Virus record (IMG/VR): IMGVR_UViG_3300004481_000261
Coordinates: 1-45,938 of that record
DNA from: a virus
Length of the DNA stretch: 45,938 nucleotides
Direction: 5' to 3' (one strand)
Positions 1 through 45,938 of the stretch are shown here, piece after piece. The notes under the pieces were generated by a model that saw only the letters and a list, made by a program, of their open reading frames with translations, did not search any database and was not told the origin of the DNA. The translations under genes and the position numbers were made by a program. How positions within the stretch are numbered: position 1 is the first letter of the stretch; each line of letters opens with the position of its first letter.

Positions 1-70
1 AAGCAGCGATCTAACCAACTACATTCAGACCTTAACCAAGAAAAGCACTTTGTATTGTAATGAGCGTAGA
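1..70. repeat. Terminal direct repeat, left copy
   Basis: Bases 1-70 (AAGCAGCGATCTAACC...AATGAGCGTAGA) are identical base for base to 45869-45938. Confidence 0.95.
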
Positions 71-118
71 CCTAACTATAATCTAACACTCTAAATGAAT
101 AATAAACACTGTACAATT

Positions 119-598
119 CTATTCGATTGTAACTGCTTCGAATGACTCACACCAAATATTGTAGTCATTAGCCTGGCGAACCTTTGCTGACTTCTCTTCA
201 GGTGAATCTCCTTCCTTTGGTCCGAAAACATAATTCGTATTGAGGACAATGTCCTTCACTACCTTAGTTTTCTCTTTATTCCCTTCAAGGACATCGATGA
301 TAAAGTTCTCATCCATCAAATCAATGAACTCTTTTGCGAACTTCTCCTGATTCTCTTCAGACATATCCCAAACTTCCTGACCCTGTTCATTCATTTTCTT
401 ACGATTCTCACCATTTTCATCCTTCTCACAGTACTTACTAATGATTTCCATACGGAATTTCTCATTCTCGTCAATGTGTTTAACGATAAGGTTAACAAAA
501 CGTGTGCGTTCACGACTTTCCTTGCCTGAAAGGTTAAGTTCGTTCAACCAACTACCCAATCCGATGAGATACTTATTCTTAATTTCAAATTTTGACAT
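119..598 (-). CDS. Hypothetical protein (159 aa, acidic)
   Basis: Long ORF co-oriented with the late block. It is the last gene before the repeat junction. No motif recognised. Confidence 0.55.
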   Translation of the reverse strand: MSKFEIKNKYLIGLGSWLNELNLSGKESRERTRFVNLIVKHIDENEKFRMEIISKYCEKDENGENRKKMNEQGQEVWDMSEENQEKFAKEFIDLMDENFIIDVLEGNKEKTKVVKDIVLNTNYVFGPKEGDSPEEKSAKVRQANDYNIWCESFEAVTIE

Positions 599-610
599 GA
601 TTTTATCTAA

Positions 611-1291
611 TTACTGCTTAATTCTAAACTCTGGCAACGGTTTTGACATTTTCTGGTAATAACTAACGAGGTATGAACGAACCTTTGTACAATGGTCACG
701 TATTGCATCATAACTCTGAGTACTACCAATCGCACGACTACGTCTGTCTTGTGGTTTGTAGTCCTCTAAAATGGGAGTAATACCATCTACCTGGACTTTA
801 TACTTACCAGTCTCTGGATCGATAACTGGACGTGTCGAAAGCGCAACATCTGATAGACGTTCAGGTACTATTACAGTAAAGAGGAAACCTGGACGATCTG
901 GAAATGTATCTAACTGAATACCGAAGTCAACTCCAAGTACTTCTTCAACAATCTTAACGAGACGTTCATCGATATCTACTTTAGATGCAGAAGCTGTCTC
1001 GATATCTTTATCTTTTGCATCTGACTTAAAAGCATTTCCATCTGGACCTTCTACTTTTTTAAGTCGATCCTCTAATGTAGAAACTTTAGTGACAACCGTA
1101 CCCATCATCGCCATCAATTTCTGCATATCTGACTGCTTTTCTTCTTTTGGTTCTTCTACTGGAGTTTCCTCGGGCTTGTCTCCCTTAAGAAGTGCTTCGA
1201 GATCTCCAACCTTTGCTGTAGGATTGAAGGAAATTCCTTTCTCTTTCAATTCCTTGATTATATCTGCTCTTGACATATTATTTGATTTCAA
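611..1291 (-). CDS. Hypothetical protein with N-terminal HeH/SAP-like motif
   Basis: N-terminus ADIIKELKEKGISFNPTAKVGDLEALL resembles the Rho-N/HeH helix-extended-helix motif, followed by an E/K/P-rich linker. Confidence 0.4.
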   Translation of the reverse strand: MKSNNMSRADIIKELKEKGISFNPTAKVGDLEALLKGDKPEETPVEEPKEEKQSDMQKLMAMMGTVVTKVSTLEDRLKKVEGPDGNAFKSDAKDKDIETASASKVDIDERLVKIVEEVLGVDFGIQLDTFPDRPGFLFTVIVPERLSDVALSTRPVIDPETGKYKVQVDGITPILEDYKPQDRRSRAIGSTQSYDAIRDHCTKVRSYLVSYYQKMSKPLPEFRIKQ

Positions 1292-1796
1292 ATTGTTCCT
1301 TAATCTTCTCGTTCACATTACTAATTTTTTGCTTACGCCATTCGGAAAGTTCTTTATCACTTTCTTCCTGACTCATTCCTTCTTTGACTCTAAGTTTTGC
1401 TCTTGCGATAGCCATTGCAACATCATCGACCGGTAATTCAATGCGTCTATGAGCATAACCTGAAGTCTTTTCATCATCACTGATGCGGAATGATACGTCA
1501 TACGGCATATATATAATATCTCGTTCATAACGTAATGCAAGTTGTCTACGGAGGTCTTCATTACCAATAAAGTAAATGAATCCATAAAGGTCGAGATAGT
1601 TAAACTTTAACTTAAGATCTGTACCGTCTGTGGCTTTAGCGGTTACTTCAACATAGTTGCACTCTATTTCTTTTTTAGCATCCGCAGGGTTCTCAAGCCC
1701 ATCTGTATTTGTTTCAGTCTCTTCCCATACAGGAACAAACTGTACTTTATTGTTCGTCAATAAATCCTTAACTTGCCAATCTTTCTTCTTACTCAT
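1278..1796 (-). CDS. Hypothetical protein (172 aa), head-module position
   Basis: ORF that overlaps both neighbours by a few nt, consistent with translational coupling. Lies downstream of the portal gene. Confidence 0.5.
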   Translation of the reverse strand: MSKKKDWQVKDLLTNNKVQFVPVWEETETNTDGLENPADAKKEIECNYVEVTAKATDGTDLKLKFNYLDLYGFIYFIGNEDLRRQLALRYERDIIYMPYDVSFRISDDEKTSGYAHRRIELPVDDVAMAIARAKLRVKEGMSQEESDKELSEWRKQKISNVNEKIKEQFEIK

Positions 1797-2028
1797 ATTT
1801 TTGTGCTGCTTTACTATGAATCCTTCGTAGGAATTCTTTAATACCTTGCTTCATACCTTCTCGTCTCATATACTCCAAAGCAATACTATCTGAAGTATTT
1901 GCAATAATAGTACCTGATAGTTCGTCCACTAACTCCTCTGTTATAGTTTCGAATACGTCAAAGGACCCTTTTACGAGTTCTTTGCATTTCGCTGATAGTA
2001 ATTTATCTTGGATTGTGGCTTTTTTCAT
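1789..2028 (-). CDS. Hypothetical protein (79 aa)
   Basis: Small ORF immediately downstream of the portal gene on the same strand. Confidence 0.45.
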   Translation of the reverse strand: MKKATIQDKLLSAKCKELVKGSFDVFETITEELVDELSGTIIANTSDSIALEYMRREGMKQGIKEFLRRIHSKAAQKYE

Positions 2029-2045
2029 TTGTGGCTCTTAAAATG

Positions 2046-4070
2046 TTATTGAATAAATGTTCCGGCAAATCCTCCTGTTTCTGCCTGAGGACCTCCTGCT
2101 GCCTCACTCATAGGAACAGGTGGTGTCGGTACTTCCTGTCCAGCCTGCGGTGCTCCAGGACCAGCCGGAGGGGTACCAGAAGGAACTTCCTTCTTTACTT
2201 CTGGTTTTACTCCAGCAAGGAAGTCCAACCAATCCTGAGGCAACCACTTCTTAGGGTCTTTGTTAGATGAAACAAGCATTTGTTTAGCTGGTTTTGCACC
2301 AATCTCTTTAGGTAATTGAAGAATAGGAATGAGCATGTTTGTCATACGAAGAGTATCTGCCTTCTCAAGTTCTTCTGATGTAACAAGGAGTGTAGAGATG
2401 TCTGTACTAATCCAACCTGTAAATGCAAGATACTCAGGTTTGATGTGGAAGAATGACTTCTTATCACTCTCCATAAACTCACCTGTCTCACTTTGCTCAA
2501 GGTTGAGCATTGAACCTCTGAATTTCTTAGCGTAGAAGATTTCCTCTCCCGGTTTTCCTTCGTTCTCGATAAAGTAGAATTCTGGGTCAGCTTTTACCTC
2601 ATCGAGGTATGCATTTATCTGTTCCTGTGTAGCAAGGTGTTCTACCTGGAAGTCAGAGTAAGTTTGCTGGATGAGAGCAATACGGTTTTGAATTTCCCAA
2701 TCAAGTGCATACTGCATTGACTTCAGTGGAAGACGTAGTCTCTTGAGACCAGCCTCTCGTTCAACTCCAACCTGAAATGCTGTAGTAGAACTTGACATCG
2801 ATGAACCTTCAATAGCAGGAGTGATACCAGTCGTAGCATCTTGAGAATTCTTAAGCCATTCGATTCGTTCTAGAGTATGTTGGTTACCTTGTGGAATCTG
2901 AAGCCAGTTGATATCTTTAGGATTCATTGTCCTGCGGAGAACACCTGGTGTAATTTTAATGTTCTCATCTTCAAAGTCCTCAGTACCTGAGTAGAATCCC
3001 ATAGGAGAGATAGTAAGAAGGAGTTGTCTCATATCCATATTGATGATACGATCGATCAACTCTTCGTTGTTTACCATTTCCTCAACTACTCCAATTCCGT
3101 AAACAGTATCATCACCTCGCATATGCCAAGGGAAATATGTACAAGAAAGACGCTTGTTGTTTTGTGGAAGTGGTTCCCATACGACCATTACTCCATTCAT
3201 CTCAATGATAAACTGGTCAGCATACTGGTTCTCATAGAAGAATACCTCAGTCATACCTGGCTTCTGTGACACTGGAGAGTTTCCTGTATTGGATGTCTGT
3301 TGTGAGTAGTTCGCTTCGATAGTCTCACGAGTATCTCCACCAGAGTGGACAAACTTCATGTTCGGAAAATCTTTTTCAGGAAATGTTGCTTTTAGATCGT
3401 CAATGAACCATATCTCTCTCCACATCCAGTCTCTAGTTGAGAAGAAGTCTTCTGGTTTGGTTTGCTCATCCAACCAAGTATTAAAGTTGTTCATGTTCAT
3501 GTAAGCAACATCATCCAACTTTACAATCTTCTTTTTTGTATAAGCTCTCTGACCCTTAGCATCTATCGATGAAAGGAATGATGCATCATGAATGAGTTGT
3601 CTATTGAAAGTTCGTCCAATACCCCAACCTCTCCTTGCAGCATTAAAGACTGAAAGTTTAAACTGACCAAGTGAGTTAGTATCACGAAATGACTTCTGTG
3701 CCAGTTGTTTAAGAAGTTCTTTGTTGGCAGTATACTTTGGATTGTCTTCTTCAAGGACATACTTCGGTGTATTGTCTATGAGAATACCAAGAGCTGTCTG
3801 AACTTTACCGTAAGCTGTATTGATAGAAAGAGGGCGGTTATTTGCATCAAGTTCTGAAGCAGGGATATCTGCAAACTTACGGAAGTATTTCCTGTCCATC
3901 TCAGACATAAGGTTGTCAATGTCAAGACCGTAGATATTACTACGTGATGATAACAACTCACTCTTTCGTCTTAGAAACTGTTCATAGACCTTAGCTTCAT
4001 CATCAATCGGAGTGTAACCCTTAACTATTTTTTCTTCGGGTAAAGGTTTGAGATTGTTTTTCTTTGCCAT
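2046..4070 (-). CDS. Portal protein (putative)
   Basis: 674-aa ORF directly downstream of TerL. Size and position are typical of portals. It has a Pro/Gly-rich C-terminal tail. No diagnostic motif could be read by eye. Confidence 0.6.
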   Translation of the reverse strand: MAKKNNLKPLPEEKIVKGYTPIDDEAKVYEQFLRRKSELLSSRSNIYGLDIDNLMSEMDRKYFRKFADIPASELDANNRPLSINTAYGKVQTALGILIDNTPKYVLEEDNPKYTANKELLKQLAQKSFRDTNSLGQFKLSVFNAARRGWGIGRTFNRQLIHDASFLSSIDAKGQRAYTKKKIVKLDDVAYMNMNNFNTWLDEQTKPEDFFSTRDWMWREIWFIDDLKATFPEKDFPNMKFVHSGGDTRETIEANYSQQTSNTGNSPVSQKPGMTEVFFYENQYADQFIIEMNGVMVVWEPLPQNNKRLSCTYFPWHMRGDDTVYGIGVVEEMVNNEELIDRIINMDMRQLLLTISPMGFYSGTEDFEDENIKITPGVLRRTMNPKDINWLQIPQGNQHTLERIEWLKNSQDATTGITPAIEGSSMSSSTTAFQVGVEREAGLKRLRLPLKSMQYALDWEIQNRIALIQQTYSDFQVEHLATQEQINAYLDEVKADPEFYFIENEGKPGEEIFYAKKFRGSMLNLEQSETGEFMESDKKSFFHIKPEYLAFTGWISTDISTLLVTSEELEKADTLRMTNMLIPILQLPKEIGAKPAKQMLVSSNKDPKKWLPQDWLDFLAGVKPEVKKEVPSGTPPAGPGAPQAGQEVPTPPVPMSEAAGGPQAETGGFAGTFIQ

Positions 4071-4111
4071 ATTTTAGAATTGTAAACTATTTTTTTAAGA
4101 CCGACTGTACA

Positions 4112-5716
4112 TTATCGTTTCAGACCAGATCTTACTCTATTTCTACCTGTTAAAAGATTTGCATGATTTTGTTCACTTGTGAAGTTTTCAGGTAGTCCAT
4201 GTTGAGCTATATATTTCTTTATTTTCTCCTCTGCAATAGTCATTGGTCTCTTTGCTTTAGGAATGTGACGAATACCTTGGACGGCAAGTCCCATAGCAAT
4301 TACCAAGTCATCGTGAGCAGTTCCTTCAGCTCCAAACCCCTGTTTGCCTTGCTCATCTGTCTGTACAAAGACTTTAAGTTCCTTCATTAGTTCGTAACTT
4401 CTAACCCTTACATCAAGATGCCTAATAGATTCCTCTAAGATGTCCACAAGCATAGGCTTAGTTGTCCCTGTAGTGCGGAATCCAAGGGCTTCTGTCTTTT
4501 CTTGAGTAACCTTATCAAAGACCTCTCTACGATAGATGTTGGCGTATCTACGTTTAATCCCGTCAAGAACAGATCGACCGTGGTTATTTACCTCAACAAC
4601 TAACAAGGCATTGTTATACATCTTTCCAACAGAGATAAGCAAGTCACCTAACATATCAGGAGGAATATGATTCGACTGGTATTCTGCAACTTGTTCACCG
4701 GTATGAGCATTAAGAACTTCCATTGTAGAGTAGTCTCCACCAAGTCCTTCGGCTACGTCACAACCTATAACATATTTGAAACCCGTCAAAGGTTTCTCCC
4801 AAATAAGAACATCACCAAAGACTCTATCCACAGGAGCAAGGAGAGTATGTTTATTAAGATCGGAGATGTGAAATACGTTACGTCCTGATGCAATAAATGC
4901 TTCAGTAATAGTCGTAGGGTATTCCTGCATAACGAACTGTTTATGTCTACGAACCTTCTGTATGTAAAAATTATACTGTTCTTTATCTAAAGTATATCTC
5001 TGACGAATGTCTGGAATAGTTCCGTACCGCACTGATAGTTCTCTATACTCAGCATCTAACTCGTCCATCGACTTAATCGTAGGTTCTCGATATTCTTCAG
5101 CCCACATCCAGTTGTAGAAGTGTTTCTTAAACTGTCCGTGGGGATTATTCCACTCTTCATAGAACATTCCTCCCATACCATTTGCTGTAGACTCAAGAGT
5201 AATTCGTCCTCCTTTTGGAACTGACTCAAGAATACCTGTCATCTTTTCTTCTGCATTTTTAATAAAGGCAACCTCAGAAACATGTAGGTTGTGAACTGTT
5301 TGTCCTCGAGTGTCGAGTGTAACAAAGATCTTACTGTCTAGGTCAGGGAAATAAAGTTCATTACGGTTATCGAATGAAACTCTTGGTTTGAGTTCTGCTG
5401 GAAGATTCTCATAGGCTCTTTTAACAATCTCAAAGAGTGTCTGAACTGTTTTCTGTTCGTGAGCTACAATAGCAGAGTTAGTATTGGGAGTCGTGATAGT
5501 TCTATCCAATAAATCCACAAGACCTTCGGTACTAAATCCATGCTGTCGAGCCTTAAGAATAATGTTAAGTTCTACCTTTGCTTCGTTGTAGTCTGCTTGA
5601 GCAATGTTCCAACGAAACGTCTTAAGCTTCTGGTCTTTAGTCTTAATCTTATAGAGATGATTAAGTCTCCAAGTTCTATCTGCTAATTTTAATTTTGCTT
5701 CCTCTTCTGTCATCAT
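4112..5716 (-). CDS. terL: Terminase large subunit
   Basis: ILKARQHGFSTEG matches the KARQxGxS(T) Walker-A-like ATPase motif of TerL. VIGCDVAEGLGGDYS matches the nuclease-domain acidic motif. At 534 aa and next to the portal gene, size and position also fit. Confidence 0.85.
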   Translation of the reverse strand: MMTEEEAKLKLADRTWRLNHLYKIKTKDQKLKTFRWNIAQADYNEAKVELNIILKARQHGFSTEGLVDLLDRTITTPNTNSAIVAHEQKTVQTLFEIVKRAYENLPAELKPRVSFDNRNELYFPDLDSKIFVTLDTRGQTVHNLHVSEVAFIKNAEEKMTGILESVPKGGRITLESTANGMGGMFYEEWNNPHGQFKKHFYNWMWAEEYREPTIKSMDELDAEYRELSVRYGTIPDIRQRYTLDKEQYNFYIQKVRRHKQFVMQEYPTTITEAFIASGRNVFHISDLNKHTLLAPVDRVFGDVLIWEKPLTGFKYVIGCDVAEGLGGDYSTMEVLNAHTGEQVAEYQSNHIPPDMLGDLLISVGKMYNNALLVVEVNNHGRSVLDGIKRRYANIYRREVFDKVTQEKTEALGFRTTGTTKPMLVDILEESIRHLDVRVRSYELMKELKVFVQTDEQGKQGFGAEGTAHDDLVIAMGLAVQGIRHIPKAKRPMTIAEEKIKKYIAQHGLPENFTSEQNHANLLTGRNRVRSGLKR

Positions 5717-6111
5717 TCGAGTTCTTTCATTACTTCGCTATGAGTCTTTACATTGTTGTAGAGAGGTCCACTAAGGATACGAGCTATTTGATACTTAATA
5801 CGAAAGAGTTTATTCCTATCACCTGCATGTTTCTTAACGAAGAATGCGTATTGTTCTCTATAAGCTTCAAGTTCTTGTTCGTAGACAAATAAAGGATTCT
5901 TAAGATATTCATCCCACCATTTATCTCGACCCATTGTAGTCTGTTGCTGAACGTGAACCAATTCGTGAGTCAAAAGATCTTCAGACATATCACATTGACA
6001 ATAAATCTTATCACCATAAGTAACTGCGACAGTTCTTTCATCTGCATTCGGGAATCTTTCTAATAACTTATCCCAATGTGGTGGCTTTTCTTTTAGGATT
6101 TGGTAGTTCAT
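5713..6111 (-). CDS. HExxH zinc-metallopeptidase-like protein (DUF4157-like motif)
   Basis: HELVHVQQQ matches the HExxH(V)xQ signature. The stop overlaps the TerL start (ATGA). Confidence 0.45.
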   Translation of the reverse strand: MNYQILKEKPPHWDKLLERFPNADERTVAVTYGDKIYCQCDMSEDLLTHELVHVQQQTTMGRDKWWDEYLKNPLFVYEQELEAYREQYAFFVKKHAGDRNKLFRIKYQIARILSGPLYNNVKTHSEVMKELE

Positions 6112-8609
6112 TATAGATTTGCTTGGCTTATTGATTTAATCTGTTTGACAACCTTGCCTGCAGTACTTGCAGTATTGTATGACGTTAGGTCAGTTGACCA
6201 CGTAATGTCTGGAATATCTACCACCAACTCACCCACTGAACCCGACACGGTAAGAGCTGATGTAGGTACTGCCCACACTGCCGAAGCGTCACCCAACTGC
6301 TCGAACATAATAGGTGAAGGCATACCGTCATCCCACACGTTCATTCCTGTAATTGAGTTTGTACCGTTGAAAATGTCTGCAAGGTAAAGATACGCTCCTG
6401 CGGTTGCGGTGATACCTGTTACTTTTACGGTTGCGTAGTCATCCACCGTTCCTGCGTAACTTGCTGATACTGAGAACACTTCCCACGCACCTGTTACGTT
6501 AGACATTGTGTAGGTAGAGTCTGCGGTTGTAGAGCCTGGAAGGTAAAGTTCCACCTTAGCAACACTTGTGCCAAAGGTTGCGTTCTTTTGTAGGAATCCA
6601 AGACAGTAAACAGCCGAGCTTGCTTTCGCGAGAATCTTAAATGACCACGAGAATCCTGCGGTGTTTTCTTCTGGGGTAAGACGTGCAGCGTGTGAGCCAA
6701 CGGTACGAGTTGTGGTGTCGGTAAGACTTGCACCAGAAGCCACTGCGTATCCTGTGTAGGTGTACCAAGAGTTGTTATACTGCGTTCCGCTTGTGTTCTT
6801 AAACTGCAAGAGCGTACCTGGCACTGCGTTGAGGTAGTTAGCAACAAATGCAGCGTTCCCGAAGGTGCACGTATCAAAGATTCCCTGGTTAAGCGTGTCA
6901 GTGATTGACTGCACGTCAGCAAGGTTTGTTGCTTTAGAGCCTAGAGAGCTGTCAGAGAATCTTACATTAGAGAATCCAGCACAAGCTATACCGAACGAAC
7001 GACTTGCCTCAACTTCACAGTCTGTGAATGTAAGCCCAGCACAACTCGAAATGTAGAACCCCCCGTTGTTGGTTGCTACTGCTGTTGAGCTTGAGATTCC
7101 ATAACACCTCGTAAATGTTCCGTTAGAGAACGCTGAAAGATACCATCCGCAACGGTTATTTTTAACCGCAAAACAATCTACGAGAGTTTTATTGTTTGGT
7201 TGCGTAAAGAGTGCGAAAGCTCCCGTGGAGTTTACACTAGAGTTTTGCATACAAGCGATGAGTCCAGTGTGGGTCAAAGATTCCTTTGATGTAGCCCACA
7301 CAAATCCGTGATAAAGAGGTCTGTACGCAACACTGTAATCGCATTGTCCTACTACACCCGTTGTACCAGCAATCAAGACTCCTGTTTTACTTGCAGTACT
7401 TGTTCCTACCGTTTCAAATCGTACCCAATCTGCGTCAAAGTCTCCTGCGGTAGCTGAAGCGTTTGTAAGATAGTAAGCCTGTGCGGTGTTCGTTGTGTCA
7501 ATGATGACGTTACGTTGAACATTTAGAATATGCGAGTCGGTGATGTGAGTGTACGTAAACGCTGCCTCTGCTCCACCAGCTGTATCTGAAAGCACATACG
7601 AAGTCGAGGAGTTTTTTGTTTTGATAAACTTGTTCTCGGTCTCGTTGTAGTTTGTCGCACTGTCTGTTCCAGGAGTAACCATAATCTCGTCTCCCACACT
7701 CCAATCCACTGCGGTTGAAGTTACGAGAGGTGAGGCGGCAGTTCCTACGCCAGAAACGTATTTAGTCTTCCATAGAGAGGTTGAGCTTTTTGGTGCTCCT
7801 TGAAGAATCAAACGCCCACTAGCATTGTTGCGTAGTCCGTAGTTTCCTGTGGTTCCGTTCTGGTTAAATGTGAGTCGTGCTGTGTAGGCGGCAGGGATAG
7901 GTGTTGCAACAGTTCCCATATCAAACTCACCACCACTAGCGATAGAAATTGACCCCTTAGAGGTTAGTGTTGCGGAAGCTGCGGTGTCCCATTTAAATAC
8001 TCCACCTTTCCCCACTACAAGAGCAAGCCCGATAGAACGAGCTGCAACAGCTAAGAGAGCAGTATCCGCACCGTCTCCAATACTCTGTGTGCCGTCCATC
8101 GTTACGGTAAGAGTTCCTGTATTGTTAGGGGCTTGAACCCATACGTTTTCAGTCGCACTCGGTACAACTTGACGGTCATCTGTTGCAAGAAACGCAAACG
8201 CTGTTCCTGCTGCGTCTGCTGCGGCTGCACTTGAGGTACTTGAAGCGGTACGAATCTTGAAACGGTACGCTCCTGCACCTGTTGTGGTGAATACGTACGG
8301 AGTAGGGAACTTAAAGTATACCCAACCGTTCGCAAGAACATCTGCGGCGGTAATAGTAACTGTTGCGGCGGTATCTACGGAACTTTCCTGTAAGGTAGCA
8401 GTCCAGTTTTGAGTTGTTGCGGTAGTACAAAGAACCAGAACACCTGTGCAAGCGTTCGTGGTGTTGGGTGCGGTAAAGGTTGCGGTGTACTTGTCAGAGT
8501 TCGTGACCGTGATGTTTGTTGAAGCGTGGAGTGTAGGGGTATTCGTCACCTGATTCCACGTAGAAGCGGTGTTGAAGTTTCCTGTTTGTGCTGATACTCG
8601 GTAAGCCAT
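6111..8609 (-). CDS. Tailspike / receptor-binding protein with right-handed parallel beta-helix repeats (possible depolymerase)
   Basis: 832 aa, rich in T/S/A/G. Periodic segments such as CGWYLSAFSNGTFTRCYGISSS...GGFYISSCAGLTFTDCEVEASRSFGIACAGFSNVRFSDSS are typical of PbH1 beta-helix repeats. Confidence 0.6.
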   Translation of the reverse strand: MAYRVSAQTGNFNTASTWNQVTNTPTLHASTNITVTNSDKYTATFTAPNTTNACTGVLVLCTTATTQNWTATLQESSVDTAATVTITAADVLANGWVYFKFPTPYVFTTTGAGAYRFKIRTASSTSSAAAADAAGTAFAFLATDDRQVVPSATENVWVQAPNNTGTLTVTMDGTQSIGDGADTALLAVAARSIGLALVVGKGGVFKWDTAASATLTSKGSISIASGGEFDMGTVATPIPAAYTARLTFNQNGTTGNYGLRNNASGRLILQGAPKSSTSLWKTKYVSGVGTAASPLVTSTAVDWSVGDEIMVTPGTDSATNYNETENKFIKTKNSSTSYVLSDTAGGAEAAFTYTHITDSHILNVQRNVIIDTTNTAQAYYLTNASATAGDFDADWVRFETVGTSTASKTGVLIAGTTGVVGQCDYSVAYRPLYHGFVWATSKESLTHTGLIACMQNSSVNSTGAFALFTQPNNKTLVDCFAVKNNRCGWYLSAFSNGTFTRCYGISSSTAVATNNGGFYISSCAGLTFTDCEVEASRSFGIACAGFSNVRFSDSSLGSKATNLADVQSITDTLNQGIFDTCTFGNAAFVANYLNAVPGTLLQFKNTSGTQYNNSWYTYTGYAVASGASLTDTTTRTVGSHAARLTPEENTAGFSWSFKILAKASSAVYCLGFLQKNATFGTSVAKVELYLPGSTTADSTYTMSNVTGAWEVFSVSASYAGTVDDYATVKVTGITATAGAYLYLADIFNGTNSITGMNVWDDGMPSPIMFEQLGDASAVWAVPTSALTVSGSVGELVVDIPDITWSTDLTSYNTASTAGKVVKQIKSISQANL

Positions 8610-8611
8610 AA

Positions 8612-8965
8612 TTATGAATAAGTTATTGAACTAACATTACCTCCACTATATGCTAAAGTTTTAGTTAAAGAAATACCTGAAGGTGTACTACCAGATAAAA
8701 CAATTGAAGTAATATCACCGGAAGTATAGTTGAAAGTTTTCACAATCGTTAGACCTCCACCTAGAGTATATGTAATGTAATTTATATCAGCCCCGGAATA
8801 AGTGATAACGTAAGGGTATGAATTTAGATTCTTTGAAACACTCTCGAAAGTATTTGAAAGAAAACTAAGTGCAATCCAAGATCTTACACCTGCAATCGTT
8901 GAAGACAGAACATAACCATTAGTCGAAGGAACACCTAGGTATTTTTCTAAAAGATATGTACTCAT
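8612..8965 (-). CDS. Hypothetical protein, tailspike-associated
   Basis: 117-aa ORF immediately upstream of the tailspike gene. Contains short repeats (ITYT...ITSI...SSITYS). Confidence 0.4.
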   Translation of the reverse strand: MSTYLLEKYLGVPSTNGYVLSSTIAGVRSWIALSFLSNTFESVSKNLNSYPYVITYSGADINYITYTLGGGLTIVKTFNYTSGDITSIVLSGSTPSGISLTKTLAYSGGNVSSITYS

Positions 8966-9417
8966 GCTGTATCTGTTACTTGAACTGAACCAGTAGTTGA
9001 ATCTGTACTAATATCAGTGATTCGAATATCTGGACTTGTAGGTCTTGAAAATGAAATATCTATCCACGAATTATCTCTACGTTGGTAGATTGTGTCTGTA
9101 TCTGTTGCAAAGTAAAAAGCAAGATTGCCTCCATCTGCTGGTTTTGCTGAATCTGCTCCTGATGTGATTAAGTTGCTTCCCATAACTTCTGTAACTACTC
9201 CTGCAACAACACTATGACCTCCTGGCTTCTGCATGATAGCATTCTTGATGAGCATCTTAACTACAAGTAAAAGACAATCGAATCTTTCTTTGAGTTGGTC
9301 AACTTGTTTTTCGATAGGTTTGTTCTTAAGAGAAGTACACCACCAACAATATCCATCCATCCCATGTTCACATGTTAGAAGTTGTCGATTGAGAGCCTGT
9401 TGATCTTTGGGATTCAT
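8962..9417 (-). CDS. Hypothetical Cys-rich protein
   Basis: 151 aa. The N-terminal CEHGMDGYCWWC cluster suggests metal binding. Overlaps the next gene by 4 nt. Confidence 0.4.
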   Translation of the reverse strand: MNPKDQQALNRQLLTCEHGMDGYCWWCTSLKNKPIEKQVDQLKERFDCLLLVVKMLIKNAIMQKPGGHSVVAGVVTEVMGSNLITSGADSAKPADGGNLAFYFATDTDTIYQRRDNSWIDISFSRPTSPDIRITDISTDSTTGSVQVTDTA

Positions 9418-9458
9418 ATAATAAATATATTAGGTAATTGAGATTAAAACACTGTATA

Positions 9459-10493
9459 CTATTTGAAAAGAGGTTTGTTGTGAATTTTATTAAATTCTTC
9501 AAGACCTGATGCAAGTTTCATCATATGAGTTCCTTCACCTCTACTATTAAGTATGAGAGAATCATAACCTTTTTCTTTTAAACCTTTTGAGATAATAAGG
9601 TCCATCGCTGCATCAAACTTATTATTTGCTGATTCGTTAAGTACTGTTCGAGCTTGTTTTTCAGGTATTCCTGCTTCAAAAAGACTATCCATAATTTTCA
9701 GATCTATTTCCTTATCTGTGACATCGAAATTGTGAAAGACTGAAGTATATAGATCATCTGCAATATCTCGGATATTTGTAGGTAGTGCTTTATCATACCC
9801 ATTGTTAATTATAGAATACGAACCATCACTTAGTTCTGCATTTTCAATGATTAGAGGTTTCTTTGGTTTAAAGTTTTCTTCAAATGTCTTAGAACCACCG
9901 ATTGCATGAGGATTATCCTTTACTAGAGTTGAACCAGTCTTGTCAGTAAACCAAGTACCACCACGGGTTGAATCTGTATTTTTATTAAAGTCATCAGCGT
10001 GTCGTAACCAAGTTGAAGCAACATCTCCTGCTTCTTTAAGAATAGGTTTCACTGCTTTAGCCATTCCACCAACTCCAAAACTTAATGCTGCATTCTGCAT
10101 ACCCTCCGGTGTTGAGAGTGCTTCTTTACCGAATGGACCTTTCTCTACGTTCTGGTTAAACTCTTTCAGAGCTGCTCGATAAGTCTTAGGTGCTTCTTCA
10201 TCACGTAGTAGTTTTGGAATACCTCCTGCGATAAATGATTTAGCGAAGTCATTGGCATCTGTGGCTGCATGTTTGAGTAGTGAAAGAGATGCTTGAGCTT
10301 TTTCTTTTAGTTTCTTTTCCCCTGTAAGTATGTAGTTATTGAAATCTTTACTCGGTGATGGCATTCCTGTAGATAAAATAGAAGGTATCTTGGACTTAAA
10401 CTCTTTTTCTTGACGCTGTAAAATGGGAAGAACTTCTTTGTCATTCCCTAGCATTGGAGTAGTTGTTTCTGTTTTACCTAGTAGTTGTTCCAT
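9459..10493 (-). CDS. Hypothetical protein (344 aa), possible virion-borne effector
   Basis: Long ORF in the late block. The C-terminal half contains LRHADDF...GGTWFTD...KGYDSLIL. See findings. Confidence 0.45.
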   Translation of the reverse strand: MEQLLGKTETTTPMLGNDKEVLPILQRQEKEFKSKIPSILSTGMPSPSKDFNNYILTGEKKLKEKAQASLSLLKHAATDANDFAKSFIAGGIPKLLRDEEAPKTYRAALKEFNQNVEKGPFGKEALSTPEGMQNAALSFGVGGMAKAVKPILKEAGDVASTWLRHADDFNKNTDSTRGGTWFTDKTGSTLVKDNPHAIGGSKTFEENFKPKKPLIIENAELSDGSYSIINNGYDKALPTNIRDIADDLYTSVFHNFDVTDKEIDLKIMDSLFEAGIPEKQARTVLNESANNKFDAAMDLIISKGLKEKGYDSLILNSRGEGTHMMKLASGLEEFNKIHNKPLFK

Positions 10494-10857
10494 ATTTGTT
10501 CTTTGCTCTCTCTAAATACTCCTTGTAGTTACGTGGGAAGTTTCTTTCACTCTCATCGTAACCTAGTTTGAAAACCTTCTTGACGGGAACAATCTCCATC
10601 TTACCTCCTTTGTCGTTATGAAAATCAAGTGATGCTCCAGAGTTCTTAGTTTCGATTTGATGCATGTTCAATTCTGGTTTTTTCCCATGCATGTAGATTC
10701 CTGCTTTCTTAAGATGATATCGAATCGATGAGTGATGAACTTGGTAGATCTTTGTAATGGCTGAAATGCTTATTCCTCCAGCATATAACTGGACGATCAT
10801 ATCTCTCTGTTGAAAGTTTAATCTGTTCACCCAATAGCTCATAGTTTTAATCTTCAT
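10474..10857 (-). CDS. Helix-turn-helix DNA-binding protein
   Basis: QQRDMIVQLYAGGISISAITKIYQVHHSSIRYHLKKAGI is a resolvase/sigma-r4-like HTH. It could be a regulator or a small-terminase component. Confidence 0.5.
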   Translation of the reverse strand: MKIKTMSYWVNRLNFQQRDMIVQLYAGGISISAITKIYQVHHSSIRYHLKKAGIYMHGKKPELNMHQIETKNSGASLDFHNDKGGKMEIVPVKKVFKLGYDESERNFPRNYKEYLERAKNKYGTTTR

Positions 10858-11206
10858 CCTTATCTAGTTTGAGAATTAAGCCAGCGATACCTCCGATCTG
10901 TCCAGAATGTTCGATAGACTCTTTCGGTCGTCCCATAACATGTTCAGTGATGAACTTAGCTGCTGCAACATTGGGTCCTTCTTCTTGGTAGTAGTAGTCT
11001 CCTTTCTTTCGATCAAACTTTTCTGTTGTCACTCCAATCGCTGCATCTATCTGAGCTTCAAGTAACGGTTGAAACCTTTTATGTAGTGTTTCGACCATCA
11101 TCTGCTTCATCTGAGACGTAAGCAACGTATGGTTAGCAACCTTCCTACCTGCTCCCTTACGAGCTCCTCCTTTCTTAGTTGTAGACTTCTGTCGAATTTC
11201 AATCAT
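10847..11206 (-). CDS. Hypothetical basic-N-terminus protein (DNA-binding or small-terminase candidate)
   Basis: The N-terminus KKGGARKGAGRKV is a basic arm common in phage DNA-binding and TerS-like proteins. Evidence is weak. Confidence 0.3.
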   Translation of the reverse strand: MIEIRQKSTTKKGGARKGAGRKVANHTLLTSQMKQMMVETLHKRFQPLLEAQIDAAIGVTTEKFDRKKGDYYYQEEGPNVAAAKFITEHVMGRPKESIEHSGQIGGIAGLILKLDKDED

Positions 11207-11243
11207 TCAATGTGTACAAGATAGAGATGTGTTATGTAGTACT

Positions 11244-11393
11244 CTATTTGATTATTGGCTTTGTTACCTTTTTCTCGTGTTCCCATTCTGCCTCTATGCA
11301 TAGACCACAGACCCATTGATGAAACTTGCTTCTATATTCTGCTATCATTTCCTTCTTGCAGAGAGCACACTTGTTTCTCTTTGAGTCTGGCAT
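11244..11393 (-). CDS. Small zinc-ribbon protein (49 aa, below the ORF-track cutoff)
   Basis: My translation is MPDSKRNKCALCKKEMIAEYRSKFHQWVCGLCIEAEWEHEKKVTKPIIK, with paired CxxC motifs. Confidence 0.4.
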   Translation of the reverse strand: MPDSKRNKCALCKKEMIAEYRSKFHQWVCGLCIEAEWEHEKKVTKPIIK

Positions 11394-11443
11394 AGTTTAG
11401 CACTTGTGTCCTGTCTTTTTTACTTTACCACAGTTCTTGCATT

Positions 11444-11695
11444 TCATATAAATTGGATTTGCTTTTTACCGCATCTGCAGAGTAGAGTTCTCATTACGCC
11501 GCTCAAATAGCTAGGAACTTCCTCTACGATGATGTAAATATGCTTAGACTTGTTAATCTTACAAACTCGTTTCTTCTTTGTTCTTGGAGCTTGTATTAGT
11601 TTATCTTCGAGGAAGTTGTTTATCTTTCCTCTAACGAATCGATAACTATTATGAGACCAAGCTCTCTTCTGTATCTTTTTATCGAATGAAGTCAT
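11444..11695 (-). CDS. Hypothetical basic protein (83 aa)
   Basis: First ORF after the 11789-11855 terminator on the minus strand. Lys/Arg-rich. Confidence 0.45.
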   Translation of the reverse strand: MTSFDKKIQKRAWSHNSYRFVRGKINNFLEDKLIQAPRTKKKRVCKINKSKHIYIIVEEVPSYLSGVMRTLLCRCGKKQIQFI

Positions 11696-11788
11696 AATCT
11701 AAATAACGAGCGAATTACTTCTTACCCTTTCCCGTAGGAAACCAGAGAATTATCAGCACTCTGTAAGAACTATTGTTTACACCCTAAA

Positions 11789-11855
11789 CCCTCCAATGAA
11801 AAGGAGGGAAAACAAAAAATTGAGCTCCACTGAACACCCGAAAAATTCAGTAGAG
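11789..11855 (-). terminator. Tandem-hairpin terminator ending the replication operon
   Basis: On the minus strand, CTCTACTGAA/TTCAGTGGAG forms a hairpin (11825-11855) followed by CTCAATTTTTTGTTTT. A second hairpin, CCCTCC-loop-GGAGGG, follows at 11789-11808. Confidence 0.55.
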
Positions 11856-11930
11856 GGTTCAGGATGTAACTAAAATAATTCTATCACGTCTGCAGAAAAA
11901 TGTCTGACTCTCACGGTTTCTAGTGATTCA

Positions 11931-12248
11931 TCACAAAAGATCGTCGATACCCTTAGGGAATTGAGTTTGTTTGTATTTTACTTTGTTTTTGAACTCTCCT
12001 CCAGTCTCATAGATCTTTGGTTCTATTCTCGTAAACTTAATCTCTTTTGGTTCTGTATTTTTAAGTTTCAGAACCATCTCATCTTTTTCTTTATTCATCT
12101 CTTCGAAGAACTCGTATTGACTTTCTAGGAGTCTAAGAGCTTCCTCATTCTTTTCTTTGGCCATTGTTCTAGCAATAACCATCATCACTTCGATGTTCTT
12201 AGACTTATCATCAAGTATTCTTTTAATTTTTCCTGAGTTGTGTAGCAT
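11931..12248 (-). CDS. Hypothetical protein (105 aa)
   Basis: ORF directly downstream of the helicase gene. E/K-rich and probably helical. Confidence 0.5.
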   Translation of the reverse strand: MLHNSGKIKRILDDKSKNIEVMMVIARTMAKEKNEEALRLLESQYEFFEEMNKEKDEMVLKLKNTEPKEIKFTRIEPKIYETGGEFKNKVKYKQTQFPKGIDDLL

Positions 12249-12249
12249 A

Positions 12250-13152
12250 CTAGAATGTTATGTTCTCCTCGGCTTCGATATGTTGTACGGTCCAATCCTT
12301 TTCGTAGAACTTTCCATTATCGAATGTCATCTTAATATTTCCTGTAGTTCCGGTTCTTCGGTTTGCTTGGATTGAAACGTTAAGGTTGTTTGAGATTTCT
12401 ACAACGCCTGAGACTTTTCTCATCTCTCTCCAGAGAAGGATTACGGTATCAGATTCCTGAGCGATTGCTGCAGTTCCTCGGATATCCTCTAACGTTGGTT
12501 GATTTTCCATCTTAGTCTTTACAAGGTGACAGATAACGAAAATGACTACATTCCATTTCTTTGCTAAACCCTTAAGCTCTCTCATAGCTTGACCCATACG
12601 AAGGGAATGGTTATCAGTCCCGTAGGGAACAACGAAGTCTAGATGGTCGATGATAATTACTTTCGAATTGTATTTTGCTATAGACTCTACGACTTTACTT
12701 TCTATCCAATCCATCGTTACAGCTTTTAGCGTGAGTGGTGTGAAGAAATGCGGAGGTTCGAGTCCACGTTCTAGATACTTACGAATAAGTTCTTCAGCAG
12801 ATTCCTCGAAAGGAAACCACGTAGGGTTATATTCTTTGATTCGATCGGTTAAGTCTAACATGAAAGAAGTTTTACCGCTTTTAGTTGCAGCGGTTATCGT
12901 AACAACCTGTTGTCTACGGAAACCTTTTAGAATGTTATCTATACCAGACCAACCAGTTAAGATCTTTTCTTCTTCTTTTTCATTACGGATTCTTTTAACG
13001 ATTTCATCTGAAGAAACCATCTCGTCAGAACCAGTATATGTTTTCGCAATAGTCTTAAGACGATCAAGACCTTCTTCTAACTCAATACCGGAATAAGTAT
13101 TCTGAAGTTCAGCTTGTAGATTTTTGAGGAGGATGTCTGTATCGTATTTCAT
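12250..13152 (-). CDS. DnaB-like replicative helicase (RecA-fold C-terminal domain)
   Basis: Walker A is ITAATKSGKTSF and Walker B is VIIIDHLD. I moved the start to the ATG at 13152, which forms an ATGA overlap with the upstream stop. The track ORF extends to 13197. Confidence 0.75.
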   Translation of the reverse strand: MKYDTDILLKNLQAELQNTYSGIELEEGLDRLKTIAKTYTGSDEMVSSDEIVKRIRNEKEEEKILTGWSGIDNILKGFRRQQVVTITAATKSGKTSFMLDLTDRIKEYNPTWFPFEESAEELIRKYLERGLEPPHFFTPLTLKAVTMDWIESKVVESIAKYNSKVIIIDHLDFVVPYGTDNHSLRMGQAMRELKGLAKKWNVVIFVICHLVKTKMENQPTLEDIRGTAAIAQESDTVILLWREMRKVSGVVEISNNLNVSIQANRRTGTTGNIKMTFDNGKFYEKDWTVQHIEAEENITF

Positions 13153-13907
13153 AGATTTGCTCCAGTTAAGACTTTCTTGACCGTATCGAGAGTCCAATCG
13201 ATGTCGTTATATTTATCTTTGCAGTAGTTCAGAGCATTGTTGACTTTATCTTTTTCAAATTTCGTAACGTCGGTCGCGGCGCGCAGGTGCCTTTTGATGG
13301 CGACGCCAATTTCTCCCTTAGAGGAAAAAGTTAAACCACGTCTTGTAAAATAAACAGCAATGAGTCTCATTCGAGCGTCTTCGCTCTTTCTCATCTCCTT
13401 GAGATATTCCTCATAGGAAAAAGGAGTATCGTCTTCTACTTTTTTCTTTCTTGTCTTTTTTACTAGAGGTTCAGAGCTCTGCTCTGTATCCATAGGTTTA
13501 AGTTTAAGTTTAAGTTTAAGTTTAAGTAGAGCTGGCTGCACCAGGCTGTACCCAGACTGTACCAGTTCATCTAAAACGCTAATAGGGATCGCATTTAAGC
13601 CTCTCTCAACACCTTTACTCACACTTGGGTTATTTGCTTGGTGTTTTGCGAAGTTTTGTATCGCAACCCAACCTTTTCGATAAAAAACCTTTTTGTCCTT
13701 CTCAAATCTTGCGATAATTTTTAGTACCATTTCTCGGTCAATTCCCGTTTCTAGAGCTATATGTTTTAGAGGAATTTCATAGATTCCACAGATCTCAGTG
13801 TATGGGTTTGTCAGAAAATATAAGAAGAGAAGTTTCTCAATAGGGTCGAGGTTGGCTGAATAGTCATCTATCCAAAACTTCGTATTGATAATTCGCTGTT
13901 TTGACAT
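13149..13907 (-). CDS. Replication initiator / replisome-organizer-like protein
   Basis: The N-terminus FWIDDYSANLDPIEKLLFLYFLTNPYTEICGIYEIPLKHIALETGI resembles the winged-helix N-domain of phage DnaD/replisome organizers. It is the first gene of the leftward arm, upstream of the helicase. Confidence 0.5.
   Translation of the reverse strand: MSKQRIINTKFWIDDYSANLDPIEKLLFLYFLTNPYTEICGIYEIPLKHIALETGIDREMVLKIIARFEKDKKVFYRKGWVAIQNFAKHQANNPSVSKGVERGLNAIPISVLDELVQSGYSLVQPALLKLKLKLKLKPMDTEQSSEPLVKKTRKKKVEDDTPFSYEEYLKEMRKSEDARMRLIAVYFTRRGLTFSSKGEIGVAIKRHLRAATDVTKFEKDKVNNALNYCKDKYNDIDWTLDTVKKVLTGANL
13497..13526. repeat. Perfect hexanucleotide tandem repeat (TTTAAG)x5 inside the initiator gene
   Basis: Read directly. 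It encodes (LK)5 in the linker ...PALLKLKLKLKLKPMD... Confidence 0.95.
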
Positions 13908-14619
13908 AGTCGTATTTCGTTAATTGATAATACGCCAATAGCTAGTCCTTCAGTTTATCCCAGTCACCCCCTTGCAAGTGATGACCAGAATAAAATGTGC
14001 AAGAGTATTTATTAGCTAAAAAGAGTATACCATATTTTTGAGATTTTGTAAACTGACGTAGTGTACAATATAAGTAGAGTATGGTAATGTATGTATAAAT
14101 ATGAACAAGTTGCCTAGAAATACTATAACATAAAATAAGTTATTTGTAAAATAGAAATTGTATCGTAGTTCTATTACATTTTTTAGAGTTTACAACATTA
14201 CAATACAAAATAAGATCTGTGTACATTGTACAAATAAGAATAAATATGGTAGTATATCTAGGTAGGTGAGAGGAAGTACGAATCCAATAAAGTAATTATA
14301 TTTTTTGAAGGGTCATTCTACTTAATCTTCTCACCTATAACCGATTGTTTTTTAATAAAACTCAAGCGTTCTCTATCAACGTAAACAAGGTAGATTGGTT
14401 CACCAACTGTGGGTCTCTTCGGGGACCTACTGATTGGTGAATCAAGGAGCTCTTTAATAACTAATTATTCCCAGTACTCGGGGTTTATGTGAAAGGCGAA
14501 CTGTGTAAACTACCGGCTAGACTCTACTCTATTTTATAGTATGAAATAATGGCAAAAGGTGCCACATCAGCATAATCACCTAATGAACCTCGAACACTGG
14601 GAATAAAAACAAAAATATC
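13908..14619. promoter_or_regulatory. AT-rich divergent control region (probable early promoters and/or replication origin)
   Basis: The largest non-coding stretch, lying between divergent arms. It contains TGTACA motifs, one TATTTTTG (TAnnTTTG) box at 14033-14040, and two long hairpins. Confidence 0.5.
14398..14440 (+). other. Stable two-tier hairpin capped by a C(UUCG)G tetraloop
   Basis: The sequence is TTCACCAA-ct-GTGGGTCTC-TTCG-GGGACCTAC-tga-TTGGTGAA. This gives a 9-bp inner stem (two G:U pairs) and an 8-bp outer stem. Confidence 0.5.
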
Positions 14620-14742
14620 ATGATGAATGAAAATAACGAAGAAGTAATTAGTCCTCGTGCTGAAGATGCAGTTGCAACACCTGAAGAAATTGATGAGGTT
14701 GTAGAAACTGTAGTTGATGAGGAAGAAGTAATTGAAGACTAA
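14620..14742 (+). CDS. Small highly acidic protein (40 aa, below the ORF-track cutoff)
   Basis: My translation is MMNENNEEVISPRAEDAVATPEEIDEVVETVVDEEEVIED, with 16 of 40 residues D/E and one basic. It is the first ORF of the rightward arm. Confidence 0.4.
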   Translation: MMNENNEEVISPRAEDAVATPEEIDEVVETVVDEEEVIED

Positions 14743-14839
14743 TGCAAGTCCTATGGGAGATACCGAAAATCTTTCTATGGATTCTATTTGTAATAGGATA
14801 TAAGATCTTTGAACTAATAAACAAAAAATTGTTAAAAAA

Positions 14840-15250
14840 ATGAGACCCTTAAAATATAATTTCATTCCAGAGCATCAACTCAATAATTTTGATGATAGTG
14901 CTTCAGGAATTGAAGTGACAATCACGAAGCAAGCCTGTATTTACTTCAGTACTTTCGTTATAGGTCTCTATGAGATGAAAGGAAAGTATGTAAGAATCTT
15001 TGCAGATATTCCAAACAAATCTATCTCTTGGAGAGAGGTGAAAGGAGGCAATCTTGACTCAATTAAAAACATTCGAAAAATAACAGTGAATACTCAGGGA
15101 ACTGCAGTTCTATCGGTTAAGAAGATTCTAGAAAAGATGGAACTTAATCTTAAAGATCTGCCATTCAAAAGAGTTCCTGTTACGAAATACCAGGGTGCAT
15201 TAGACGAGGAACCCTATTACGTAATTGACTTAAGAAACTATGGTAAGTAA
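14840..15250 (+). CDS. Hypothetical early protein (136 aa)
   Basis: ORF at the head of the rightward operon. No motif recognised. Confidence 0.5.
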   Translation: MRPLKYNFIPEHQLNNFDDSASGIEVTITKQACIYFSTFVIGLYEMKGKYVRIFADIPNKSISWREVKGGNLDSIKNIRKITVNTQGTAVLSVKKILEKMELNLKDLPFKRVPVTKYQGALDEEPYYVIDLRNYGK

Positions 15251-15899
15251 AAAACAAGAAACATTGAGTAGTTTATCAGGACTCGAACAAGCTTTTTATG
15301 ATGCAAATGGGAAACCAGTCATCTTAAAAAACTTGCTCACTACAGACGATTGGTGGGAATTAAAAAACAGAAAAGGTTCTAAGATTATTCTTAACCACGA
15401 CGCAGTAAAAAAGATTGCAGATAAAGCTGGTATTAAAACAAACCCACAGTATACAGTTCTTACACAACCCAAGTTTGATAACAACTACCAGTACCTGATG
15501 CAAGTCGAGATCTGCGATTCTAAGGGTCGATGTACTACCGAAATGGGGGAATCTAACAGAAGCAATTTATCTGCTAGAGGACGAGGAAATCCTGCGAATA
15601 TGGCTCAAAAAAGAGCATACGATAGAGCAGTTTTCCGACACTTAGGTATTACCGGACTCTTAGGGGAAGATGAGTTAGAAGATATTGAAGTCCCTAAAGA
15701 ATCAATGAACAGACTCACTGAAGAAGAACAGCAGCAAATTGTAATCTATGTCAATGAACTTCTTCTAGTAAAAAAGAAACCAGATCTGACTGCATTTGCA
15801 GCAAAAATGAAAAAGGGCACAATGCTCAACGACAACCAGTTAGAGTATCTAAGAAAACTATATAAGAAAAAATTAGCAGAGGTAAGTTCATCATTCTAA
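15240..15899 (+). CDS. Putative single-strand annealing / recombination protein
   Basis: It sits immediately upstream of the exonuclease and SSB genes. The segment NPANMAQKRAYDRAVFRHLGI resembles the conserved helix of ERF/Rad52-like annealing proteins. Evidence is weak. Confidence 0.35.
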   Translation: MVSKKQETLSSLSGLEQAFYDANGKPVILKNLLTTDDWWELKNRKGSKIILNHDAVKKIADKAGIKTNPQYTVLTQPKFDNNYQYLMQVEICDSKGRCTTEMGESNRSNLSARGRGNPANMAQKRAYDRAVFRHLGITGLLGEDELEDIEVPKESMNRLTEEEQQQIVIYVNELLLVKKKPDLTAFAAKMKKGTMLNDNQLEYLRKLYKKKLAEVSSSF

Positions 15900-15902
15900 T
15901 CT

Positions 15903-16745
15903 ATGTCATCAATCGGTATCAACAGAATAACACCATCGATGATACAGGAGTATGAGAACTGTCCTAAGCTTTTTTACTATAGAAGTTTTCTAGGTTTAAA
16001 GTTACCACAACCTCAGATGCACTTTGCTTTCGGTAATGCTATTCACTTAGCTATCGGAAACATCTACGATCAGATGGACAAGGAAACTTTGTGGCAACTT
16101 GCTGAGGTTAAGATCGTGAAAGATATTTTCTTAAAAGAATTTCGTCTTGAACACCTAGATGCTGATGCATTTGTTACCGAAGAAGAAAGAGTAGCAAAGT
16201 TTGAAGAAATGAGAGATGATGGTTTACTTATCATCAAAAGTTATTGGGAAATGAAGGAAGATCTTTATGCGACCCATGACATCAATCCTACTCAATTTGA
16301 GTTGCCTGTCAAGATTCCTATAGTGAACCCAATGACAGGTAAAGCTTTAGAGATTCCAATGTCTTGCAGATTGGATGCACTAAATTACAATGAAGGTATC
16401 GTTGAATTGAAGACAAGTAAACCAAAGTACGACGAGGTAGAAACACGAAACTTACCTCAAGCCCTTTCATACATACTTGTTCGTTATCTACAGACTGGAA
16501 AAATTCCACCTTGGTTAACTTACATTGTTATGAGAAAAGGTTTGAGTGCTAAAAGTAAAGAAAGAATACAGGTTCTAAAATACTACTATGAAGAAGCTGA
16601 TGTATTGGCATTCATAGCAAGAATCGAATCAGTGTTAGAGCAAATTAGAGCAAGACAGTTTGATCGACCTATGATTGGTCATCCTCAATTCTGTGACTGC
16701 TCGAAGTTTGAAAGAGAATTAGACGTGACATTATACAATAACTAA
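15903..16745 (+). CDS. PD-(D/E)XK exonuclease (Cas4/RecB-like)
   Basis: The N-terminus ITPSMIQEYENCPKLFYY is Cas4-family-like. The core RLDAL...VELKTSK provides D...ExK. C-terminal cysteines occur in QFCDC. Confidence 0.6.
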   Translation: MSSIGINRITPSMIQEYENCPKLFYYRSFLGLKLPQPQMHFAFGNAIHLAIGNIYDQMDKETLWQLAEVKIVKDIFLKEFRLEHLDADAFVTEEERVAKFEEMRDDGLLIIKSYWEMKEDLYATHDINPTQFELPVKIPIVNPMTGKALEIPMSCRLDALNYNEGIVELKTSKPKYDEVETRNLPQALSYILVRYLQTGKIPPWLTYIVMRKGLSAKSKERIQVLKYYYEEADVLAFIARIESVLEQIRARQFDRPMIGHPQFCDCSKFERELDVTLYNN

Positions 16746-16749
16746 AACT

Positions 16750-17178
16750 ATGAAATATAACGTAACAGGTGTAAAGGTGACTCCAATGACAAAGAAGGAC
16801 GGAATGGGAACTTGGAATAAGATTCAGTTGAAGACACGGGAGACAGGTGAAACTGTTCTCGATCTTGGTTTCTCTGTTTCTAAGTCAGTTCGAGATACTA
16901 TTGCAATCGGTTCAGTAATCGTTGGACGTGTAGAGCAAAAGACTTGGAATAGTAATGGAAAAAGTGGAGTCAATATGGTTCTTGAAGGAATTACTGCAGA
17001 GTATGTTTATGACTTGCTTCTTAAGCAGTTTCCAAACATCGAAGGTGGTGCACCAGCAGTCAAGAATGATGGATTCGGTCAGCCAGCAGCAATGCCAGTC
17101 GCTGATAGTTTCTCATCGACACCGATGCCAACGGTTCAATTGAGTGACGATATTAACCCTGACGATATTCCTTTTTAG
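16750..17178 (+). CDS. ssb: Single-stranded DNA-binding protein
   Basis: The C-terminal acidic tail ...DDINPDDIPF is the canonical SSB tip. A Gly/Pro/Ala-rich linker follows a beta-rich N-domain of about 100 aa. Confidence 0.65.
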   Translation: MKYNVTGVKVTPMTKKDGMGTWNKIQLKTRETGETVLDLGFSVSKSVRDTIAIGSVIVGRVEQKTWNSNGKSGVNMVLEGITAEYVYDLLLKQFPNIEGGAPAVKNDGFGQPAAMPVADSFSSTPMPTVQLSDDINPDDIPF

Positions 17179-17181
17179 CTT

Positions 17182-17595
17182 ATGATGATACTTCCGATGC
17201 AGTATGACAGACATTCTGGACCGGATGCTGTCGGTAGTCATAAATTAACATTCTCAATAGATGAAAGTGTTGGTCTAGATGGGTTCAATCCGATGGAAAT
17301 TAAAAAAGGTACTCAATTCATTGTTACCCTAATTGAAGCGGATTCAAAAGAAGCAGAAGAATTTAGGTCAGAAACTCCAGAAGAAAGCAAAGAGAGATTC
17401 CGTAGACGAATGAACTCTCTCATAAATAAATATGCAGATCTTGGAGTTTCACGTGAGGAGTTCAAGGAGGTTTTGAAAGAAAAAGGTTTGATTGTCGAAT
17501 CAACAAAAGAATTAGACCTTGCAGGATACGCACGAGTGATAGCATTACTCAATGAAAAAATATATGAACGAGAAAAAGATACCGGAAGCAGATAA
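17182..17595 (+). CDS. Hypothetical protein (137 aa)
   Basis: Co-oriented ORF with an E/K-rich helical C-terminal half. Confidence 0.5.
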   Translation: MMILPMQYDRHSGPDAVGSHKLTFSIDESVGLDGFNPMEIKKGTQFIVTLIEADSKEAEEFRSETPEESKERFRRRMNSLINKYADLGVSREEFKEVLKEKGLIVESTKELDLAGYARVIALLNEKIYEREKDTGSR

Positions 17596-17809
17596 ATACT
17601 ATAGTCCAACTTCTATTATCCGTGAAGGATTCTTAGGAGACTGGATGAAGTCAAAGAAAACATTTGTCGATATGTTGAGGACAGAACGAGCAATCGAAGT
17701 CTTTAAACCAATCATTAAAGTTGGTCCAAAGAATACTCAATACTTCATAAAAGGACAAACACTTCTTGATATTCTAGCAGATATCGACGCAGGTACCCTA
17801 AGACTATAA
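17552..17809 (+). CDS. Hypothetical protein (85 aa; alternative start 17564)
   Basis: ORF overlapping the previous gene. No motif recognised. Confidence 0.4.
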   Translation: MKKYMNEKKIPEADKYYSPTSIIREGFLGDWMKSKKTFVDMLRTERAIEVFKPIIKVGPKNTQYFIKGQTLLDILADIDAGTLRL

Positions 17810-17811
17810 TT

Positions 17812-18447
17812 ATGGAAAAAATAAACAAAATCATTGAGAGGCAAAAAGACTTCCAACGAATTGTTGGATTCCCGATTGATTCAAATCTTGAGTCAGATCG
17901 AAATGAAATGAGTGAGAAGTATATCTTCAAACTTATAGAAGAAGCAATTGAATTACGTAAAGAATTCCCTAGTGTGATGAACCCTTGGAGTAAAAAACAA
18001 AAAGAAGTAGACTTATTACGAGTGAAAGAAGAAATGTCAGACGTTCTACTATTCTTTATCAATCTTCTTGCTACTTGGAAGTTTTCATTTGAGGAGATTC
18101 TAAATGTTATTGAAGAAGTTCAGGAAAATAACTTCAGTAAAGTTGCTGAAAAGAAACTTAAGATACTTAATGAGCAGATCTTAAACATTCCAGGGTATAT
18201 TCCACTACTCGGTTATGGTAACCCTACACCTAAACGTATTCATCTCTATAAGAGTTTTAGAGATACTCACGTAATTGATGAAACTATATCATCTCGAGAG
18301 TGTTACTATACTCACCTCGTCAAGTATCTACCACCAAATAAAAACGAACCAACGGAGGATGATATATCTTTCTGGGAACCGTTTCTCGTAGAAGAAATGA
18401 AGATCGTGACAATGAATCCTGACGTTGAAATAATAAGACACTACTAA
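17812..18447 (+). CDS. All-alpha NTP pyrophosphohydrolase (MazG / dimeric dUTPase-dCTPase superfamily) with a degenerate UDG-family-4-like C-terminal segment
   Basis: KLIEEAIELRKEFP...W...EEMSDVLLFFINL matches the EExxE...E..D metal-binding helices. The C-terminus ECYYTHLVKYLPPNKNEPTEDDISFWEPFLVEEMKIV aligns by eye with the UDG4 core (Y-I-T-N-x-V-K-C-R-P-P-x-N-R-x-P). Confidence 0.6.
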   Translation: MEKINKIIERQKDFQRIVGFPIDSNLESDRNEMSEKYIFKLIEEAIELRKEFPSVMNPWSKKQKEVDLLRVKEEMSDVLLFFINLLATWKFSFEEILNVIEEVQENNFSKVAEKKLKILNEQILNIPGYIPLLGYGNPTPKRIHLYKSFRDTHVIDETISSRECYYTHLVKYLPPNKNEPTEDDISFWEPFLVEEMKIVTMNPDVEIIRHY

Positions 18448-18448
18448 C

Positions 18449-19000
18449 ATGAAACCTATTCACATTCTCATTGACGGTTCGGACAACCTTGGTAAAACTA
18501 CAGTCATTCAATTACTTTCACGTAAGTTGAATCTGCCTGTAATTAAGATGCCAAACACTGAAAAGTTCATTGAAGCAGGAAACGTTGAAGAGTTCTCTAA
18601 GTTCTACAATGAAACCCTTGTCCAGTTTAGTGAAAGTTCATTCATAATGGATAGAGGGTTTACAAGTACTCTAGTATATTCTAAAGTATTCGCTCGAAAA
18701 AATGATGTATCTTACATCGACGGTATTCAAAATAAGTTGAAACCTACAGTATTTATTCTTACTGGACGTACTAGAAAGAATTCAGCATACGGTACATTTT
18801 ACTTCACTTCATTCAGTCAAGACCCTGTCTATTCTGATACAGAAAAAACACGAATTGACGAAGAGTTCTGTGAGTTAGCTCGTAAGAAAAGTTATCATCT
18901 CATCAGTGTTATTGGAAAATCTCCACTAGAAATATGTGATGAAATCATGTCAAAGATCGATAAACCTGTAACAAACTTCTATGGAGAATCAGACTTCTAA
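18449..19000 (+). CDS. P-loop dNMP/thymidylate-kinase-like protein
   Basis: The N-terminus IHILIDGSDNLGKTTVIQLL parallels Tmk (IVIEGLEGAGKTT). The 183-aa size is typical. Confidence 0.6.
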   Translation: MKPIHILIDGSDNLGKTTVIQLLSRKLNLPVIKMPNTEKFIEAGNVEEFSKFYNETLVQFSESSFIMDRGFTSTLVYSKVFARKNDVSYIDGIQNKLKPTVFILTGRTRKNSAYGTFYFTSFSQDPVYSDTEKTRIDEEFCELARKKSYHLISVIGKSPLEICDEIMSKIDKPVTNFYGESDF

Positions 19001-19916
19001 AAAATATATCTTAGGTGGAGGTATTTCTGGATTAGTTTTTCAGTACTACAACCCAGAGTTCACAATCATCACTCCAGACATTGGAGGAATGTATGCAAAT
19101 TCGTATGTCGTATGGTTACACCAAACTGCAGAAACTCAAAAACTTCTTAGAGATCTTGGTTACCAAAACGTAGATAAACTTCATAAGAAAAGCTATATGG
19201 GTTACTACAATCAAGGGTGGATTAGTGAACAACTATCACCTGAGATGAACCTACGACTTATTCAGAAAAAAATGAGTAAGTGGGATGAACCAGTAGATAA
19301 GACGTTCATCCCTGCTAGTTATGATATGTCTACGAGGTCAGCAAAATCAGTGAACTACATGAACGTCCTAGACGTTAACCCATCGGAAATAATTAAAAAA
19401 TTAGATGAACAACACGGAAACATCATCAATGGGATTGTTACAAAAATTACACCCACAACAATTACTTATCAATCGAATGGTGAACTTATTGAAGTTGAAT
19501 ATGACGAACTCATCTCAACTATACCTGCACCCTTCTTTTGGAAAGCCTATGGAGATGAAAGAAACTTCAGATACGAACCAATAACGAATATCATTACTAC
19601 TGTAAAGCCAAAGGAGTTCAATGATAAATTCGAAATGGTTTATTACGGAGATGAAGTATCGTTCACTCGTATCTCACATCTACAGGGTAAGTATGCGATA
19701 GAGTTTACAGGGGAAATAACTAAGGAGCAGTTTGAAGAATTGTTCCCAGAGTATCCTGTAGACAAGGTCGTACTTATTAAGCAAGGCAGAATCTTCAAAG
19801 AAGAGAATGAACCACCACAGAACAATATCACTTTTCTAGGCAGATTCGGTAAATGGGAATTCGGAATTACTACAGAGCACATTATTAAAGAAAGTATAGA
19901 ATACAAAAACAAATGA
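18981..19916 (+). CDS. FAD-binding flavoenzyme, UDP-galactopyranose-mutase (Glf)-like
   Basis: The N-terminus is a dinucleotide-binding fold, KYILGGGISGLVF...PDIGGMY. The C-terminus NITFLGRFGKWEFGITTEHIIKESIEY parallels the Glf C-terminus (LLGRLaeYrYydMhqvI). Confidence 0.5.
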   Translation: MENQTSKKYILGGGISGLVFQYYNPEFTIITPDIGGMYANSYVVWLHQTAETQKLLRDLGYQNVDKLHKKSYMGYYNQGWISEQLSPEMNLRLIQKKMSKWDEPVDKTFIPASYDMSTRSAKSVNYMNVLDVNPSEIIKKLDEQHGNIINGIVTKITPTTITYQSNGELIEVEYDELISTIPAPFFWKAYGDERNFRYEPITNIITTVKPKEFNDKFEMVYYGDEVSFTRISHLQGKYAIEFTGEITKEQFEELFPEYPVDKVVLIKQGRIFKEENEPPQNNITFLGRFGKWEFGITTEHIIKESIEYKNK

Positions 19917-20119
19917 AAACAAATAAATTGACAGATATTCAGAAGGACACACTTGACGTACTCAAAAACTTTAAGGAGTGGAAGATTGAACCAAAGATTG
20001 CAGACATTGCAGCAGAAATTGGTATCGGTTGGAGTTCAGCTCGTGATCGAGTAAATAGTCTCATTAAGATAAAGTTAGCAGTACGTAACAAGAAAACTAA
20101 GAAAGTTTCACTCAAATAA
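19913..20119 (+). CDS. Small winged-helix DNA-binding protein
   Basis: 68 aa. KIADIAAEIGIGWSSARDRVNSLIKIKL resembles a MarR/wHTH recognition region. Confidence 0.45.
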   Translation: MKTNKLTDIQKDTLDVLKNFKEWKIEPKIADIAAEIGIGWSSARDRVNSLIKIKLAVRNKKTKKVSLK

Positions 20120-20122
20120 TTT

Positions 20123-21031
20123 ATGCGAATTCTCATTACTGGTTCTAGCGGAATGATAGGTTCTGCCTTGGTTGATAAGTTGATCGAAGAAGGTCACGAT
20201 GTCATTGGACTCGACGAAGCTTATCCAATCTTTAACAATTACCAACCGACGATACTTCACGATCTTAGACATCAAATTGAAAACTCAAAGATTCAAGAAA
20301 GTGAAATGAAGTTTGACTTGATGATTCACTTGGCAGCAAATGCTAGAGTATATAACTCTGTGAAGAATCCTAAATTAAGTTACGACAATATCTCAATGAC
20401 TTACTGGGCACTTGAGTTTGCTCGTAAGAATCACATTCCGAAGTTTCTATTCGCTTCAAGTCGTGAGACTTACGGTAACGGAAATGAACTTCCTGTAGCA
20501 GAAGATAAATCATCACATCGTAAGACTGAGAGTCCATACACTGCAAGTAAAATATCAGGTGAAGCATATTGCTACGCTTATGCAGAATGTTATGGTATGG
20601 ACACTAAGATTATGAGATACTCTAACGTCTATGGTAAATACGACAACTCAGATCGGTTCGTACCCAAAGCCATCAAAAAGATGAAGGCAAATGAACCATT
20701 CGAAATCTGGGGAGATGGTAAGTCAATGTCATTCACTTATATTGATGATTGTATTGATGGTACAATGACTCTCATAAATAGATGGGATGAAGCTAAGGAT
20801 CGTGAGTACAACATTGCATCAGATACTCAAGATAGTCTCATTAGTGTAGCAGAGAGAATCAAGAAAGAACTTTTCTCATCTTCAGGTATTCTTATTACTG
20901 ATAACCTCGTAGGTGAAGTTATGAACTTTCAAGCAGATATTACAAAAATGAAGAACCTTGGTTGGACCCCGAAAGTCTCAATCGAAGAAGGAATAAATAA
21001 ATCAATCAACTGGTATGCCTCACAATCCTAA
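20123..21031 (+). CDS. NAD-dependent nucleotide-sugar epimerase/dehydratase (extended SDR)
   Basis: ILITGSSGMIGSAL provides GxxGxxG, ASSRETYG the catalytic Ser/Thr, and YTASKISGE the YxxxK motif. Confidence 0.8.
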   Translation: MRILITGSSGMIGSALVDKLIEEGHDVIGLDEAYPIFNNYQPTILHDLRHQIENSKIQESEMKFDLMIHLAANARVYNSVKNPKLSYDNISMTYWALEFARKNHIPKFLFASSRETYGNGNELPVAEDKSSHRKTESPYTASKISGEAYCYAYAECYGMDTKIMRYSNVYGKYDNSDRFVPKAIKKMKANEPFEIWGDGKSMSFTYIDDCIDGTMTLINRWDEAKDREYNIASDTQDSLISVAERIKKELFSSSGILITDNLVGEVMNFQADITKMKNLGWTPKVSIEEGINKSINWYASQS

Positions 21032-22079
21032 CCTCGAACCAAAACACCACGCATTTAGAGTACTCTTTGGTCAGAAACCATTGACGAAGTTCAAGGACTA
21101 CCGCAAAGCAATTAAGGTAGAACTTCTATCACCAGAACCTAAGGAAGCAATGATGAAGAGAATCTATGATTTTGTAAAAGCTACTTGGTCAGAAGATGGA
21201 AGAGAATCAGAACGTGCAACAAAAGAAGAAATGGTAGATGCTATGAACCAGATGCTATCAGGAAAAGCACTCGGACTTGGTCTAGAGACTATCAACTTCA
21301 CTTTTAGAATTTCAGGAATCACTCGTGTAGATACTCACCAGATTGTTCGTCAGAGAATCGGTGTTACGTTCAGCCAACAGTGTACCGGAGATCGTATGAT
21401 GCACCACAATGATATTCTTACTGAAGAGTGTATCGCAGGTAGTAGTTCAATCAACGACTTCATCGAAGCAACTCTATGTAACAAAGTTACTTATGCTGAT
21501 ATGATTGACCGTGGTATTTCTATCCAAGCTGCTAGAACTATTCTTCCTCATAACTTGGAGACATTTATCTTCATGAATACTAACCTCATGACATTGATGT
21601 TCTTCCACCAGAAAAGAATTGATGATGGTAGTCAAACTTGGCAGATAAATGAAATTGCTCAGCAGATGGCTGATGTAGTCTGTGAAGCTTATCCAGAGCT
21701 CAAGGAGGTATTCGAAAAGAACAAAAAGAGGTTTAAGTTCCAGAAGGAAGCAAGTGCTGATCGTAAGAATCTTTTCTCTACAGGTCTCTATGTACCTAAA
21801 GATGATGAGTTTGAGTACCACGAACGTGACTTCCTTTACGCTAAAAAGAAGGAGGAAATGCACTTCACAAATACTCCAATCTCAACGAAATACTTCTGGG
21901 GACTTACTGAAGTTACTGCAGAGGAATACAATCTTATTCAGAATCTCTATCTAGCAAATAACAAGAGAGTTCATGAAGAACAACCGTCAAACCTAGACAT
22001 CTTCACTCTTAATAGCGATACAAACAAGAAGATAAATAAAATACTCGACAATGCTAAATCAGAAACCACAGGAATTTGA
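21015..22079 (+). CDS. Divergent flavin-dependent thymidylate-synthase (ThyX)-like protein
   Basis: AARTILPHNLETFIFMNTNLMTLMFFHQKRIDD matches the ThyX core (aR.lLP....t....t.N.R.l.hf..lR). The ThyX signature RHRxxSxxxxSxR is altered to RQRIGVTFSQQCTGDR. At 354 aa it is longer than typical ThyX. Confidence 0.6.
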   Translation: MPHNPNLEPKHHAFRVLFGQKPLTKFKDYRKAIKVELLSPEPKEAMMKRIYDFVKATWSEDGRESERATKEEMVDAMNQMLSGKALGLGLETINFTFRISGITRVDTHQIVRQRIGVTFSQQCTGDRMMHHNDILTEECIAGSSSINDFIEATLCNKVTYADMIDRGISIQAARTILPHNLETFIFMNTNLMTLMFFHQKRIDDGSQTWQINEIAQQMADVVCEAYPELKEVFEKNKKRFKFQKEASADRKNLFSTGLYVPKDDEFEYHERDFLYAKKKEEMHFTNTPISTKYFWGLTEVTAEEYNLIQNLYLANNKRVHEEQPSNLDIFTLNSDTNKKINKILDNAKSETTGI

Positions 22080-22569
22080 TACCTTCGTTGATGCCCTAAA
22101 GGCTACAATCACAGAAAAAGGTTTTAAGCAGGTAGACAATAGACTTAACCGTACTACTCAGAACCTATCTAGCCACTTCATTGAGATTAGTAATAGCAAA
22201 GTTCTAGAATGGTTACGTCGGGAAGAAGTTCTTGAAAAATATAAGGATGATTCTAAACGAATGTATTCTTCTTTCAAGAAAGCAATAGTTGAAGCAAAGA
22301 AAGACCCTAACTCTCGTAGACTAATGGTCTTCAATGATAGTCGGTTCAATGAAATCTATCAATGTTTTACTTCATTCCACTTTGTCTATACTAAAAGGAA
22401 TGAGTTTGACATGATAGTATACCAACGATCATCAGATCTTATTAAACTTAAAGACGACCTAGTTTTCTTTGCCAACCAGATGAAAAAGTTTGAACGAGGA
22501 ACTGACTATTATGTAACGAAACTTATCGTTATTTATGGCAGTATACATTACGAGATAGATGTGGTATAA
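22051..22569 (+). CDS. Miniature ThyA-family protein (thymidylate synthase / pyrimidine hydroxymethylase-like, 172 aa)
   Basis: KKDPNSRRLMVFN parallels DPDSRRIIVSAWN. QCFTSFHFVY parallels PCHAFFQFYV, which holds the catalytic Cys. IVYQRSSDL parallels LYQRSCDV. YGSIHYE parallels GGDTHLY. It is about 90 aa shorter than E. coli ThyA. Confidence 0.6.
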   Translation: MLNQKPQEFDTFVDALKATITEKGFKQVDNRLNRTTQNLSSHFIEISNSKVLEWLRREEVLEKYKDDSKRMYSSFKKAIVEAKKDPNSRRLMVFNDSRFNEIYQCFTSFHFVYTKRNEFDMIVYQRSSDLIKLKDDLVFFANQMKKFERGTDYYVTKLIVIYGSIHYEIDVV

Positions 22570-22579
22570 TTAAAGTATT

Positions 22580-24940
22580 ATGAAACAAAAAATGAGTGTG
22601 GTAAACACCTGGACTCGGTTCGATGACGTATATGTCTCATACTACGATTCGAATGGAGAAAGACAATCAACGAAAGTAAAAACAAAATGGTACTTTGTTA
22701 TTCACAACAACACTCTTGAGCAGGCATCTGAACTTCTTAAAACTTCTAGATATGTCTATGAGTTAGAAACAGGTGAAGAATATACTAAAATCTATTGTCA
22801 GAATTCAGAGACCTATAAGAAAACTGACCTAGTTGTTCTCTTAGAGAAAAATGGAATAGTAACCTTCGAAGGTGACTTAGCTACAGATAAGAGATGGTTC
22901 ATTGATAAGCAGGTAGAAATATCAGATCGTTATGAGAAACTGTACTTCGACATCGAGACTGATGACTCTCTGGAAAAAATTGAAATTGGACGAGATCGAA
23001 TTCTTAGTTTTGCTGCAATAGATGGCCACGGTAAGAAGTTCTTCATTATCTTAGAAGAACATACAGATGAAGCTGAAGCAAAAATGCTTGCCAAGGTTCT
23101 AAAGTTGATGGGTAAGTACGACATCATTCTTGGATGGAATAGTTCACTTTTTGACATTCCATATATCCGTGAAAGAGCATTCAAACTAAATACTCAAGAA
23201 AATGAACTACGTAAACTCTACTATGACAATGTTCGAACTGTAGCTAACTACGATCTTCTTAAGAGATTCAGACACATCTTCCGTTTCGATAGTCATATTA
23301 AGAAGTTCAATCTCAACTTCGTTAGTAACTACTTCATCGGTAAGGGAAAGGTAGATCACACTGGTGATAAGATTATCGATCTATGGAATAACAAAAAAGA
23401 TCTACTAAAAGAATACAACATTGAAGATGCTATCCTCGTAAAAGAATTAGATGAAAAACTTGGAGTGTCAGACATGATGATTCGACAATGTCAATGGTGT
23501 GGAGTTCCGGCAAGTCAGTTCGGTCTCTATGCTATCATTGATGCTTACATTCTAAAGATTGCTCATAGTGTCGGTAAGTATGGTAAGACATCTAATGCAG
23601 CAATTAGAGAACGGAATAAGAGTAATGTAAAGGGGAATCTAAACCCGGATGATGTTACAACTGATGAGAATAAATATCTAGGTGGATTGGTTCTAGACCC
23701 AGTAGTCGGAAAATATGACAGAGTCTATACGTTCGACTTCAAGAGTCTTTATCCCTCGATGATGAGAACCTCAAATATCGGTTACGACACTCTCAGATAC
23801 GTAGCAGATGACAACTGTATCATAAATCCAGGTACGAATGAACGACCTAGAAGGAGTGGACAAATCATTGAGACTTTCTTCGATAAGACTCCATCAGTTA
23901 TCAATCTAGCAATCACGAATCTTCTGACAAAAAGAACTGAATACAAGAAGTTAAAACTCAAGATGATCGAAGAAGGAACTAATCACGGACCATTATGGGA
24001 TCGAGTTGTCAGTGATGAGATTATCGTTAAGGAACTTGCTAACTCAACTTACGGTATTATGGGTCTAGAGTATGGAAGATACTTCGATGTAGATATTGCA
24101 GAGAGTATCACGTTATTCGGTCAATGGATTATTTCTTGGTCAAAAGACTACTTTGACAGTCTTGGTTATACTGTCATCTATGGAGATACTGACTCAGTCT
24201 TTGTATCGGTAGGTGATAGAATCTTAGACCTTGAAGAAGAACTTAGAAAGTTCCACGACGAACTTGGTAGAGTATTGAAGGAAGAATACAATGTCGATCA
24301 GAGTTACATTGTTCTTGAGTTCGACAAACAATACGAATCACTTATTCTTGTAGCAAAAAAGAGTTACGTAGGTCACGTGGTAAACATCGAAGGTAAGAAA
24401 ACTGATGATATTTACGCAAGAGGTATAGAATACGGAAAAAAGAATACGTTCAGTTTCGCCGCAGTTAAACAGAAAGAACTAGTCGAAGGGTTACTTCATA
24501 AGAAACTTGTAACATCTGAAGAAGTTATCGAATGGGTTAAAAAGACTAAAGAAGAGTTCAATTCGAAAGACTTTACAGTCGATGAACTAACTCTTACGCA
24601 GAAAGTAGGTAAACCGATCTCACAATATACTGGTAAAACTCAACCACTACATGTTCGCCTAGCTAAGGTGTTACAAGAAAAAACTAATCAAGTATTTACA
24701 AACGTAGAGATTGATTATGTAATTACTGATGCAAGTAAGGGTATGAACGGAGTACTTGCTGAAGACTATGATGGTACGTTTGCTAGAGACTATTACTGGA
24801 CAAACAAAACTCAACCGATTCTTGAAAGAATTACAGAAGTAGCATTTCCTGGTGTAGAGATCTTTGAGTTACCACCTAAGAAACCCCGCAAGACTAAGGA
24901 AAAAGACGTACAACCTTCACTTCTTGACTTAATACACTAG
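22580..24940 (+). CDS. polB: Family-B DNA polymerase
   Basis: Exo I is LYFDIETDD, Exo II is GWNSSLFDIPYI, and Exo III is YNIEDAILV. Motif A is DFKSLYPSMM, motif B is KELANSTYG, and motif C is YGDTDSVFV. Confidence 0.95.
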   Translation: MKQKMSVVNTWTRFDDVYVSYYDSNGERQSTKVKTKWYFVIHNNTLEQASELLKTSRYVYELETGEEYTKIYCQNSETYKKTDLVVLLEKNGIVTFEGDLATDKRWFIDKQVEISDRYEKLYFDIETDDSLEKIEIGRDRILSFAAIDGHGKKFFIILEEHTDEAEAKMLAKVLKLMGKYDIILGWNSSLFDIPYIRERAFKLNTQENELRKLYYDNVRTVANYDLLKRFRHIFRFDSHIKKFNLNFVSNYFIGKGKVDHTGDKIIDLWNNKKDLLKEYNIEDAILVKELDEKLGVSDMMIRQCQWCGVPASQFGLYAIIDAYILKIAHSVGKYGKTSNAAIRERNKSNVKGNLNPDDVTTDENKYLGGLVLDPVVGKYDRVYTFDFKSLYPSMMRTSNIGYDTLRYVADDNCIINPGTNERPRRSGQIIETFFDKTPSVINLAITNLLTKRTEYKKLKLKMIEEGTNHGPLWDRVVSDEIIVKELANSTYGIMGLEYGRYFDVDIAESITLFGQWIISWSKDYFDSLGYTVIYGDTDSVFVSVGDRILDLEEELRKFHDELGRVLKEEYNVDQSYIVLEFDKQYESLILVAKKSYVGHVVNIEGKKTDDIYARGIEYGKKNTFSFAAVKQKELVEGLLHKKLVTSEEVIEWVKKTKEEFNSKDFTVDELTLTQKVGKPISQYTGKTQPLHVRLAKVLQEKTNQVFTNVEIDYVITDASKGMNGVLAEDYDGTFARDYYWTNKTQPILERITEVAFPGVEIFELPPKKPRKTKEKDVQPSLLDLIH

Positions 24941-24956
24941 AATACATATTTCCTTA

Positions 24957-24987
24957 TTTGTACATATGTACAAGGTGTATAAGTTTG
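24957..24987 (+). promoter_or_regulatory. Bacteroidota-type promoter (-33 TTTG / -7 TAAGTTTG) overlapping a 16-bp perfect palindrome
   Basis: TTTG at 24957-24960 and TAAGTTTG at 24980-24987 are separated by 19 nt. The palindrome TTGTACATATGTACAA lies at 24958-24973. Confidence 0.5.
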
Positions 24988-25000
24988 GTATAATTAAAAA

Positions 25001-25213
25001 GTGGAAGTAACAATTACTACTAACAACTTCTACCAAACAATTATGAAAGAATGGAACAATGGAGTACCGATCTTAATCTCAAAGGAAAAAGAACTTGAGT
25101 TACGCAAAGCTTCAATGAAGCACGCAGAGTTTGTAAAAGGAATCATCGCAAAACTTAAAGCAGGGGTCGAATTAACACCAGAAGAAGCGTGGCACTATAA
25201 GTTACACATGTAA
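25001..25213 (+). CDS. Hypothetical protein (70 aa from GTG; alternative ATG at 25043)
   Basis: First ORF after the promoter. Confidence 0.45.
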   Translation: MEVTITTNNFYQTIMKEWNNGVPILISKEKELELRKASMKHAEFVKGIIAKLKAGVELTPEEAWHYKLHM

Positions 25214-25217
25214 TAAT

Positions 25218-25391
25218 ATGTACAATACAAAAATAAAAACTAGCATTTCTTTAGTAGAAAACAAAGGTGAAAAACTTATACAGATCTACCAAAGTACTTC
25301 ATATAATAAAAATGGTAGAAATGCATGGGACAGACAAGCAGTTTATCTTGATGCAAAACAACTAAAAAAAATTAACAAACTTACAAAATAA
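25218..25391 (+). CDS. Small hypothetical protein (57 aa, below the ORF-track cutoff)
   Basis: My translation is MYNTKIKTSISLVENKGEKLIQIYQSTSYNKNGRNAWDRQAVYLDAKQLKKINKLTK. It fills an otherwise empty gap and vaguely resembles PC4-like ssDNA-binding proteins. Confidence 0.4.
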   Translation: MYNTKIKTSISLVENKGEKLIQIYQSTSYNKNGRNAWDRQAVYLDAKQLKKINKLTK

Positions 25392-25392
25392 T

Positions 25393-25575
25393 ATGAAACT
25401 ATTCACAATGATGGTTGGAGGATTCTGGGCATTCATTATTCAATCAGTATTCTCAAACGTAGACAAGACAATTACGACAACGATGTCAGATGCCTACTTT
25501 GCTATTCTACAACTTGTAGCAATTGCAATTGCAGGATTTGTTACTATTATCATTCTTACCAACAAAGAAATCTAA
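25393..25575 (+). CDS. Small membrane protein (60 aa, two hydrophobic helices)
   Basis: Hydrophobic segments are LFTMMVGGFWAFIIQSVF and FAILQLVAIAIAGFVTIIIL. Confidence 0.5.
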   Translation: MKLFTMMVGGFWAFIIQSVFSNVDKTITTTMSDAYFAILQLVAIAIAGFVTIIILTNKEI

Positions 25576-25674
25576 ATATATGGAAAATACTACAAAGTAA
25601 TCAAAGATACATTTATCTGGGAAGAAGGTGCAATACTAAAATACGACAGAAATCTCGGAACAACTGGAGGTTAC

Positions 25675-25845
25675 ATGCCTATCGAAAGCGTATGGAACAA
25701 AGTAGAACACAATAACGAATATATTTCTAGTGAGATTATCGAAAACAATCCAGAATGGTTCGAAAGAGTCTATCAAAGTAATGTCGATAAACTAATGTTC
25801 TTATCAGTCGAAGCTTTTAAAGCTGCAGTACATTTTGTAAAATAA
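25675..25845 (+). CDS. Hypothetical protein (56 aa from ATG; the frame is open from 25576)
   Basis: The frame has no stop for the 33 codons upstream of this ATG. See findings. Confidence 0.4.
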   Translation: MPIESVWNKVEHNNEYISSEIIENNPEWFERVYQSNVDKLMFLSVEAFKAAVHFVK

Positions 25846-25848
25846 ACT

Positions 25849-26067
25849 ATGCGAATCGATCTTACTCATGTATTCCGTGAAGACTTCAAATACTTTATCA
25901 ACTTGTATGAAAAAGAACAAGAATGTACACGAAAGATGATACAGAGATTTGAAGTAGATCTTATAGAAGTAGAACACCCCTCACCACGAGCCTATGTGCC
26001 AGAGGTGAAGAAGAAACTAACCCCAGTCGAAATTATAATGAGAGGATATGCGATAATTAAACCTTAG
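25849..26067 (+). CDS. Hypothetical protein (72 aa)
   Basis: Tightly packed, co-oriented ORF. Confidence 0.5.
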   Translation: MRIDLTHVFREDFKYFINLYEKEQECTRKMIQRFEVDLIEVEHPSPRAYVPEVKKKLTPVEIIMRGYAIIKP

Positions 26068-26069
26068 AT

Positions 26070-26258
26070 ATGATTATAGAAACATACACCTGCGATAAGT
26101 GTAAAAAGCCAATCCAAGATAGCAGTGAAGGGATTTACTGTATTTCTCACGAGAGCATCTCAGGGAGACCCATAATGGGAGACAACCGTATTCTACGAGA
26201 CCTGCAATTCTGTCGAGATTGCTTCGGGAAGTATCTTGCGCCAATTCTAACAAAATAA
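26070..26258 (+). CDS. Small zinc-ribbon protein (62 aa)
   Basis: Contains CDKC...CRDC paired CxxC motifs. Confidence 0.5.
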   Translation: MIIETYTCDKCKKPIQDSSEGIYCISHESISGRPIMGDNRILRDLQFCRDCFGKYLAPILTK

Positions 26259-26262
26259 CCCT

Positions 26263-26586
26263 ATGCCCAACACAAAACCATACAACAAAGAGGAGGTGAT
26301 GAAGGAGATAGAGATTGCAATAAAAGATATATTTAAAGAATCAGGAGGCAATGATTATGTTTTCTATATTAAAGGTGAAATGGACGATGTGGTTATTGAC
26401 GGAACTTTTGACCTAAATATTCTTCGAGATGATATTGAAAAGATAGTAACCGCCGCAGAACAAGCAGGAGAGGAGAGGATGAGGGAGAAGGTGCGTGGAA
26501 TGAAGCTCCCTGATAACTTTCAAGGCACGAGAGAGGAGGTATGGTTTAAGAGGACAATTATGTTGGTACTTAGAGCATTAAAATAG
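26263..26586 (+). CDS. Hypothetical protein (107 aa)
   Basis: Co-oriented ORF, acidic. Confidence 0.5.
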   Translation: MPNTKPYNKEEVMKEIEIAIKDIFKESGGNDYVFYIKGEMDDVVIDGTFDLNILRDDIEKIVTAAEQAGEERMREKVRGMKLPDNFQGTREEVWFKRTIMLVLRALK

Positions 26587-26588
26587 AT

Positions 26589-26744
26589 ATGAAAAAACTA
26601 CTTTGTAAACTTTTTGGGCATAAATATGATGCTATTGAAAAGTGTGTATTTGGGATAGAAATGAGCGCAATGAATAGAGAAGCTCTAAAGCCTGAAATTT
26701 CTTGCCTACGTTGTGGCTTAACAATAAAAGGATATAAAGATTAA
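26589..26744 (+). CDS. Mini-protein (51 aa) with N-terminal LLCKLFGHKY motif
   Basis: My translation is MKKLLCKLFGHKYDAIEKCVFGIEMSAMNREALKPEISCLRCGLTIKGYKD. It resembles DUF1660-type prophage mini-proteins (CxLFGHKW). Confidence 0.4.
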   Translation: MKKLLCKLFGHKYDAIEKCVFGIEMSAMNREALKPEISCLRCGLTIKGYKD

Positions 26745-26751
26745 AATAGAT

Positions 26752-26871
26752 ATGAACCTCATCTGCTTAATTCTCGGTCACGACTGGTACGGAAGACCGC
26801 CAAGACATTTCAAGTTTTGTACCCGATGTAATAAAATTAAAGACTTACGAATATATGACCAAAGAAAATAA
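26752..26871 (+). CDS. Mini-protein (39 aa), paralogue of 26589-26744
   Basis: My translation is MNLICLILGHDWYGRPPRHFKFCTRCNKIKDLRIYDQRK. It is preceded by the same junction string, TAAAATAGATATGA. Confidence 0.35.
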   Translation: MNLICLILGHDWYGRPPRHFKFCTRCNKIKDLRIYDQRK

Positions 26872-27217
26872 AGATCTACAGAGATACAAAGATGCTGTCT
26901 GGGACTATCTCTTAGAGCATAGTGATATTACTGAAGGTGGTTCTTTGTTTGTGAAGTTTCATACAAAAAGTAGGTCAGTATTCGAAGGACATGTTACTGC
27001 TAGAATAAAAGGTTACCATCGAGGGGACCCTAAAGCTAGACAACATTTCTTAGAACAAAAATCCATAGAACATGTTATAATTAAAAAATCAAAGAAAGAG
27101 AAATGGAAAGCAGGAAAGGAAGAACGTAAGAAGATACTAGATGATGTTAAGTTTGAGAACGATATAAGAAAATATCCACAAATTATTAGAATACTTTTAA
27201 GATCTGTAAGAAAATGA
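26855..27217 (+). CDS. Hypothetical basic protein (120 aa)
   Basis: Co-oriented ORF with a K/R-rich C-terminal half. Confidence 0.5.
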   Translation: MTKENKDLQRYKDAVWDYLLEHSDITEGGSLFVKFHTKSRSVFEGHVTARIKGYHRGDPKARQHFLEQKSIEHVIIKKSKKEKWKAGKEERKKILDDVKFENDIRKYPQIIRILLRSVRK

Positions 27218-28062
27218 AAATAGGATTCATCGGTCAAGGTTGGATAGGAAAGAACTACGCAGACAATTATGAGGCTAGAGGATTTGACACTGTACGTTAT
27301 TCTCTTGAACCAGAATACGTAGGAAATAAAGATAAAATTAGTGAGTGTGACATTACTTTCATTGCGGTACCAACACCGTCAACAGCGACGACTGTAGACG
27401 TAACCGCGGTGGAATCTGCATTGAAATGTATCGGCATTGGTCGTGTTGCAGTCATTAAGTCGACAGTACCTCCAGAAACTACACAGAAGTTACACAAGAA
27501 GTTTCCACGAATTATGCTTTTTCATTCTCCTGAATTCCTCAGAGAGAAGTTTGCTAGACAGGATGTAGATAAACCTGATCGAAACATCATAGGTATTCCC
27601 TATCTCAGGACGGTTGGTGAAAGAACTGCATATGAATTTGTTGCAATGAAGATTCTTAAGACTCTACCTGAAGCAACTCACGATAGAATTATTTCCTCAA
27701 CTGAGTCAGAACTCATTAAGTATGCTGGAAATGTTTTTCTTACGATGAAGGTTATTTATGCAAACATGCTATACGACTTAAGTGTTGGTTTGAATATCGA
27801 TTATGATAATGTTTCTGAGATTATGAGTTTAGACCCTCGTATCGGTGATTCACATCTTACAGTAAATGAAGGAGGTAGAGGTGCTGGTGGGCATTGTTTC
27901 ATAAAAGACTTAGAGGCATTTCGTCAGATCTATGACAAAAATACAAATAGTTTAAAAGGCCGTAACGTCATCAATGCTTTAATTATGAAAAACAACGAGT
28001 TACTAAGAAATTCAAAAAAAGACTTAGACTTACTCGAACAAATATATGGTAAAAGAATGTAG
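27214..28062 (+). CDS. UDP-glucose/GDP-mannose dehydrogenase-family protein, short form
   Basis: The N-terminus MKIGFIGQGWIG is a Rossmann fold. The active-site region LDPRIGDSHL...GRGAGGHCFIKDLEAF parallels E. coli Ugd (LDPRIGNHY...GYGGYCLPKD). At 282 aa it appears to lack the C-terminal UDP-binding domain. Confidence 0.7.
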   Translation: MKIGFIGQGWIGKNYADNYEARGFDTVRYSLEPEYVGNKDKISECDITFIAVPTPSTATTVDVTAVESALKCIGIGRVAVIKSTVPPETTQKLHKKFPRIMLFHSPEFLREKFARQDVDKPDRNIIGIPYLRTVGERTAYEFVAMKILKTLPEATHDRIISSTESELIKYAGNVFLTMKVIYANMLYDLSVGLNIDYDNVSEIMSLDPRIGDSHLTVNEGGRGAGGHCFIKDLEAFRQIYDKNTNSLKGRNVINALIMKNNELLRNSKKDLDLLEQIYGKRM

Positions 28063-28252
28063 AGATTGCCGAAAGAGATTGAATATAAGTAAGTTCGGGC
28101 GAAGAAAGAATCCTCAAAAAACTCACACAGTTTACTACAAATCTATCTGTAAGAAATGTCTTGTCATTCGTACGCAGGAATGGGTTAAAAAGAACAGAAA
28201 CAAACATAACGAATATCATAAAAACTATTACCATGCGACCCATTCCAAGTAA
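28046..28252 (+). CDS. Small Cys-rich basic protein (68 aa)
   Basis: CRDC...CKKC gives a zinc-ribbon pattern. Confidence 0.45.
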   Translation: MVKECRDCRKRLNISKFGRRKNPQKTHTVYYKSICKKCLVIRTQEWVKKNRNKHNEYHKNYYHATHSK

Positions 28253-28547
28253 ACTAAGAAAAGAAATGAGTGAGGACCCTTACTACTCTATCTGTACTAG
28301 AAAGGATAGTCATTGTAGTGGAAGAATCACATGGGAACATGCGTGGATATATGCAGGAAGACAGATAAATGAAAAATGGGCAATCATACCTCTATGTTGG
28401 CATCACCATCTAGGAACAGGTCTTAGAAAGAATATCAATCAACTCATTTCACTACGTAGAGCAACTCTAGAAGATCTGATGAAATATCCTAAGAAAGACT
28501 GGCAACAGGAAATGGAAACACTTAAACACGAAACAAATGAGTATTAA
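28233..28547 (+). CDS. HNH-like nuclease (Ref/DUF968-like)
   Basis: CSGRITWEHAWIYAGRQINEKWAIIPLCWHHH fits the H...(D/E)xWxxIPLCxxHH pattern. I chose the internal ATG at 28233 as the start. It lies adjacent to RusA. Confidence 0.5.
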   Translation: MRPIPSKLRKEMSEDPYYSICTRKDSHCSGRITWEHAWIYAGRQINEKWAIIPLCWHHHLGTGLRKNINQLISLRRATLEDLMKYPKKDWQQEMETLKHETNEY

Positions 28548-28902
28548 ACTTTACGGTAGAATTCCTAGTAAGAAAAATAGTAAGATTATGATTTGTCGAG
28601 GTGGTCGACCTATTCTTATTCCGAGTCCTGCATACTCGACTTGGCATGAAGAACAGATGTGGGTACTTAAAGACCACAAAATTAGAAAACAAGTTCCTAA
28701 GAAAGTAAACAGTATTCAACTCGACTTCTATGCTCCTGATAGTCGTAAGACTGACTTAACAAATAAAGCAGAGAGTATTATGGATTTGTTAGTTGATGCA
28801 AATCTTATTCTAGATGACAATTGGTATGTCGTACCTTGCATCATCTTGAAGTTCATAGAAGTTGATAAGAAAAATCCAAGAGTTGAGATAACCTTTAATT
28901 AG
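28537..28902 (+). CDS. rusA: RusA-family Holliday-junction resolvase
   Basis: YGRIPSKKNSK...TDLTNKAESIMDLLVDANLILDDNW matches RusA motifs (P.KNs.., D.DN..K...D.L). The 121-aa size fits. Confidence 0.7.
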   Translation: MSIKLYGRIPSKKNSKIMICRGGRPILIPSPAYSTWHEEQMWVLKDHKIRKQVPKKVNSIQLDFYAPDSRKTDLTNKAESIMDLLVDANLILDDNWYVVPCIILKFIEVDKKNPRVEITFN

Positions 28903-28993
28903 TCTATGGTATATTAAAAGATAACGTGGGGTAGTTTAATTAGTAAAACAACTTCGGTTATGCCGGCTCATTCCCGGCCCCCACGACCATAGA
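28903..28993 (+). ncRNA. tRNA-like cloverleaf with a miniature anticodon arm and an encoded ACCA
   Basis: The acceptor-like stem is CGTGGGG (28925-31) / CCCCACG (28979-85), followed by ACCA. The D-like arm is GTTT-AATTAGTA-AAAC. The mini arm is AAC-TTCG-GTT. The T-like arm is GCCGG-CTCATTC-CCGGC. An outer 8-bp clamp pairs TCTATGGT with ACCATAGA. Confidence 0.35.
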
Positions 28994-29013
28994 TCTTTTA
29001 TCGGAGAAGTAGT

Positions 29014-29193
29014 ATGACTGAAGTTCAGGGTAAACCTTTTCGGGAAACACTCAAAGTATGTGGGAATGAACGGACAGTTCTATCTCAATCGTTCAAAAGA
29101 TGTGAACAATGCGGTAAGAAGGTTGGAATACCCTTCCGAATCATTGATGATTTATATTTTTGCTCTAAGTTCTGTTTTCAGAAATACTACTGA
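29014..29193 (+). CDS. Small Cys-rich protein (59 aa, below the ORF-track cutoff)
   Basis: My translation is MTEVQGKPFRETLKVCGNERTVLSQSFKRCEQCGKKVGIPFRIIDDLYFCSKFCFQKYY. It is followed by a terminator and replaces the implausible 29060-29293 ORF. Confidence 0.45.
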   Translation: MTEVQGKPFRETLKVCGNERTVLSQSFKRCEQCGKKVGIPFRIIDDLYFCSKFCFQKYY

Positions 29194-29203
29194 GGAATAC
29201 TCT

Positions 29204-29239
29204 AAACCACCTAGGATATTTCTTAGGTGGTTTTTGTTT
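29204..29239. terminator. Bidirectional rho-independent terminator between the convergent arms
   Basis: AAACCACCTA (29204-13) pairs with TAGGTGGTTT (29224-33), followed by TTTTTGTTT. The A-run on the other side serves the opposite strand. Confidence 0.6.
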
Positions 29240-29243
29240 AGAG

Positions 29244-29468
29244 TTACTTCTCGAAACGAGAGATTACGAATGCGTAGAACGCACCTGCGGTAATGAGAAC
29301 CTGAGAAACAGTTTCCCACAAACCTGCATAACTGAGTGTTGTATAAATTGCAGATGCAACAATAGAAGCAATAAGAAGTACTGCAAGAGTTTTGTAACCC
29401 TTAAGTCTCTTGTTACCCTTGATGCTCTGAATGAACAACGATACGATGACTCCTAAAATGTATTCCAT
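29244..29468 (-). CDS. Holin-like small membrane protein
   Basis: 74 aa from the internal Met (the track ORF extends to 29522), with 2-3 hydrophobic helices (ILGVIVSLFI, LAVLLIASIVASAIY, VLITAGAFYAFVI). It is the last gene of the late arm. Confidence 0.4.
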   Translation of the reverse strand: MEYILGVIVSLFIQSIKGNKRLKGYKTLAVLLIASIVASAIYTTLSYAGLWETVSQVLITAGAFYAFVISRFEK

Positions 29469-29604
29469 ATTATTACTTAACCTGGTTATATCCAGGATTC
29501 TGGAAGCTAAGAGCCACTCCAAACTTCCAGAGTTCTAGATATAATCCCAAATCAAATGAAAACAATAGGCATTTTAATTTTTGCAGTAACCTTCATCTGG
29601 GCTC

Positions 29605-31071
29605 TTATTGGCTAGAAAGAGTCCTTGCGGTAGTTGCTGCTACATTTCTAACAGCAGGAGCAATTTCTTTTAGTTTCTTACCTCCTTGGTAGAGTGCCTG
29701 TGCTGTAAGAGTTCTAGCAGGAGCAGATTCTGCAGCTTTTATTCCACCGAAACCAACGATACCAGCAACTGGATTTACTAAACCAAGTCCAAGTGCACCG
29801 ATTATCTCTTTCAATGAGATATGTGCTTTTTCTGCAGCACGTCCAGCAAGAGCATCATGTATTGAATGTTCCTTCGAAAGGTCTTCAAACATACCTCGAA
29901 CTTCTGTTGGTGCATTCTTTTTAACTTCTTCAGAAAGAGTTCCGTAAATGTTTTTAAGATTCTGTTTAGAGAATGTACTTTTATTTGCTAACCAAGCAGA
30001 ATCACTTAAGGAATCTCCAATTCTACGACGTAGTTTATCGAGTTCTGGAAGAGTCAATTTGTTCTGTTTCAATAAACCAGCACCACCAGGTACATCACTC
30101 TGTATATCTGCAAGAAGTTCTTTACGTGTGATTGCTCCACCTTTGTCATTGATGTTCTTGACTAGAGAATCTAACCAAGTATTTCGATCAATCATCTTTG
30201 TTTTATATCCAGGAGCATTGAGTGCTTCACCGATAGATGTATTGAGGTTAGTAACCATCTTTTTAGAGTTATCAAGAAGTGAAGATACTGTACCGATTCT
30301 TCCACCTTCAAGAAACTTATCAGACATATCCTTTCCCTTCATAAGTTCCCTCTTAGTTTGGTTGAGGAAACTTCTAGTCATACTTCTAGGAAGAGTATCA
30401 ACAAGACCACCAACTGCTTTTGTTACTGCAATATTCGCTGTAGGAAAAAGTGAAGATACTACAGCATTACCACCTGTATTTCTTACAATGTCTGTAAAAC
30501 TCTTATCGTCTTTCATCCCTTGAGCTGCACCAAAGTAAGCTCCTTGAATTCCTGACTGGAGAGATTTACCTACTAGATTCGAAACTGTAGGGTTCGCCTT
30601 TGCGCTATTAAGAAGATCTGTTGCAATCTTTCCACCAGTACCTAGAGTTTTACCTCCTAGACTTTGAGGTGTCAGGAGCATCATTGCAGCGTCACCGATA
30701 ACTTGCTTAGGTGAAGGTGCACTCGTATCGTACATTGATGTACTTCCTTCTGGAACCATACCGAGTTTCTCTTTTACTGCAGTAACACCTAATCCACCGA
30801 GAGTTCCAATAGCCTGTCCAACTTTCTCACCAGGCATTATATCTTGAATTCCACGAGTAATAGAATTGTCTAAGATTTTACCGTATATCGAATCGTTTGG
30901 ATTTGTTCCAAGAGTACCACTATGAGGGTCAGGTGCTAGAGTCTTTGAAGGTGCTGGAGCAGTCCGTTGAGGAGTTATACCTAATTTCATTGCTACTTCC
31001 TCGACATCCTTCTGAGTAGGAGTTCCTTCGAAGTTTACTGTTTGTCCATTTTCGAATTTGATTGTAGCCAT
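29605..31071 (-). CDS. Large virion/internal protein, function unknown (488 aa)
   Basis: Gly/Ala/Ser-rich ORF in the late block. No motif recognised. Confidence 0.45.
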   Translation of the reverse strand: MATIKFENGQTVNFEGTPTQKDVEEVAMKLGITPQRTAPAPSKTLAPDPHSGTLGTNPNDSIYGKILDNSITRGIQDIMPGEKVGQAIGTLGGLGVTAVKEKLGMVPEGSTSMYDTSAPSPKQVIGDAAMMLLTPQSLGGKTLGTGGKIATDLLNSAKANPTVSNLVGKSLQSGIQGAYFGAAQGMKDDKSFTDIVRNTGGNAVVSSLFPTANIAVTKAVGGLVDTLPRSMTRSFLNQTKRELMKGKDMSDKFLEGGRIGTVSSLLDNSKKMVTNLNTSIGEALNAPGYKTKMIDRNTWLDSLVKNINDKGGAITRKELLADIQSDVPGGAGLLKQNKLTLPELDKLRRRIGDSLSDSAWLANKSTFSKQNLKNIYGTLSEEVKKNAPTEVRGMFEDLSKEHSIHDALAGRAAEKAHISLKEIIGALGLGLVNPVAGIVGFGGIKAAESAPARTLTAQALYQGGKKLKEIAPAVRNVAATTARTLSSQ

Positions 31072-31072
31072 A

Positions 31073-32428
31073 TTATGGTGTTACTGTCCACTTAATTCCA
31101 GTAGCTGTCTGACCTGAAGTTGCTGGTGCAGACATTAAGTCTTTACTTGTTGATGAACTTACACTAGGTCCTCCCATCGAAGCAGGTGCATCTTTGAGTT
31201 TGTCTGCAAGTTTTGTTTGGATTGTTTCGAGTCGTTCTTTAATGTATTTCTCACTCTGAGTACCTAGACCTTCAAACCCTGTTGACATTGATTTGATGAA
31301 CTCCATATCTTTGTCAGACATAGCACCTTTAAGAAGTCCTAGATTATCTCTTGCTAGAATGGCTCCAAGTTGCTGTGCTTTAGCTGAAGCATCACCATAA
31401 TCTGTAGACCAATTTCCAACCCAAGTACTACTATATCCACCAAGAGGTTTGTAGTCTTTATTCGTCATCATATCATTCACGATATCCTGTGCATCTGTCA
31501 TAAGTGCATACACATTTGCAGAACGACCTCCTTGTTCAGCAAGACCTGCATAAACTTCGTTACGTAATGCTTGAGCTTCTTTACCTGAACCCTTGATGAG
31601 AGTTTCAACATCTCCTCCACCAGAGTTGATGATTTTGAGAATGTTTTGAGCAGCAGGAGAAAGATTACTTGCACTTCCTGGTAGGTTACCACTTGTAGAA
31701 GTATTTGAAGTATTGTTTTTATTGATTTCTGACTGAATCTTACTGAGTTCCAATTCACCTTTTCGTATATTCTGTCTGTACTCGGTAGAACTCTGATATT
31801 TCTTAATAGCAGTCTGATAGTCATCTGTAGGAAGAATTCCAGCAGATGGTGCAGTTTGCATGAGTGAAAGTGTACCTTGTTTCTGAGTATCATTAAGAGT
31901 TCTTGCAGACTTCTGGTCTGGAGTTTCGTAACTTGAAGCATTAAAAAAGTTACTAAGGAAGTTTGTACGAGCAGTCGTCATAGCATCTTGTTCCTTGATG
32001 ATAAGATCTGATAGACTCTTTGCTTTGTTTGCATCATTAGACATTAAGAGTTCATCTTTTTGTTTCGTAAGATCTTTGATTCTCTTATCATGAGATGCTT
32101 GCATATAATTAAGAGCAACAGGCATCTGTGCAAAACCTCTTTGACCTTCGAACGTTTGAGTATTACTCTTAGTATCTGCAATGTTAGTATCTTCTACAGC
32201 AGTTCCGTACTCACTATTCAATCTCTTAGCAGTTGCATCAGCACCTTGTTCTGTTAGAGTTTTAGCAGAAGCATATCGATCCATTATAGATTGAGGGTCA
32301 TATGAACCGGTCAGTGCAGCAATGTTAGGGTCAGTAGGTGTAACTGCACCAGATGAAGAAGTCGAAAGAAGACGATTCTTAACCTGTGTTTCTGCTGATG
32401 TCGGTGTTGTAAGTGTTGGAGGGTTCAT
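31073..32428 (-). CDS. Large virion/internal protein, function unknown (451 aa)
   Basis: Late-block ORF, rich in S/T/Q/N with helical stretches. Confidence 0.45.
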   Translation of the reverse strand: MNPPTLTTPTSAETQVKNRLLSTSSSGAVTPTDPNIAALTGSYDPQSIMDRYASAKTLTEQGADATAKRLNSEYGTAVEDTNIADTKSNTQTFEGQRGFAQMPVALNYMQASHDKRIKDLTKQKDELLMSNDANKAKSLSDLIIKEQDAMTTARTNFLSNFFNASSYETPDQKSARTLNDTQKQGTLSLMQTAPSAGILPTDDYQTAIKKYQSSTEYRQNIRKGELELSKIQSEINKNNTSNTSTSGNLPGSASNLSPAAQNILKIINSGGGDVETLIKGSGKEAQALRNEVYAGLAEQGGRSANVYALMTDAQDIVNDMMTNKDYKPLGGYSSTWVGNWSTDYGDASAKAQQLGAILARDNLGLLKGAMSDKDMEFIKSMSTGFEGLGTQSEKYIKERLETIQTKLADKLKDAPASMGGPSVSSSTSKDLMSAPATSGQTATGIKWTVTP

Positions 32429-32429
32429 G

Positions 32430-33596
32430 TTAGTTTAGGTTCGTATCAGTACTAAAACCAAGTGTAGGATATCTACGTTGGCTTGGATAACGTTGCTTAA
32501 GTGGCGTGACAATTTCCATAATCTTCTGACGTGCAATGTTCATATCATTATATTCTCCTGTAATAGAGAAAATGATTTCTAGAACTGAATTGACGAAAGG
32601 TTCAGTTGCTATATCCCATCTACCTGTCCACATCGGAGTGTCAGTCGTAGCTGCCGCTGAAGCAAATACCTGTGATTGAACTCCTAGAAGAGTTGTAACC
32701 ATATTCGTCGAGTAGTAAGTAAGAGTAAGAGGTATATTTTCTGAAATAAATACGTTCTGGAAGTAGAATCCAGTAGCAGAAGGGTTTACTGAAAACGCTA
32801 CAGTCATCTGCAGATAACCAATCGAGGTGATTGTGGGTGTTCCAACAGTTGTCGGAGATGACCATGCAAACTTACAACGGTTCCAACCCACGATAAATGA
32901 TTGTCCTAGATAGTTTGTTGTAGATGTCTGAGAATAATAATTTGAAGAATCAGTTCCCCATTTTAGGGTTACTGAAGTGAGATTCGTAACTGTAGGGAAA
33001 TAAACATCTAGATAGAGATTACTTCTGTTCTGGTACATTGTCATGTCTAGAACAGTAAACGTAGAGTTTGTAAGAGTTCCTGTAGTTCCTGAATAGTCAA
33101 AAGAAACAGAAGAAGGCCAAGAAAATCCTTCGTAGTTATTCGTAGAAACATTTGAGATTGCAGTAGCACCTACCCAAGTTCCTTGTCCGTTATACGATGT
33201 AGCAGCATTTAGAGTCGTGTAGTTACCTGCAAGACTTTTTACATTAAGATACTGTACACCTGACTCAATTGCTACAGCCATCTTCTGAGGATAAAGAGCC
33301 CTTGCGAAGTTCATTGGAGATACTAAAGTGTATGAATCTCTTTTAAGATCTGAAGTATACGGAGCTAAAGTGATAGGATATTTGAAGTCACTCTGAACTG
33401 CGTATGTATAGATTCCTGGGTTGTAGTTGAAATTGACTTTCTTAATAGTCCAAGGCCAGTCATGAACTTCCCCCCAGATCTGAAGTACTGAATTGATCGC
33501 TCGGAAACCAACCGTAGACATATCGATAGAACCTGAACCTGTATCTCTACGTCTATCGTTGATGAGAGTATTGAAGTATGCTAGGTCGGTTGACAT
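32430..33596 (-). CDS. Structural protein, function unknown (388 aa)
   Basis: Late-block ORF, rich in beta-type residues (T/S/Y/N). Confidence 0.45.
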   Translation of the reverse strand: MSTDLAYFNTLINDRRRDTGSGSIDMSTVGFRAINSVLQIWGEVHDWPWTIKKVNFNYNPGIYTYAVQSDFKYPITLAPYTSDLKRDSYTLVSPMNFARALYPQKMAVAIESGVQYLNVKSLAGNYTTLNAATSYNGQGTWVGATAISNVSTNNYEGFSWPSSVSFDYSGTTGTLTNSTFTVLDMTMYQNRSNLYLDVYFPTVTNLTSVTLKWGTDSSNYYSQTSTTNYLGQSFIVGWNRCKFAWSSPTTVGTPTITSIGYLQMTVAFSVNPSATGFYFQNVFISENIPLTLTYYSTNMVTTLLGVQSQVFASAAATTDTPMWTGRWDIATEPFVNSVLEIIFSITGEYNDMNIARQKIMEIVTPLKQRYPSQRRYPTLGFSTDTNLN

Positions 33597-33639
33597 ATAT
33601 TATATCGTACTACTTTTAATTGATAACATACACTGGACA

Positions 33640-35307
33640 CTACTTAAGTTTAGTAAGTGGTTCATAATCTATTTCAATCATACGAGGTAACCAATCTGTC
33701 GTATCTCCAAGAATGGAATCTGTAGGCCAAACCATCTTAAACTGTATACCAAAAACTGCATCCTTAGCACCTTGGTTTATTGGGATATACTTATACCCTT
33801 GAGCTAAGTCATTTCTTGTAATAGTTGATGTGATATTTGCGGTAGTTGCTTGGTTAAGATATACAGTAAGAGTACCTGCGGTTGTTGTTCCTGAAGTTAT
33901 CGAAGCAGCATTCTGGTAAACTCTAATGTAATTTACTTTAGAAAGAGGTGGTAGAATTATGACAGGAGTGTAAACATTTCCAGCAAGAGCATATTGACCA
34001 ATACTATTGATAGTACCTAAGTCGAATGGATAGAACTTACTAATAATGTTTGACCCATTGTTACACGCCAAAGTGAAACCTTGTCTAGAAGTTCTATATC
34101 CTGAAGAACCTGAATATGTATTTGCAGCACCATAAAGTAATGCCCCGAATGTTACAGTTGACTCTGGTGTAGATGTACCTGTCACTTTAGTCTGTCCAAT
34201 TTTTGCAAGTACATCATTGCCACCACGCTTGATTGGTCCGTGTGCATAGATTGCACCATCAGTACCACCCCAAACAGAGATAAGATCTGTATTCGAAAGT
34301 GAATCAGGGTACATCGGAGCTGCACCAAGACCGAGTTCTTGTATTACTTCAAAAGAAGAACCTGTATATCTACGAATCTGAGTCATACCACTTGAAGATA
34401 TTGTGAAGATTCGAATTTCACCGTTAGGTGCTACATAGATATTTTTAATAGCTTTGACTCCAGTAAGTGGTATATAGTCTTGCATACTAATAACTGTCGA
34501 TTGTCTATTCCAGATGTAAACTCCACAGGGTGTCGAAAAGTTTGCACCATTTGCTGCAATACCAATGACATCGAGTGTTGACTGGTGTACGACAATAAAC
34601 ATATTCCCACGGTAGTCTACAGCATCAGTAAGTCTGAAATATGTAGGGAAAAGAAGGACATTTGCAGTTATAGTACCGTTAGTTCCTCCGGCTGAAGTAC
34701 CATCAATCTTATGTACAGCATTATCAGCAAAGAGATAAGCATAACTGTTATCCGCGACTCTCATGAAACAGTAATTCGATGTAATCGTCTGGCTAAATGC
34801 ACCTGAAACTGTAGTAGTCAGCCAGACATCGTCGTTCGAAGCAAATGGCATTGTAGCAATACCTACCTGAAGAATATCGGATTTTTCATAAACATAAAAG
34901 AGTTTTCTTACACCATTTATTTGGTAGATTTCTAAATCAAAACCTACAGGAGTTCCTGTTGCACCTAATCCTCTCACCTTAGTAAGAACTCTATCGTCTA
35001 AGTCATCACCTTGGAAGATCTGGACTTCAGTCTTGTCCATAAAGTAGTAGTCGTCATTTACTGCATCATAAATTGCACTTGAAGCAAGACCTGATAGACT
35101 TCCACCAGAAAAAGTACAGTCTGTTAGGACTGAGTTAGAAGGTGATAAGTAACCCGGTCGAATGTAGGGATTAAAAAACCCACCAACAAGTTTACCAGCT
35201 TCTACTAAATAGTCAGTAGCAGGTGTTGGTACTGTCTGGTCGTCATAACCGTACCAGTTACCTCCGAGACCTCCACCACCTGTGACATCAATGTGTAATT
35301 TTGCCAT
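33640..35307 (-). CDS. Structural protein, function unknown (555 aa)
   Basis: Late-block ORF. No motif recognised. Confidence 0.45.
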   Translation of the reverse strand: MAKLHIDVTGGGGLGGNWYGYDDQTVPTPATDYLVEAGKLVGGFFNPYIRPGYLSPSNSVLTDCTFSGGSLSGLASSAIYDAVNDDYYFMDKTEVQIFQGDDLDDRVLTKVRGLGATGTPVGFDLEIYQINGVRKLFYVYEKSDILQVGIATMPFASNDDVWLTTTVSGAFSQTITSNYCFMRVADNSYAYLFADNAVHKIDGTSAGGTNGTITANVLLFPTYFRLTDAVDYRGNMFIVVHQSTLDVIGIAANGANFSTPCGVYIWNRQSTVISMQDYIPLTGVKAIKNIYVAPNGEIRIFTISSSGMTQIRRYTGSSFEVIQELGLGAAPMYPDSLSNTDLISVWGGTDGAIYAHGPIKRGGNDVLAKIGQTKVTGTSTPESTVTFGALLYGAANTYSGSSGYRTSRQGFTLACNNGSNIISKFYPFDLGTINSIGQYALAGNVYTPVIILPPLSKVNYIRVYQNAASITSGTTTAGTLTVYLNQATTANITSTITRNDLAQGYKYIPINQGAKDAVFGIQFKMVWPTDSILGDTTDWLPRMIEIDYEPLTKLK

Positions 35308-35308
35308 A

Positions 35309-36004
35309 TTATTTTTTCTGAATTAGTTCGAAATACTTTGAACGAATAGTTCTAGATGTTGCTCCTGTTACAGTAATTGTTTGAGTAAACATGCCTAGAC
35401 TTGTATCTAAAGGATTCATGAGGTTTGTAGTGATTTGTCCTTTTTCTATACCATCTACTAAAAACTTTACACAAACTCCTGGGATATATCTAAACTCCAA
35501 CTTGTAGTAAGTATTTGCAGAGTAAGTCTGTAATGAAACACTTGTAGTTCCTGAAACGTTTGAAGAAGAACCTTTGATTGTACCATTCAGGAATTGGAAT
35601 CCAATTTCACCATCTGCTGATTGCATCGTAATAACACTTGCATCAATATCAGTCGTAGCAGTTACTTTAGAAAGAACTCTAAATCTTAGTTCTTTGTTCG
35701 CTACAAGTCTGTTATTTGCTGCTCCTGATAGAAGAACGTAATCAGTACCTGTCGCAGTAGTAACATAAATACCGTCAGAATCTACATCACCTGTTAGGAG
35801 AGTTCCAGCGACAACATATCCTGCAATAGACTCAAAGTTACTAGAGTAGTAGTAATACGTATCCCAAACTACATCTAGAATGTTGTCCTGTATTGTCTGT
35901 ACTAAAATATCTTTAGAAGGAACATCAAGGTTACGGTTAACCCCTGGATTTGTTTCCAGTCGAGTTAGTCTATTCTTGATGTCAGCAATTTCGGTTGGGT
36001 TCAT
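35309..36004 (-). CDS. Structural protein, function unknown (231 aa)
   Basis: Late-block ORF with a short N-terminal helical segment followed by a beta-rich region. Confidence 0.45.
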   Translation of the reverse strand: MNPTEIADIKNRLTRLETNPGVNRNLDVPSKDILVQTIQDNILDVVWDTYYYYSSNFESIAGYVVAGTLLTGDVDSDGIYVTTATGTDYVLLSGAANNRLVANKELRFRVLSKVTATTDIDASVITMQSADGEIGFQFLNGTIKGSSSNVSGTTSVSLQTYSANTYYKLEFRYIPGVCVKFLVDGIEKGQITTNLMNPLDTSLGMFTQTITVTGATSRTIRSKYFELIQKK

Positions 36005-37134
36005 GAATAGATTTCATTAAGTTTCTGACGAGTCTTTGGTCCAACTTCTCGACCGAGTAAGTCATTAAGTACCTCTTCAGTATCTATAGTATACTTCTTC
36101 TGGAATTTTAATACTGAGTTTGCGGTAACTGAACCGTAGTAACCAGTTGATTCGATATTTGACGGAAATACTCCTTCGAATTTAAGACAGTTCTGAAGAG
36201 CAATAACGTCAACTTTCTGACTATTATTAAGATCTACATCTACAGGACAATTTGTATTCGAATCCCACGGAATGAATACAAGTTTCTTAGAGAATCTAAA
36301 CTTCGGTTTTGTTGGAGTCACTGGAGATGGTTGATTATTATTCTCAAATGCAAAATTCATAGGATATGCAGCGAAAAGATTACGTTCTTTGAAGAAACTT
36401 TCTTTAATGACTCGTTGACCTGCTTTACCGTATGATGTACCCCATGAATCATCAGTGATAAGTGCTTTTTCTCCTTCGTAAAGAGTAAAGTCAACGTATG
36501 CTGTCGAATGACGACCTGTTGTTTCTGCATAAGGATTAAGTTCTGGATATTTTATTGATGGAACTTCAGTCCATTCGTCGTTCTTAAAATATGACCAACA
36601 CATTACTCCTTTACCTGTCGTTTGTATGATTGAAGCGATTGTATCGATATCCTTTATTGGGAGAATGAGAAAGTTACCGATCTTGAAAACCTCTCCAACC
36701 TTTTTCTTGTACTCATCGATCACGTAAGAATCCATTTGAGTATCTGTCAGACTCTGAGATGGAACCAGTTCTTCAAGAGTAACACCTTCTCTAGCAATAT
36801 TAAAAACATCAACACCTCCCATACCACCTGAGGGTTTATTCGTTCTTCGCTGATAGATGTGTGTAGCGGAAAAGTGGACGTACTTCCCGTTCTTTAACCA
36901 GTACATTATTCCCATCAATTTTGCCATCGTTTGAGCAACGCATGAACCACTACCGTTTTGGTTATAGATTGGGAATTTTCTCCAAGTCGATGGAGATTTC
37001 TCTATCCAATTTACTGGATTTATTGATGCAACAGTTTCTCCGAAATGGTAGTCTCGAAGTATCTCATCAGAGGTTCGTGTATCTAGATTTGCTCCAGTAC
37101 CTGGTTGTTTTCTGAAAAAATTAAAAAATGACAT
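36001..37134 (-). CDS. Peptidoglycan hydrolase / endolysin: papain-like (C1) cysteine peptidase plus C-terminal PG_binding_1-like domain
   Basis: YNQNGSGSCVAQTMA has Gln six residues before the Cys, as in papain QGxCGSCWAF. GRHSTAYVDF supplies the His, and DDSWGTSYGKAGQ parallels NSWGxxWGxxGY. The C-terminus ALQNCLKFEGVF...GYYGSVTANSVLKFQKKY...VGPKTRQKL fits the PG-binding repeat pattern. Confidence 0.65.
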   Translation of the reverse strand: MSFFNFFRKQPGTGANLDTRTSDEILRDYHFGETVASINPVNWIEKSPSTWRKFPIYNQNGSGSCVAQTMAKLMGIMYWLKNGKYVHFSATHIYQRRTNKPSGGMGGVDVFNIAREGVTLEELVPSQSLTDTQMDSYVIDEYKKKVGEVFKIGNFLILPIKDIDTIASIIQTTGKGVMCWSYFKNDEWTEVPSIKYPELNPYAETTGRHSTAYVDFTLYEGEKALITDDSWGTSYGKAGQRVIKESFFKERNLFAAYPMNFAFENNNQPSPVTPTKPKFRFSKKLVFIPWDSNTNCPVDVDLNNSQKVDVIALQNCLKFEGVFPSNIESTGYYGSVTANSVLKFQKKYTIDTEEVLNDLLGREVGPKTRQKLNEIYS

Positions 37135-37135
37135 C

Positions 37136-37453
37136 TTATGGTTTGTTATTACCTACAAAATAAGCGATACTAGAGACCATTGCAACACCTAGACCTAAAA
37201 CTCCTGCAAAGAATCCAACAACTCGCCAAAACCCTTTTAGATCTTTAATGAACTTTGTTGTTTCTATTATACCTTCTTCTCCGTTTTCTTTATCACCGTA
37301 CAAAGCTCTATGGATGTCATCGATCTTTTTTTCATATTTAACCTGTTGGATATCTCTAACTTCTTGTTCTTTATCTTTTAAGACGTGATACGCATCATTC
37401 TTATCAAAGTAAGTTACAAGAGTTCTATCAATTCGTTCTACATCTTTTTCCAT
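37136..37453 (-). CDS. C-terminally membrane-anchored protein (possible holin or lysis accessory)
   Basis: 105 aa. The N-terminal part is charged and helical. A single C-terminal TMD is FWRVVGFFAGVLGLGVAMVSSIAYFV. It lies immediately upstream of the endolysin gene. Confidence 0.4.
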   Translation of the reverse strand: MEKDVERIDRTLVTYFDKNDAYHVLKDKEQEVRDIQQVKYEKKIDDIHRALYGDKENGEEGIIETTKFIKDLKGFWRVVGFFAGVLGLGVAMVSSIAYFVGNNKP

Positions 37454-37454
37454 A

Positions 37455-38747
37455 TTATGCGTTGGTGTTTATACTCTTAATATTCGCTATAACATTGGTG
37501 TTGTAGCTCTTGATATTCGCCTTTACGTTGGTGTTGAGTGACTTTAGGTTTGTAGGACCTGAGGCAGATACTGTTCCAAGAATACCGAAGTTACAGTCAA
37601 TGGTAGATGATTCTGCCCATACTGAACCATTGTATGTCCAGCGAGCACCGTCCGCGTAAGACCCACTCGTAGTATCTAGTGACCAACGTACTTCATCTGC
37701 TGCCGAGCCAGTTAATGCAATCACACGTAGATAGTACTGAGTACCTGAAGTAAGGCTCGGTGGTGTAGCAAACTTTATACAGTTCCATATGGGGGAACCA
37801 TATGTTGATAGAACTGTTGCCGATGTAAATGTTTCTGAATATACTGAAGTTGTTGCAGGGTCTGCTCCACTATAAATAGATAGTGAGAACGTACCTGACG
37901 AAGTATTTCCTTTACTTCCATAAATCATAGCACCTGTACAGGTAGAGTTTGAAGGTACTTTGAAGCCCTGTGCTTGAGGGTATGTTGCTCCAGTACCTAT
38001 GTTACTGTAATCATCGTTCGAACCTAGATACTCAGTGAGAACTGTATCGAATGGGTACTGTTGACCTGCACTTCCATAATAAATACGAGCAACATCTTGA
38101 GCCGAGAGGGTTACGTTCCAAATACCGAACATATCTATCATTCCGTCAAAGAACTGCTCGTCTGTTCCTAGGTAGTTACTAGCACCAATCTGAAACTTAT
38201 TAGACGAGTTGTAAATACTTGCTACTGTACCTGCGTTTGAAGCTGTTGAAGCAATAACCTCACCGTTTTTGTAGAACACCCACGTTCCTGTGTCTACGTC
38301 AAAGGTTGCGGCAAAGTGAAACCACGTACCTGTTGTCGTAGTAAAAGCAGCATTTGAGTTTGCTCCTTTACGGTTTGAGGTTGTACCGTCTCCGTAACAT
38401 TCCGCGTTCATCACGTTGCTATCGCCAGAGCCAAGAACTCGGACAATGTATGAACGCCCTGTGTTTCCGTCAGTCTTTGCAAAGAGTGTGTTTGTTCCAC
38501 TCATTGACTCAAACTTTACCCACCCTGCAAACGAACAGTCTCCCGATAGGTCTAGACCTGTTTGTGAGGCATCCGCAATAGAGAATGACTGTGAACTTGA
38601 TGACTCTAGGTCTGCACCGTTGTTAATCTTACCCGCAGAATAGACTACGGTATTGTTGTTGGTCAGAGTATTGACCCCCAAAGCGTCCGCAGCGTTGCCA
38701 CTGCTTTCGTCAAAGTTCCAAAATGAAATAGGTGTTGGAATAGCCAT
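37455..38747 (-). CDS. Tail-fibre protein with concanavalin/LamG-like lectin domain
   Basis: FWNFDESSGNAADALG...SQSFSI...FAGWVKFES...WFHFAATFD...FYKNGE is the Laminin_G_3-type pattern. The C-terminus carries 11-aa tandem repeats. Confidence 0.6.
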   Translation of the reverse strand: MAIPTPISFWNFDESSGNAADALGVNTLTNNNTVVYSAGKINNGADLESSSSQSFSIADASQTGLDLSGDCSFAGWVKFESMSGTNTLFAKTDGNTGRSYIVRVLGSGDSNVMNAECYGDGTTSNRKGANSNAAFTTTTGTWFHFAATFDVDTGTWVFYKNGEVIASTASNAGTVASIYNSSNKFQIGASNYLGTDEQFFDGMIDMFGIWNVTLSAQDVARIYYGSAGQQYPFDTVLTEYLGSNDDYSNIGTGATYPQAQGFKVPSNSTCTGAMIYGSKGNTSSGTFSLSIYSGADPATTSVYSETFTSATVLSTYGSPIWNCIKFATPPSLTSGTQYYLRVIALTGSAADEVRWSLDTTSGSYADGARWTYNGSVWAESSTIDCNFGILGTVSASGPTNLKSLNTNVKANIKSYNTNVIANIKSINTNA

Positions 38748-40549
38748 TATGCTACTGAGATTTGTGAATCCATTGAAGGGCAGAAGTAAATTGAATCTGC
38801 CGTCAAAGCGTAGCCGACTCTACGAATCACATTGTCCGCACCTGTTGGAATTGCCACTTGAATCTCTCCTGCTGCTTCACCTACGTACACTGCCGAGCCA
38901 ATAGTCAAAGCAGGGAACTTGGCATCTGCACGAATTGTACCTTGCATTAGAAGCGTACAAGCGTTTCCGTCTGTACCTGCTACCACTACCATTGCGAGAA
39001 GTCTGTCGCCTGTTGTTGCGGCATCTGCATCTGCGGCTTCCCATCGTGAGTCTACTGATGAGAGGTATACAAGGTCACCAAAGGCTTGAGAATAGCCAGA
39101 GGTTGCGGTCATTGTAATTCCTGAATATGCACCGTCCGCTGAACCAGAAGGGTCAAGACCAACTGAGCCACCTTCTGCAAGGAGAACTGTGCCTGTTACT
39201 GTACCACCAGCTTTAGGAAGTGCTGCGGTAATTTGTGTCTGTGCTGATGATGTAAGTCCTTTGACGTATGAAAGTTCTGTAAGCGAAGGATAGGTCGCAA
39301 CGGCTGCAGACACCAAGTTCTTTGAACCGTCAGTGATAACCATCTCAGAAGCGGTAAGGCTAGAGATATTTACTGTAGCGTTTATGTCTATGATACCAGA
39401 ACCGTGAGGAGCTAGTTGAATATCTGAGTTTCCTGCATCTGTAGAAATAACAACGCCACCTGCTCCAGCATTTATAGTTGTTGTGCCAGCTCCACCTGGG
39501 TCTATTGTAATATCTCCACCATCTGCTGTGGTAATTGTAAGTCCACCACCTCCTCCAGTAAATGTACCTGTTCCTGATGTAGCACCTCCAAGAGTAAGGC
39601 TTCCACTTGTTGCACCAACTCCGTTGCCAATTCCGAATGTGTTTGCTGTAGTATCAAACGTTAGGTCTACATCTCCTTCGAGTGTACCGTCTCCAGTCCA
39701 TACACCTACCTGATTGTTTACAGGTGTACCTACCTTAACAACGTCACCTGCTCCAGCAGTCGCCCAACTTGGAGCGAGTGTTGTGCCGTTACTCTGAAGA
39801 ACCTGGCCAGCTGATCCGTTTGCAAGTCGTGTTGGTACGCCTGAAACTCCGCCGTAAATAATGTCTCCCCCTGTTGTCATAGGGTTTGTCATCTTTGCTG
39901 TGATTTGTGTTTGAGCTGACGAAGTCAGTCCTTTAACATAAGAAAGCTCTGTGAGTGAAGGATAGGTTGCTACCGCAAGAGAAGCAATTGTAGTCGATGA
40001 GTTGAAATATGCAATCTCATTTATAGTACCACTGAGTGCCGCAGCATAAGCAGTTGCAGCAGTAAAAGCTGCAGTTCCTAGAGTACCACCTGTACCGATG
40101 TTAAGAGTCGAGGTATCTGTACCTGCTAAAGTAAGAGTATTTGAAACTGTGAGAGTCTTAGATGTAGTTCCACCTGCTATAGTGAAACCAGTTGCTGCAG
40201 CTACAAAAGTGAGACCATTGACAGATGTTGGTGTAATAACTCCTAGGGTGAGTGTAATTGCAGGAGTTGTTGTCGAGTTTGCAACTGAACCTGAGATACC
40301 ATTTGCAGTAACTATAGAAACATCAGTAACAGTACCTGAACCTGAAACTGCTGCCCATAGAGGATTAGCACCTGCTCCCTGAGTTTTTAGATAGTAACCA
40401 CTAGTTCCTGCAGCAAGACGAGTTAGATTCGTACCGTTATAGTAAAGAATATCTCCCTGTGCATAAGAAAGTCCTGCAATGTTTTGTACAAACAGTACCT
40501 CATTTGAAGTAAGTTGTGTCGAATAGACGATGTTTGGTATAAGACTCAT
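38747..40549 (-). CDS. Tail fibre (600 aa, Gly/Thr/Ala-rich)
   Basis: Fibre-like low-complexity beta-type sequence. The motif VATYPSLTELSYVKGLTSSAQTQITA occurs twice. It is contiguous with the LamG fibre gene. Confidence 0.6.
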   Translation of the reverse strand: MSLIPNIVYSTQLTSNEVLFVQNIAGLSYAQGDILYYNGTNLTRLAAGTSGYYLKTQGAGANPLWAAVSGSGTVTDVSIVTANGISGSVANSTTTPAITLTLGVITPTSVNGLTFVAAATGFTIAGGTTSKTLTVSNTLTLAGTDTSTLNIGTGGTLGTAAFTAATAYAAALSGTINEIAYFNSSTTIASLAVATYPSLTELSYVKGLTSSAQTQITAKMTNPMTTGGDIIYGGVSGVPTRLANGSAGQVLQSNGTTLAPSWATAGAGDVVKVGTPVNNQVGVWTGDGTLEGDVDLTFDTTANTFGIGNGVGATSGSLTLGGATSGTGTFTGGGGGLTITTADGGDITIDPGGAGTTTINAGAGGVVISTDAGNSDIQLAPHGSGIIDINATVNISSLTASEMVITDGSKNLVSAAVATYPSLTELSYVKGLTSSAQTQITAALPKAGGTVTGTVLLAEGGSVGLDPSGSADGAYSGITMTATSGYSQAFGDLVYLSSVDSRWEAADADAATTGDRLLAMVVVAGTDGNACTLLMQGTIRADAKFPALTIGSAVYVGEAAGEIQVAIPTGADNVIRRVGYALTADSIYFCPSMDSQISVA

Positions 40550-41256
40550 ATTTTTAATTCTAACTCTGGAAATTGTTTCTTGAAAACTGTCTCAAGTCTT
40601 GCGTGGACAATATTGTAATTGTTCATGTGGATATTGAGTTCGTCAAGGTACTTTTTAGTCTCGTACTGGGCATGATTAGCTTGTTCTGTCTTCATCAAAA
40701 CATCAATTGAGATCTTTTTCAGTTCATTTTTTGCTTCAAGAAGTTCTCGAGTTGACTCCTCTAACATTTGGTGAATCTCAATCGATAGTTTACTTTTTTT
40801 CTCTTCTAATGTTTCAATATACTTAGTGAGTTTAAGAGTTTTCTCAACAAATGGTTCGAATTCACTAGCTTTTACCTCAAGTTCTTCTTTCTTTTTTGTA
40901 ACAGATTCGAGTTCATCTCTTGCCTTTAGAACTCTATCATTTGCTAGTGAGAGTTCTTTATTTGCCGTTTTTATTTCGTTTCTAATCACGGTCAATTCTT
41001 TATCGGTTGATTCCTTCAATTCAACTAAAGACTTACGTCCTGCGGTGATTCTATCGTACTCTTCATTGAGTTTCAGACGTTCTTCATCGCATTTCTCAGC
41101 AAACTCTTTCTTTTCTTGTTCAATCGTCGAAATATCTTCTAAAACCTTCGAATATGAGGAATTAAGATCTGAAAGTTCTAAAGCCTTAGTTACACATTCA
41201 CTACGTAAGTGTGCTAACTGTTGTTCTTGGTTTTTGATTTCGATCTCAATTTCCAT
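40546..41256 (-). CDS. Coiled-coil protein (236 aa)
   Basis: Almost entirely E/K/L heptad-like sequence. It sits between structural genes. Confidence 0.5.
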   Translation of the reverse strand: MEIEIEIKNQEQQLAHLRSECVTKALELSDLNSSYSKVLEDISTIEQEKKEFAEKCDEERLKLNEEYDRITAGRKSLVELKESTDKELTVIRNEIKTANKELSLANDRVLKARDELESVTKKKEELEVKASEFEPFVEKTLKLTKYIETLEEKKSKLSIEIHQMLEESTRELLEAKNELKKISIDVLMKTEQANHAQYETKKYLDELNIHMNNYNIVHARLETVFKKQFPELELKI

Positions 41257-41259
41257 AAA

Positions 41260-41661
41260 TTATGCCCAACCAGTAATTGCTTTAAGACCAAGAGTACCGG
41301 TTGGAGTACCTCCTGTTGCTTTTGCAGAAATTCTTACAGTACTACCTTTAATGGGAGTGATGATAAGAGTGAAAATCTGTGTTGCTGCCGCTGATGCTGC
41401 TGTCATCGAGTAGATACCTGGTGTAAGAGTTGAAGTACCTCCTGATGTGCTTTGAGTAACCTGTTGAGCATAAGTTGTACCTTCATCGATTGAAGATTCT
41501 ACCTTAATTTCGATTGAGGTTTCATCACCTTTAACGTAAGTACATTCGAGACCAATCATATTTGCCTCATCGATACCTACAACAGTTCCTGCAACGTATG
41601 AAGATGTAAGAACTAAAGGAGTTCGTATGATATGTGGAATTGATTTGTTTGGGAATATCAT
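41260..41661 (-). CDS. Structural protein, function unknown (133 aa)
   Basis: Beta-rich ORF in the late block. Confidence 0.45.
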   Translation of the reverse strand: MIFPNKSIPHIIRTPLVLTSSYVAGTVVGIDEANMIGLECTYVKGDETSIEIKVESSIDEGTTYAQQVTQSTSGGTSTLTPGIYSMTAASAAATQIFTLIITPIKGSTVRISAKATGGTPTGTLGLKAITGWA

Positions 41662-41735
41662 GTTTTTAATTTTCTATAACTCTTAGTTCCTCAACCCTAC
41701 CCCCGTAAAGGAGTAGAATGAGGAACCAAAGTAGG

Positions 41736-43256
41736 TTAAGCCTTTGTAGGGTAAACCGTGAAGTAATAAGGCGTTCCACCGATGTCGATCGCAACATCCA
41801 ATTGAGTGCCTGATAGACTTGAAGCAGCAGCATTCTTAAGGTTCTTAAGAACACCACCGTTAGCACCAGTTCCGGTAAATGTAATTCCCTTAGCGTTAGC
41901 TGAGATTACCAAGAATCCAGAAGTGACCACAATGTCACCGGCAGTAAGAGTAAGAGCAGCAGTGCCTGAAGCATTACCTGCAATTACTGTTGCACCGTAC
42001 TTTGAGATTGAGAAGTCAGAAGCAGCACCATCGTAACAATTGAAGTACTTACCTGAAGTAAGTGTTGCTTCAACTGCATTGATTTGAATACCTACACCAG
42101 CCGCACTTGCTGACATATCAAAGATTGCCATCGTGCCAGTGAATAGTGCAGAATTCTTAACCTGGAAGACCACAGTTTCATCTGCAGCTGCCGAAAGAAA
42201 TTCAACCAATGTAGCACTTGTACCGGTAGCACCTGTGTGGTCTACCAAGAGAAGACGACCAGTAGTTGTAATCGCAGTAGCTGAAGATGCAATGTGAATA
42301 CCTTTACCTGTCGTAAGGGCATTAAGATCTGATGCTTCAATTGCTTTACCTGTTGTGATAGAAGCACCTGAAACTTTGAGTGCAGTACCTAGTGCAAGAG
42401 CAGCAGATGAGGTTACTTGGAAAATAACAGTCTCATCATTTGCAGCAGAACTTACTTCAGCAATAATACCTGAAGTTGATGTTGCACCTGAGTGACTAAT
42501 AGATAGAAGTCTACCAGCACCTGTAATTGCAGTAGCCGATGATGTAACATTTACAACCAATCCAGTTGTAAGGGCGTTAGCTACAACATGAACTGCTTTA
42601 CCTGTAGTAAGTCCTACAGTTGGAATGTAGAGTACAGTACCAGTTGTCAAACCTGAAGCAGTCAATGTCATAAATGACGATGTAGTGTTTCCTGTGAAGA
42701 CTCCTGAACCTGCAAATACTAAGACTGAAGCACTTGTAGCTGTATTGTTTGTTACAGAAACTGTTGCAGCATCATCTGCATCTGTTATTGTCAAACTACC
42801 ATCAGTAACAACAAGATCTCCAGCAGTTACAGTAAAGATATCTGAACCTGCAGTTCCTGAAATTGTTGCACTTGCAGTTGTAAGTGCACCAGCTTTTGTG
42901 AAGAACCAAGTACTTGATGTACCGTTGATGTCTTTACCTGAACCGAGTTGTGAGATTTGAATTGCATCACCCGAAGCTGCAGCATCAACGACTACCGTAA
43001 GTACGTCATTCGCATTTGCCATTGCTCCATTGATTTTGAAACCAAGACCTCCAGCAACGTCGAATGTATTGTCGATAGCGTACATAGTTTCCCATGTAGA
43101 ACTACCACCGCCACCTGTTAGAGAAACCCAAGCAGTACCTGTCCAGTAATATGGAGTAGTACTTACGAAGGCAAATCCACGCCATTCTGAGTCTGTGTCA
43201 GTTGGAGAAGAGCTATAAGAAGCTAATTCCAACCAATCTAAACGTGTTTTAGACAT
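41736..43256 (-). CDS. Repeat-containing Ala/Thr/Gly/Ser-rich structural protein (506 aa)
   Basis: Contains an internal duplication of about 84 aa (SSATAITGAGRLLSISHSGATSTS...ANDETVIFQV versus SSATAITTTGRLLLVDHTGATGTS...AADETVVFQV). A strong hairpin follows at 41686-41726. Confidence 0.45.
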   Translation of the reverse strand: MSKTRLDWLELASYSSSPTDTDSEWRGFAFVSTTPYYWTGTAWVSLTGGGGSSTWETMYAIDNTFDVAGGLGFKINGAMANANDVLTVVVDAAASGDAIQISQLGSGKDINGTSSTWFFTKAGALTTASATISGTAGSDIFTVTAGDLVVTDGSLTITDADDAATVSVTNNTATSASVLVFAGSGVFTGNTTSSFMTLTASGLTTGTVLYIPTVGLTTGKAVHVVANALTTGLVVNVTSSATAITGAGRLLSISHSGATSTSGIIAEVSSAANDETVIFQVTSSAALALGTALKVSGASITTGKAIEASDLNALTTGKGIHIASSATAITTTGRLLLVDHTGATGTSATLVEFLSAAADETVVFQVKNSALFTGTMAIFDMSASAAGVGIQINAVEATLTSGKYFNCYDGAASDFSISKYGATVIAGNASGTAALTLTAGDIVVTSGFLVISANAKGITFTGTGANGGVLKNLKNAAASSLSGTQLDVAIDIGGTPYYFTVYPTKA

Positions 43257-43543
43257 AATTGTTTATAGTTAGTTAGTAAGTGAACCTCAACTTTCAATGG
43301 ATTGTCATAGAGCTCTGAATTGGTGAGCTGGAGGAGGTGATACCCATTCTCCAAGATCTGACGATTTTTGTCAGCATCCTGGGAATGATTACCAATCTCT
43401 ATCGCAACACTGCCAATGAGAAAATCTATTTCCCTTCCACCTATTTTCACTTTAGTCTCAAAAGGAATTTTGTTCCTCTTAAGTATTTCCCAGAAGATTC
43501 TTTCTGGTTTCGTAAAGTGCTTTTTGTTAAGGATTTTTCTCAT
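43238..43543 (-). CDS. DUF559 / Vsr-like PD-(D/E)XK endonuclease-fold protein
   Basis: ERIFWEILKRNKIPFETKVKIGGREIDFLIGSVAIEIGNHS...NRQILENGYHLLQLTNSEL follows the DUF559 pattern (e..lw..L......f.rq..ig.y.vDF.....lvvEvDG..H...D..R...L...G..vlRf.n.ev). Confidence 0.6.
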   Translation of the reverse strand: MRKILNKKHFTKPERIFWEILKRNKIPFETKVKIGGREIDFLIGSVAIEIGNHSQDADKNRQILENGYHLLQLTNSELYDNPLKVEVHLLTNYKQLCLKHV

Positions 43544-43584
43544 TGCCTGTAGTTCGTATCGTGGAGAATAAGAATACGAATATG

Positions 43585-43611
43585 TTGGGGAGGTTTTTAA
43601 AGAACCCCCAA
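43585..43611. terminator. Hairpin downstream of the capsid gene (possible terminator or attenuator)
   Basis: TTGGGG (43585-90) pairs with CCCCAA (43606-11). T/A runs lie on both sides. Confidence 0.35.
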
Positions 43612-43623
43612 AACTTTTATCTA

Positions 43624-44619
43624 CTAGGCGTTAGCTCCTGTAGAACGAACGTGGTTACGAGAGTCATTGAATCCGTAAGCAAAGTCCATACCTGCTGAGT
43701 ACTTCATTTCCTTGTTATCGTAATCGATAAACTGAGGATCGAGAGTCAAAGGCATACCTTCCTTGTACTGGAGACCAAACTTTGGTGAAACCTTTGAAGA
43801 ATCAAAGGCACCCCAAACGATGTCAGAAGTAAAGTAAGGGTTTGCAACAATACTGAATGCAGTACTGATAGCACCATCGCGGTTTGCTGTGAGTGGATTT
43901 TCACCCTTAGCAATAGCTTTCAAAAGCTCCATAGCTTTGAAGTGTACTGATGAATTCTTCTTACAAAGAAGAGTATCAGGTGAGATGTCAAGGATTTCTC
44001 CTACACCACCCTTGATAGCGGTAGCTGTTTTAAGAGCTGCCTTCCATCCGTCGTAATCAAAGTCCATATTGACAGTAGTACCGTCAGAAACTGTGTTACT
44101 CCAGTTAGAACCACCGTCTTCACGTGTGTGAGCTGTAGACTGGAAAGCTACACCATCTCCACCTGTGTTTGTAACTGTATATGCAAACTTACCTGAAGTT
44201 TCTGTATAAGAAGTTGAGGTACCGTTGTTCCATACGTTAGCAAGAACAGTTTCACGGAAACGGATAGCATCGTTCTTGAGTTCTCTTACGAGAGCTTCAA
44301 GGCGACGTGTCTGAATACCGTAGCGCCACATTGGGCGAGTAATACGAAGCATACCTGAGAAGAAACTCTGAGTGTATGTTTTGTCAAATCCCTGATAAGG
44401 TGAATCAGCAGGAATGTTTCCGTTTTCAGGAATCTTTGAGAACGCACTAATAGAAGTGATTGACGAATCTTTTGTGATATAGTCAGGAACACTTTCTACG
44501 TAGTAGTACTGATTGTGATATTCCTCGAGATCGGCAGGAGACTTAATCCAGATTTCCTGAATGGAAAGGTCTGTCAAGTCTGATGCTGAGTCTAAGTCGA
44601 AAGGTACTTGTGTAGACAT
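43624..44619 (-). CDS. Major capsid protein (putative)
   Basis: 331-aa ORF downstream of the scaffold-like and small accessory genes and followed by a hairpin. The call rests on synteny and size only. Confidence 0.55.
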   Translation of the reverse strand: MSTQVPFDLDSASDLTDLSIQEIWIKSPADLEEYHNQYYYVESVPDYITKDSSITSISAFSKIPENGNIPADSPYQGFDKTYTQSFFSGMLRITRPMWRYGIQTRRLEALVRELKNDAIRFRETVLANVWNNGTSTSYTETSGKFAYTVTNTGGDGVAFQSTAHTREDGGSNWSNTVSDGTTVNMDFDYDGWKAALKTATAIKGGVGEILDISPDTLLCKKNSSVHFKAMELLKAIAKGENPLTANRDGAISTAFSIVANPYFTSDIVWGAFDSSKVSPKFGLQYKEGMPLTLDPQFIDYDNKEMKYSAGMDFAYGFNDSRNHVRSTGANA

Positions 44620-44633
44620 ATTAGTATATTAGA

Positions 44634-45074
44634 TTATGCGAGAGCCTGTCCAACCTTGACAATGTAACCGAAAAGTTTCTTGTCAGTTGTAGCTCCGACC
44701 ATTCTGAGTGCTACGAAGGTTGCGTTAACGTCTGATGAGTGAGTTGAAGTGTTGTTAAGAGTACGAGCATCTGTCCACAAATGAGCTTTGTTAAGCTGGT
44801 TTGCTGCAGTGTTATTCGTACAGTCAACAACTACATACATACCAAGGTGTACTGGCAAAACTCTGATATATGGTTCCGAAGCACCAGTTGTCTCAGTTTT
44901 TGTAGTAAGACCTTCGATGTTTGTACCATCACCGGTTGTTGCTGTTGCCTCTTTCAATTCACCAGTAGATGTGTCTCGATATACGAGTGAACCTGCAGTA
45001 AAAAGAGTAGAAGCATCGGCAAGCATTTCAACTGCTTCCACGTTTGGGGAGCTTGAAACTACTTTAATAGCCAT
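44634..45074 (-). CDS. Capsid accessory / decoration-like protein (putative)
   Basis: 146-aa beta-rich ORF between the scaffold and capsid genes, a position often held by DUF2190-like head proteins. Confidence 0.35.
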   Translation of the reverse strand: MAIKVVSSSPNVEAVEMLADASTLFTAGSLVYRDTSTGELKEATATTGDGTNIEGLTTKTETTGASEPYIRVLPVHLGMYVVVDCTNNTAANQLNKAHLWTDARTLNNTSTHSSDVNATFVALRMVGATTDKKLFGYIVKVGQALA

Positions 45075-45079
45075 AGTTG

Positions 45080-45763
45080 TTATTTTTTAATCTTGTAAAG
45101 TGCTTTGAGTTCAGTCATTCGAGTTTGGATTTGTTCACGAGTGAGTCTTGGGTACTTTGCTTGCAAAGATTCCATAGTCTCTTCGTCACCATCTCCTCCT
45201 GTCTTCTGACTTCCCCCGCCTAGACCGAGACGTTTCTTTGTCTCAATTTCAGCTCTTGCGCGAGCACTACCATCATCTCCTGGATTAAGTTCTTTGTAGA
45301 TCTTAGAAAGGAGGGAACGGTAACCCGCTAGAGATGTGGGTGACTTGTAAAGTTCAAATTGTTCCTTTACTTTTGCCCATTCTTCATCCTTGTCATACTT
45401 TGGGTATGTCTTAAGGAACTCATCAACTGCTTGTGCTTCTACATTTTTGACAGAGGCATTAAAGATTTCAGCCTTTTGAGCTTCCATCTCATCTTTGGTA
45501 ACAAACCCATTAGTTTTAGCCCAGGCATCCAATTTCTTTTGGTCTTCTGGGTTAAGTTTTACCTCTTTCTCATCTGTATCTACATCTTTTTTTGTAGCAA
45601 TAGCTTCTTCTAAGGTTTTAATCTTAGCGTTGGCTGCTTCTACAGCTGCTTTTGATGCTGCCGACTCACCTCTGTAAGTGGCTATTCCTTTATTGAGATT
45701 CTCAATTTGTTCTTGCAGTTTCTCAACTGATGGTGCTTCACCTGCTTTATCAATTTCTGACAT
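45080..45763 (-). CDS. Scaffolding protein (putative)
   Basis: 227 aa, rich in A/E/K and helical or coiled-coil. It lies immediately upstream of the capsid genes. Confidence 0.5.
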   Translation of the reverse strand: MSEIDKAGEAPSVEKLQEQIENLNKGIATYRGESAASKAAVEAANAKIKTLEEAIATKKDVDTDEKEVKLNPEDQKKLDAWAKTNGFVTKDEMEAQKAEIFNASVKNVEAQAVDEFLKTYPKYDKDEEWAKVKEQFELYKSPTSLAGYRSLLSKIYKELNPGDDGSARARAEIETKKRLGLGGGSQKTGGDGDEETMESLQAKYPRLTREQIQTRMTELKALYKIKK

Positions 45764-45868
45764 AATAGTATTTTAACAACTTTTTTATTACAGGGAGAGC
45801 GACCTCCCGGAAATACTAGTAAGCCCTTTCAGGTATAAGGGCTGAGTGTAGTAGACTAAACCTCCGCT

Positions 45869-45938
45869 AAGCAGCGATCTAACCAACTACATTCAGACCT
45901 TAACCAAGAAAAGCACTTTGTATTGTAATGAGCGTAGA
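45869..45938. repeat. Terminal direct repeat, right copy
   Basis: Identical to bases 1-70. Confidence 0.95.

Follow-up and report, generated by a model that had tools for sequence, protein, structure and literature searches.

A conserved flavin-centred gene module beside the DNA polymerase of an uncultured phage most likely rewires pyrimidine DNA precursors

The question raised by this locus is whether a run of pyrimidine and sugar-nucleotide genes next to a phage DNA polymerase serves to make a sugar-decorated base, another modified nucleotide, or only ordinary thymidylate. The window, i.e., the whole stretch of DNA that was analysed (45,938 nt), is a complete phage genome of about 45.9 kb. 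As had been proposed, seven contiguous same-strand genes lie directly upstream of a family-B DNA polymerase (PolB). All seven open reading frames (ORFs) were found on the plus strand at positions 17812-22569. They are tightly packed, neighbours overlapping by up to 29 nt or lying at most 10 nt apart. The Ugd-like gene expected further along the same arm is present as well. The PolB itself shares less than 28% identity with that of any cultured phage. The genes considered here are the following:

17812..18447, plus strand: all-alpha NTP pyrophosphohydrolase (NTPase) with a UDG-like remnant (Pfam, PHROG)
18449..19000, plus strand: Tmk-like P-loop dNMP kinase (Thymidylate_kin below threshold, PHROG 761)
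18981..19916, plus strand: compact FAD-binding 'Glf-like' flavoprotein (GxGxxG, AF2, Foldseek)
19913..20119, plus strand: small winged-helix protein, wHTH (LexA_DNA_bind, weak)
20123..21031, plus strand: extended SDR of the NDP-sugar epimerase/dehydratase/decarboxylase type (Pfam Epimerase, PHROG 540)
21015..22079, plus strand: extended ThyX-like flavoprotein (Pfam Thy1)
22051..22569, plus strand: mini-ThyA, 172 aa, thymidylate-synthase fold (Pfam, AF2, Foldseek)
22580..24940, plus strand: PolB (Pfam DNA_pol_B, 4.8e-52)
27214..28062, plus strand: short Ugd-like NAD-dependent dehydrogenase (N-terminal and central domains)

The family labels of the original prediction were all reproduced, but with unequal strength. 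Those of the SDR, the ThyX-like protein (Pfam) and the mini-ThyA (fold) held up well, whereas the Tmk-like and Glf-like labels lie below threshold, the NTPase is borderline, the Ugd-like label covers two domains only, and the wHTH label is weak.

Five of these genes form a core. About 27 distinct lineages of metagenomic (uncultured) phages share the order NTPase, kinase, flavoprotein, ThyX-like and mini-ThyA beside a DNA polymerase; this is no chance arrangement, and the five-gene set is conserved and previously undescribed. The downstream polymerase neighbour is always present, as PolB or, in some relatives, as PolA. Parts of the module are also joined in pairwise fusions (NTPase-UDG, kinase-UDG, flavoprotein-NTPase, flavoprotein-dCMP deaminase, flavoprotein-NT5C), and FAD-synthetase-like genes are inserted within it in lineages L008 and L011. 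The same ThyX-like and mini-ThyA pair is found in Geobacillus phage GR1, where it adjoins an NfsB-like flavin reductase, a P-loop kinase and a glycosyltransferase. The SDR is present in only 7 of the 27 lineages and the Ugd-like gene in 3. Most likely, the function of the module is to rewire the pyrimidine precursors of DNA, and its probable product is a modified cytosine nucleotide.

The indication of a cytosine substrate comes from the mini-ThyA. The protein scores 28.6 bits against a Pfam cut-off of 24.3, and its AF2 model (pLDDT 94) is matched by Foldseek to ThyA and T4 dCMP hydroxymethylase (TMq about 0.72). The catalytic Cys, C105, is invariant, as are S88-R89, R126-S127-D129, D136 and H166. 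According to both HMMER and hhalign, D136 is aligned with N177 of E. coli. An Asp at this position is the dCMP-specificity signature and, judged by alignment, indicates a cytosine nucleotide as the putative substrate. In the published rules for thymidylate synthase (TS) homologues, N177D stands for dCMP and D169N for 5-hydroxy-dCMP (PMC13326640). Since the window protein keeps Asp at the D169 position, the product expected under these rules is a one-carbon derivative, either 5-methyl- or 5-hydroxymethyl-dCMP, and not 5-hydroxy-dCMP; the GR1 mini-ThyA has D169N. As an alignment control, the DLP3-like TS homologue of phage Bhz15, from an arabinosyl-5-hydroxycytosine cluster, shows Asn at this position, its role as a 5-hydroxy-dCMP synthase being deduced from the cluster context. 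The position equivalent to L143 is ambiguous. Missing from the mini-ThyA are the last 55 residues of the C-terminus and about 45 in the folate-binding region, and the rules made for full-length enzymes may therefore not transfer to it. With most of the folate-binding elements gone, the reaction may be assisted by flavin. The gene directly follows the ThyX-like gene in 20 of 21 lineages, often overlapping it.

The ThyX-like protein matches Pfam Thy1 (1.3e-22) and remains below the NCBIfam thyX cut-off (60.5 bits vs 87.9). It shares the Thy1 fold domain with canonical ThyX (T. maritima TM0449), and FAD dependence is expected. However, it has 350 aa instead of about 220 aa, with conserved extensions of about 50 aa at the N-terminus and 115 aa at the C-terminus; its family counts 145 or more proteins with lengths of 340-365 aa. 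The motif RQRIGVTFSQQCTGDR replaces RHRxxSxxxxSxRY, RHR reading RQR, and C123 is invariant. In a tentative alignment with the T. maritima protein, in which the placement of the substrate loop is uncertain, both uracil/phosphate-contacting Args (R147 and R174) are retained as R174 and R201, H53 is replaced by K84, and the remodelled substrate loop carries a 3-residue insert along with the invariant Cys. Unlike canonical ThyX, the protein is always paired with a mini-ThyA.

The NTPase reaches 22.8 bits with Pfam dUTPase_2, for which the cut-off is 22.9, and matches PHROG 173 at 8e-8. Its domain spans residues 1 to about 125 and is of the dimeric dUTPase/dCTPase/MazG type, with invariant metal ligands E44, E47, E74 and D77 (alignment A3). 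Relatives of 272-283 aa carry a full UDG domain with the motifs GQNPG and HPA. In the window, the C-terminal part is a truncated, degenerate UDG-like remnant, and both motifs are absent from the NTPases of the window and of L005. As for the kinase, it matches Thymidylate_kin at 1.8e-5 (25 bits, below the threshold of 27) and PHROG 761 at 1e-10, and has a P-loop (DGSDNLGKTT) and a DRG..S..VY motif. Only 124 of 50,697 cultured-phage records match it, T4-like by genus name. The matched protein is the Tmk-like kinase of the arabinosyl-5-hydroxycytosine cluster, according to the annotations of these records and one inspected region, that of Bhz15.

The Glf-like protein had been regarded as a sugar-tailoring mutase. 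Instead, it belongs to the core of the nucleotide module and is derived from the superfamily of UDP-galactopyranose mutase (UGM), PPOX and amine oxidases. Its family (634 representatives) is fused mostly to dUTPase-type NTPases (dUTPase_2), fusions being seen in at least 12 of the 28 long members, and once each to a dCMP deaminase, a deoxynucleotidase (NT5C) and a glycosyltransferase (P0219). The AF2 model (pLDDT 91) is matched by Foldseek to PPOX, UGM, amine oxidase and renalase (TMq 0.6-0.66), and UGMs are the sole PDB matches of the family profile (E of about 0.1). Similarities with UGMs include the N-terminal FAD Rossmann motif (GxGxxG, residues 12-17), a C-terminal GRFxxW, and R230, aligned with the catalytic Arg (R327) of AfUGM. 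In contrast, with 311 aa compared to 370-510 aa, the protein is about 70-200 aa shorter than UGMs, the helical uridine-binding domain is reduced, and the enzymes that it is encoded with or fused to act on deoxypyrimidines and are not galactofuranosyltransferases. All sequence scores are below threshold, that for Pfam GLF being 17 bits against 26.3, and identity with UGM is not demonstrable. No tblastn match was obtained in cultured phages, and the protein is therefore not an orthologue of the UGM of RL38J1.

The preferred reading, to which an even chance is given, is that a flavin-centred five-gene module modifies pyrimidines at the level of the nucleotide pool, before replication, and feeds the adjacent polymerase. 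The NTPase, whose fold and metal ligands are evident, would cleave a canonical pyrimidine dNTP (dCTP, dUTP or both) to its monophosphate. The Cys105 thiol of the mini-ThyA would then attack C6 of the cytosine nucleotide, and a substituent would be installed at C5. With FAD, the ThyX-like protein would produce dTMP or a similar dUMP derivative modified at C5, and it may work in complex with the mini-ThyA. Because of its fusions and its positional replacement by the NfsB-like flavin reductase in GR1, the flavoprotein could be a flavin/redox partner of these two enzymes or act on the same nucleotides, rather than make UDP-galactofuranose. Finally, the kinase would phosphorylate the modified dNMP, as suggested by its family and its relatives in cytosine-hypermodification clusters.

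The predicted coherent deoxypyrimidine module with the T4-type logic of NTPase, TS homologue and kinase is supported, and the dCMP-type Asp and these kinase relatives are in line with it. In T4, cytosine is replaced with the help of gp56 dCTPase, gp42 dCMP hydroxymethylase, gp1 dNMP kinase and the Td thymidylate synthase. Likewise, next to replication genes the window encodes a set of enzymes that would act on the nucleotide pool: an all-alpha NTPase, a TS-fold protein with Asp at N177, a dNMP kinase and, separately, a thymidylate synthase. Nevertheless, its TS-fold enzyme is minimal, with most folate-binding elements gone, its thymidylate synthase is a divergent flavin-dependent one, the UGM-derived flavoprotein is obligatory, and no DNA glycosyltransferase was found. 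Clusters with flavin-dependent 5-hydroxy-dCMP synthases are described in RB69, DLP3 and RL38J1 (Lee et al. 2026, PMC13326640; He et al. 2026, Nat Chem Biol). They resemble the window in the N177D TS homologue, the same-family kinase, flavin involvement and embedded sugar-nucleotide genes, including a UGM in RL38J1. In contrast, no arabinose-5-phosphate isomerase, AfhE/AfhF-type or glycosyltransferase genes were detected in the window, and its D169 differs from the diagnostic D169N.

Alternatively, the module might provide ordinary thymidylate and exclude uracil from canonical DNA, which is possible but rather unlikely. The dUTPase-type NTPase would then yield dUMP and keep dUTP low, UDG would remove uracil, the ThyX-like protein would make dTMP with the flavoprotein as reductase, and the kinase would make dTDP. 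The mini-ThyA would be an auxiliary or regulatory TS-fold subunit, and the SDR and Ugd-like genes surface-glycan auxiliaries. The partner and fusion domains (dUTPase type, UDG, Tmk, dCMP deaminase, ThyX) all centre on dUMP/dTMP and fit this function too, which counts against modification. The AT-rich genome (GC content mostly 35-39%), the NfsB-like reductase in GR1, the FAD-synthetase-like inserts and the retained Args of the ThyX-like protein are also in line with it. Moreover, CATG and GATC are strongly avoided in the window: 62 CATG sites stand against an expected 162 (z -10), and 102 GATC sites against an expected 191 (z -8.4). The DNA thus remains subject to restriction pressure, which one would not expect if all C were modified, and the strong avoidance argues against blanket DNA protection. 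Relatives avoid other sites: L006 has no GATC (43 expected), and L002, L008 and L012 avoid none. However, thymidylate supply leaves unexplained the universal second TS-fold enzyme with catalytic Cys, phosphate-binding Args and invariant Asp. In known phages, second TS homologues with a catalytic Cys have been dNMP-modifying enzymes (PMC8989533, PMC13326640). Nor does it account for the sub-cut-off score, remodelled motif and conserved extensions of the ThyX-like protein, or for the resemblance of the kinase to those of cytosine-modifying phages.

The original prediction had joined the Ugd-like, SDR and Glf-like proteins in one nucleotide-sugar pathway (e.g., UDP-Glc to UDP-GlcA to UDP-Xyl or UDP-L-Ara and a furanose form, or UDP-Galf), after which an unrecognised glycosyltransferase would attach the sugar to a DNA pyrimidine bearing a hydroxyl or hydroxymethyl group. 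This pathway is improbable, and so is a sugar-decorated base in the phage DNA: only the Glf-like protein belongs to the core, most module lineages have neither SDR nor Ugd-like gene, and no glycosyltransferase was detected in the scanned window ORFs, where one had been suspected, or is conserved with the module in relatives. Precedents do exist, i.e., TS-homologue pathways with arabinofuranose or galactose decoration (arabinofuranosyl- and galactosyl-5-hydroxycytosine) and a UGM in Pootjesviridae phages (PMC13326640); the base of RB69 DNA, earlier given as arabinosyl-hydroxymethylcytosine, is arabinosyl-5-hydroxycytosine (PMC13326640). Glycosyltransferases are also encoded nearby in L001 and GR1, in addition to the P0219 fusion.

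The SDR and the short Ugd-like protein are a separate accessory cassette. The SDR is well supported (Pfam Epimerase 9e-51; PHROG 540 at 6e-71), its best PDB matches (about 1e-31) being UDP-glucuronate decarboxylase, UDP-GlcA 4-epimerase and GalE, and no NCBIfam equivalog cut-off was reached. The Ugd-like protein has the NAD-binding N-terminal and central domains (5e-18 and 5e-17) and a catalytic Cys in GGHCF, and is without the UDP-binding C-terminal domain; this short form of about 275-282 aa is conserved. Both genes are repeatedly embedded in the module: the order is SDR-ThyX-miniThyA-Ugd in L021, with the Ugd-like gene directly after the mini-ThyA, and in L035 it directly precedes the ThyX-like gene. 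They may diversify the modification, but an independent sugar-nucleotide auxiliary pair is at least as likely. The same families (PHROG 540 and PHROG 9148, about 30% identical), again with a short Ugd-like protein and beside replication genes, occur in the Kyanoviridae cyanophage C48C1, which has no module, and the literature reads such cyanophage genes as cell-surface modification genes. The window lineage differs from C48C1 in splitting the two genes around the TS pair and PolB. The wHTH gene (LexA_DNA_bind, E=0.0096) is a variable accessory gene in an insertion slot; this slot is filled by homologues in L005, L017 (within a 192-aa ORF), L018/19 and L034, and a small ORF resembling it is present in L011.

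A 70-bp repeat is exact between window positions 1-70 and 45869-45938. Because the window carries this terminal overlap and equals the entire JGI contig, it is a complete phage genome of about 45.9 kb (about 45.87 kb less the repeat), either assembled as a circle or ending in a short terminal repeat. The terminase, capsid and tail genes lie on one arm. The replication genes, namely a DnaB-like helicase, a PD-(D/E)XK nuclease, RusA and the DNA polymerase PolB, lie on the other. Among 50,697 cultured-phage records, none showed DNA-level similarity to the window, and PolB is less than 28% identical to that of any phage in the same records. The seven genes predicted ahead of PolB, PolB itself and the Ugd-like gene were all recovered in the ORF list:

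17812-18447, plus strand: gene 1, NTPase
18449-19000, plus strand: Tmk-like kinase
18981-19916, plus strand: flavoprotein, first labelled Glf-like
19913-20119, plus strand: small wHTH protein
20123-21031, plus strand: extended SDR
21015-22079, plus strand: ThyX-like protein
22051-22569, plus strand: mini-ThyA, 172 aa
22580-24940: PolB
27214-28062: Ugd-like protein

Within the cluster, successive genes adjoin or overlap one another (gaps of -29 to +10 nt), so that it forms one tightly packed same-strand block. The family labels of the original prediction hold overall in Pfam, PHROGs and NCBIfam, with unequal strength. They are firm for the extended SDR (9e-51), the Thy1/ThyX domain (1e-22), PolB, and the N-terminal and central domains of the Ugd-like protein. 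The ThyA-like label (PF00303, 28.6 bits, cut-off 24.3) and the NTPase label (PF08761, 22.8 bits against 22.9) are marginal. The Tmk-like (PF02223, 25 bits against 27) and Glf-like (PF03275, 17 bits against 26.3) labels are below threshold.

Contigs were fetched for homologues of the mini-ThyA, the flavoprotein and the ThyX-like protein, and the ThyX-like profile was then run on IMG/VR, JGI metagenomes and GTDB genomes. It was more productive than the mini-ThyA profile, which found one locus only in IMG/VR. In total, 55 loci were searched with local HMMs. A five-gene order beside a DNA polymerase recurs in about 27 distinct lineages: NTPase (usually with a UDG-like domain), Tmk-like kinase, flavoprotein, variable slot, ThyX-like protein, mini-ThyA, DNA polymerase. 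Most lineages have PolB as the adjoining polymerase, and two have PolA (L006 and L007; L numbers denote loci with module homologues). Wherever the upstream DNA is present, the flavoprotein gene comes before the ThyX-like gene, and the mini-ThyA directly follows the latter in 20 of the 21 lineages with downstream DNA present. These uncultured phages were recovered from metagenomes of groundwater, soil, lakes and brine.

The slot between the flavoprotein and the ThyX-like gene is empty in most lineages. Where it is filled, the occupant differs. The small wHTH protein is one occupant, and an SDR is found there in the window, L005, L010/12, L017, L018/19, L020/21 and L027. In L008 (10914-11426) and L011 (8541-9990), the slot holds a RibF-like protein resembling FAD synthetases and cytidylyltransferases, with the motif GTFDGIHEGH, and the L011 slot also holds an FkbM methyltransferase. 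L014 has a TylF-type methyltransferase behind a more distant ThyX-like gene.

Homologues of the mini-ThyA are all 161-216 aa long, so its shortness is a property of the family and not a truncation. An AlphaFold2 model built with 27 homologues reached a pLDDT of 94, and Foldseek returned only thymidylate synthases and the T4 dCMP hydroxymethylase (probability 1.0, TMq 0.68-0.73), which confirms the TS alpha/beta fold behind the ThyA-like label. The catalytic Cys and the nucleotide-binding residues of the TS superfamily are invariant across the 27 homologues when aligned to the E. coli enzyme:

mini-ThyA S88-R89: E. coli R126/R127 region
mini-ThyA C105: E. coli C146 (catalytic)
mini-ThyA R126: E. 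coli R166
mini-ThyA S127: E. coli S167
mini-ThyA D129: E. coli D169
mini-ThyA H166: E. coli H207

About 45 residues of the folate-contacting region (E. coli 35-110) are missing. The sequence stops just past the HxY motif (E. coli H207-Y209), as read by eye in the alignment, and thus the closing C-terminus is absent. The position of E. coli N177 is taken by an invariant Asp136, according to both an HMMER profile against the PDB and hhalign against E. coli ThyA. The best L. casei entry in the HMMER search of the PDB was the N229D mutant. NCBIfam TS equivalogs scored 20-25 bits against cut-offs of 108-405. On these four grounds (Asp at N177, reduced folate region, lack of the C-terminus, NCBIfam scores below cut-off), a thymidylate synthase proper, converting dUMP to dTMP, was rejected.

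Substrate and reaction rules are available for TS homologues in E. coli numbering. N177D stands for a dCMP substrate, and D169N identifies the flavin-dependent 5-hydroxy-dCMP synthases of RB69, DLP3 and RL38J1 (Lee et al. 2026, PMC13326640). By the same rules, an acidic residue at L143 means hydroxymethylation and a hydrophobic one methylation (PMC13326640). The N177 position is Asp in every member of the mini-ThyA family, distant ones included. The D169 position is also Asp throughout the window's family (invariant Asp129), which rejects a 5-hydroxy-dCMP synthase by the diagnostic D169N. With N177D present and D169 kept, the window mini-ThyA thus carries the dCMP signature and not the 5-hydroxylase signature. 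As for the reaction, three residues ahead of the Cys the window clade has I/V and other clades have D/E/N/T, in a loop whose alignment is ambiguous. The method was controlled with the DLP3-like TS homologue from Acinetobacter phage Bhz15, which we infer to be a 5hodCMP synthase from its arabinosyl-5hoC cluster context. It reads MRSQN, with the Asn at D169 that the rule requires.

A cultured, thermophilic relative is found in Geobacillus phage GR1 (OK896991.1). Its ThyX-like protein is 34% identical to that of the window, both extensions included. Right behind it lies a 151-aa mini-ThyA-like protein with Asn at D169 (QRSSN) and Asp at N177. With these residues, the GR1 protein carries the published 5-hydroxy-dCMP-synthase signature. 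Ahead of the pair are an NfsB-like NAD(P)H flavin reductase, a P-loop kinase and a glycosyltransferase. The presence of a flavin reductase in the position of the flavoprotein suggests a redox or flavin-supply role for that slot. The pair in GR1 region 7400-10424 is also flanked by an HD protein and a nucleoside 2-deoxyribosyltransferase-like protein, and the glycosyltransferase is 460 aa long. No report on the DNA composition of GR1 was found in the literature.

The ThyX-like family comprises at least 145 clusters. Its members are 305-382 aa long, mostly 340-365, and share 55-83% identity with the window protein. The Thy1 domain is clear (PF02511, 80.9 bits, cut-off 24.8), and conserved N- and C-terminal extensions surround it. 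The ThyX motif RHRxxSxxxxSxRY is replaced by RQRIGVTFSQQCTGDR, with a 3-residue insert and an invariant Cys. The nucleotide-contacting arginines of T. maritima ThyX (R147, R174) are kept, and H53, in what we take to be the T. maritima sequence, aligns with the invariant Lys84. Given the altered motif and a TIGR02170 (NCBIfam thyX) score of 60.5 bits against a cut-off of 87.9, an equivalog-level thyX was rejected. A split or permuted TS, in which the C-terminal extension would supply the missing mini-ThyA C-terminus, was rejected as well (hhalign probability 0.1%).

The third enzyme, the Glf-like flavoprotein, could not be accepted as a bona fide UDP-galactopyranose mutase (UGM). In addition to the PF03275 score below cut-off, there was no NCBIfam match and no PDB sequence match with the single sequence. 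The AlphaFold2 model (pLDDT 91) is about equally like protoporphyrinogen oxidase (PPOX), UGM, amine oxidases and renalase in Foldseek (TMq 0.6-0.66). The uridine-binding helical domain of UGM corresponds only to a reduced segment: the protein has 311 aa, with two short helices only between residues 83 and 145 and low pLDDT at 110-130. The FAD Rossmann motif GxGxxG is invariant in the family. The family profile touches only UGMs in the PDB (E~0.1), and in this match the invariant R230 falls on the active-site R327 of AfUGM and the C-terminal GRFxxW on the UGM motif; the flavoprotein is therefore probably UGM-derived. The family counts 634 cluster representatives at E<=0.001, and no homologue was found in cultured phages. 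Among the longer members, at least 12 of 28 are fused to dUTPase_2-type NTPases. Other fusions involve dCMP deaminase, NT5C deoxypyrimidine nucleotidase and, in one case, a GT-A glycosyltransferase. The latter is P0219 (532 aa), in which an N-terminal glycosyltransferase of the Gly_transf_sug / TcdA-TcdB type precedes the flavoprotein; it is the sole direct tie between this family and sugar transfer.

Fusions also involve the first two genes. Gene 1, a candidate all-alpha NTP pyrophosphohydrolase (dimeric dUTPase / dCTPase / MazG group), matches PHROG 173 at 8e-8, and its E..E / E..D metal-binding residues (E44, E47, E74, D77) are invariant in the alignment. Relatives of gene 1 are 272-283 aa long and combine the NTPase with a UDG-superfamily domain containing GQNPG and HPA, as seen in L001 (6520-7371), L002 (3537-4361) and L006-L008. 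This GQNPG resembles the MUG/SMUG-type GxNPG more than it does the family-4 GEAPG. UDG motifs A (GxxPG) and B (HPS/A) are both missing from gene 1 of the window and of L005, which have lost them. In L013 and L014 the kinase is the fusion partner of the UDG domain; in L016 this domain stands by itself, and there the NTPase is fused to the flavoprotein. Such shuffled fusions among UDG, NTPase, kinase and flavoprotein indicate that the parts would function in one pathway.

The kinase has a P-loop and a DRG motif, with a TIGR00041 score of 21.5 against 83. Its 124 matches among cultured phages belong, going by genus names, to T4-like phages infecting Acinetobacter, Escherichia, Klebsiella and related hosts. 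Both the row annotations and the single region examined (Bhz15) show the matched protein as a Tmk-like kinase inside the arabinosyl-5-hydroxycytosine cluster; in Bhz15 it sits between glycosyltransferases and the TS homologue. The Tmk-like kinase in the clusters of RB69/DLP3-type phages is the closest match of the window kinase, and a pairwise comparison with the cluster kinase gave 31% identity over 110 aa (E = 6e-10).

The findings are most simply read as a pool-level, flavin-centred deoxypyrimidine module that would feed the adjacent polymerase; in it, the mini-ThyA probably makes a C5-modified dCMP, alongside dTMP from the ThyX-like protein. We give this reading an even chance. The module would belong to the known TS-superfamily route to modified phage DNA. 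The literature searched, on ThyX-based hypermodification and on GR1, contains no description of a ThyX-like protein, a mini-ThyA and this flavoprotein in combination.

Plain thymidylate supply together with uracil exclusion is a serious rival and a real possibility, if on balance an unlikely one. It would make the module an example of a self-contained flavin-dependent thymidylate factory in phages. Restriction-site avoidance bears on how far any base replacement would go. In the window, CATG occurs 62 times against 162 expected (z -10) and GATC 102 times against 191 (z -8.4). Fully modified phages such as T4 have no palindrome avoidance, and avoidance in the window is thus soft evidence against a complete, broadly protective cytosine replacement. 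Short palindromes are strongly avoided in the window, L005, L001, L006, L016 and GR1. The avoided palindromes are lineage-specific: L006 has 0 GATC against 43 expected, and L002, L008 and L012 avoid none. Lineage-specific avoidance is the usual sign of ongoing restriction pressure. This pattern suggests that differing host restriction systems may still select on these phages.

A bolder reading, which we regard as doubtful, is that the ThyX-like protein, the mini-ThyA without its folate site and the UGM-derived flavoprotein form a new flavin-dependent system. It would place a C5 group onto a deoxycytidine (or other pyrimidine) nucleotide by a chemistry foreign to both TS families. For example, a flavin-carried one-carbon unit or oxygen could be transferred onto a nucleotide held and activated by the Cys of the minimal TS fold. 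The slot genes (SDR, short Ugd, FAD synthetase-like protein, methyltransferases) would then vary the product.

The sugar enzymes were at the centre of the original prediction, in which the phage makes a pyrimidine bearing a uronic acid, pentose or furanose. The SDR is confirmed as an extended NDP-sugar epimerase/dehydratase: PF01370 matches at 9.4e-51, and the translation contains GSSGMIGS (GxxGxxG NAD motif) and YTASK (YxxxK catalytic pair). It reaches no NCBIfam equivalog (best TIGR01181, 148 bits against 365) and is about equally near to UDP-glucuronate decarboxylase, UDP-GlcA 4-epimerase and GalE. The Ugd-like protein (282 aa, catalytic Cys in GGHCF) has PF03721 and PF00984 only, with all NCBIfam scores below cut-off. 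A complete three-domain UDP-glucose 6-dehydrogenase was rejected, as the C-terminal UDP-binding domain PF03720 is lacking. This short form is conserved among relatives and occurs in three lineages. In L021 its gene immediately follows that of the mini-ThyA, in L035 it comes just ahead of the ThyX-like gene, and in the window it lies 5 kb downstream. Downstream of the window's Ugd-like gene, two plus-strand ORFs (28046-28252 and 28161-28547) overlap each other, the first predicted to encode a Cys-rich 68-aa protein with weak PHROG matches to HNH, endonuclease VII and Lar-like proteins.

Kyanoviridae phage C48C1 has an SDR and short Ugd pair, about 30% identical to that of the window, beside PolB and primase. 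Since it occurs there without a TS module, the pair is a mobile accessory cassette. In the cyanophage literature, such genes are treated as cell-surface modification genes. That SDR and Ugd are repeatedly found inside the module is suggestive, but it is no specific sign. Pfam and PHROGs searches of the scanned window ORFs turned up no glycosyltransferase, aGPT-Pplase or 5-hmdU DNA kinase, the short ORFs (<110 aa) at 11931-12248, 25218-25845, 26589-26744, 37136-37453 and 43238-43543 being unscanned or without a match. The ORFs once proposed to hide the transferase (14840-15250, 17182-17595 and 26855-27217) had no match either. A sugar-carrying pyrimidine has precedent, but with neither a transferase nor a coherent sugar pathway in the window it is improbable here.

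How sensitive phage DNA is to restriction enzymes, CRISPR and sequencing chemistries depends on its base modifications, which have also been a source of useful enzymes. To our knowledge, all known pre-replicative pyrimidine modifications begin with a full-length ThyA homologue. In the many uncultured phages described here, a miniature ThyA fold invariably comes with a divergent ThyX and a third flavoprotein. If the module makes a modified base, it would add to the known enzymatic routes and perhaps to the known bases.

As for the host, a Shine-Dalgarno sequence was recognisable upstream of none of the eight cluster gene starts (window 17790-22580). Bacteroidota and their phages typically show this absence. 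Among MAGs, only one has the module, on a single 5.9-kb contig (L054) binned as Sphingobacterium, which is too weak a basis for naming this genus as host. Two minus-strand genes of the structural arm lie in locally GC-rich stretches (0.42-0.47 against about 0.37). The first (6111-8609) encodes an 832-aa tailspike/depolymerase candidate with a weak right-handed beta-helix match, and the second (37455-38747) a 430-aa protein with a Laminin_G_3/ConA-like lectin domain. Both proteins point to a putative polysaccharide receptor. Also on the minus strand, the product of 36001-37134 combines a papain-like cysteine peptidase domain with a peptidoglycan-binding domain and is likely an endolysin of uncommon type.

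Follow-up and report, generated by a model that had tools for sequence, protein, structure and literature searches.

Why a phage would keep genes for both types of thymidylate synthase side by side, and what the two products might make together, is the question raised by the complete genome of an uncultured phage (IMG/VR record IMGVR_UViG_3300004481_000261). The window analyzed here is the whole stretch of 45,938 nt, with a genome G+C content of 38% (range 34–46% within the window). It encodes a ThyX-like protein of 354 aa (21015–22079, + strand), followed by a miniature ThyA-like protein of 172 aa, termed mini-ThyA (22051–22569, + strand); the presence of both ORFs was verified. A previous sequence-only reading had described them as two overlapping genes of the thymidylate synthase (TS) family. 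This was confirmed, with exact coordinates, by Pfam and by profile-profile comparison in hhalign (99.5% for T. maritima ThyX and 99.1% for E. coli ThyA). The motifs quoted in that reading are all present (RQRIGVTFSQQCTGDR and N-L-M in the ThyX-like protein; DPNSRR, QCFTSFHF, YQRSSD and GSIHY in mini-ThyA). The gene overlap, which had been regarded as unusual, is ordinary here: it comprises 29 nt, and overlaps of 20 nt (Tmk-like kinase and 311-aa protein) and 17 nt (epimerase and ThyX-like protein) occur in the same operon. The co-occurrence of the two synthase types had also been considered odd. This premise is weaker than stated, as phage T4 has, besides its thymidylate synthase (td), a dCMP hydroxymethylase of the TS family (gp42), but the strict pairing, the miniaturization and the variant ThyX are indeed unusual. 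Both proteins are real, foldable and under purifying selection.

No cultured close relative of the phage was found by megablast, and its family B DNA polymerase is at most 28% identical to relatives from cultured phages. A tblastn search of phage records with mini-ThyA gave no matches at 1e-3. In a full-text literature search, no description was found of the short ThyA-like family, of a ThyX clade with the RQR and Cys substitutions, or of their pairing.

The variant ThyX-like protein

The ThyX-like protein belongs to a family of at least 145 proteins. The ORF matches Pfam Thy1 (PF02511; 1.3e-22, 80.9 bits, cut-off 24.8) and reaches 60.5 bits with the NCBIfam thyX equivalog TIGR02170, which is below the cut-off of 87.9. 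Foldseek searches with its AF2 model (pLDDT 89.9) returned ThyX structures as best matches (E ~1e-9, TMt up to 0.77). The core spans approximately residues 50–235 and is flanked by family-specific extensions of about 50 aa at the N-terminus and 120 aa at the C-terminus, in agreement with the sequence-only reading. That these extensions represent the folate-binding segments missing from mini-ThyA was ruled out by hhalign (probabilities of at most 1.1%).

Residue conservation was counted across 120 family members. The dUMP-binding arginines R112, R114, R174 and R201 are present in all of them, and R127, equivalent to R90 of the T. maritima (Tm) enzyme, is an arginine in 101 (84%). Roles in dUMP binding have been described for Tm R78, R80, R90, R147 and R174 (PMC6514825, PMC3498832). 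Equivalents of Tm Glu58 and Gln75 are retained as well. The ThyX motif RHRxxSxxxxSxR is unmatched; the protein reads R-Q-R-I-G-V-T-F-S-Q-Q-C-T-G-D-R at this site. RHR is changed to RQR by Gln113 at the position of His79 (116 Gln, 4 Asn), and all 120 members contain a cysteine (Cys123) at the position of Ser88, directly followed by a loop insertion of two residues, Thr-Gly. A leucine (Leu88) occupies the position of Thr55, which corresponds to Ser71 of the M. tuberculosis (Mtb) enzyme, in 120/120 members, and no member harbors an arginine at position 192, the equivalent of Arg165 (Mtb Arg190). All three contacts to the phosphate and ribityl moieties of FAD (Mtb Ser71, His96 and Arg190) are lost in this clade. 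In the hhalign alignment, Tm His53 corresponds to Leu86 and Tm His59 to Thr92 of the window protein. The ThyX-like protein of the cultured Geobacillus phage GR1, which infects G. stearothermophilus ATCC 10149, has the same Cys-Thr-Gly-Asp loop, but its flavin-contact positions have retained RHR, Ser and Lys.

The changed positions had been interpreted as substrate contacts. This holds for Ser88, which contacts dUMP, but His79 and Arg165 are contacts of FAD and not of the substrate (PMC6514825). Because the changes concern flavin contacts and the dUMP-binding arginines are fully conserved, the earlier proposal of an altered substrate or one-carbon unit is unsupported for the ThyX-like protein on the grounds given for it. 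The structures listed by Foldseek include that of an S88C mutant of ThyX (PDB 3g4c). ThyX with this substitution still works as a thymidylate synthase, and a cysteine at this position is thus compatible with flavin-dependent thymidylate synthase (FDTS) activity. However, the loss of three FAD contacts and the equivalog score below the cut-off mean that ordinary FDTS activity is not assured.

The miniature ThyA-like protein

Mini-ThyA matches Pfam Thymidylat_synt (PF00303) with 9.6e-7 and 28.6 bits (cut-off 24.3), and scores approximately 24 bits with the curated ThyA equivalogs, the cut-offs of which are 108–405. Its AF2 model (pLDDT 94.1, pTM 0.89) matched ThyA and T4 dCMP hydroxymethylase (dCH) in Foldseek (E ~1e-10, TMq ~0.7). 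Internal gaps had been recognized before and correspond to E. coli residues 35–43, 49–57, 70–91 and 100–106 in hhalign. That account was incomplete, as mini-ThyA ends at about E. coli residue 213 and all ThyA sequence beyond is absent. Missing are the small domain with the folate-binding Trp80 and Trp83 as well as the C-terminal tail, by which the site is sealed. The family comprises 104 representative clusters, nearly all of 140–190 aa, and the longest variant (P0199, 286 aa) carries an N-terminal extension with no Pfam matches. The short length is thus a family trait, which argues against a pseudogene, and pN/pS amounts to 0.20–0.48 with saturated pS.

Positions of 116 family members were mapped onto E. 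coli ThyA. Of the mapped residues, only Cys105, Arg89, Arg126 and Asp136 are fully invariant (116/116). According to this mapping Cys105 is the catalytic cysteine, and Arg89 and Arg126 bind phosphate; Cys148, Arg123' and Arg124' of T4 dCH have the same roles (PMC6400193). In ThyA the equivalent of Arg89 enters the active site of the partner subunit, and its invariance suggests that the ThyA-type dimer is kept. Asp136 occupies the specificity position Asn177 (E. coli numbering), where the uracil-type Asn is absent. In T4 dCH, an Asp at this position (Asp179) is the determinant for cytosine (PMC6400193). Due to this replacement, mini-ThyA is predicted to bind a cytosine deoxynucleotide, and for this protein the proposal of an altered substrate or one-carbon unit gains support. 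Asp136 was absent from the sequence-only reading and is the most informative residue of mini-ThyA. The three nearest full-length relatives all harbor Asp at the Asn177 position. The closest of them (P0224) has PDB 1njc/1njd as its best match, whose printed sequence also reads GVPFDIASYAL.

His166 is present in every sequence covering that column, Ser127 in 109 and Asp129 (Asp169 in E. coli) in 105 of the 116 members, and Tyr64 (Tyr94) is a Tyr or Phe in 102. In the region of Glu58, where the alignment is of low confidence, the aligned positions 50 and 53 vary (E/D/K/N). The signature proposed for hydroxymethylases consists of Asp/Glu at Cys-3 and a Ser/Thr-x-Tyr motif (Ser94 and Tyr96; PMC6400193). 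Mini-ThyA of the window contains Ile102 at Cys-3, and the family has Ile, Val or Thr but never Asp/Glu at this position. The Ser/Thr-x-Tyr motif is not conserved either, as the residue two positions before Tyr64 varies.

Gene pairing, the module and its possible function

The gene for the ThyX-like protein precedes that for mini-ThyA in every testable locus, including those of distant lineages, and the pair is also carried by phage GR1. In one locus (L045) a NUDIX gene lies between the two, and in the locus with the most distant mini-ThyA (L047, a 7-kb contig) the upstream ORF of 442 aa is not ThyX-like. The pair is part of a module of five genes, which encode an NTP pyrophosphatase, a Tmk-like kinase, the 311-aa protein, the ThyX-like protein and mini-ThyA. 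This module adjoins a DNA polymerase gene and is conserved in about 20 loci and across phages with PolB, PolA and PHP polymerases. The ThyX-like protein and mini-ThyA are a co-inherited pair inside a pyrimidine-deoxynucleotide module.

The first member (17812–18447, + strand, 211 aa) resembles NTP pyrophosphohydrolases (phrog_173, 8e-8; Pfam dUTPase_2, 1.3e-4) and has a partial family-4 UDG-like C-terminus (NCBIfam UDG_fam4, 3e-5, residues 159–200), which is a fuller UDG4 domain (6.9e-13) in the homolog of 283 aa from L002. It is followed by a Tmk-like P-loop nucleotide kinase of 183 aa (18449–19000, + strand), assigned by its syntenic position, phrog_761 thymidylate kinase (9.7e-11) and a match below the cut-off to Pfam Thymidylate_kin (1.8e-5). 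The conserved 311-aa protein (18981–19916, + strand) contains an N-terminal GxGxxG and a C-terminal GRFxxWxY motif, occurs in the module wherever a window-clade locus covers that position and is possibly a flavoprotein. None of its 47 homologs is annotated; rare fusions link it to a dCMP deaminase domain (P0298, 3.4e-18) or a dUTPase_2-like domain (P0297, 3.5e-4). An assignment as UDP-galactopyranose mutase was rejected, as the matches were sub-significant (Pfam E = 0.005 in one of 13 members; PDB E ~0.5). An NAD-dependent sugar-nucleotide epimerase/dehydratase of 302 aa (20123–21031, + strand; Pfam Epimerase, 9.4e-51), with dTDP-glucose 4,6-dehydratase as best NCBIfam match below the cut-off, is a variable insert of the module. 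It is found in L004, L007, L008/9, L010/11, L017, L025 and L027 and is missing from L002, L003, L012, L013, L015, L016 and L018–L021. Downstream, the pair is followed by the family B DNA polymerase (22580–24940, + strand; Pfam DNA_pol_B, 4.8e-52), which presumably uses the dNTPs produced. It is not universal at this place, as L045 has Pol A and GR1 a PHP-domain polymerase. Among the scanned window ORFs, many of them without matches in Pfam and PHROGs, no DNA glycosyltransferase, dCMP deaminase, DHFR or RNR was detected with these databases. Glycosyltransferases are located near the module in GR1 and L002, and sugar-nucleotide enzymes in the window.

For this pair a division of labor as in T4 is tentatively favored, judged from sequence features. 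The ThyX-like protein would still bind dUMP and make dTMP, with a remodelled flavin site, like td beside gp42. Mini-ThyA would be a minimal enzyme of the TS fold, active and probably homodimeric, that binds dCMP; Cys105 would attack C6, and one-carbon chemistry at C5 would yield 5-hydroxymethyl- or 5-methyl-dCMP. The conservation of Asp129 and Tyr64 suggests that methylene-tetrahydrofolate is still the donor. The NTP pyrophosphatase could remove the canonical dNTP and the kinase could phosphorylate the new dNMP; after its incorporation by the phage polymerase, a modified cytosine would be present in the phage DNA. The nearby glycosyltransferases or sugar-nucleotide enzymes would fit a later glycosylation of a hydroxymethyl base. 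L045 encodes a canonical dCMP deaminase, which fits this reading since it would supply dUMP to the ThyX-like enzyme. However, mini-ThyA lacks the Trp80/Trp83 region, the C-terminal tail and a contact to PABA of the Trp82 type, and does not show the hydroxymethylase signature at Cys-3 or at Ser/Thr-x-Tyr. The loss of FAD contacts in 120/120 ThyX-like members with the NCBIfam score below the cut-off, and the lack of detected glycosyltransferases in the window, also count against it, and two independent enzymes would not need strict pairing.

The adjacency, which is strict in every testable locus despite different polymerases, would fit an obligate complex acting on one substrate, in which the nucleotide site and Cys come from mini-ThyA and the ThyX-like protein handles flavin and folate. 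Mini-ThyA lacks exactly the cofactor-binding parts and keeps the nucleotide-binding and catalytic parts, while the ThyX-like clade has both extensions conserved and its cofactor site remodelled; the Cys-Thr-Gly-Asp loop, unlike the flavin-site changes, is common to GR1, whose ThyX-like protein also has a mini-ThyA partner. Nevertheless, such a complex is considered unlikely. Searches of both families revealed no fusions of the two proteins, the extensions do not resemble the ThyA segments that mini-ThyA lacks, the sequence identity of one protein does not follow that of the other between loci (51% versus 62% in L002, 67% versus 39% in L012) and the NUDIX gene separates the pair in L045. Moreover, uracil-type Arg contacts in the ThyX-like protein versus a cytosine-type Asp in mini-ThyA suggest two different substrates. 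As an example of such a complex, a flavin subunit might pass methylene and/or hydride to Cys-activated dCMP on the mini subunit. A split hybrid enzyme for C5 modification of pyrimidines, combining the chemistries of both known types of thymidylate synthase, with dCMP and Cys on mini-ThyA, methylene and/or hydride from the ThyX flavin and the 311-aa protein as possible flavin reductase, is distinctly unlikely. It would yield a modified deoxycytidylate without using a classical folate lid.

Doubtful as well is that the module increases dTTP supply without DNA modification, the ThyX-like protein making dTMP and mini-ThyA being a dCMP-binding accessory. The latter might be a regulator or a non-canonical, Cys-dependent dCMP-to-dUMP deaminase feeding ThyX, and the kinase and NTP pyrophosphatase might merely raise dTTP for a genome of this G+C content. 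ThyX, Tmk and dUTPase-like genes are common auxiliary genes of phages, a zinc-type dCMP deaminase is absent from the window, the G+C range of the window fits, and the loss of the folate lid would suit a folate-independent reaction. But deamination or mere binding leaves the conserved pterin contact Asp129 and Tyr64, the base for C5-H removal, unexplained, and L045 holds both mini-ThyA and a canonical dCMP deaminase. Furthermore, no deaminase with a TS fold is known.

It is improbable that the modification is carried out by the ThyX-like protein itself, e.g. as a flavin-dependent hydroxymethylase of dUMP or as an enzyme that makes another 5-substitution. In this case Cys123 might be a new nucleophile and the flavin might be reduced by the 311-aa protein, or by a nitroreductase in GR1. 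The invariant Cys for Ser88, the RQR motif, the loss of the His53, Thr55 and Arg165 equivalents, the score below the thyX equivalog cut-off and a possible redox protein upstream in the window clade and in GR1 point in this direction. However, GR1 combines RHR, Ser and Lys at the flavin contacts with the same Cys loop and partner, S88C ThyX remains a thymidylate synthase, every uracil and phosphate contact is canonical and the 311-aa protein is only a putative flavoprotein. Finally, that the 172-aa ORF is a decaying thyA remnant or a chance ORF, for which the marginal Pfam score and about 90 missing residues could speak, and which the sequence-only reading had allowed for as an unfoldable pseudogene, is refuted to the point of extreme improbability by about 100 representative clusters of equally short length, invariant catalytic residues, a pLDDT of 94 and purifying selection (pN/pS 0.2–0.48 at saturated synonymous sites).

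If mini-ThyA is active, it would by a wide margin be the smallest working enzyme with a thymidylate synthase fold. It would then define the minimal catalytic core of this textbook family of drug targets and illustrate how the binding of cofactors can be simplified or outsourced. The clade of variant ThyX proteins, with Cys for Ser88 and a remodelled flavin site, bears on the long-debated use of a nucleophile by FDTS. The conserved module of five genes is a candidate for a new way of introducing modified cytosine, or a different modified pyrimidine, into phage DNA. This would be relevant to how phages escape restriction and CRISPR defences, and the enzymes of the module are a possible source for the production of modified nucleotides. 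Since GR1 is cultured, the function of the pair is directly testable.

Comparison with known systems

In T4, gp42 acts beside td, the dCTPase/dUTPase gp56 and the dNMP kinase gp1. The module resembles this set in combining an NTP pyrophosphatase, a dNMP kinase and a separate thymidylate synthase with a phage polymerase. Mini-ThyA shares with gp42 the TS fold, the catalytic Cys, the Arg pair from the other protomer and an Asp at the specificity position (Asp136 versus Asp179), and both are without a C-terminal tail of the TS type. However, mini-ThyA is about 75 residues shorter (172 versus 246 aa) and lacks the Trp82/Ile81/Val85 region, of which Trp82 contacts PABA in T4 dCH (PMC6400193). It also lacks a residue of the Asp145 type at Cys-3 and the Ser94-x-Tyr96 signature. 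In addition, the companion thymidylate synthase is of the ThyX type here but of the ThyA type in T4. With canonical ThyX proteins (T. maritima TM0449, M. tuberculosis) the ThyX-like protein shares the fold and the dUMP-binding arginines, but differs in RQR, the invariant Cys with the Thr-Gly insertion and the two extensions, and hydrophobic residues replace the FAD contacts Thr55/Ser71 and Arg165/Arg190 as well as His53. The UMP/dUMP methylase PolB of Streptomyces cacaoi (PDB 4p5b) is among its best structural matches. PolB acts in nucleoside-antibiotic biosynthesis and not in a phage replication module. It represents a ThyX fold recruited to a non-housekeeping pyrimidine modification with altered substrate scope, but has other loops and substrate determinants and no ThyA-like partner. 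The engineered L. casei TS N229D and E. coli TS N177D, which accept dCMP, have an Asp at the specificity position like mini-ThyA. In contrast to mini-ThyA, these enzymes and the natural TS-like proteins of the Asp type are full-length with an intact folate lid.

The two overlapping genes and their phage

Both overlapping open reading frames of the sequence-only reading were recovered on the plus strand, one of 354 aa at 21015-22079 (ThyX-like) and one of 172 aa at 22051-22569 (mini-ThyA), and every motif quoted for them was found in the sequences. Their overlap of 29 nt is uninformative by itself, since neighbouring genes of this operon regularly overlap by 17-29 nt. The longer frame matches Pfam Thy1 (1.3e-22, residues 50-228), the shorter one gives a marginal match to Thymidylat_synt (9.6e-7, 28.6 bits, cut-off 24.3), and PHROGs returns thymidylate synthase (TS) for both. 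As judged from profile-profile comparison (hhalign), any doubt about fold-family membership is removed: the probability was 99.5% for ThyX-like against T. maritima ThyX and 99.1% (E = 7e-18) for mini-ThyA against E. coli ThyA.

ThyX-like, whose homologs number at least 145 and are each about 350 aa long, scores 60.5 against the NCBIfam thyX equivalog, under the cut-off of 87.9; the core of its model (pLDDT 89.9) matches ThyX structures. The homologs of mini-ThyA (n = 28, 48-78% identity) are nearly all 160-196 aa long. An exhaustive profile search over 1.84 billion representatives yielded 104 clusters, nearly all of 140-190 aa, and only three full-length TS-like proteins, at marginal E-values. 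This indicates that the shortness is a family trait and not a truncation. The AlphaFold2 model of mini-ThyA is compact (pLDDT 94.1, pTM 0.89) and matches the structures of ThyA and T4 dCMP hydroxymethylase (E ~1e-10, query TM ~0.7), as well as full-length phage TS/dCH models in BFVD. Synonymous sites of both genes are saturated between relatives (pS 0.66-0.96) with pN at 0.13-0.41, which indicates purifying selection. The family-wide short length, the confident model and this selection rule out the earlier alternative that the 172-aa frame is a pseudogene.

Comparison of the window ends showed positions 1-70 to be identical to 45869-45938, which indicates a complete, circularly closed phage genome of ~45.87 kb. 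It encodes a terminase, a DnaB-like helicase, a helicase loader, a family B polymerase, RusA and an exonuclease. No close cultured relative was found by megablast, and no phage record holds a polymerase more than 28% identical to this one. Most of the large, presumably structural minus-strand ORFs (2046-4070, 6111-8609, 29605-35307, 38747-40549 and 41736-43256) have no Pfam or PHROG match, which places the lineage far from characterised phages. On the same strand, a protein with papain-like cysteine protease and peptidoglycan-binding domains (36001-37134) is a possible lysin, and its neighbour with a Laminin_G_3/concanavalin-like domain (37455-38747) a possible receptor-binding or tail protein. 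Neither start codon of the pair has a Shine-Dalgarno-like sequence ahead of it (20990-21020 and 22020-22060), and the upstream sequence is A/T-rich in both cases. A species-level genome collection gave a single match, L049, a contig of 2.6 kb from the bin of an Ignavibacteriaceae MAG. Taken with the upstream sequences, this binning hints weakly at a host among Bacteroidota or Ignavibacteriota.

Active-site residues

Residues of mini-ThyA were assigned to E. coli ThyA by two independent and agreeing alignments, HMMER against PDB and hhalign. Arg31 corresponds to Arg21, Tyr64 to Tyr94, Ser88-Arg89-Arg90 to Ser125-Arg126-Arg127, Cys105 to Cys146, Gln125-Arg126-Ser127 to Gln165-Arg166-Ser167, Asp129 to Asp169, Asp136 to Asn177 and His166 to His207. 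Nothing in mini-ThyA corresponds to the E. coli segments 35-43, 49-57, 70-91 (with Trp80 and Trp83) and 100-106, or to the sequence beyond about residue 213 with its C-terminal tail. Among 116 members, exactly four mapped residues are invariant, Arg89, Cys105, Arg126 and Asp136. His166 is kept in all sequences that cover its column, Ser127 in 109 and Asp129 in 105 members, and position 64 is Tyr or Phe in 102. Thus the half of TS that binds the nucleotide and carries out catalysis is intact, and the half that forms the folate lid has been lost. Arg126 of ThyA extends into the active site of the partner subunit, so the invariance of its equivalent Arg89 implies that the dimer is probably retained.

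The specificity residue, Asp136 at the position of Asn177, had been overlooked in the sequence-only reading. An aspartate also occupies this position in the three full-length proteins closest to the family. One of them, P0224, has its best PDB match in 1njc/1njd, which we take to be the N229D mutant of L. casei TS; the printed sequence likewise reads GVPFDIASYAL. In T4 dCMP hydroxymethylase the equivalent of Asp136 is Asp179, which makes the enzyme select dCMP and not dUMP and donates a proton to N3 of the cytosine (PMC6400193). A cytosine nucleotide is therefore the predicted substrate of mini-ThyA. The proposed hydroxymethylase signature consists of an Asp or Glu three residues before the Cys plus Ser/Thr-x-Tyr (PMC6400193). 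Mini-ThyA harbors Ile, Val or Thr at the former position, Leu-like as in TS and not Asp/Glu, and has no conserved Ser/Thr-x-Tyr, so by its residues it fails this signature. On the other side, a TS-type hydride transfer would be hard to reconcile with a protein that lacks any lid; the group added may be a methyl or a hydroxymethyl.

ThyX-like was mapped onto M. tuberculosis ThyX (HMMER) and T. maritima ThyX (hhalign), and its residues were tabulated over 120 members. The dUMP-binding Arg112, Arg114, Arg174 and Arg201 (T. maritima Arg78, Arg80, Arg147 and Arg174) are kept in all of them, as are Glu91 (Glu58) and Gln109 (Gln75); Arg127 (Arg90) is Arg in 101. The Ser88 position is occupied by Cys in 120/120, followed by a two-residue insertion (Thr-Gly). 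The His79 position harbors Gln (116/120) or Asn (4/120), Thr55/Ser71 is always replaced by Leu, His53 by Leu or Met, and no member has Arg at the position of Arg165/Arg190. In M. tuberculosis ThyX, His96, Ser71 and Arg190 contact the FAD phosphate and ribityl, and Arg95, Arg199, Arg87, Ser105 and Arg107 contact dUMP (PMC6514825). This indicates a clade with a conserved uracil-nucleotide site and a remodelled flavin site. The earlier proposal that the altered residues contact substrate thus holds for Ser88 only. ThyX-like also has conserved extensions, ~50 aa long at the N-terminus and ~120 aa at the C-terminus.

Pairing of the two genes

The survey took in 35 loci from metagenomes, several from viruses and, in addition, several long contigs. 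Wherever a full-length long ThyX-like gene was present together with DNA beyond its 3' end, a mini-ThyA gene lay downstream. The metagenome and viral scans gave 18 distinct loci with the pair; it was also present in the window, L043/L044, L045 and L049, whose contig reaches only into the C-terminal part of the ThyX-like gene. The genes are directly adjacent in the window and L043/L044, and pairing is retained with the highly diverged mini-ThyA P0196 (E = 2e-20) and in L045, whose phage has a polymerase of the Pol A type and also encodes a dCMP deaminase. In L045 (5525-5992 and 8531-11409) a NUDIX hydrolase gene is inserted between the two genes, mini-ThyA carries an unannotated N-terminal extension of 135 aa, and the polymerase is followed by a 280-aa dCMP-deaminase-domain protein.

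The cultured Geobacillus phage GR1 (OK896991) encodes a ThyX-like protein (34% identical, 5e-46), immediately followed by a 151-aa mini-ThyA homolog (2e-8). It retains RHR, Ser and Lys at the flavin-contact positions and shares the Cys-Thr-Gly-Asp-Arg loop with the window clade. This indicates that the Cys loop, and not the flavin-site change, is common to all ThyX-like proteins paired with mini-ThyA. In this part of GR1 (7286-7885 and 4552-5931), a nitroreductase/dihydropteridine-reductase gene is located directly upstream of the ThyX-like gene. Genes for a glycosyltransferase, an HD-domain protein, a nucleoside 2-deoxyribosyltransferase, a dUTPase and a NUDIX protein are nearby, and the region looks like a possible DNA-modification neighbourhood.

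The nucleotide module and a proposed T4-like reading

The conserved module order is NTP pyrophosphohydrolase-like protein, Tmk-like kinase, 311-aa protein, pair and polymerase, the following genes all being on the plus strand. The first product (17812-18447, 211 aa) joins an NTP-pyrophosphohydrolase-like N-terminus to a ~45-residue fragment of a family-4 uracil-DNA glycosylase domain; its relatives are ~211 aa or ~275-300 aa long, with a fuller glycosylase domain in the longer ones. The Tmk-like kinase is encoded at 18449-19000. The 311-aa protein (18981-19916), conserved in the module, contains GxGxxG and GRFxxWxY motifs; none of its 47 family members is annotated, and similarity to UDP-galactopyranose mutase is sub-significant only. 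Two rare fusions, with a dCMP deaminase domain (P0298, 3.4e-18) and, weakly, with a dUTPase_2-like domain (P0297, 3.5e-4), place it in pyrimidine nucleotide metabolism. A full-length SDR epimerase/dehydratase (20123-21031) and a short UDP-glucose/nucleotide-sugar dehydrogenase-like protein (27214-28062, 282 aa) are encoded within the replication module, each present only in some relatives. Of a 413-position model, the latter covers positions 72-293 only, so that its C-terminal domain seems to be absent. Searches of the window revealed no glycosyltransferase.

Phage T4 combines a thymidylate synthase with a TS-family dCMP-modifying enzyme, an NTP pyrophosphatase, a dNMP kinase and a phage polymerase. 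From residue patterns and gene context we infer functions for the pair and module, and the most economical reading, held tentatively, follows this logic: ThyX-like would act as thymidylate synthase and mini-ThyA as dCMP-modifying enzyme. It does not account for folate binding by a TS core that has no lid, for the remodelled flavin site and the Cys fixed in place of Ser88, or for the two genes never having been found apart. For these reasons a hybrid mechanism, in which both proteins form an obligate complex of any kind, is kept alive as an unlikely alternative that would accommodate strict pairing, the missing lid and the altered flavin site with its Cys; the specific flavin-plus-Cys version is more doubtful still. 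However, no fusions of the two proteins were found among the homologs, the ThyX-like extensions do not resemble the ThyA parts absent from mini-ThyA, and the sequence identity of one protein does not follow that of the other from locus to locus. Plain dTTP supply, with mini-ThyA as a dCMP-binding or deaminating accessory, is improbable as well, and it is very unlikely that ThyX-like is itself the modifying enzyme.

The full-text literature search returned no description of the short ThyA-like family, the RQR/Cys ThyX clade or their pairing, and in public records ThyX-like, mini-ThyA and the 311-aa proteins carry either no annotation or a generic one. Neither the two folds nor the general logic is new. 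Under the T4-like reading, the NTP pyrophosphatase would clear the canonical dNTP, and the dNMP kinase and phage polymerase would be further members of a T4-like set.

Follow-up and report, generated by a model that had tools for sequence, protein, structure and literature searches.

A family of predicted tRNA-like RNAs without an anticodon loop in phage mRNA leaders, associated with a small zinc-finger gene

Background

The tRNA genes of phages are usually discussed as decoders or as replacements for tRNAs cleaved by defence systems. The minimal substrate of bacterial RNase P consists of an acceptor stem, a T stem-loop and a 3' RCCA. The mascRNA associated with MALAT1 is a tRNA-like cloverleaf with a reduced anticodon arm, and its excision by RNase P at the same time generates the 3' terminus of the RNA upstream of it. 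It originates from a nuclear lncRNA of eukaryotes and has no sequence relationship to the phage element described here.

The t-elements of plant mitochondria (Forner et al. 2007, PMC1920247; Ceriotti et al. 2024, bioRxiv 10.1101/2024.09.09.612099) are tRNA-like, do not decode and lie in mRNA precursors beside ORFs, as the phage element does. They are read by the tRNA end-processing enzymes and are tailed with CCA, and they are not aminoacylated (PMC1920247; bioRxiv 10.1101/2024.09.09.612099). The t-elements differ in being organellar, in being cut by a protein-only RNase P together with RNase Z and in having no linkage to a zinc-finger gene. The phage element, in contrast, has an encoded CCA and a leader-trailer clamp, and its cleavage is a prediction.

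Like the phage element, the tRNA-like domain of the bacterial Y RNA YrlA (Chen et al. 2014, PMC4201824) imitates the acceptor arm, the D arm and the T arm of a tRNA and does not decode. The 7-bp acceptor stem is a major determinant for RNase P, and the tRNA-like YrlA is cut in vivo (PMC4201824). YrlA of M. smegmatis, with an acceptor stem of 7 bp, is cut by RNase P and receives CCA, and some of the YrlA RNAs are encoded by phages (PMC4201824). YrlA RNA ends in a Ro60-binding stem at the position of the anticodon arm and its gene lies beside rsr, whereas the phage element ends at the acceptor stem. In the genome analysed here no rsr gene was seen, no Rfam Y RNA was matched and no Ro60-like domain was found among the subset of ORFs scanned.

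Phage transcripts that are matured by the host RNase P through a mimic of the tRNA acceptor and T arms are exemplified by the precursor of the C4 antisense RNA of P1 and P7 and by the M3 RNA of phi80 (PMC11143913). RNase P is known to cut operon mRNAs in addition to these two RNAs (PMC11143913). The C4 and M3 RNAs have no relation to the present element in sequence or family, do not form a full cloverleaf with a D arm and give rise to regulatory RNAs.

Results

The locus and its features

The window, that is the whole stretch of DNA analysed (IMGVR_UViG_3300004481_000261, 45,938 bp), is a complete phage genome with direct terminal repeats. Genes between about 14.8 and 29.2 kb are encoded on the + strand and the remaining genes on the - strand. 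The + strand block contains nucleotide-metabolism enzymes, PolB and RusA. RusA is the final gene of the early block common to the relatives of this phage and ends with the stop codon TAG at 28900-28902. The 5' clamp arm of the element runs from 28903, one base past the RusA stop as had been stated in the first-pass annotation. The element is thus situated between the RusA stop and the ribosome binding site (RBS) of a zinc-finger ORF, inside a putative mRNA precursor. The features of the locus are as follows.

28537-28902, + strand: RusA-type Holliday junction resolvase gene (Pfam RusA, E 3e-7; 567 homologues)
28903-28910, + strand: 5' clamp arm TCTATGGT, paired with 28986-28993 in the MFE fold
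28905-28915, + strand: promoter-like extended -10 motif TATGGTATATT, from which transcription would begin about 1-4 nt ahead of the cloverleaf
28911-28924, + strand: spacer of 14 nt
28925-28989, + strand: predicted tRNA-like cloverleaf without anticodon loop (MFE fold, homologues by the models R1 and R2, covariation)
28925-28931 with 28979-28985, + strand: acceptor stem of 7 bp, CGTGGGG/CCCCACG
Directly 3' of the acceptor 5' strand, + strand: U8 and A9
28934-28949, + strand: D arm of 4 bp, GTTT/AAAC, with the loop AATTAGTA containing a single G
28950-28959, + strand: third arm AAC-TTCG-GTT (AAC-UUCG-GUU in the RNA), a C(UUCG)G hairpin of 3 bp
28960-28961, + strand: linker AT (AU)
28962-28978, + strand: T arm GCCGG-CTCATTC-CCGGC, with a 5-bp stem and a 7-nt loop
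28986-28989, + strand: A73 and CCA (ACCA), encoded
28986-28993, + strand: 3' clamp arm ACCATAGA, overlapping the ACCA
29003-29006, + strand: Shine-Dalgarno sequence (SD) GGAG of the zinc-finger ORF, read from the sequence
29014-29193, + strand: basic zinc-finger ORF of 59 aa (P0002) with CxxC...FCSxxC, of the FCS/MYM/TRASH or L24e-like type
29204-29233, + strand: intrinsic terminator, a 13-bp stem followed by a T run, which ends the cassette and parts the convergent operons

Beyond the terminator, a conserved hairpin is found at 29500-29540 of the window, with counterparts in two relatives at about 1135-1185 of L004 and about 2925-2975 of L005. Its stems covary and its loop AAGAGCCACUCC (GGAGUGGCUCUU on the - strand) is kept. 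In the window phage and its relatives it occupies the gap that separates a small membrane-protein gene from the late gene after it. Because in the window the hairpin overlaps the TTG listed as the start of the ORF at 29244-29522, this start may be wrong. Another relative, L075, encodes an RNase T-like exonuclease and a peptide deformylase (8699-9728) just upstream of RusA, and the window has neither.

Fold of the element

The first-pass annotation had described a cloverleaf with a short UUCG-capped arm, an encoded ACCA and an 8-bp clamp; every one of these structural details is present in the sequence, and the MFE fold of the 91-nt stretch (28903-28993) is identical. The free energy of this fold, cloverleaf together with clamp, is -28.2 kcal/mol (z -2.99), a value equalled by 1 of 200 shuffles, and that of the 65-nt core is -21.1 kcal/mol (z -2.13; both ViennaRNA). 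These values bear out the claim that the fold is thermodynamically favoured. All 19 pairs of the core are Watson-Crick.

The element has the acceptor and T half of a canonical tRNA, with a 7-bp acceptor stem, a discriminator, a 5-bp T stem and a 7-nt loop. A canonical anticodon arm (5-bp stem, 7-nt loop and U33) is absent and 3 bp capped by UUCG stand in its place. The elbow also departs from tRNA, and here the earlier reading of both loops holds. G18 and G19 are absent, the D loop AAUUAGUA having one G, and the T loop CUCAUUC keeps U55, C56 and A57 and is missing U54 and A58. The element does not qualify as a tmRNA, being 65 nt long and devoid of an internal ORF.

ARAGORN calls neither a tRNA nor a tmRNA in the whole window. 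Rfam gives nothing at gathering thresholds for the window and no match to the tRNA family RF00005 at E<=10 on 28850-29050. The check by ARAGORN and Rfam that had been proposed thus returned no tRNA, and the family has been defined through the homologues of the zinc-finger protein instead. On comparative grounds the fold is more than a chance product, because three homologous elements in other phage contigs show covariation.

The zinc-finger protein and its homologues

A word-index search with P0002 retrieved no homologue. An exhaustive HMMER search followed by a profile search revealed four small homologues (P0122, P0124, P0129 and P0130). Four cysteines (C30, C33, C50 and C54) do not vary in the family, whose members share the motif KRCExCGKKV...FR(I/V)IDxLYFCxKxC, and a search of IMG/VR and INPHARED with the family alignment yielded no relative. 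Pfam gives only sub-threshold zinc-finger hints for P0002. The model of P0002 (pLDDT 71) weakly resembles the treble-clef fingers of MYND, L24e and TRASH and the MYM-type, in fold matches that are not significant (E>0.3). Binding of RNA by this modelled zinc finger is plausible.

The four contigs encoding the homologues, L050 to L053, are phage-like, with endolysin, NinG, a methylase and small membrane proteins. A second, shorter zinc-finger paralogue of 42 aa occurs in tandem in each (L050 3194-3322; L051 864-992; L052 about 1564-1692; L053 about 236-364), and the window has a single copy. Stable hairpins, two of them capped by UUCG, are seen between the endolysin and zinc-finger genes at L050 2800-2990 and L051 600-830 and may be terminators or small RNAs.

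Further members of the element family

The homologues of the zinc-finger ORF led to three further tRNA-like elements. They lie 225-390 nt downstream of the zinc-finger genes in three of the four homologue contigs. The fourth contig, L051, has the layout of L050 but the tRNA-like element is absent from it. R1 and R2 are the family models, R2 being built from the four elements. The further members are as follows.

L052, 1932-1999: R1 48.6 bits (E 2e-11), R2 73 bits
L050, 3546-3615: R1 23 bits; Rfam tRNA 29.5 bits against a threshold of 29 bits
L053, 627-710: match to the family model

Each of the three is predicted to form a cloverleaf or a structure very near to one (z from -2.6 to -3.8). ARAGORN makes no tRNA call on L050 or L051; the L050 element has C33 and is rejected despite its 29.5 bits. 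Rfam gives no tRNA match on L052 or L053. R2 recovers only the four elements from 127 kb of related loci. A blastn search of INPHARED phages with the element gave no match, and exact and degenerate patterns of the element found nothing in IMG/VR, metagenome contigs and GTDB genomes. A family-informed pattern retrieved only ordinary tRNAs and random matches from IMG/VR. No family and no paper for these elements were found in Rfam and the literature.

The contigs L050, L052 and L053 are syntenic, and the known members number four, in two phage lineages. In tblastx the L05x contigs match the window at the protein level in two places only, in the zinc finger and in the wall-binding C-terminal part of endolysin. 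The hosts are therefore probably related and the module probably shared horizontally, as judged from these matches.

Another RNA, of about 130-150 nt with a long-range closing stem of 17-19 bp, is seen in all four of these contigs (L050 3390-3545; L052 1760-1912; L053 465-625; L051 1316-1466). It comes after a promoter-like motif of the TGGTATAAT type in each of them, and what adjoins it downstream is the tRNA-like element or, in L051, the RBS. The tRNA-like clamp faces competition for pairing from the 3' strand of this RNA. Rfam gives no match to the RNA in L050-L053.

Covariation and conserved parts

The alignment comprises the elements of the window, L052, L050 and L053. In the acceptor and T stems all 48 of 48 cells are paired, and 6 of the 12 pairs show double-sided changes. 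None of 500 shuffles reached the observed covariation, and in slid-partner controls the pairing falls to 35-50%. The covariation analysis in other phages that had been suggested for this element thus finds compensatory changes in half of the acceptor and T pairs among four members. The pairs C1-G72, G2-C71, U3-A70, G5-C68 and the two loop-proximal G-C pairs of the T stem are invariant. The same holds for U8, A14 and A15, for the AU that precedes the T stem and for U55, A73 and CCA. Only the + strand accommodates the G.U pairs seen in the D stem of L052 and the T stem of L050.

The third arm is free in both length and sequence, and none of the four members has a proper 7-nt anticodon loop. It is 3 bp with UUCG in the window; 5 bp with UUG, or an alternative longer hairpin, in L052; 5 bp with CACAA in L050, where an alternative drawing gives 4 bp with CCACAAG and no U33; and a 33-nt hairpin in L053. 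The T loops are of two types, CUCRYUC and UUAGAAY (the latter in L050 and L053), both non-canonical. The view that the element does not decode and still keeps the acceptor and T half with ACCA is upheld by this free variation of the third arm and by the covarying acceptor and T stems.

A flanking clamp is present in all four members: UCUAUGGU/ACCAUAGA in the window, GUUGUUG/CAACAAC in L052 and L053 and GUUGU/ACAAC in L050. It extends into the SD in L050 and L053, and the 5' flank of the L05x elements can alternatively pair within the upstream long stem. An RBS and ORF follow 8-25 nt downstream of the element at all four loci. All four elements are co-oriented with the flanking ORFs and are without a terminator of their own. 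The stretch CGGAGAAGTnnTATGAC at the SD of the window zinc-finger ORF is common to the L050 homologue.

From this comparison the element is classed as a member of a conserved, non-decoding phage tRNA-like RNA family of four members. Selection, as read from the alignment, keeps the 12-bp minihelix of acceptor and T arm, its start C1-G72, G2-C71, U3-A70 and its A73-CCA end. By the same reading it also keeps U8, A14, A15 and the AU linker before the T stem.

An accessory cassette absent from close relatives

Relatives were identified by RusA (54-77% identity; L002, L004, L005, L006 and L075) or by PolB (L003), and in them a terminator and the convergent late genes come immediately after RusA. Both the element and the 59-aa ORF are absent from L002-L006, L074, L075 and the whole records G001 and G002. 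Judging from this gene order, the segment between 28903 and about 29235 has the appearance of an insertion after RusA. It is read as a cassette with the order promoter-like motif, tRNA-like domain, RBS, ORF and terminator. The conservation in homologous phages that had been expected of a functional element is consequently not found among the close relatives and is found, with covariation, in other phages. This accessory cassette, the linkage to the zinc finger and the overlap of the 5' clamp arm with a promoter-like motif had no place in the first-pass annotation.

Three copies of the motif TGGTAWAWT (TGGTATAWT) are present in the window, every one on the + strand and at a gene boundary (22562-22576, 24986-25000 and 28907-28920), though its count in the window is by itself not above that of shuffles. 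One copy precedes PolB, another follows it and the third overlies the 5' clamp arm, and each is followed by an A-rich stretch (TAAAG, TAAAAAG and AAAAG). In L050-L053, too, the RNA modules have this extended -10-like motif in front of them. The three sites of the early block are candidate internal (middle) promoters. Since the 5' clamp arm overlaps the promoter-like motif, the clamp may form only in read-through RNA if this motif is used.

Two other readings of the segment were considered and set aside. An attP site or mobile element is rejected, with no integrase nearby and no target-site duplication seen. A role of the element as terminator is unlikely because an RBS and ORF follow it without an intervening promoter.

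Resemblance to tRNA classes

The pattern of hairpin and T stem was found at 43 viral loci, 23 of them in tRNA-Leu(UAA) genes, where it forms the variable arm and T arm. The hairpin, the AU linker and the T stem of the element thus resemble phage tRNA-Leu(UAA). The D arm is closest to that of class I tRNAs, with UAGUUUAAUGGUAAAAC of Val and Ile tRNAs as the best match, and the acceptor matches the Pro and Met types. Derivation of the third arm from the variable arm of a tRNA-Leu(UAA) that lost its anticodon arm has been downgraded, as the D arm and acceptor match other tRNA classes. A likeness of the acceptor/T stack to initiator tRNA and a CAU in the T loop are considered coincidence, neither being conserved in the family.

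A genuine phage tRNA-Met(CAU) at L065 1074-1148, with the acceptor CGUAGGA...UCCUACG-ACCA, has the CGU...ACG-A-CCA end of the family and a similar cloverleaf (R1 38 bits). A tRNA-Met(CAU) type with a CGU...ACG-A-CCA acceptor is a possible ancestor. The tRNA-Met(CAU) of L065 differs from the family in its 5-bp anticodon stem, 7-nt loop, GG in the D loop and UUCGA T loop, all four of which the family lacks.

Discussion

What selection maintains in this family is the half of tRNA that enzymes recognise, decoding having been given up. The family is missed by tRNA finders and absent from Rfam, it occurs in mRNA leaders and it travels with a tiny zinc-finger gene. In general terms the family is probably a signal or a shield for host tRNA-processing enzymes in mRNA leaders. 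The specific form of this reading that we favour, tentatively and with a little less than even confidence, is a cis-acting processing and/or 5'-stability module that would be read by RNase P in the manner of the t-elements. It is favoured because the conserved parts are those required by RNase P and the t-elements share the same logic. Among the roles offered in the first-pass annotation, that of a processing or stability element fits the position in an mRNA leader best.

In this mechanism the element would act in cis on its own transcript. The host RNase P would read the minihelix together with the RCCA and cut at 28924/28925, and the RusA and zinc-finger messages would thereby become separate. 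Another possibility, which could also apply alongside the first, is that the compact tRNA fold at the extreme 5' end shields the downstream mRNA from 5'-end-dependent decay. The logic would be that of the plant mitochondrial t-elements and of MALAT1/mascRNA.

Some observations weigh against a processing module. The ACCA is paired in the clamp in the window, which should hinder contact of the RCCA with RNase P. Cutting would hardly be needed if the promoter-like motif is used, because the leader is then only 1-4 nt. The element is dispensable in the context of L051, because that contig has the layout of L050 without it. The invariant first three acceptor pairs and A73, together with the zinc-finger linkage, hint that there is a sequence-specific partner, which would not be required for a plain processing signal. 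If the processing or stability role is true, the use of tRNA punctuation in polycistronic messages is a strategy of phages besides organelles, and such elements would help to define the boundaries of phage transcripts.

The partner hinted at could be engaged in trans. On this rather unlikely reading a stable RNA of about 65 nt, alone or bound by the zinc-finger protein, would act as a tRNA mimic that occupies or decoys a host reader of the acceptor end or elbow, such as a tRNA-targeting defence enzyme, a CCA-end modifier or an aminoacyl-tRNA synthetase (aaRS). The element lies less than 400 nt from a zinc-finger family gene in four of the five contigs encoding one, in an order that differs between lineages, but L050, L052 and L053 are syntenic and the independent lineages behind the linkage therefore number about two. 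Apart from the end of the wall-binding domain of endolysin, the window and the L05x contigs have only the zinc finger in common in tblastx. The invariance of C1-G72, G2-C71, U3-A70, A73 and CCA would suit a mimic, and the weak fold matches of the zinc finger include the rRNA-binding protein L24e, although none of them reaches significance. Most of the known defence nucleases directed at tRNA attack the anticodon loop, which is missing here, and the element has no terminator of its own. A mimic acting with a zinc finger, if true, would be a new kind of phage-host interference. Under either reading the four sequences provide a testable minimal RNA with clear mutational predictions.

An unlikely alternative is a cis-regulatory leader, in which the tRNA-like domain and clamp would be a switch or a protein platform that sets translation of the downstream ORF without any processing, as in autoregulation by the zinc finger. 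The constant position 8-25 nt upstream of an RBS, the clamp that reaches the SD in L050 and L053 and the mutually exclusive folds open to the 5' clamp arm GUUGUUG, which can pair in the upstream long stem, are consistent with a switch. The SD of the window, however, is not sequestered in the MFE fold, and the conservation of A73-CCA at the exact tRNA position would serve no obvious purpose in such a leader. The ORF to be regulated is also not constant between the lineages, since L05x have a membrane-protein gene at this place and the window has the zinc-finger gene.

A bolder form of the trans-acting proposal, which we regard as quite unlikely, holds that the tRNA-like RNA and the FCS/L24e-like zinc finger form a dedicated phage ribonucleoprotein against a host factor that reads the acceptor end, as a mobile two-part anti-host module. 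A tRNA-directed immune enzyme or a CCA-end modifier could be the target, which the tRNA body without anticodon, presented by the protein, would hijack, titrate or disarm. Unrelated phages would exchange the pair.

Bacterial LeuRS ignores the anticodon. The RNA could accordingly be imagined as an aminoacylated carrier, charged by an anticodon-independent aaRS and donating its amino acid to a non-ribosomal acceptor, a proposal that is improbable. In its favour are the intact acceptor stem, A73 and encoded CCA, the conservation of A14, A15 and U48, and a hairpin and T stem that recall the variable and T arms of tRNA-Leu(UAA) noted above. Against it, G18G19 is missing and the T loops are non-canonical and differ between the subgroups. 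A class I D arm combined with a Pro/Met-type acceptor gives no coherent identity set, no transferase gene lies nearby, and the plant t-elements are uncharged.

A functionless tRNA pseudogene decaying after an internal deletion, the relic that had been offered as one of the roles, is very improbable: true tRNA-Leu(UAA) relics with internal deletions do exist in L047 and L009 and the close relatives of the phage lack the element, but those relics have broken stems and fold into no cloverleaf, whereas the window element has perfect pairs (19/19) and a C(UUCG)G cap, and compensatory changes are seen in its family. The two relics are pseudogenes in phage tRNA clusters (L047 12826-12885, - strand; L009 7650-7720, + strand) that are both missed by ARAGORN, and their internal deletions remove the anticodon arm in L047 and the D arm in L009.
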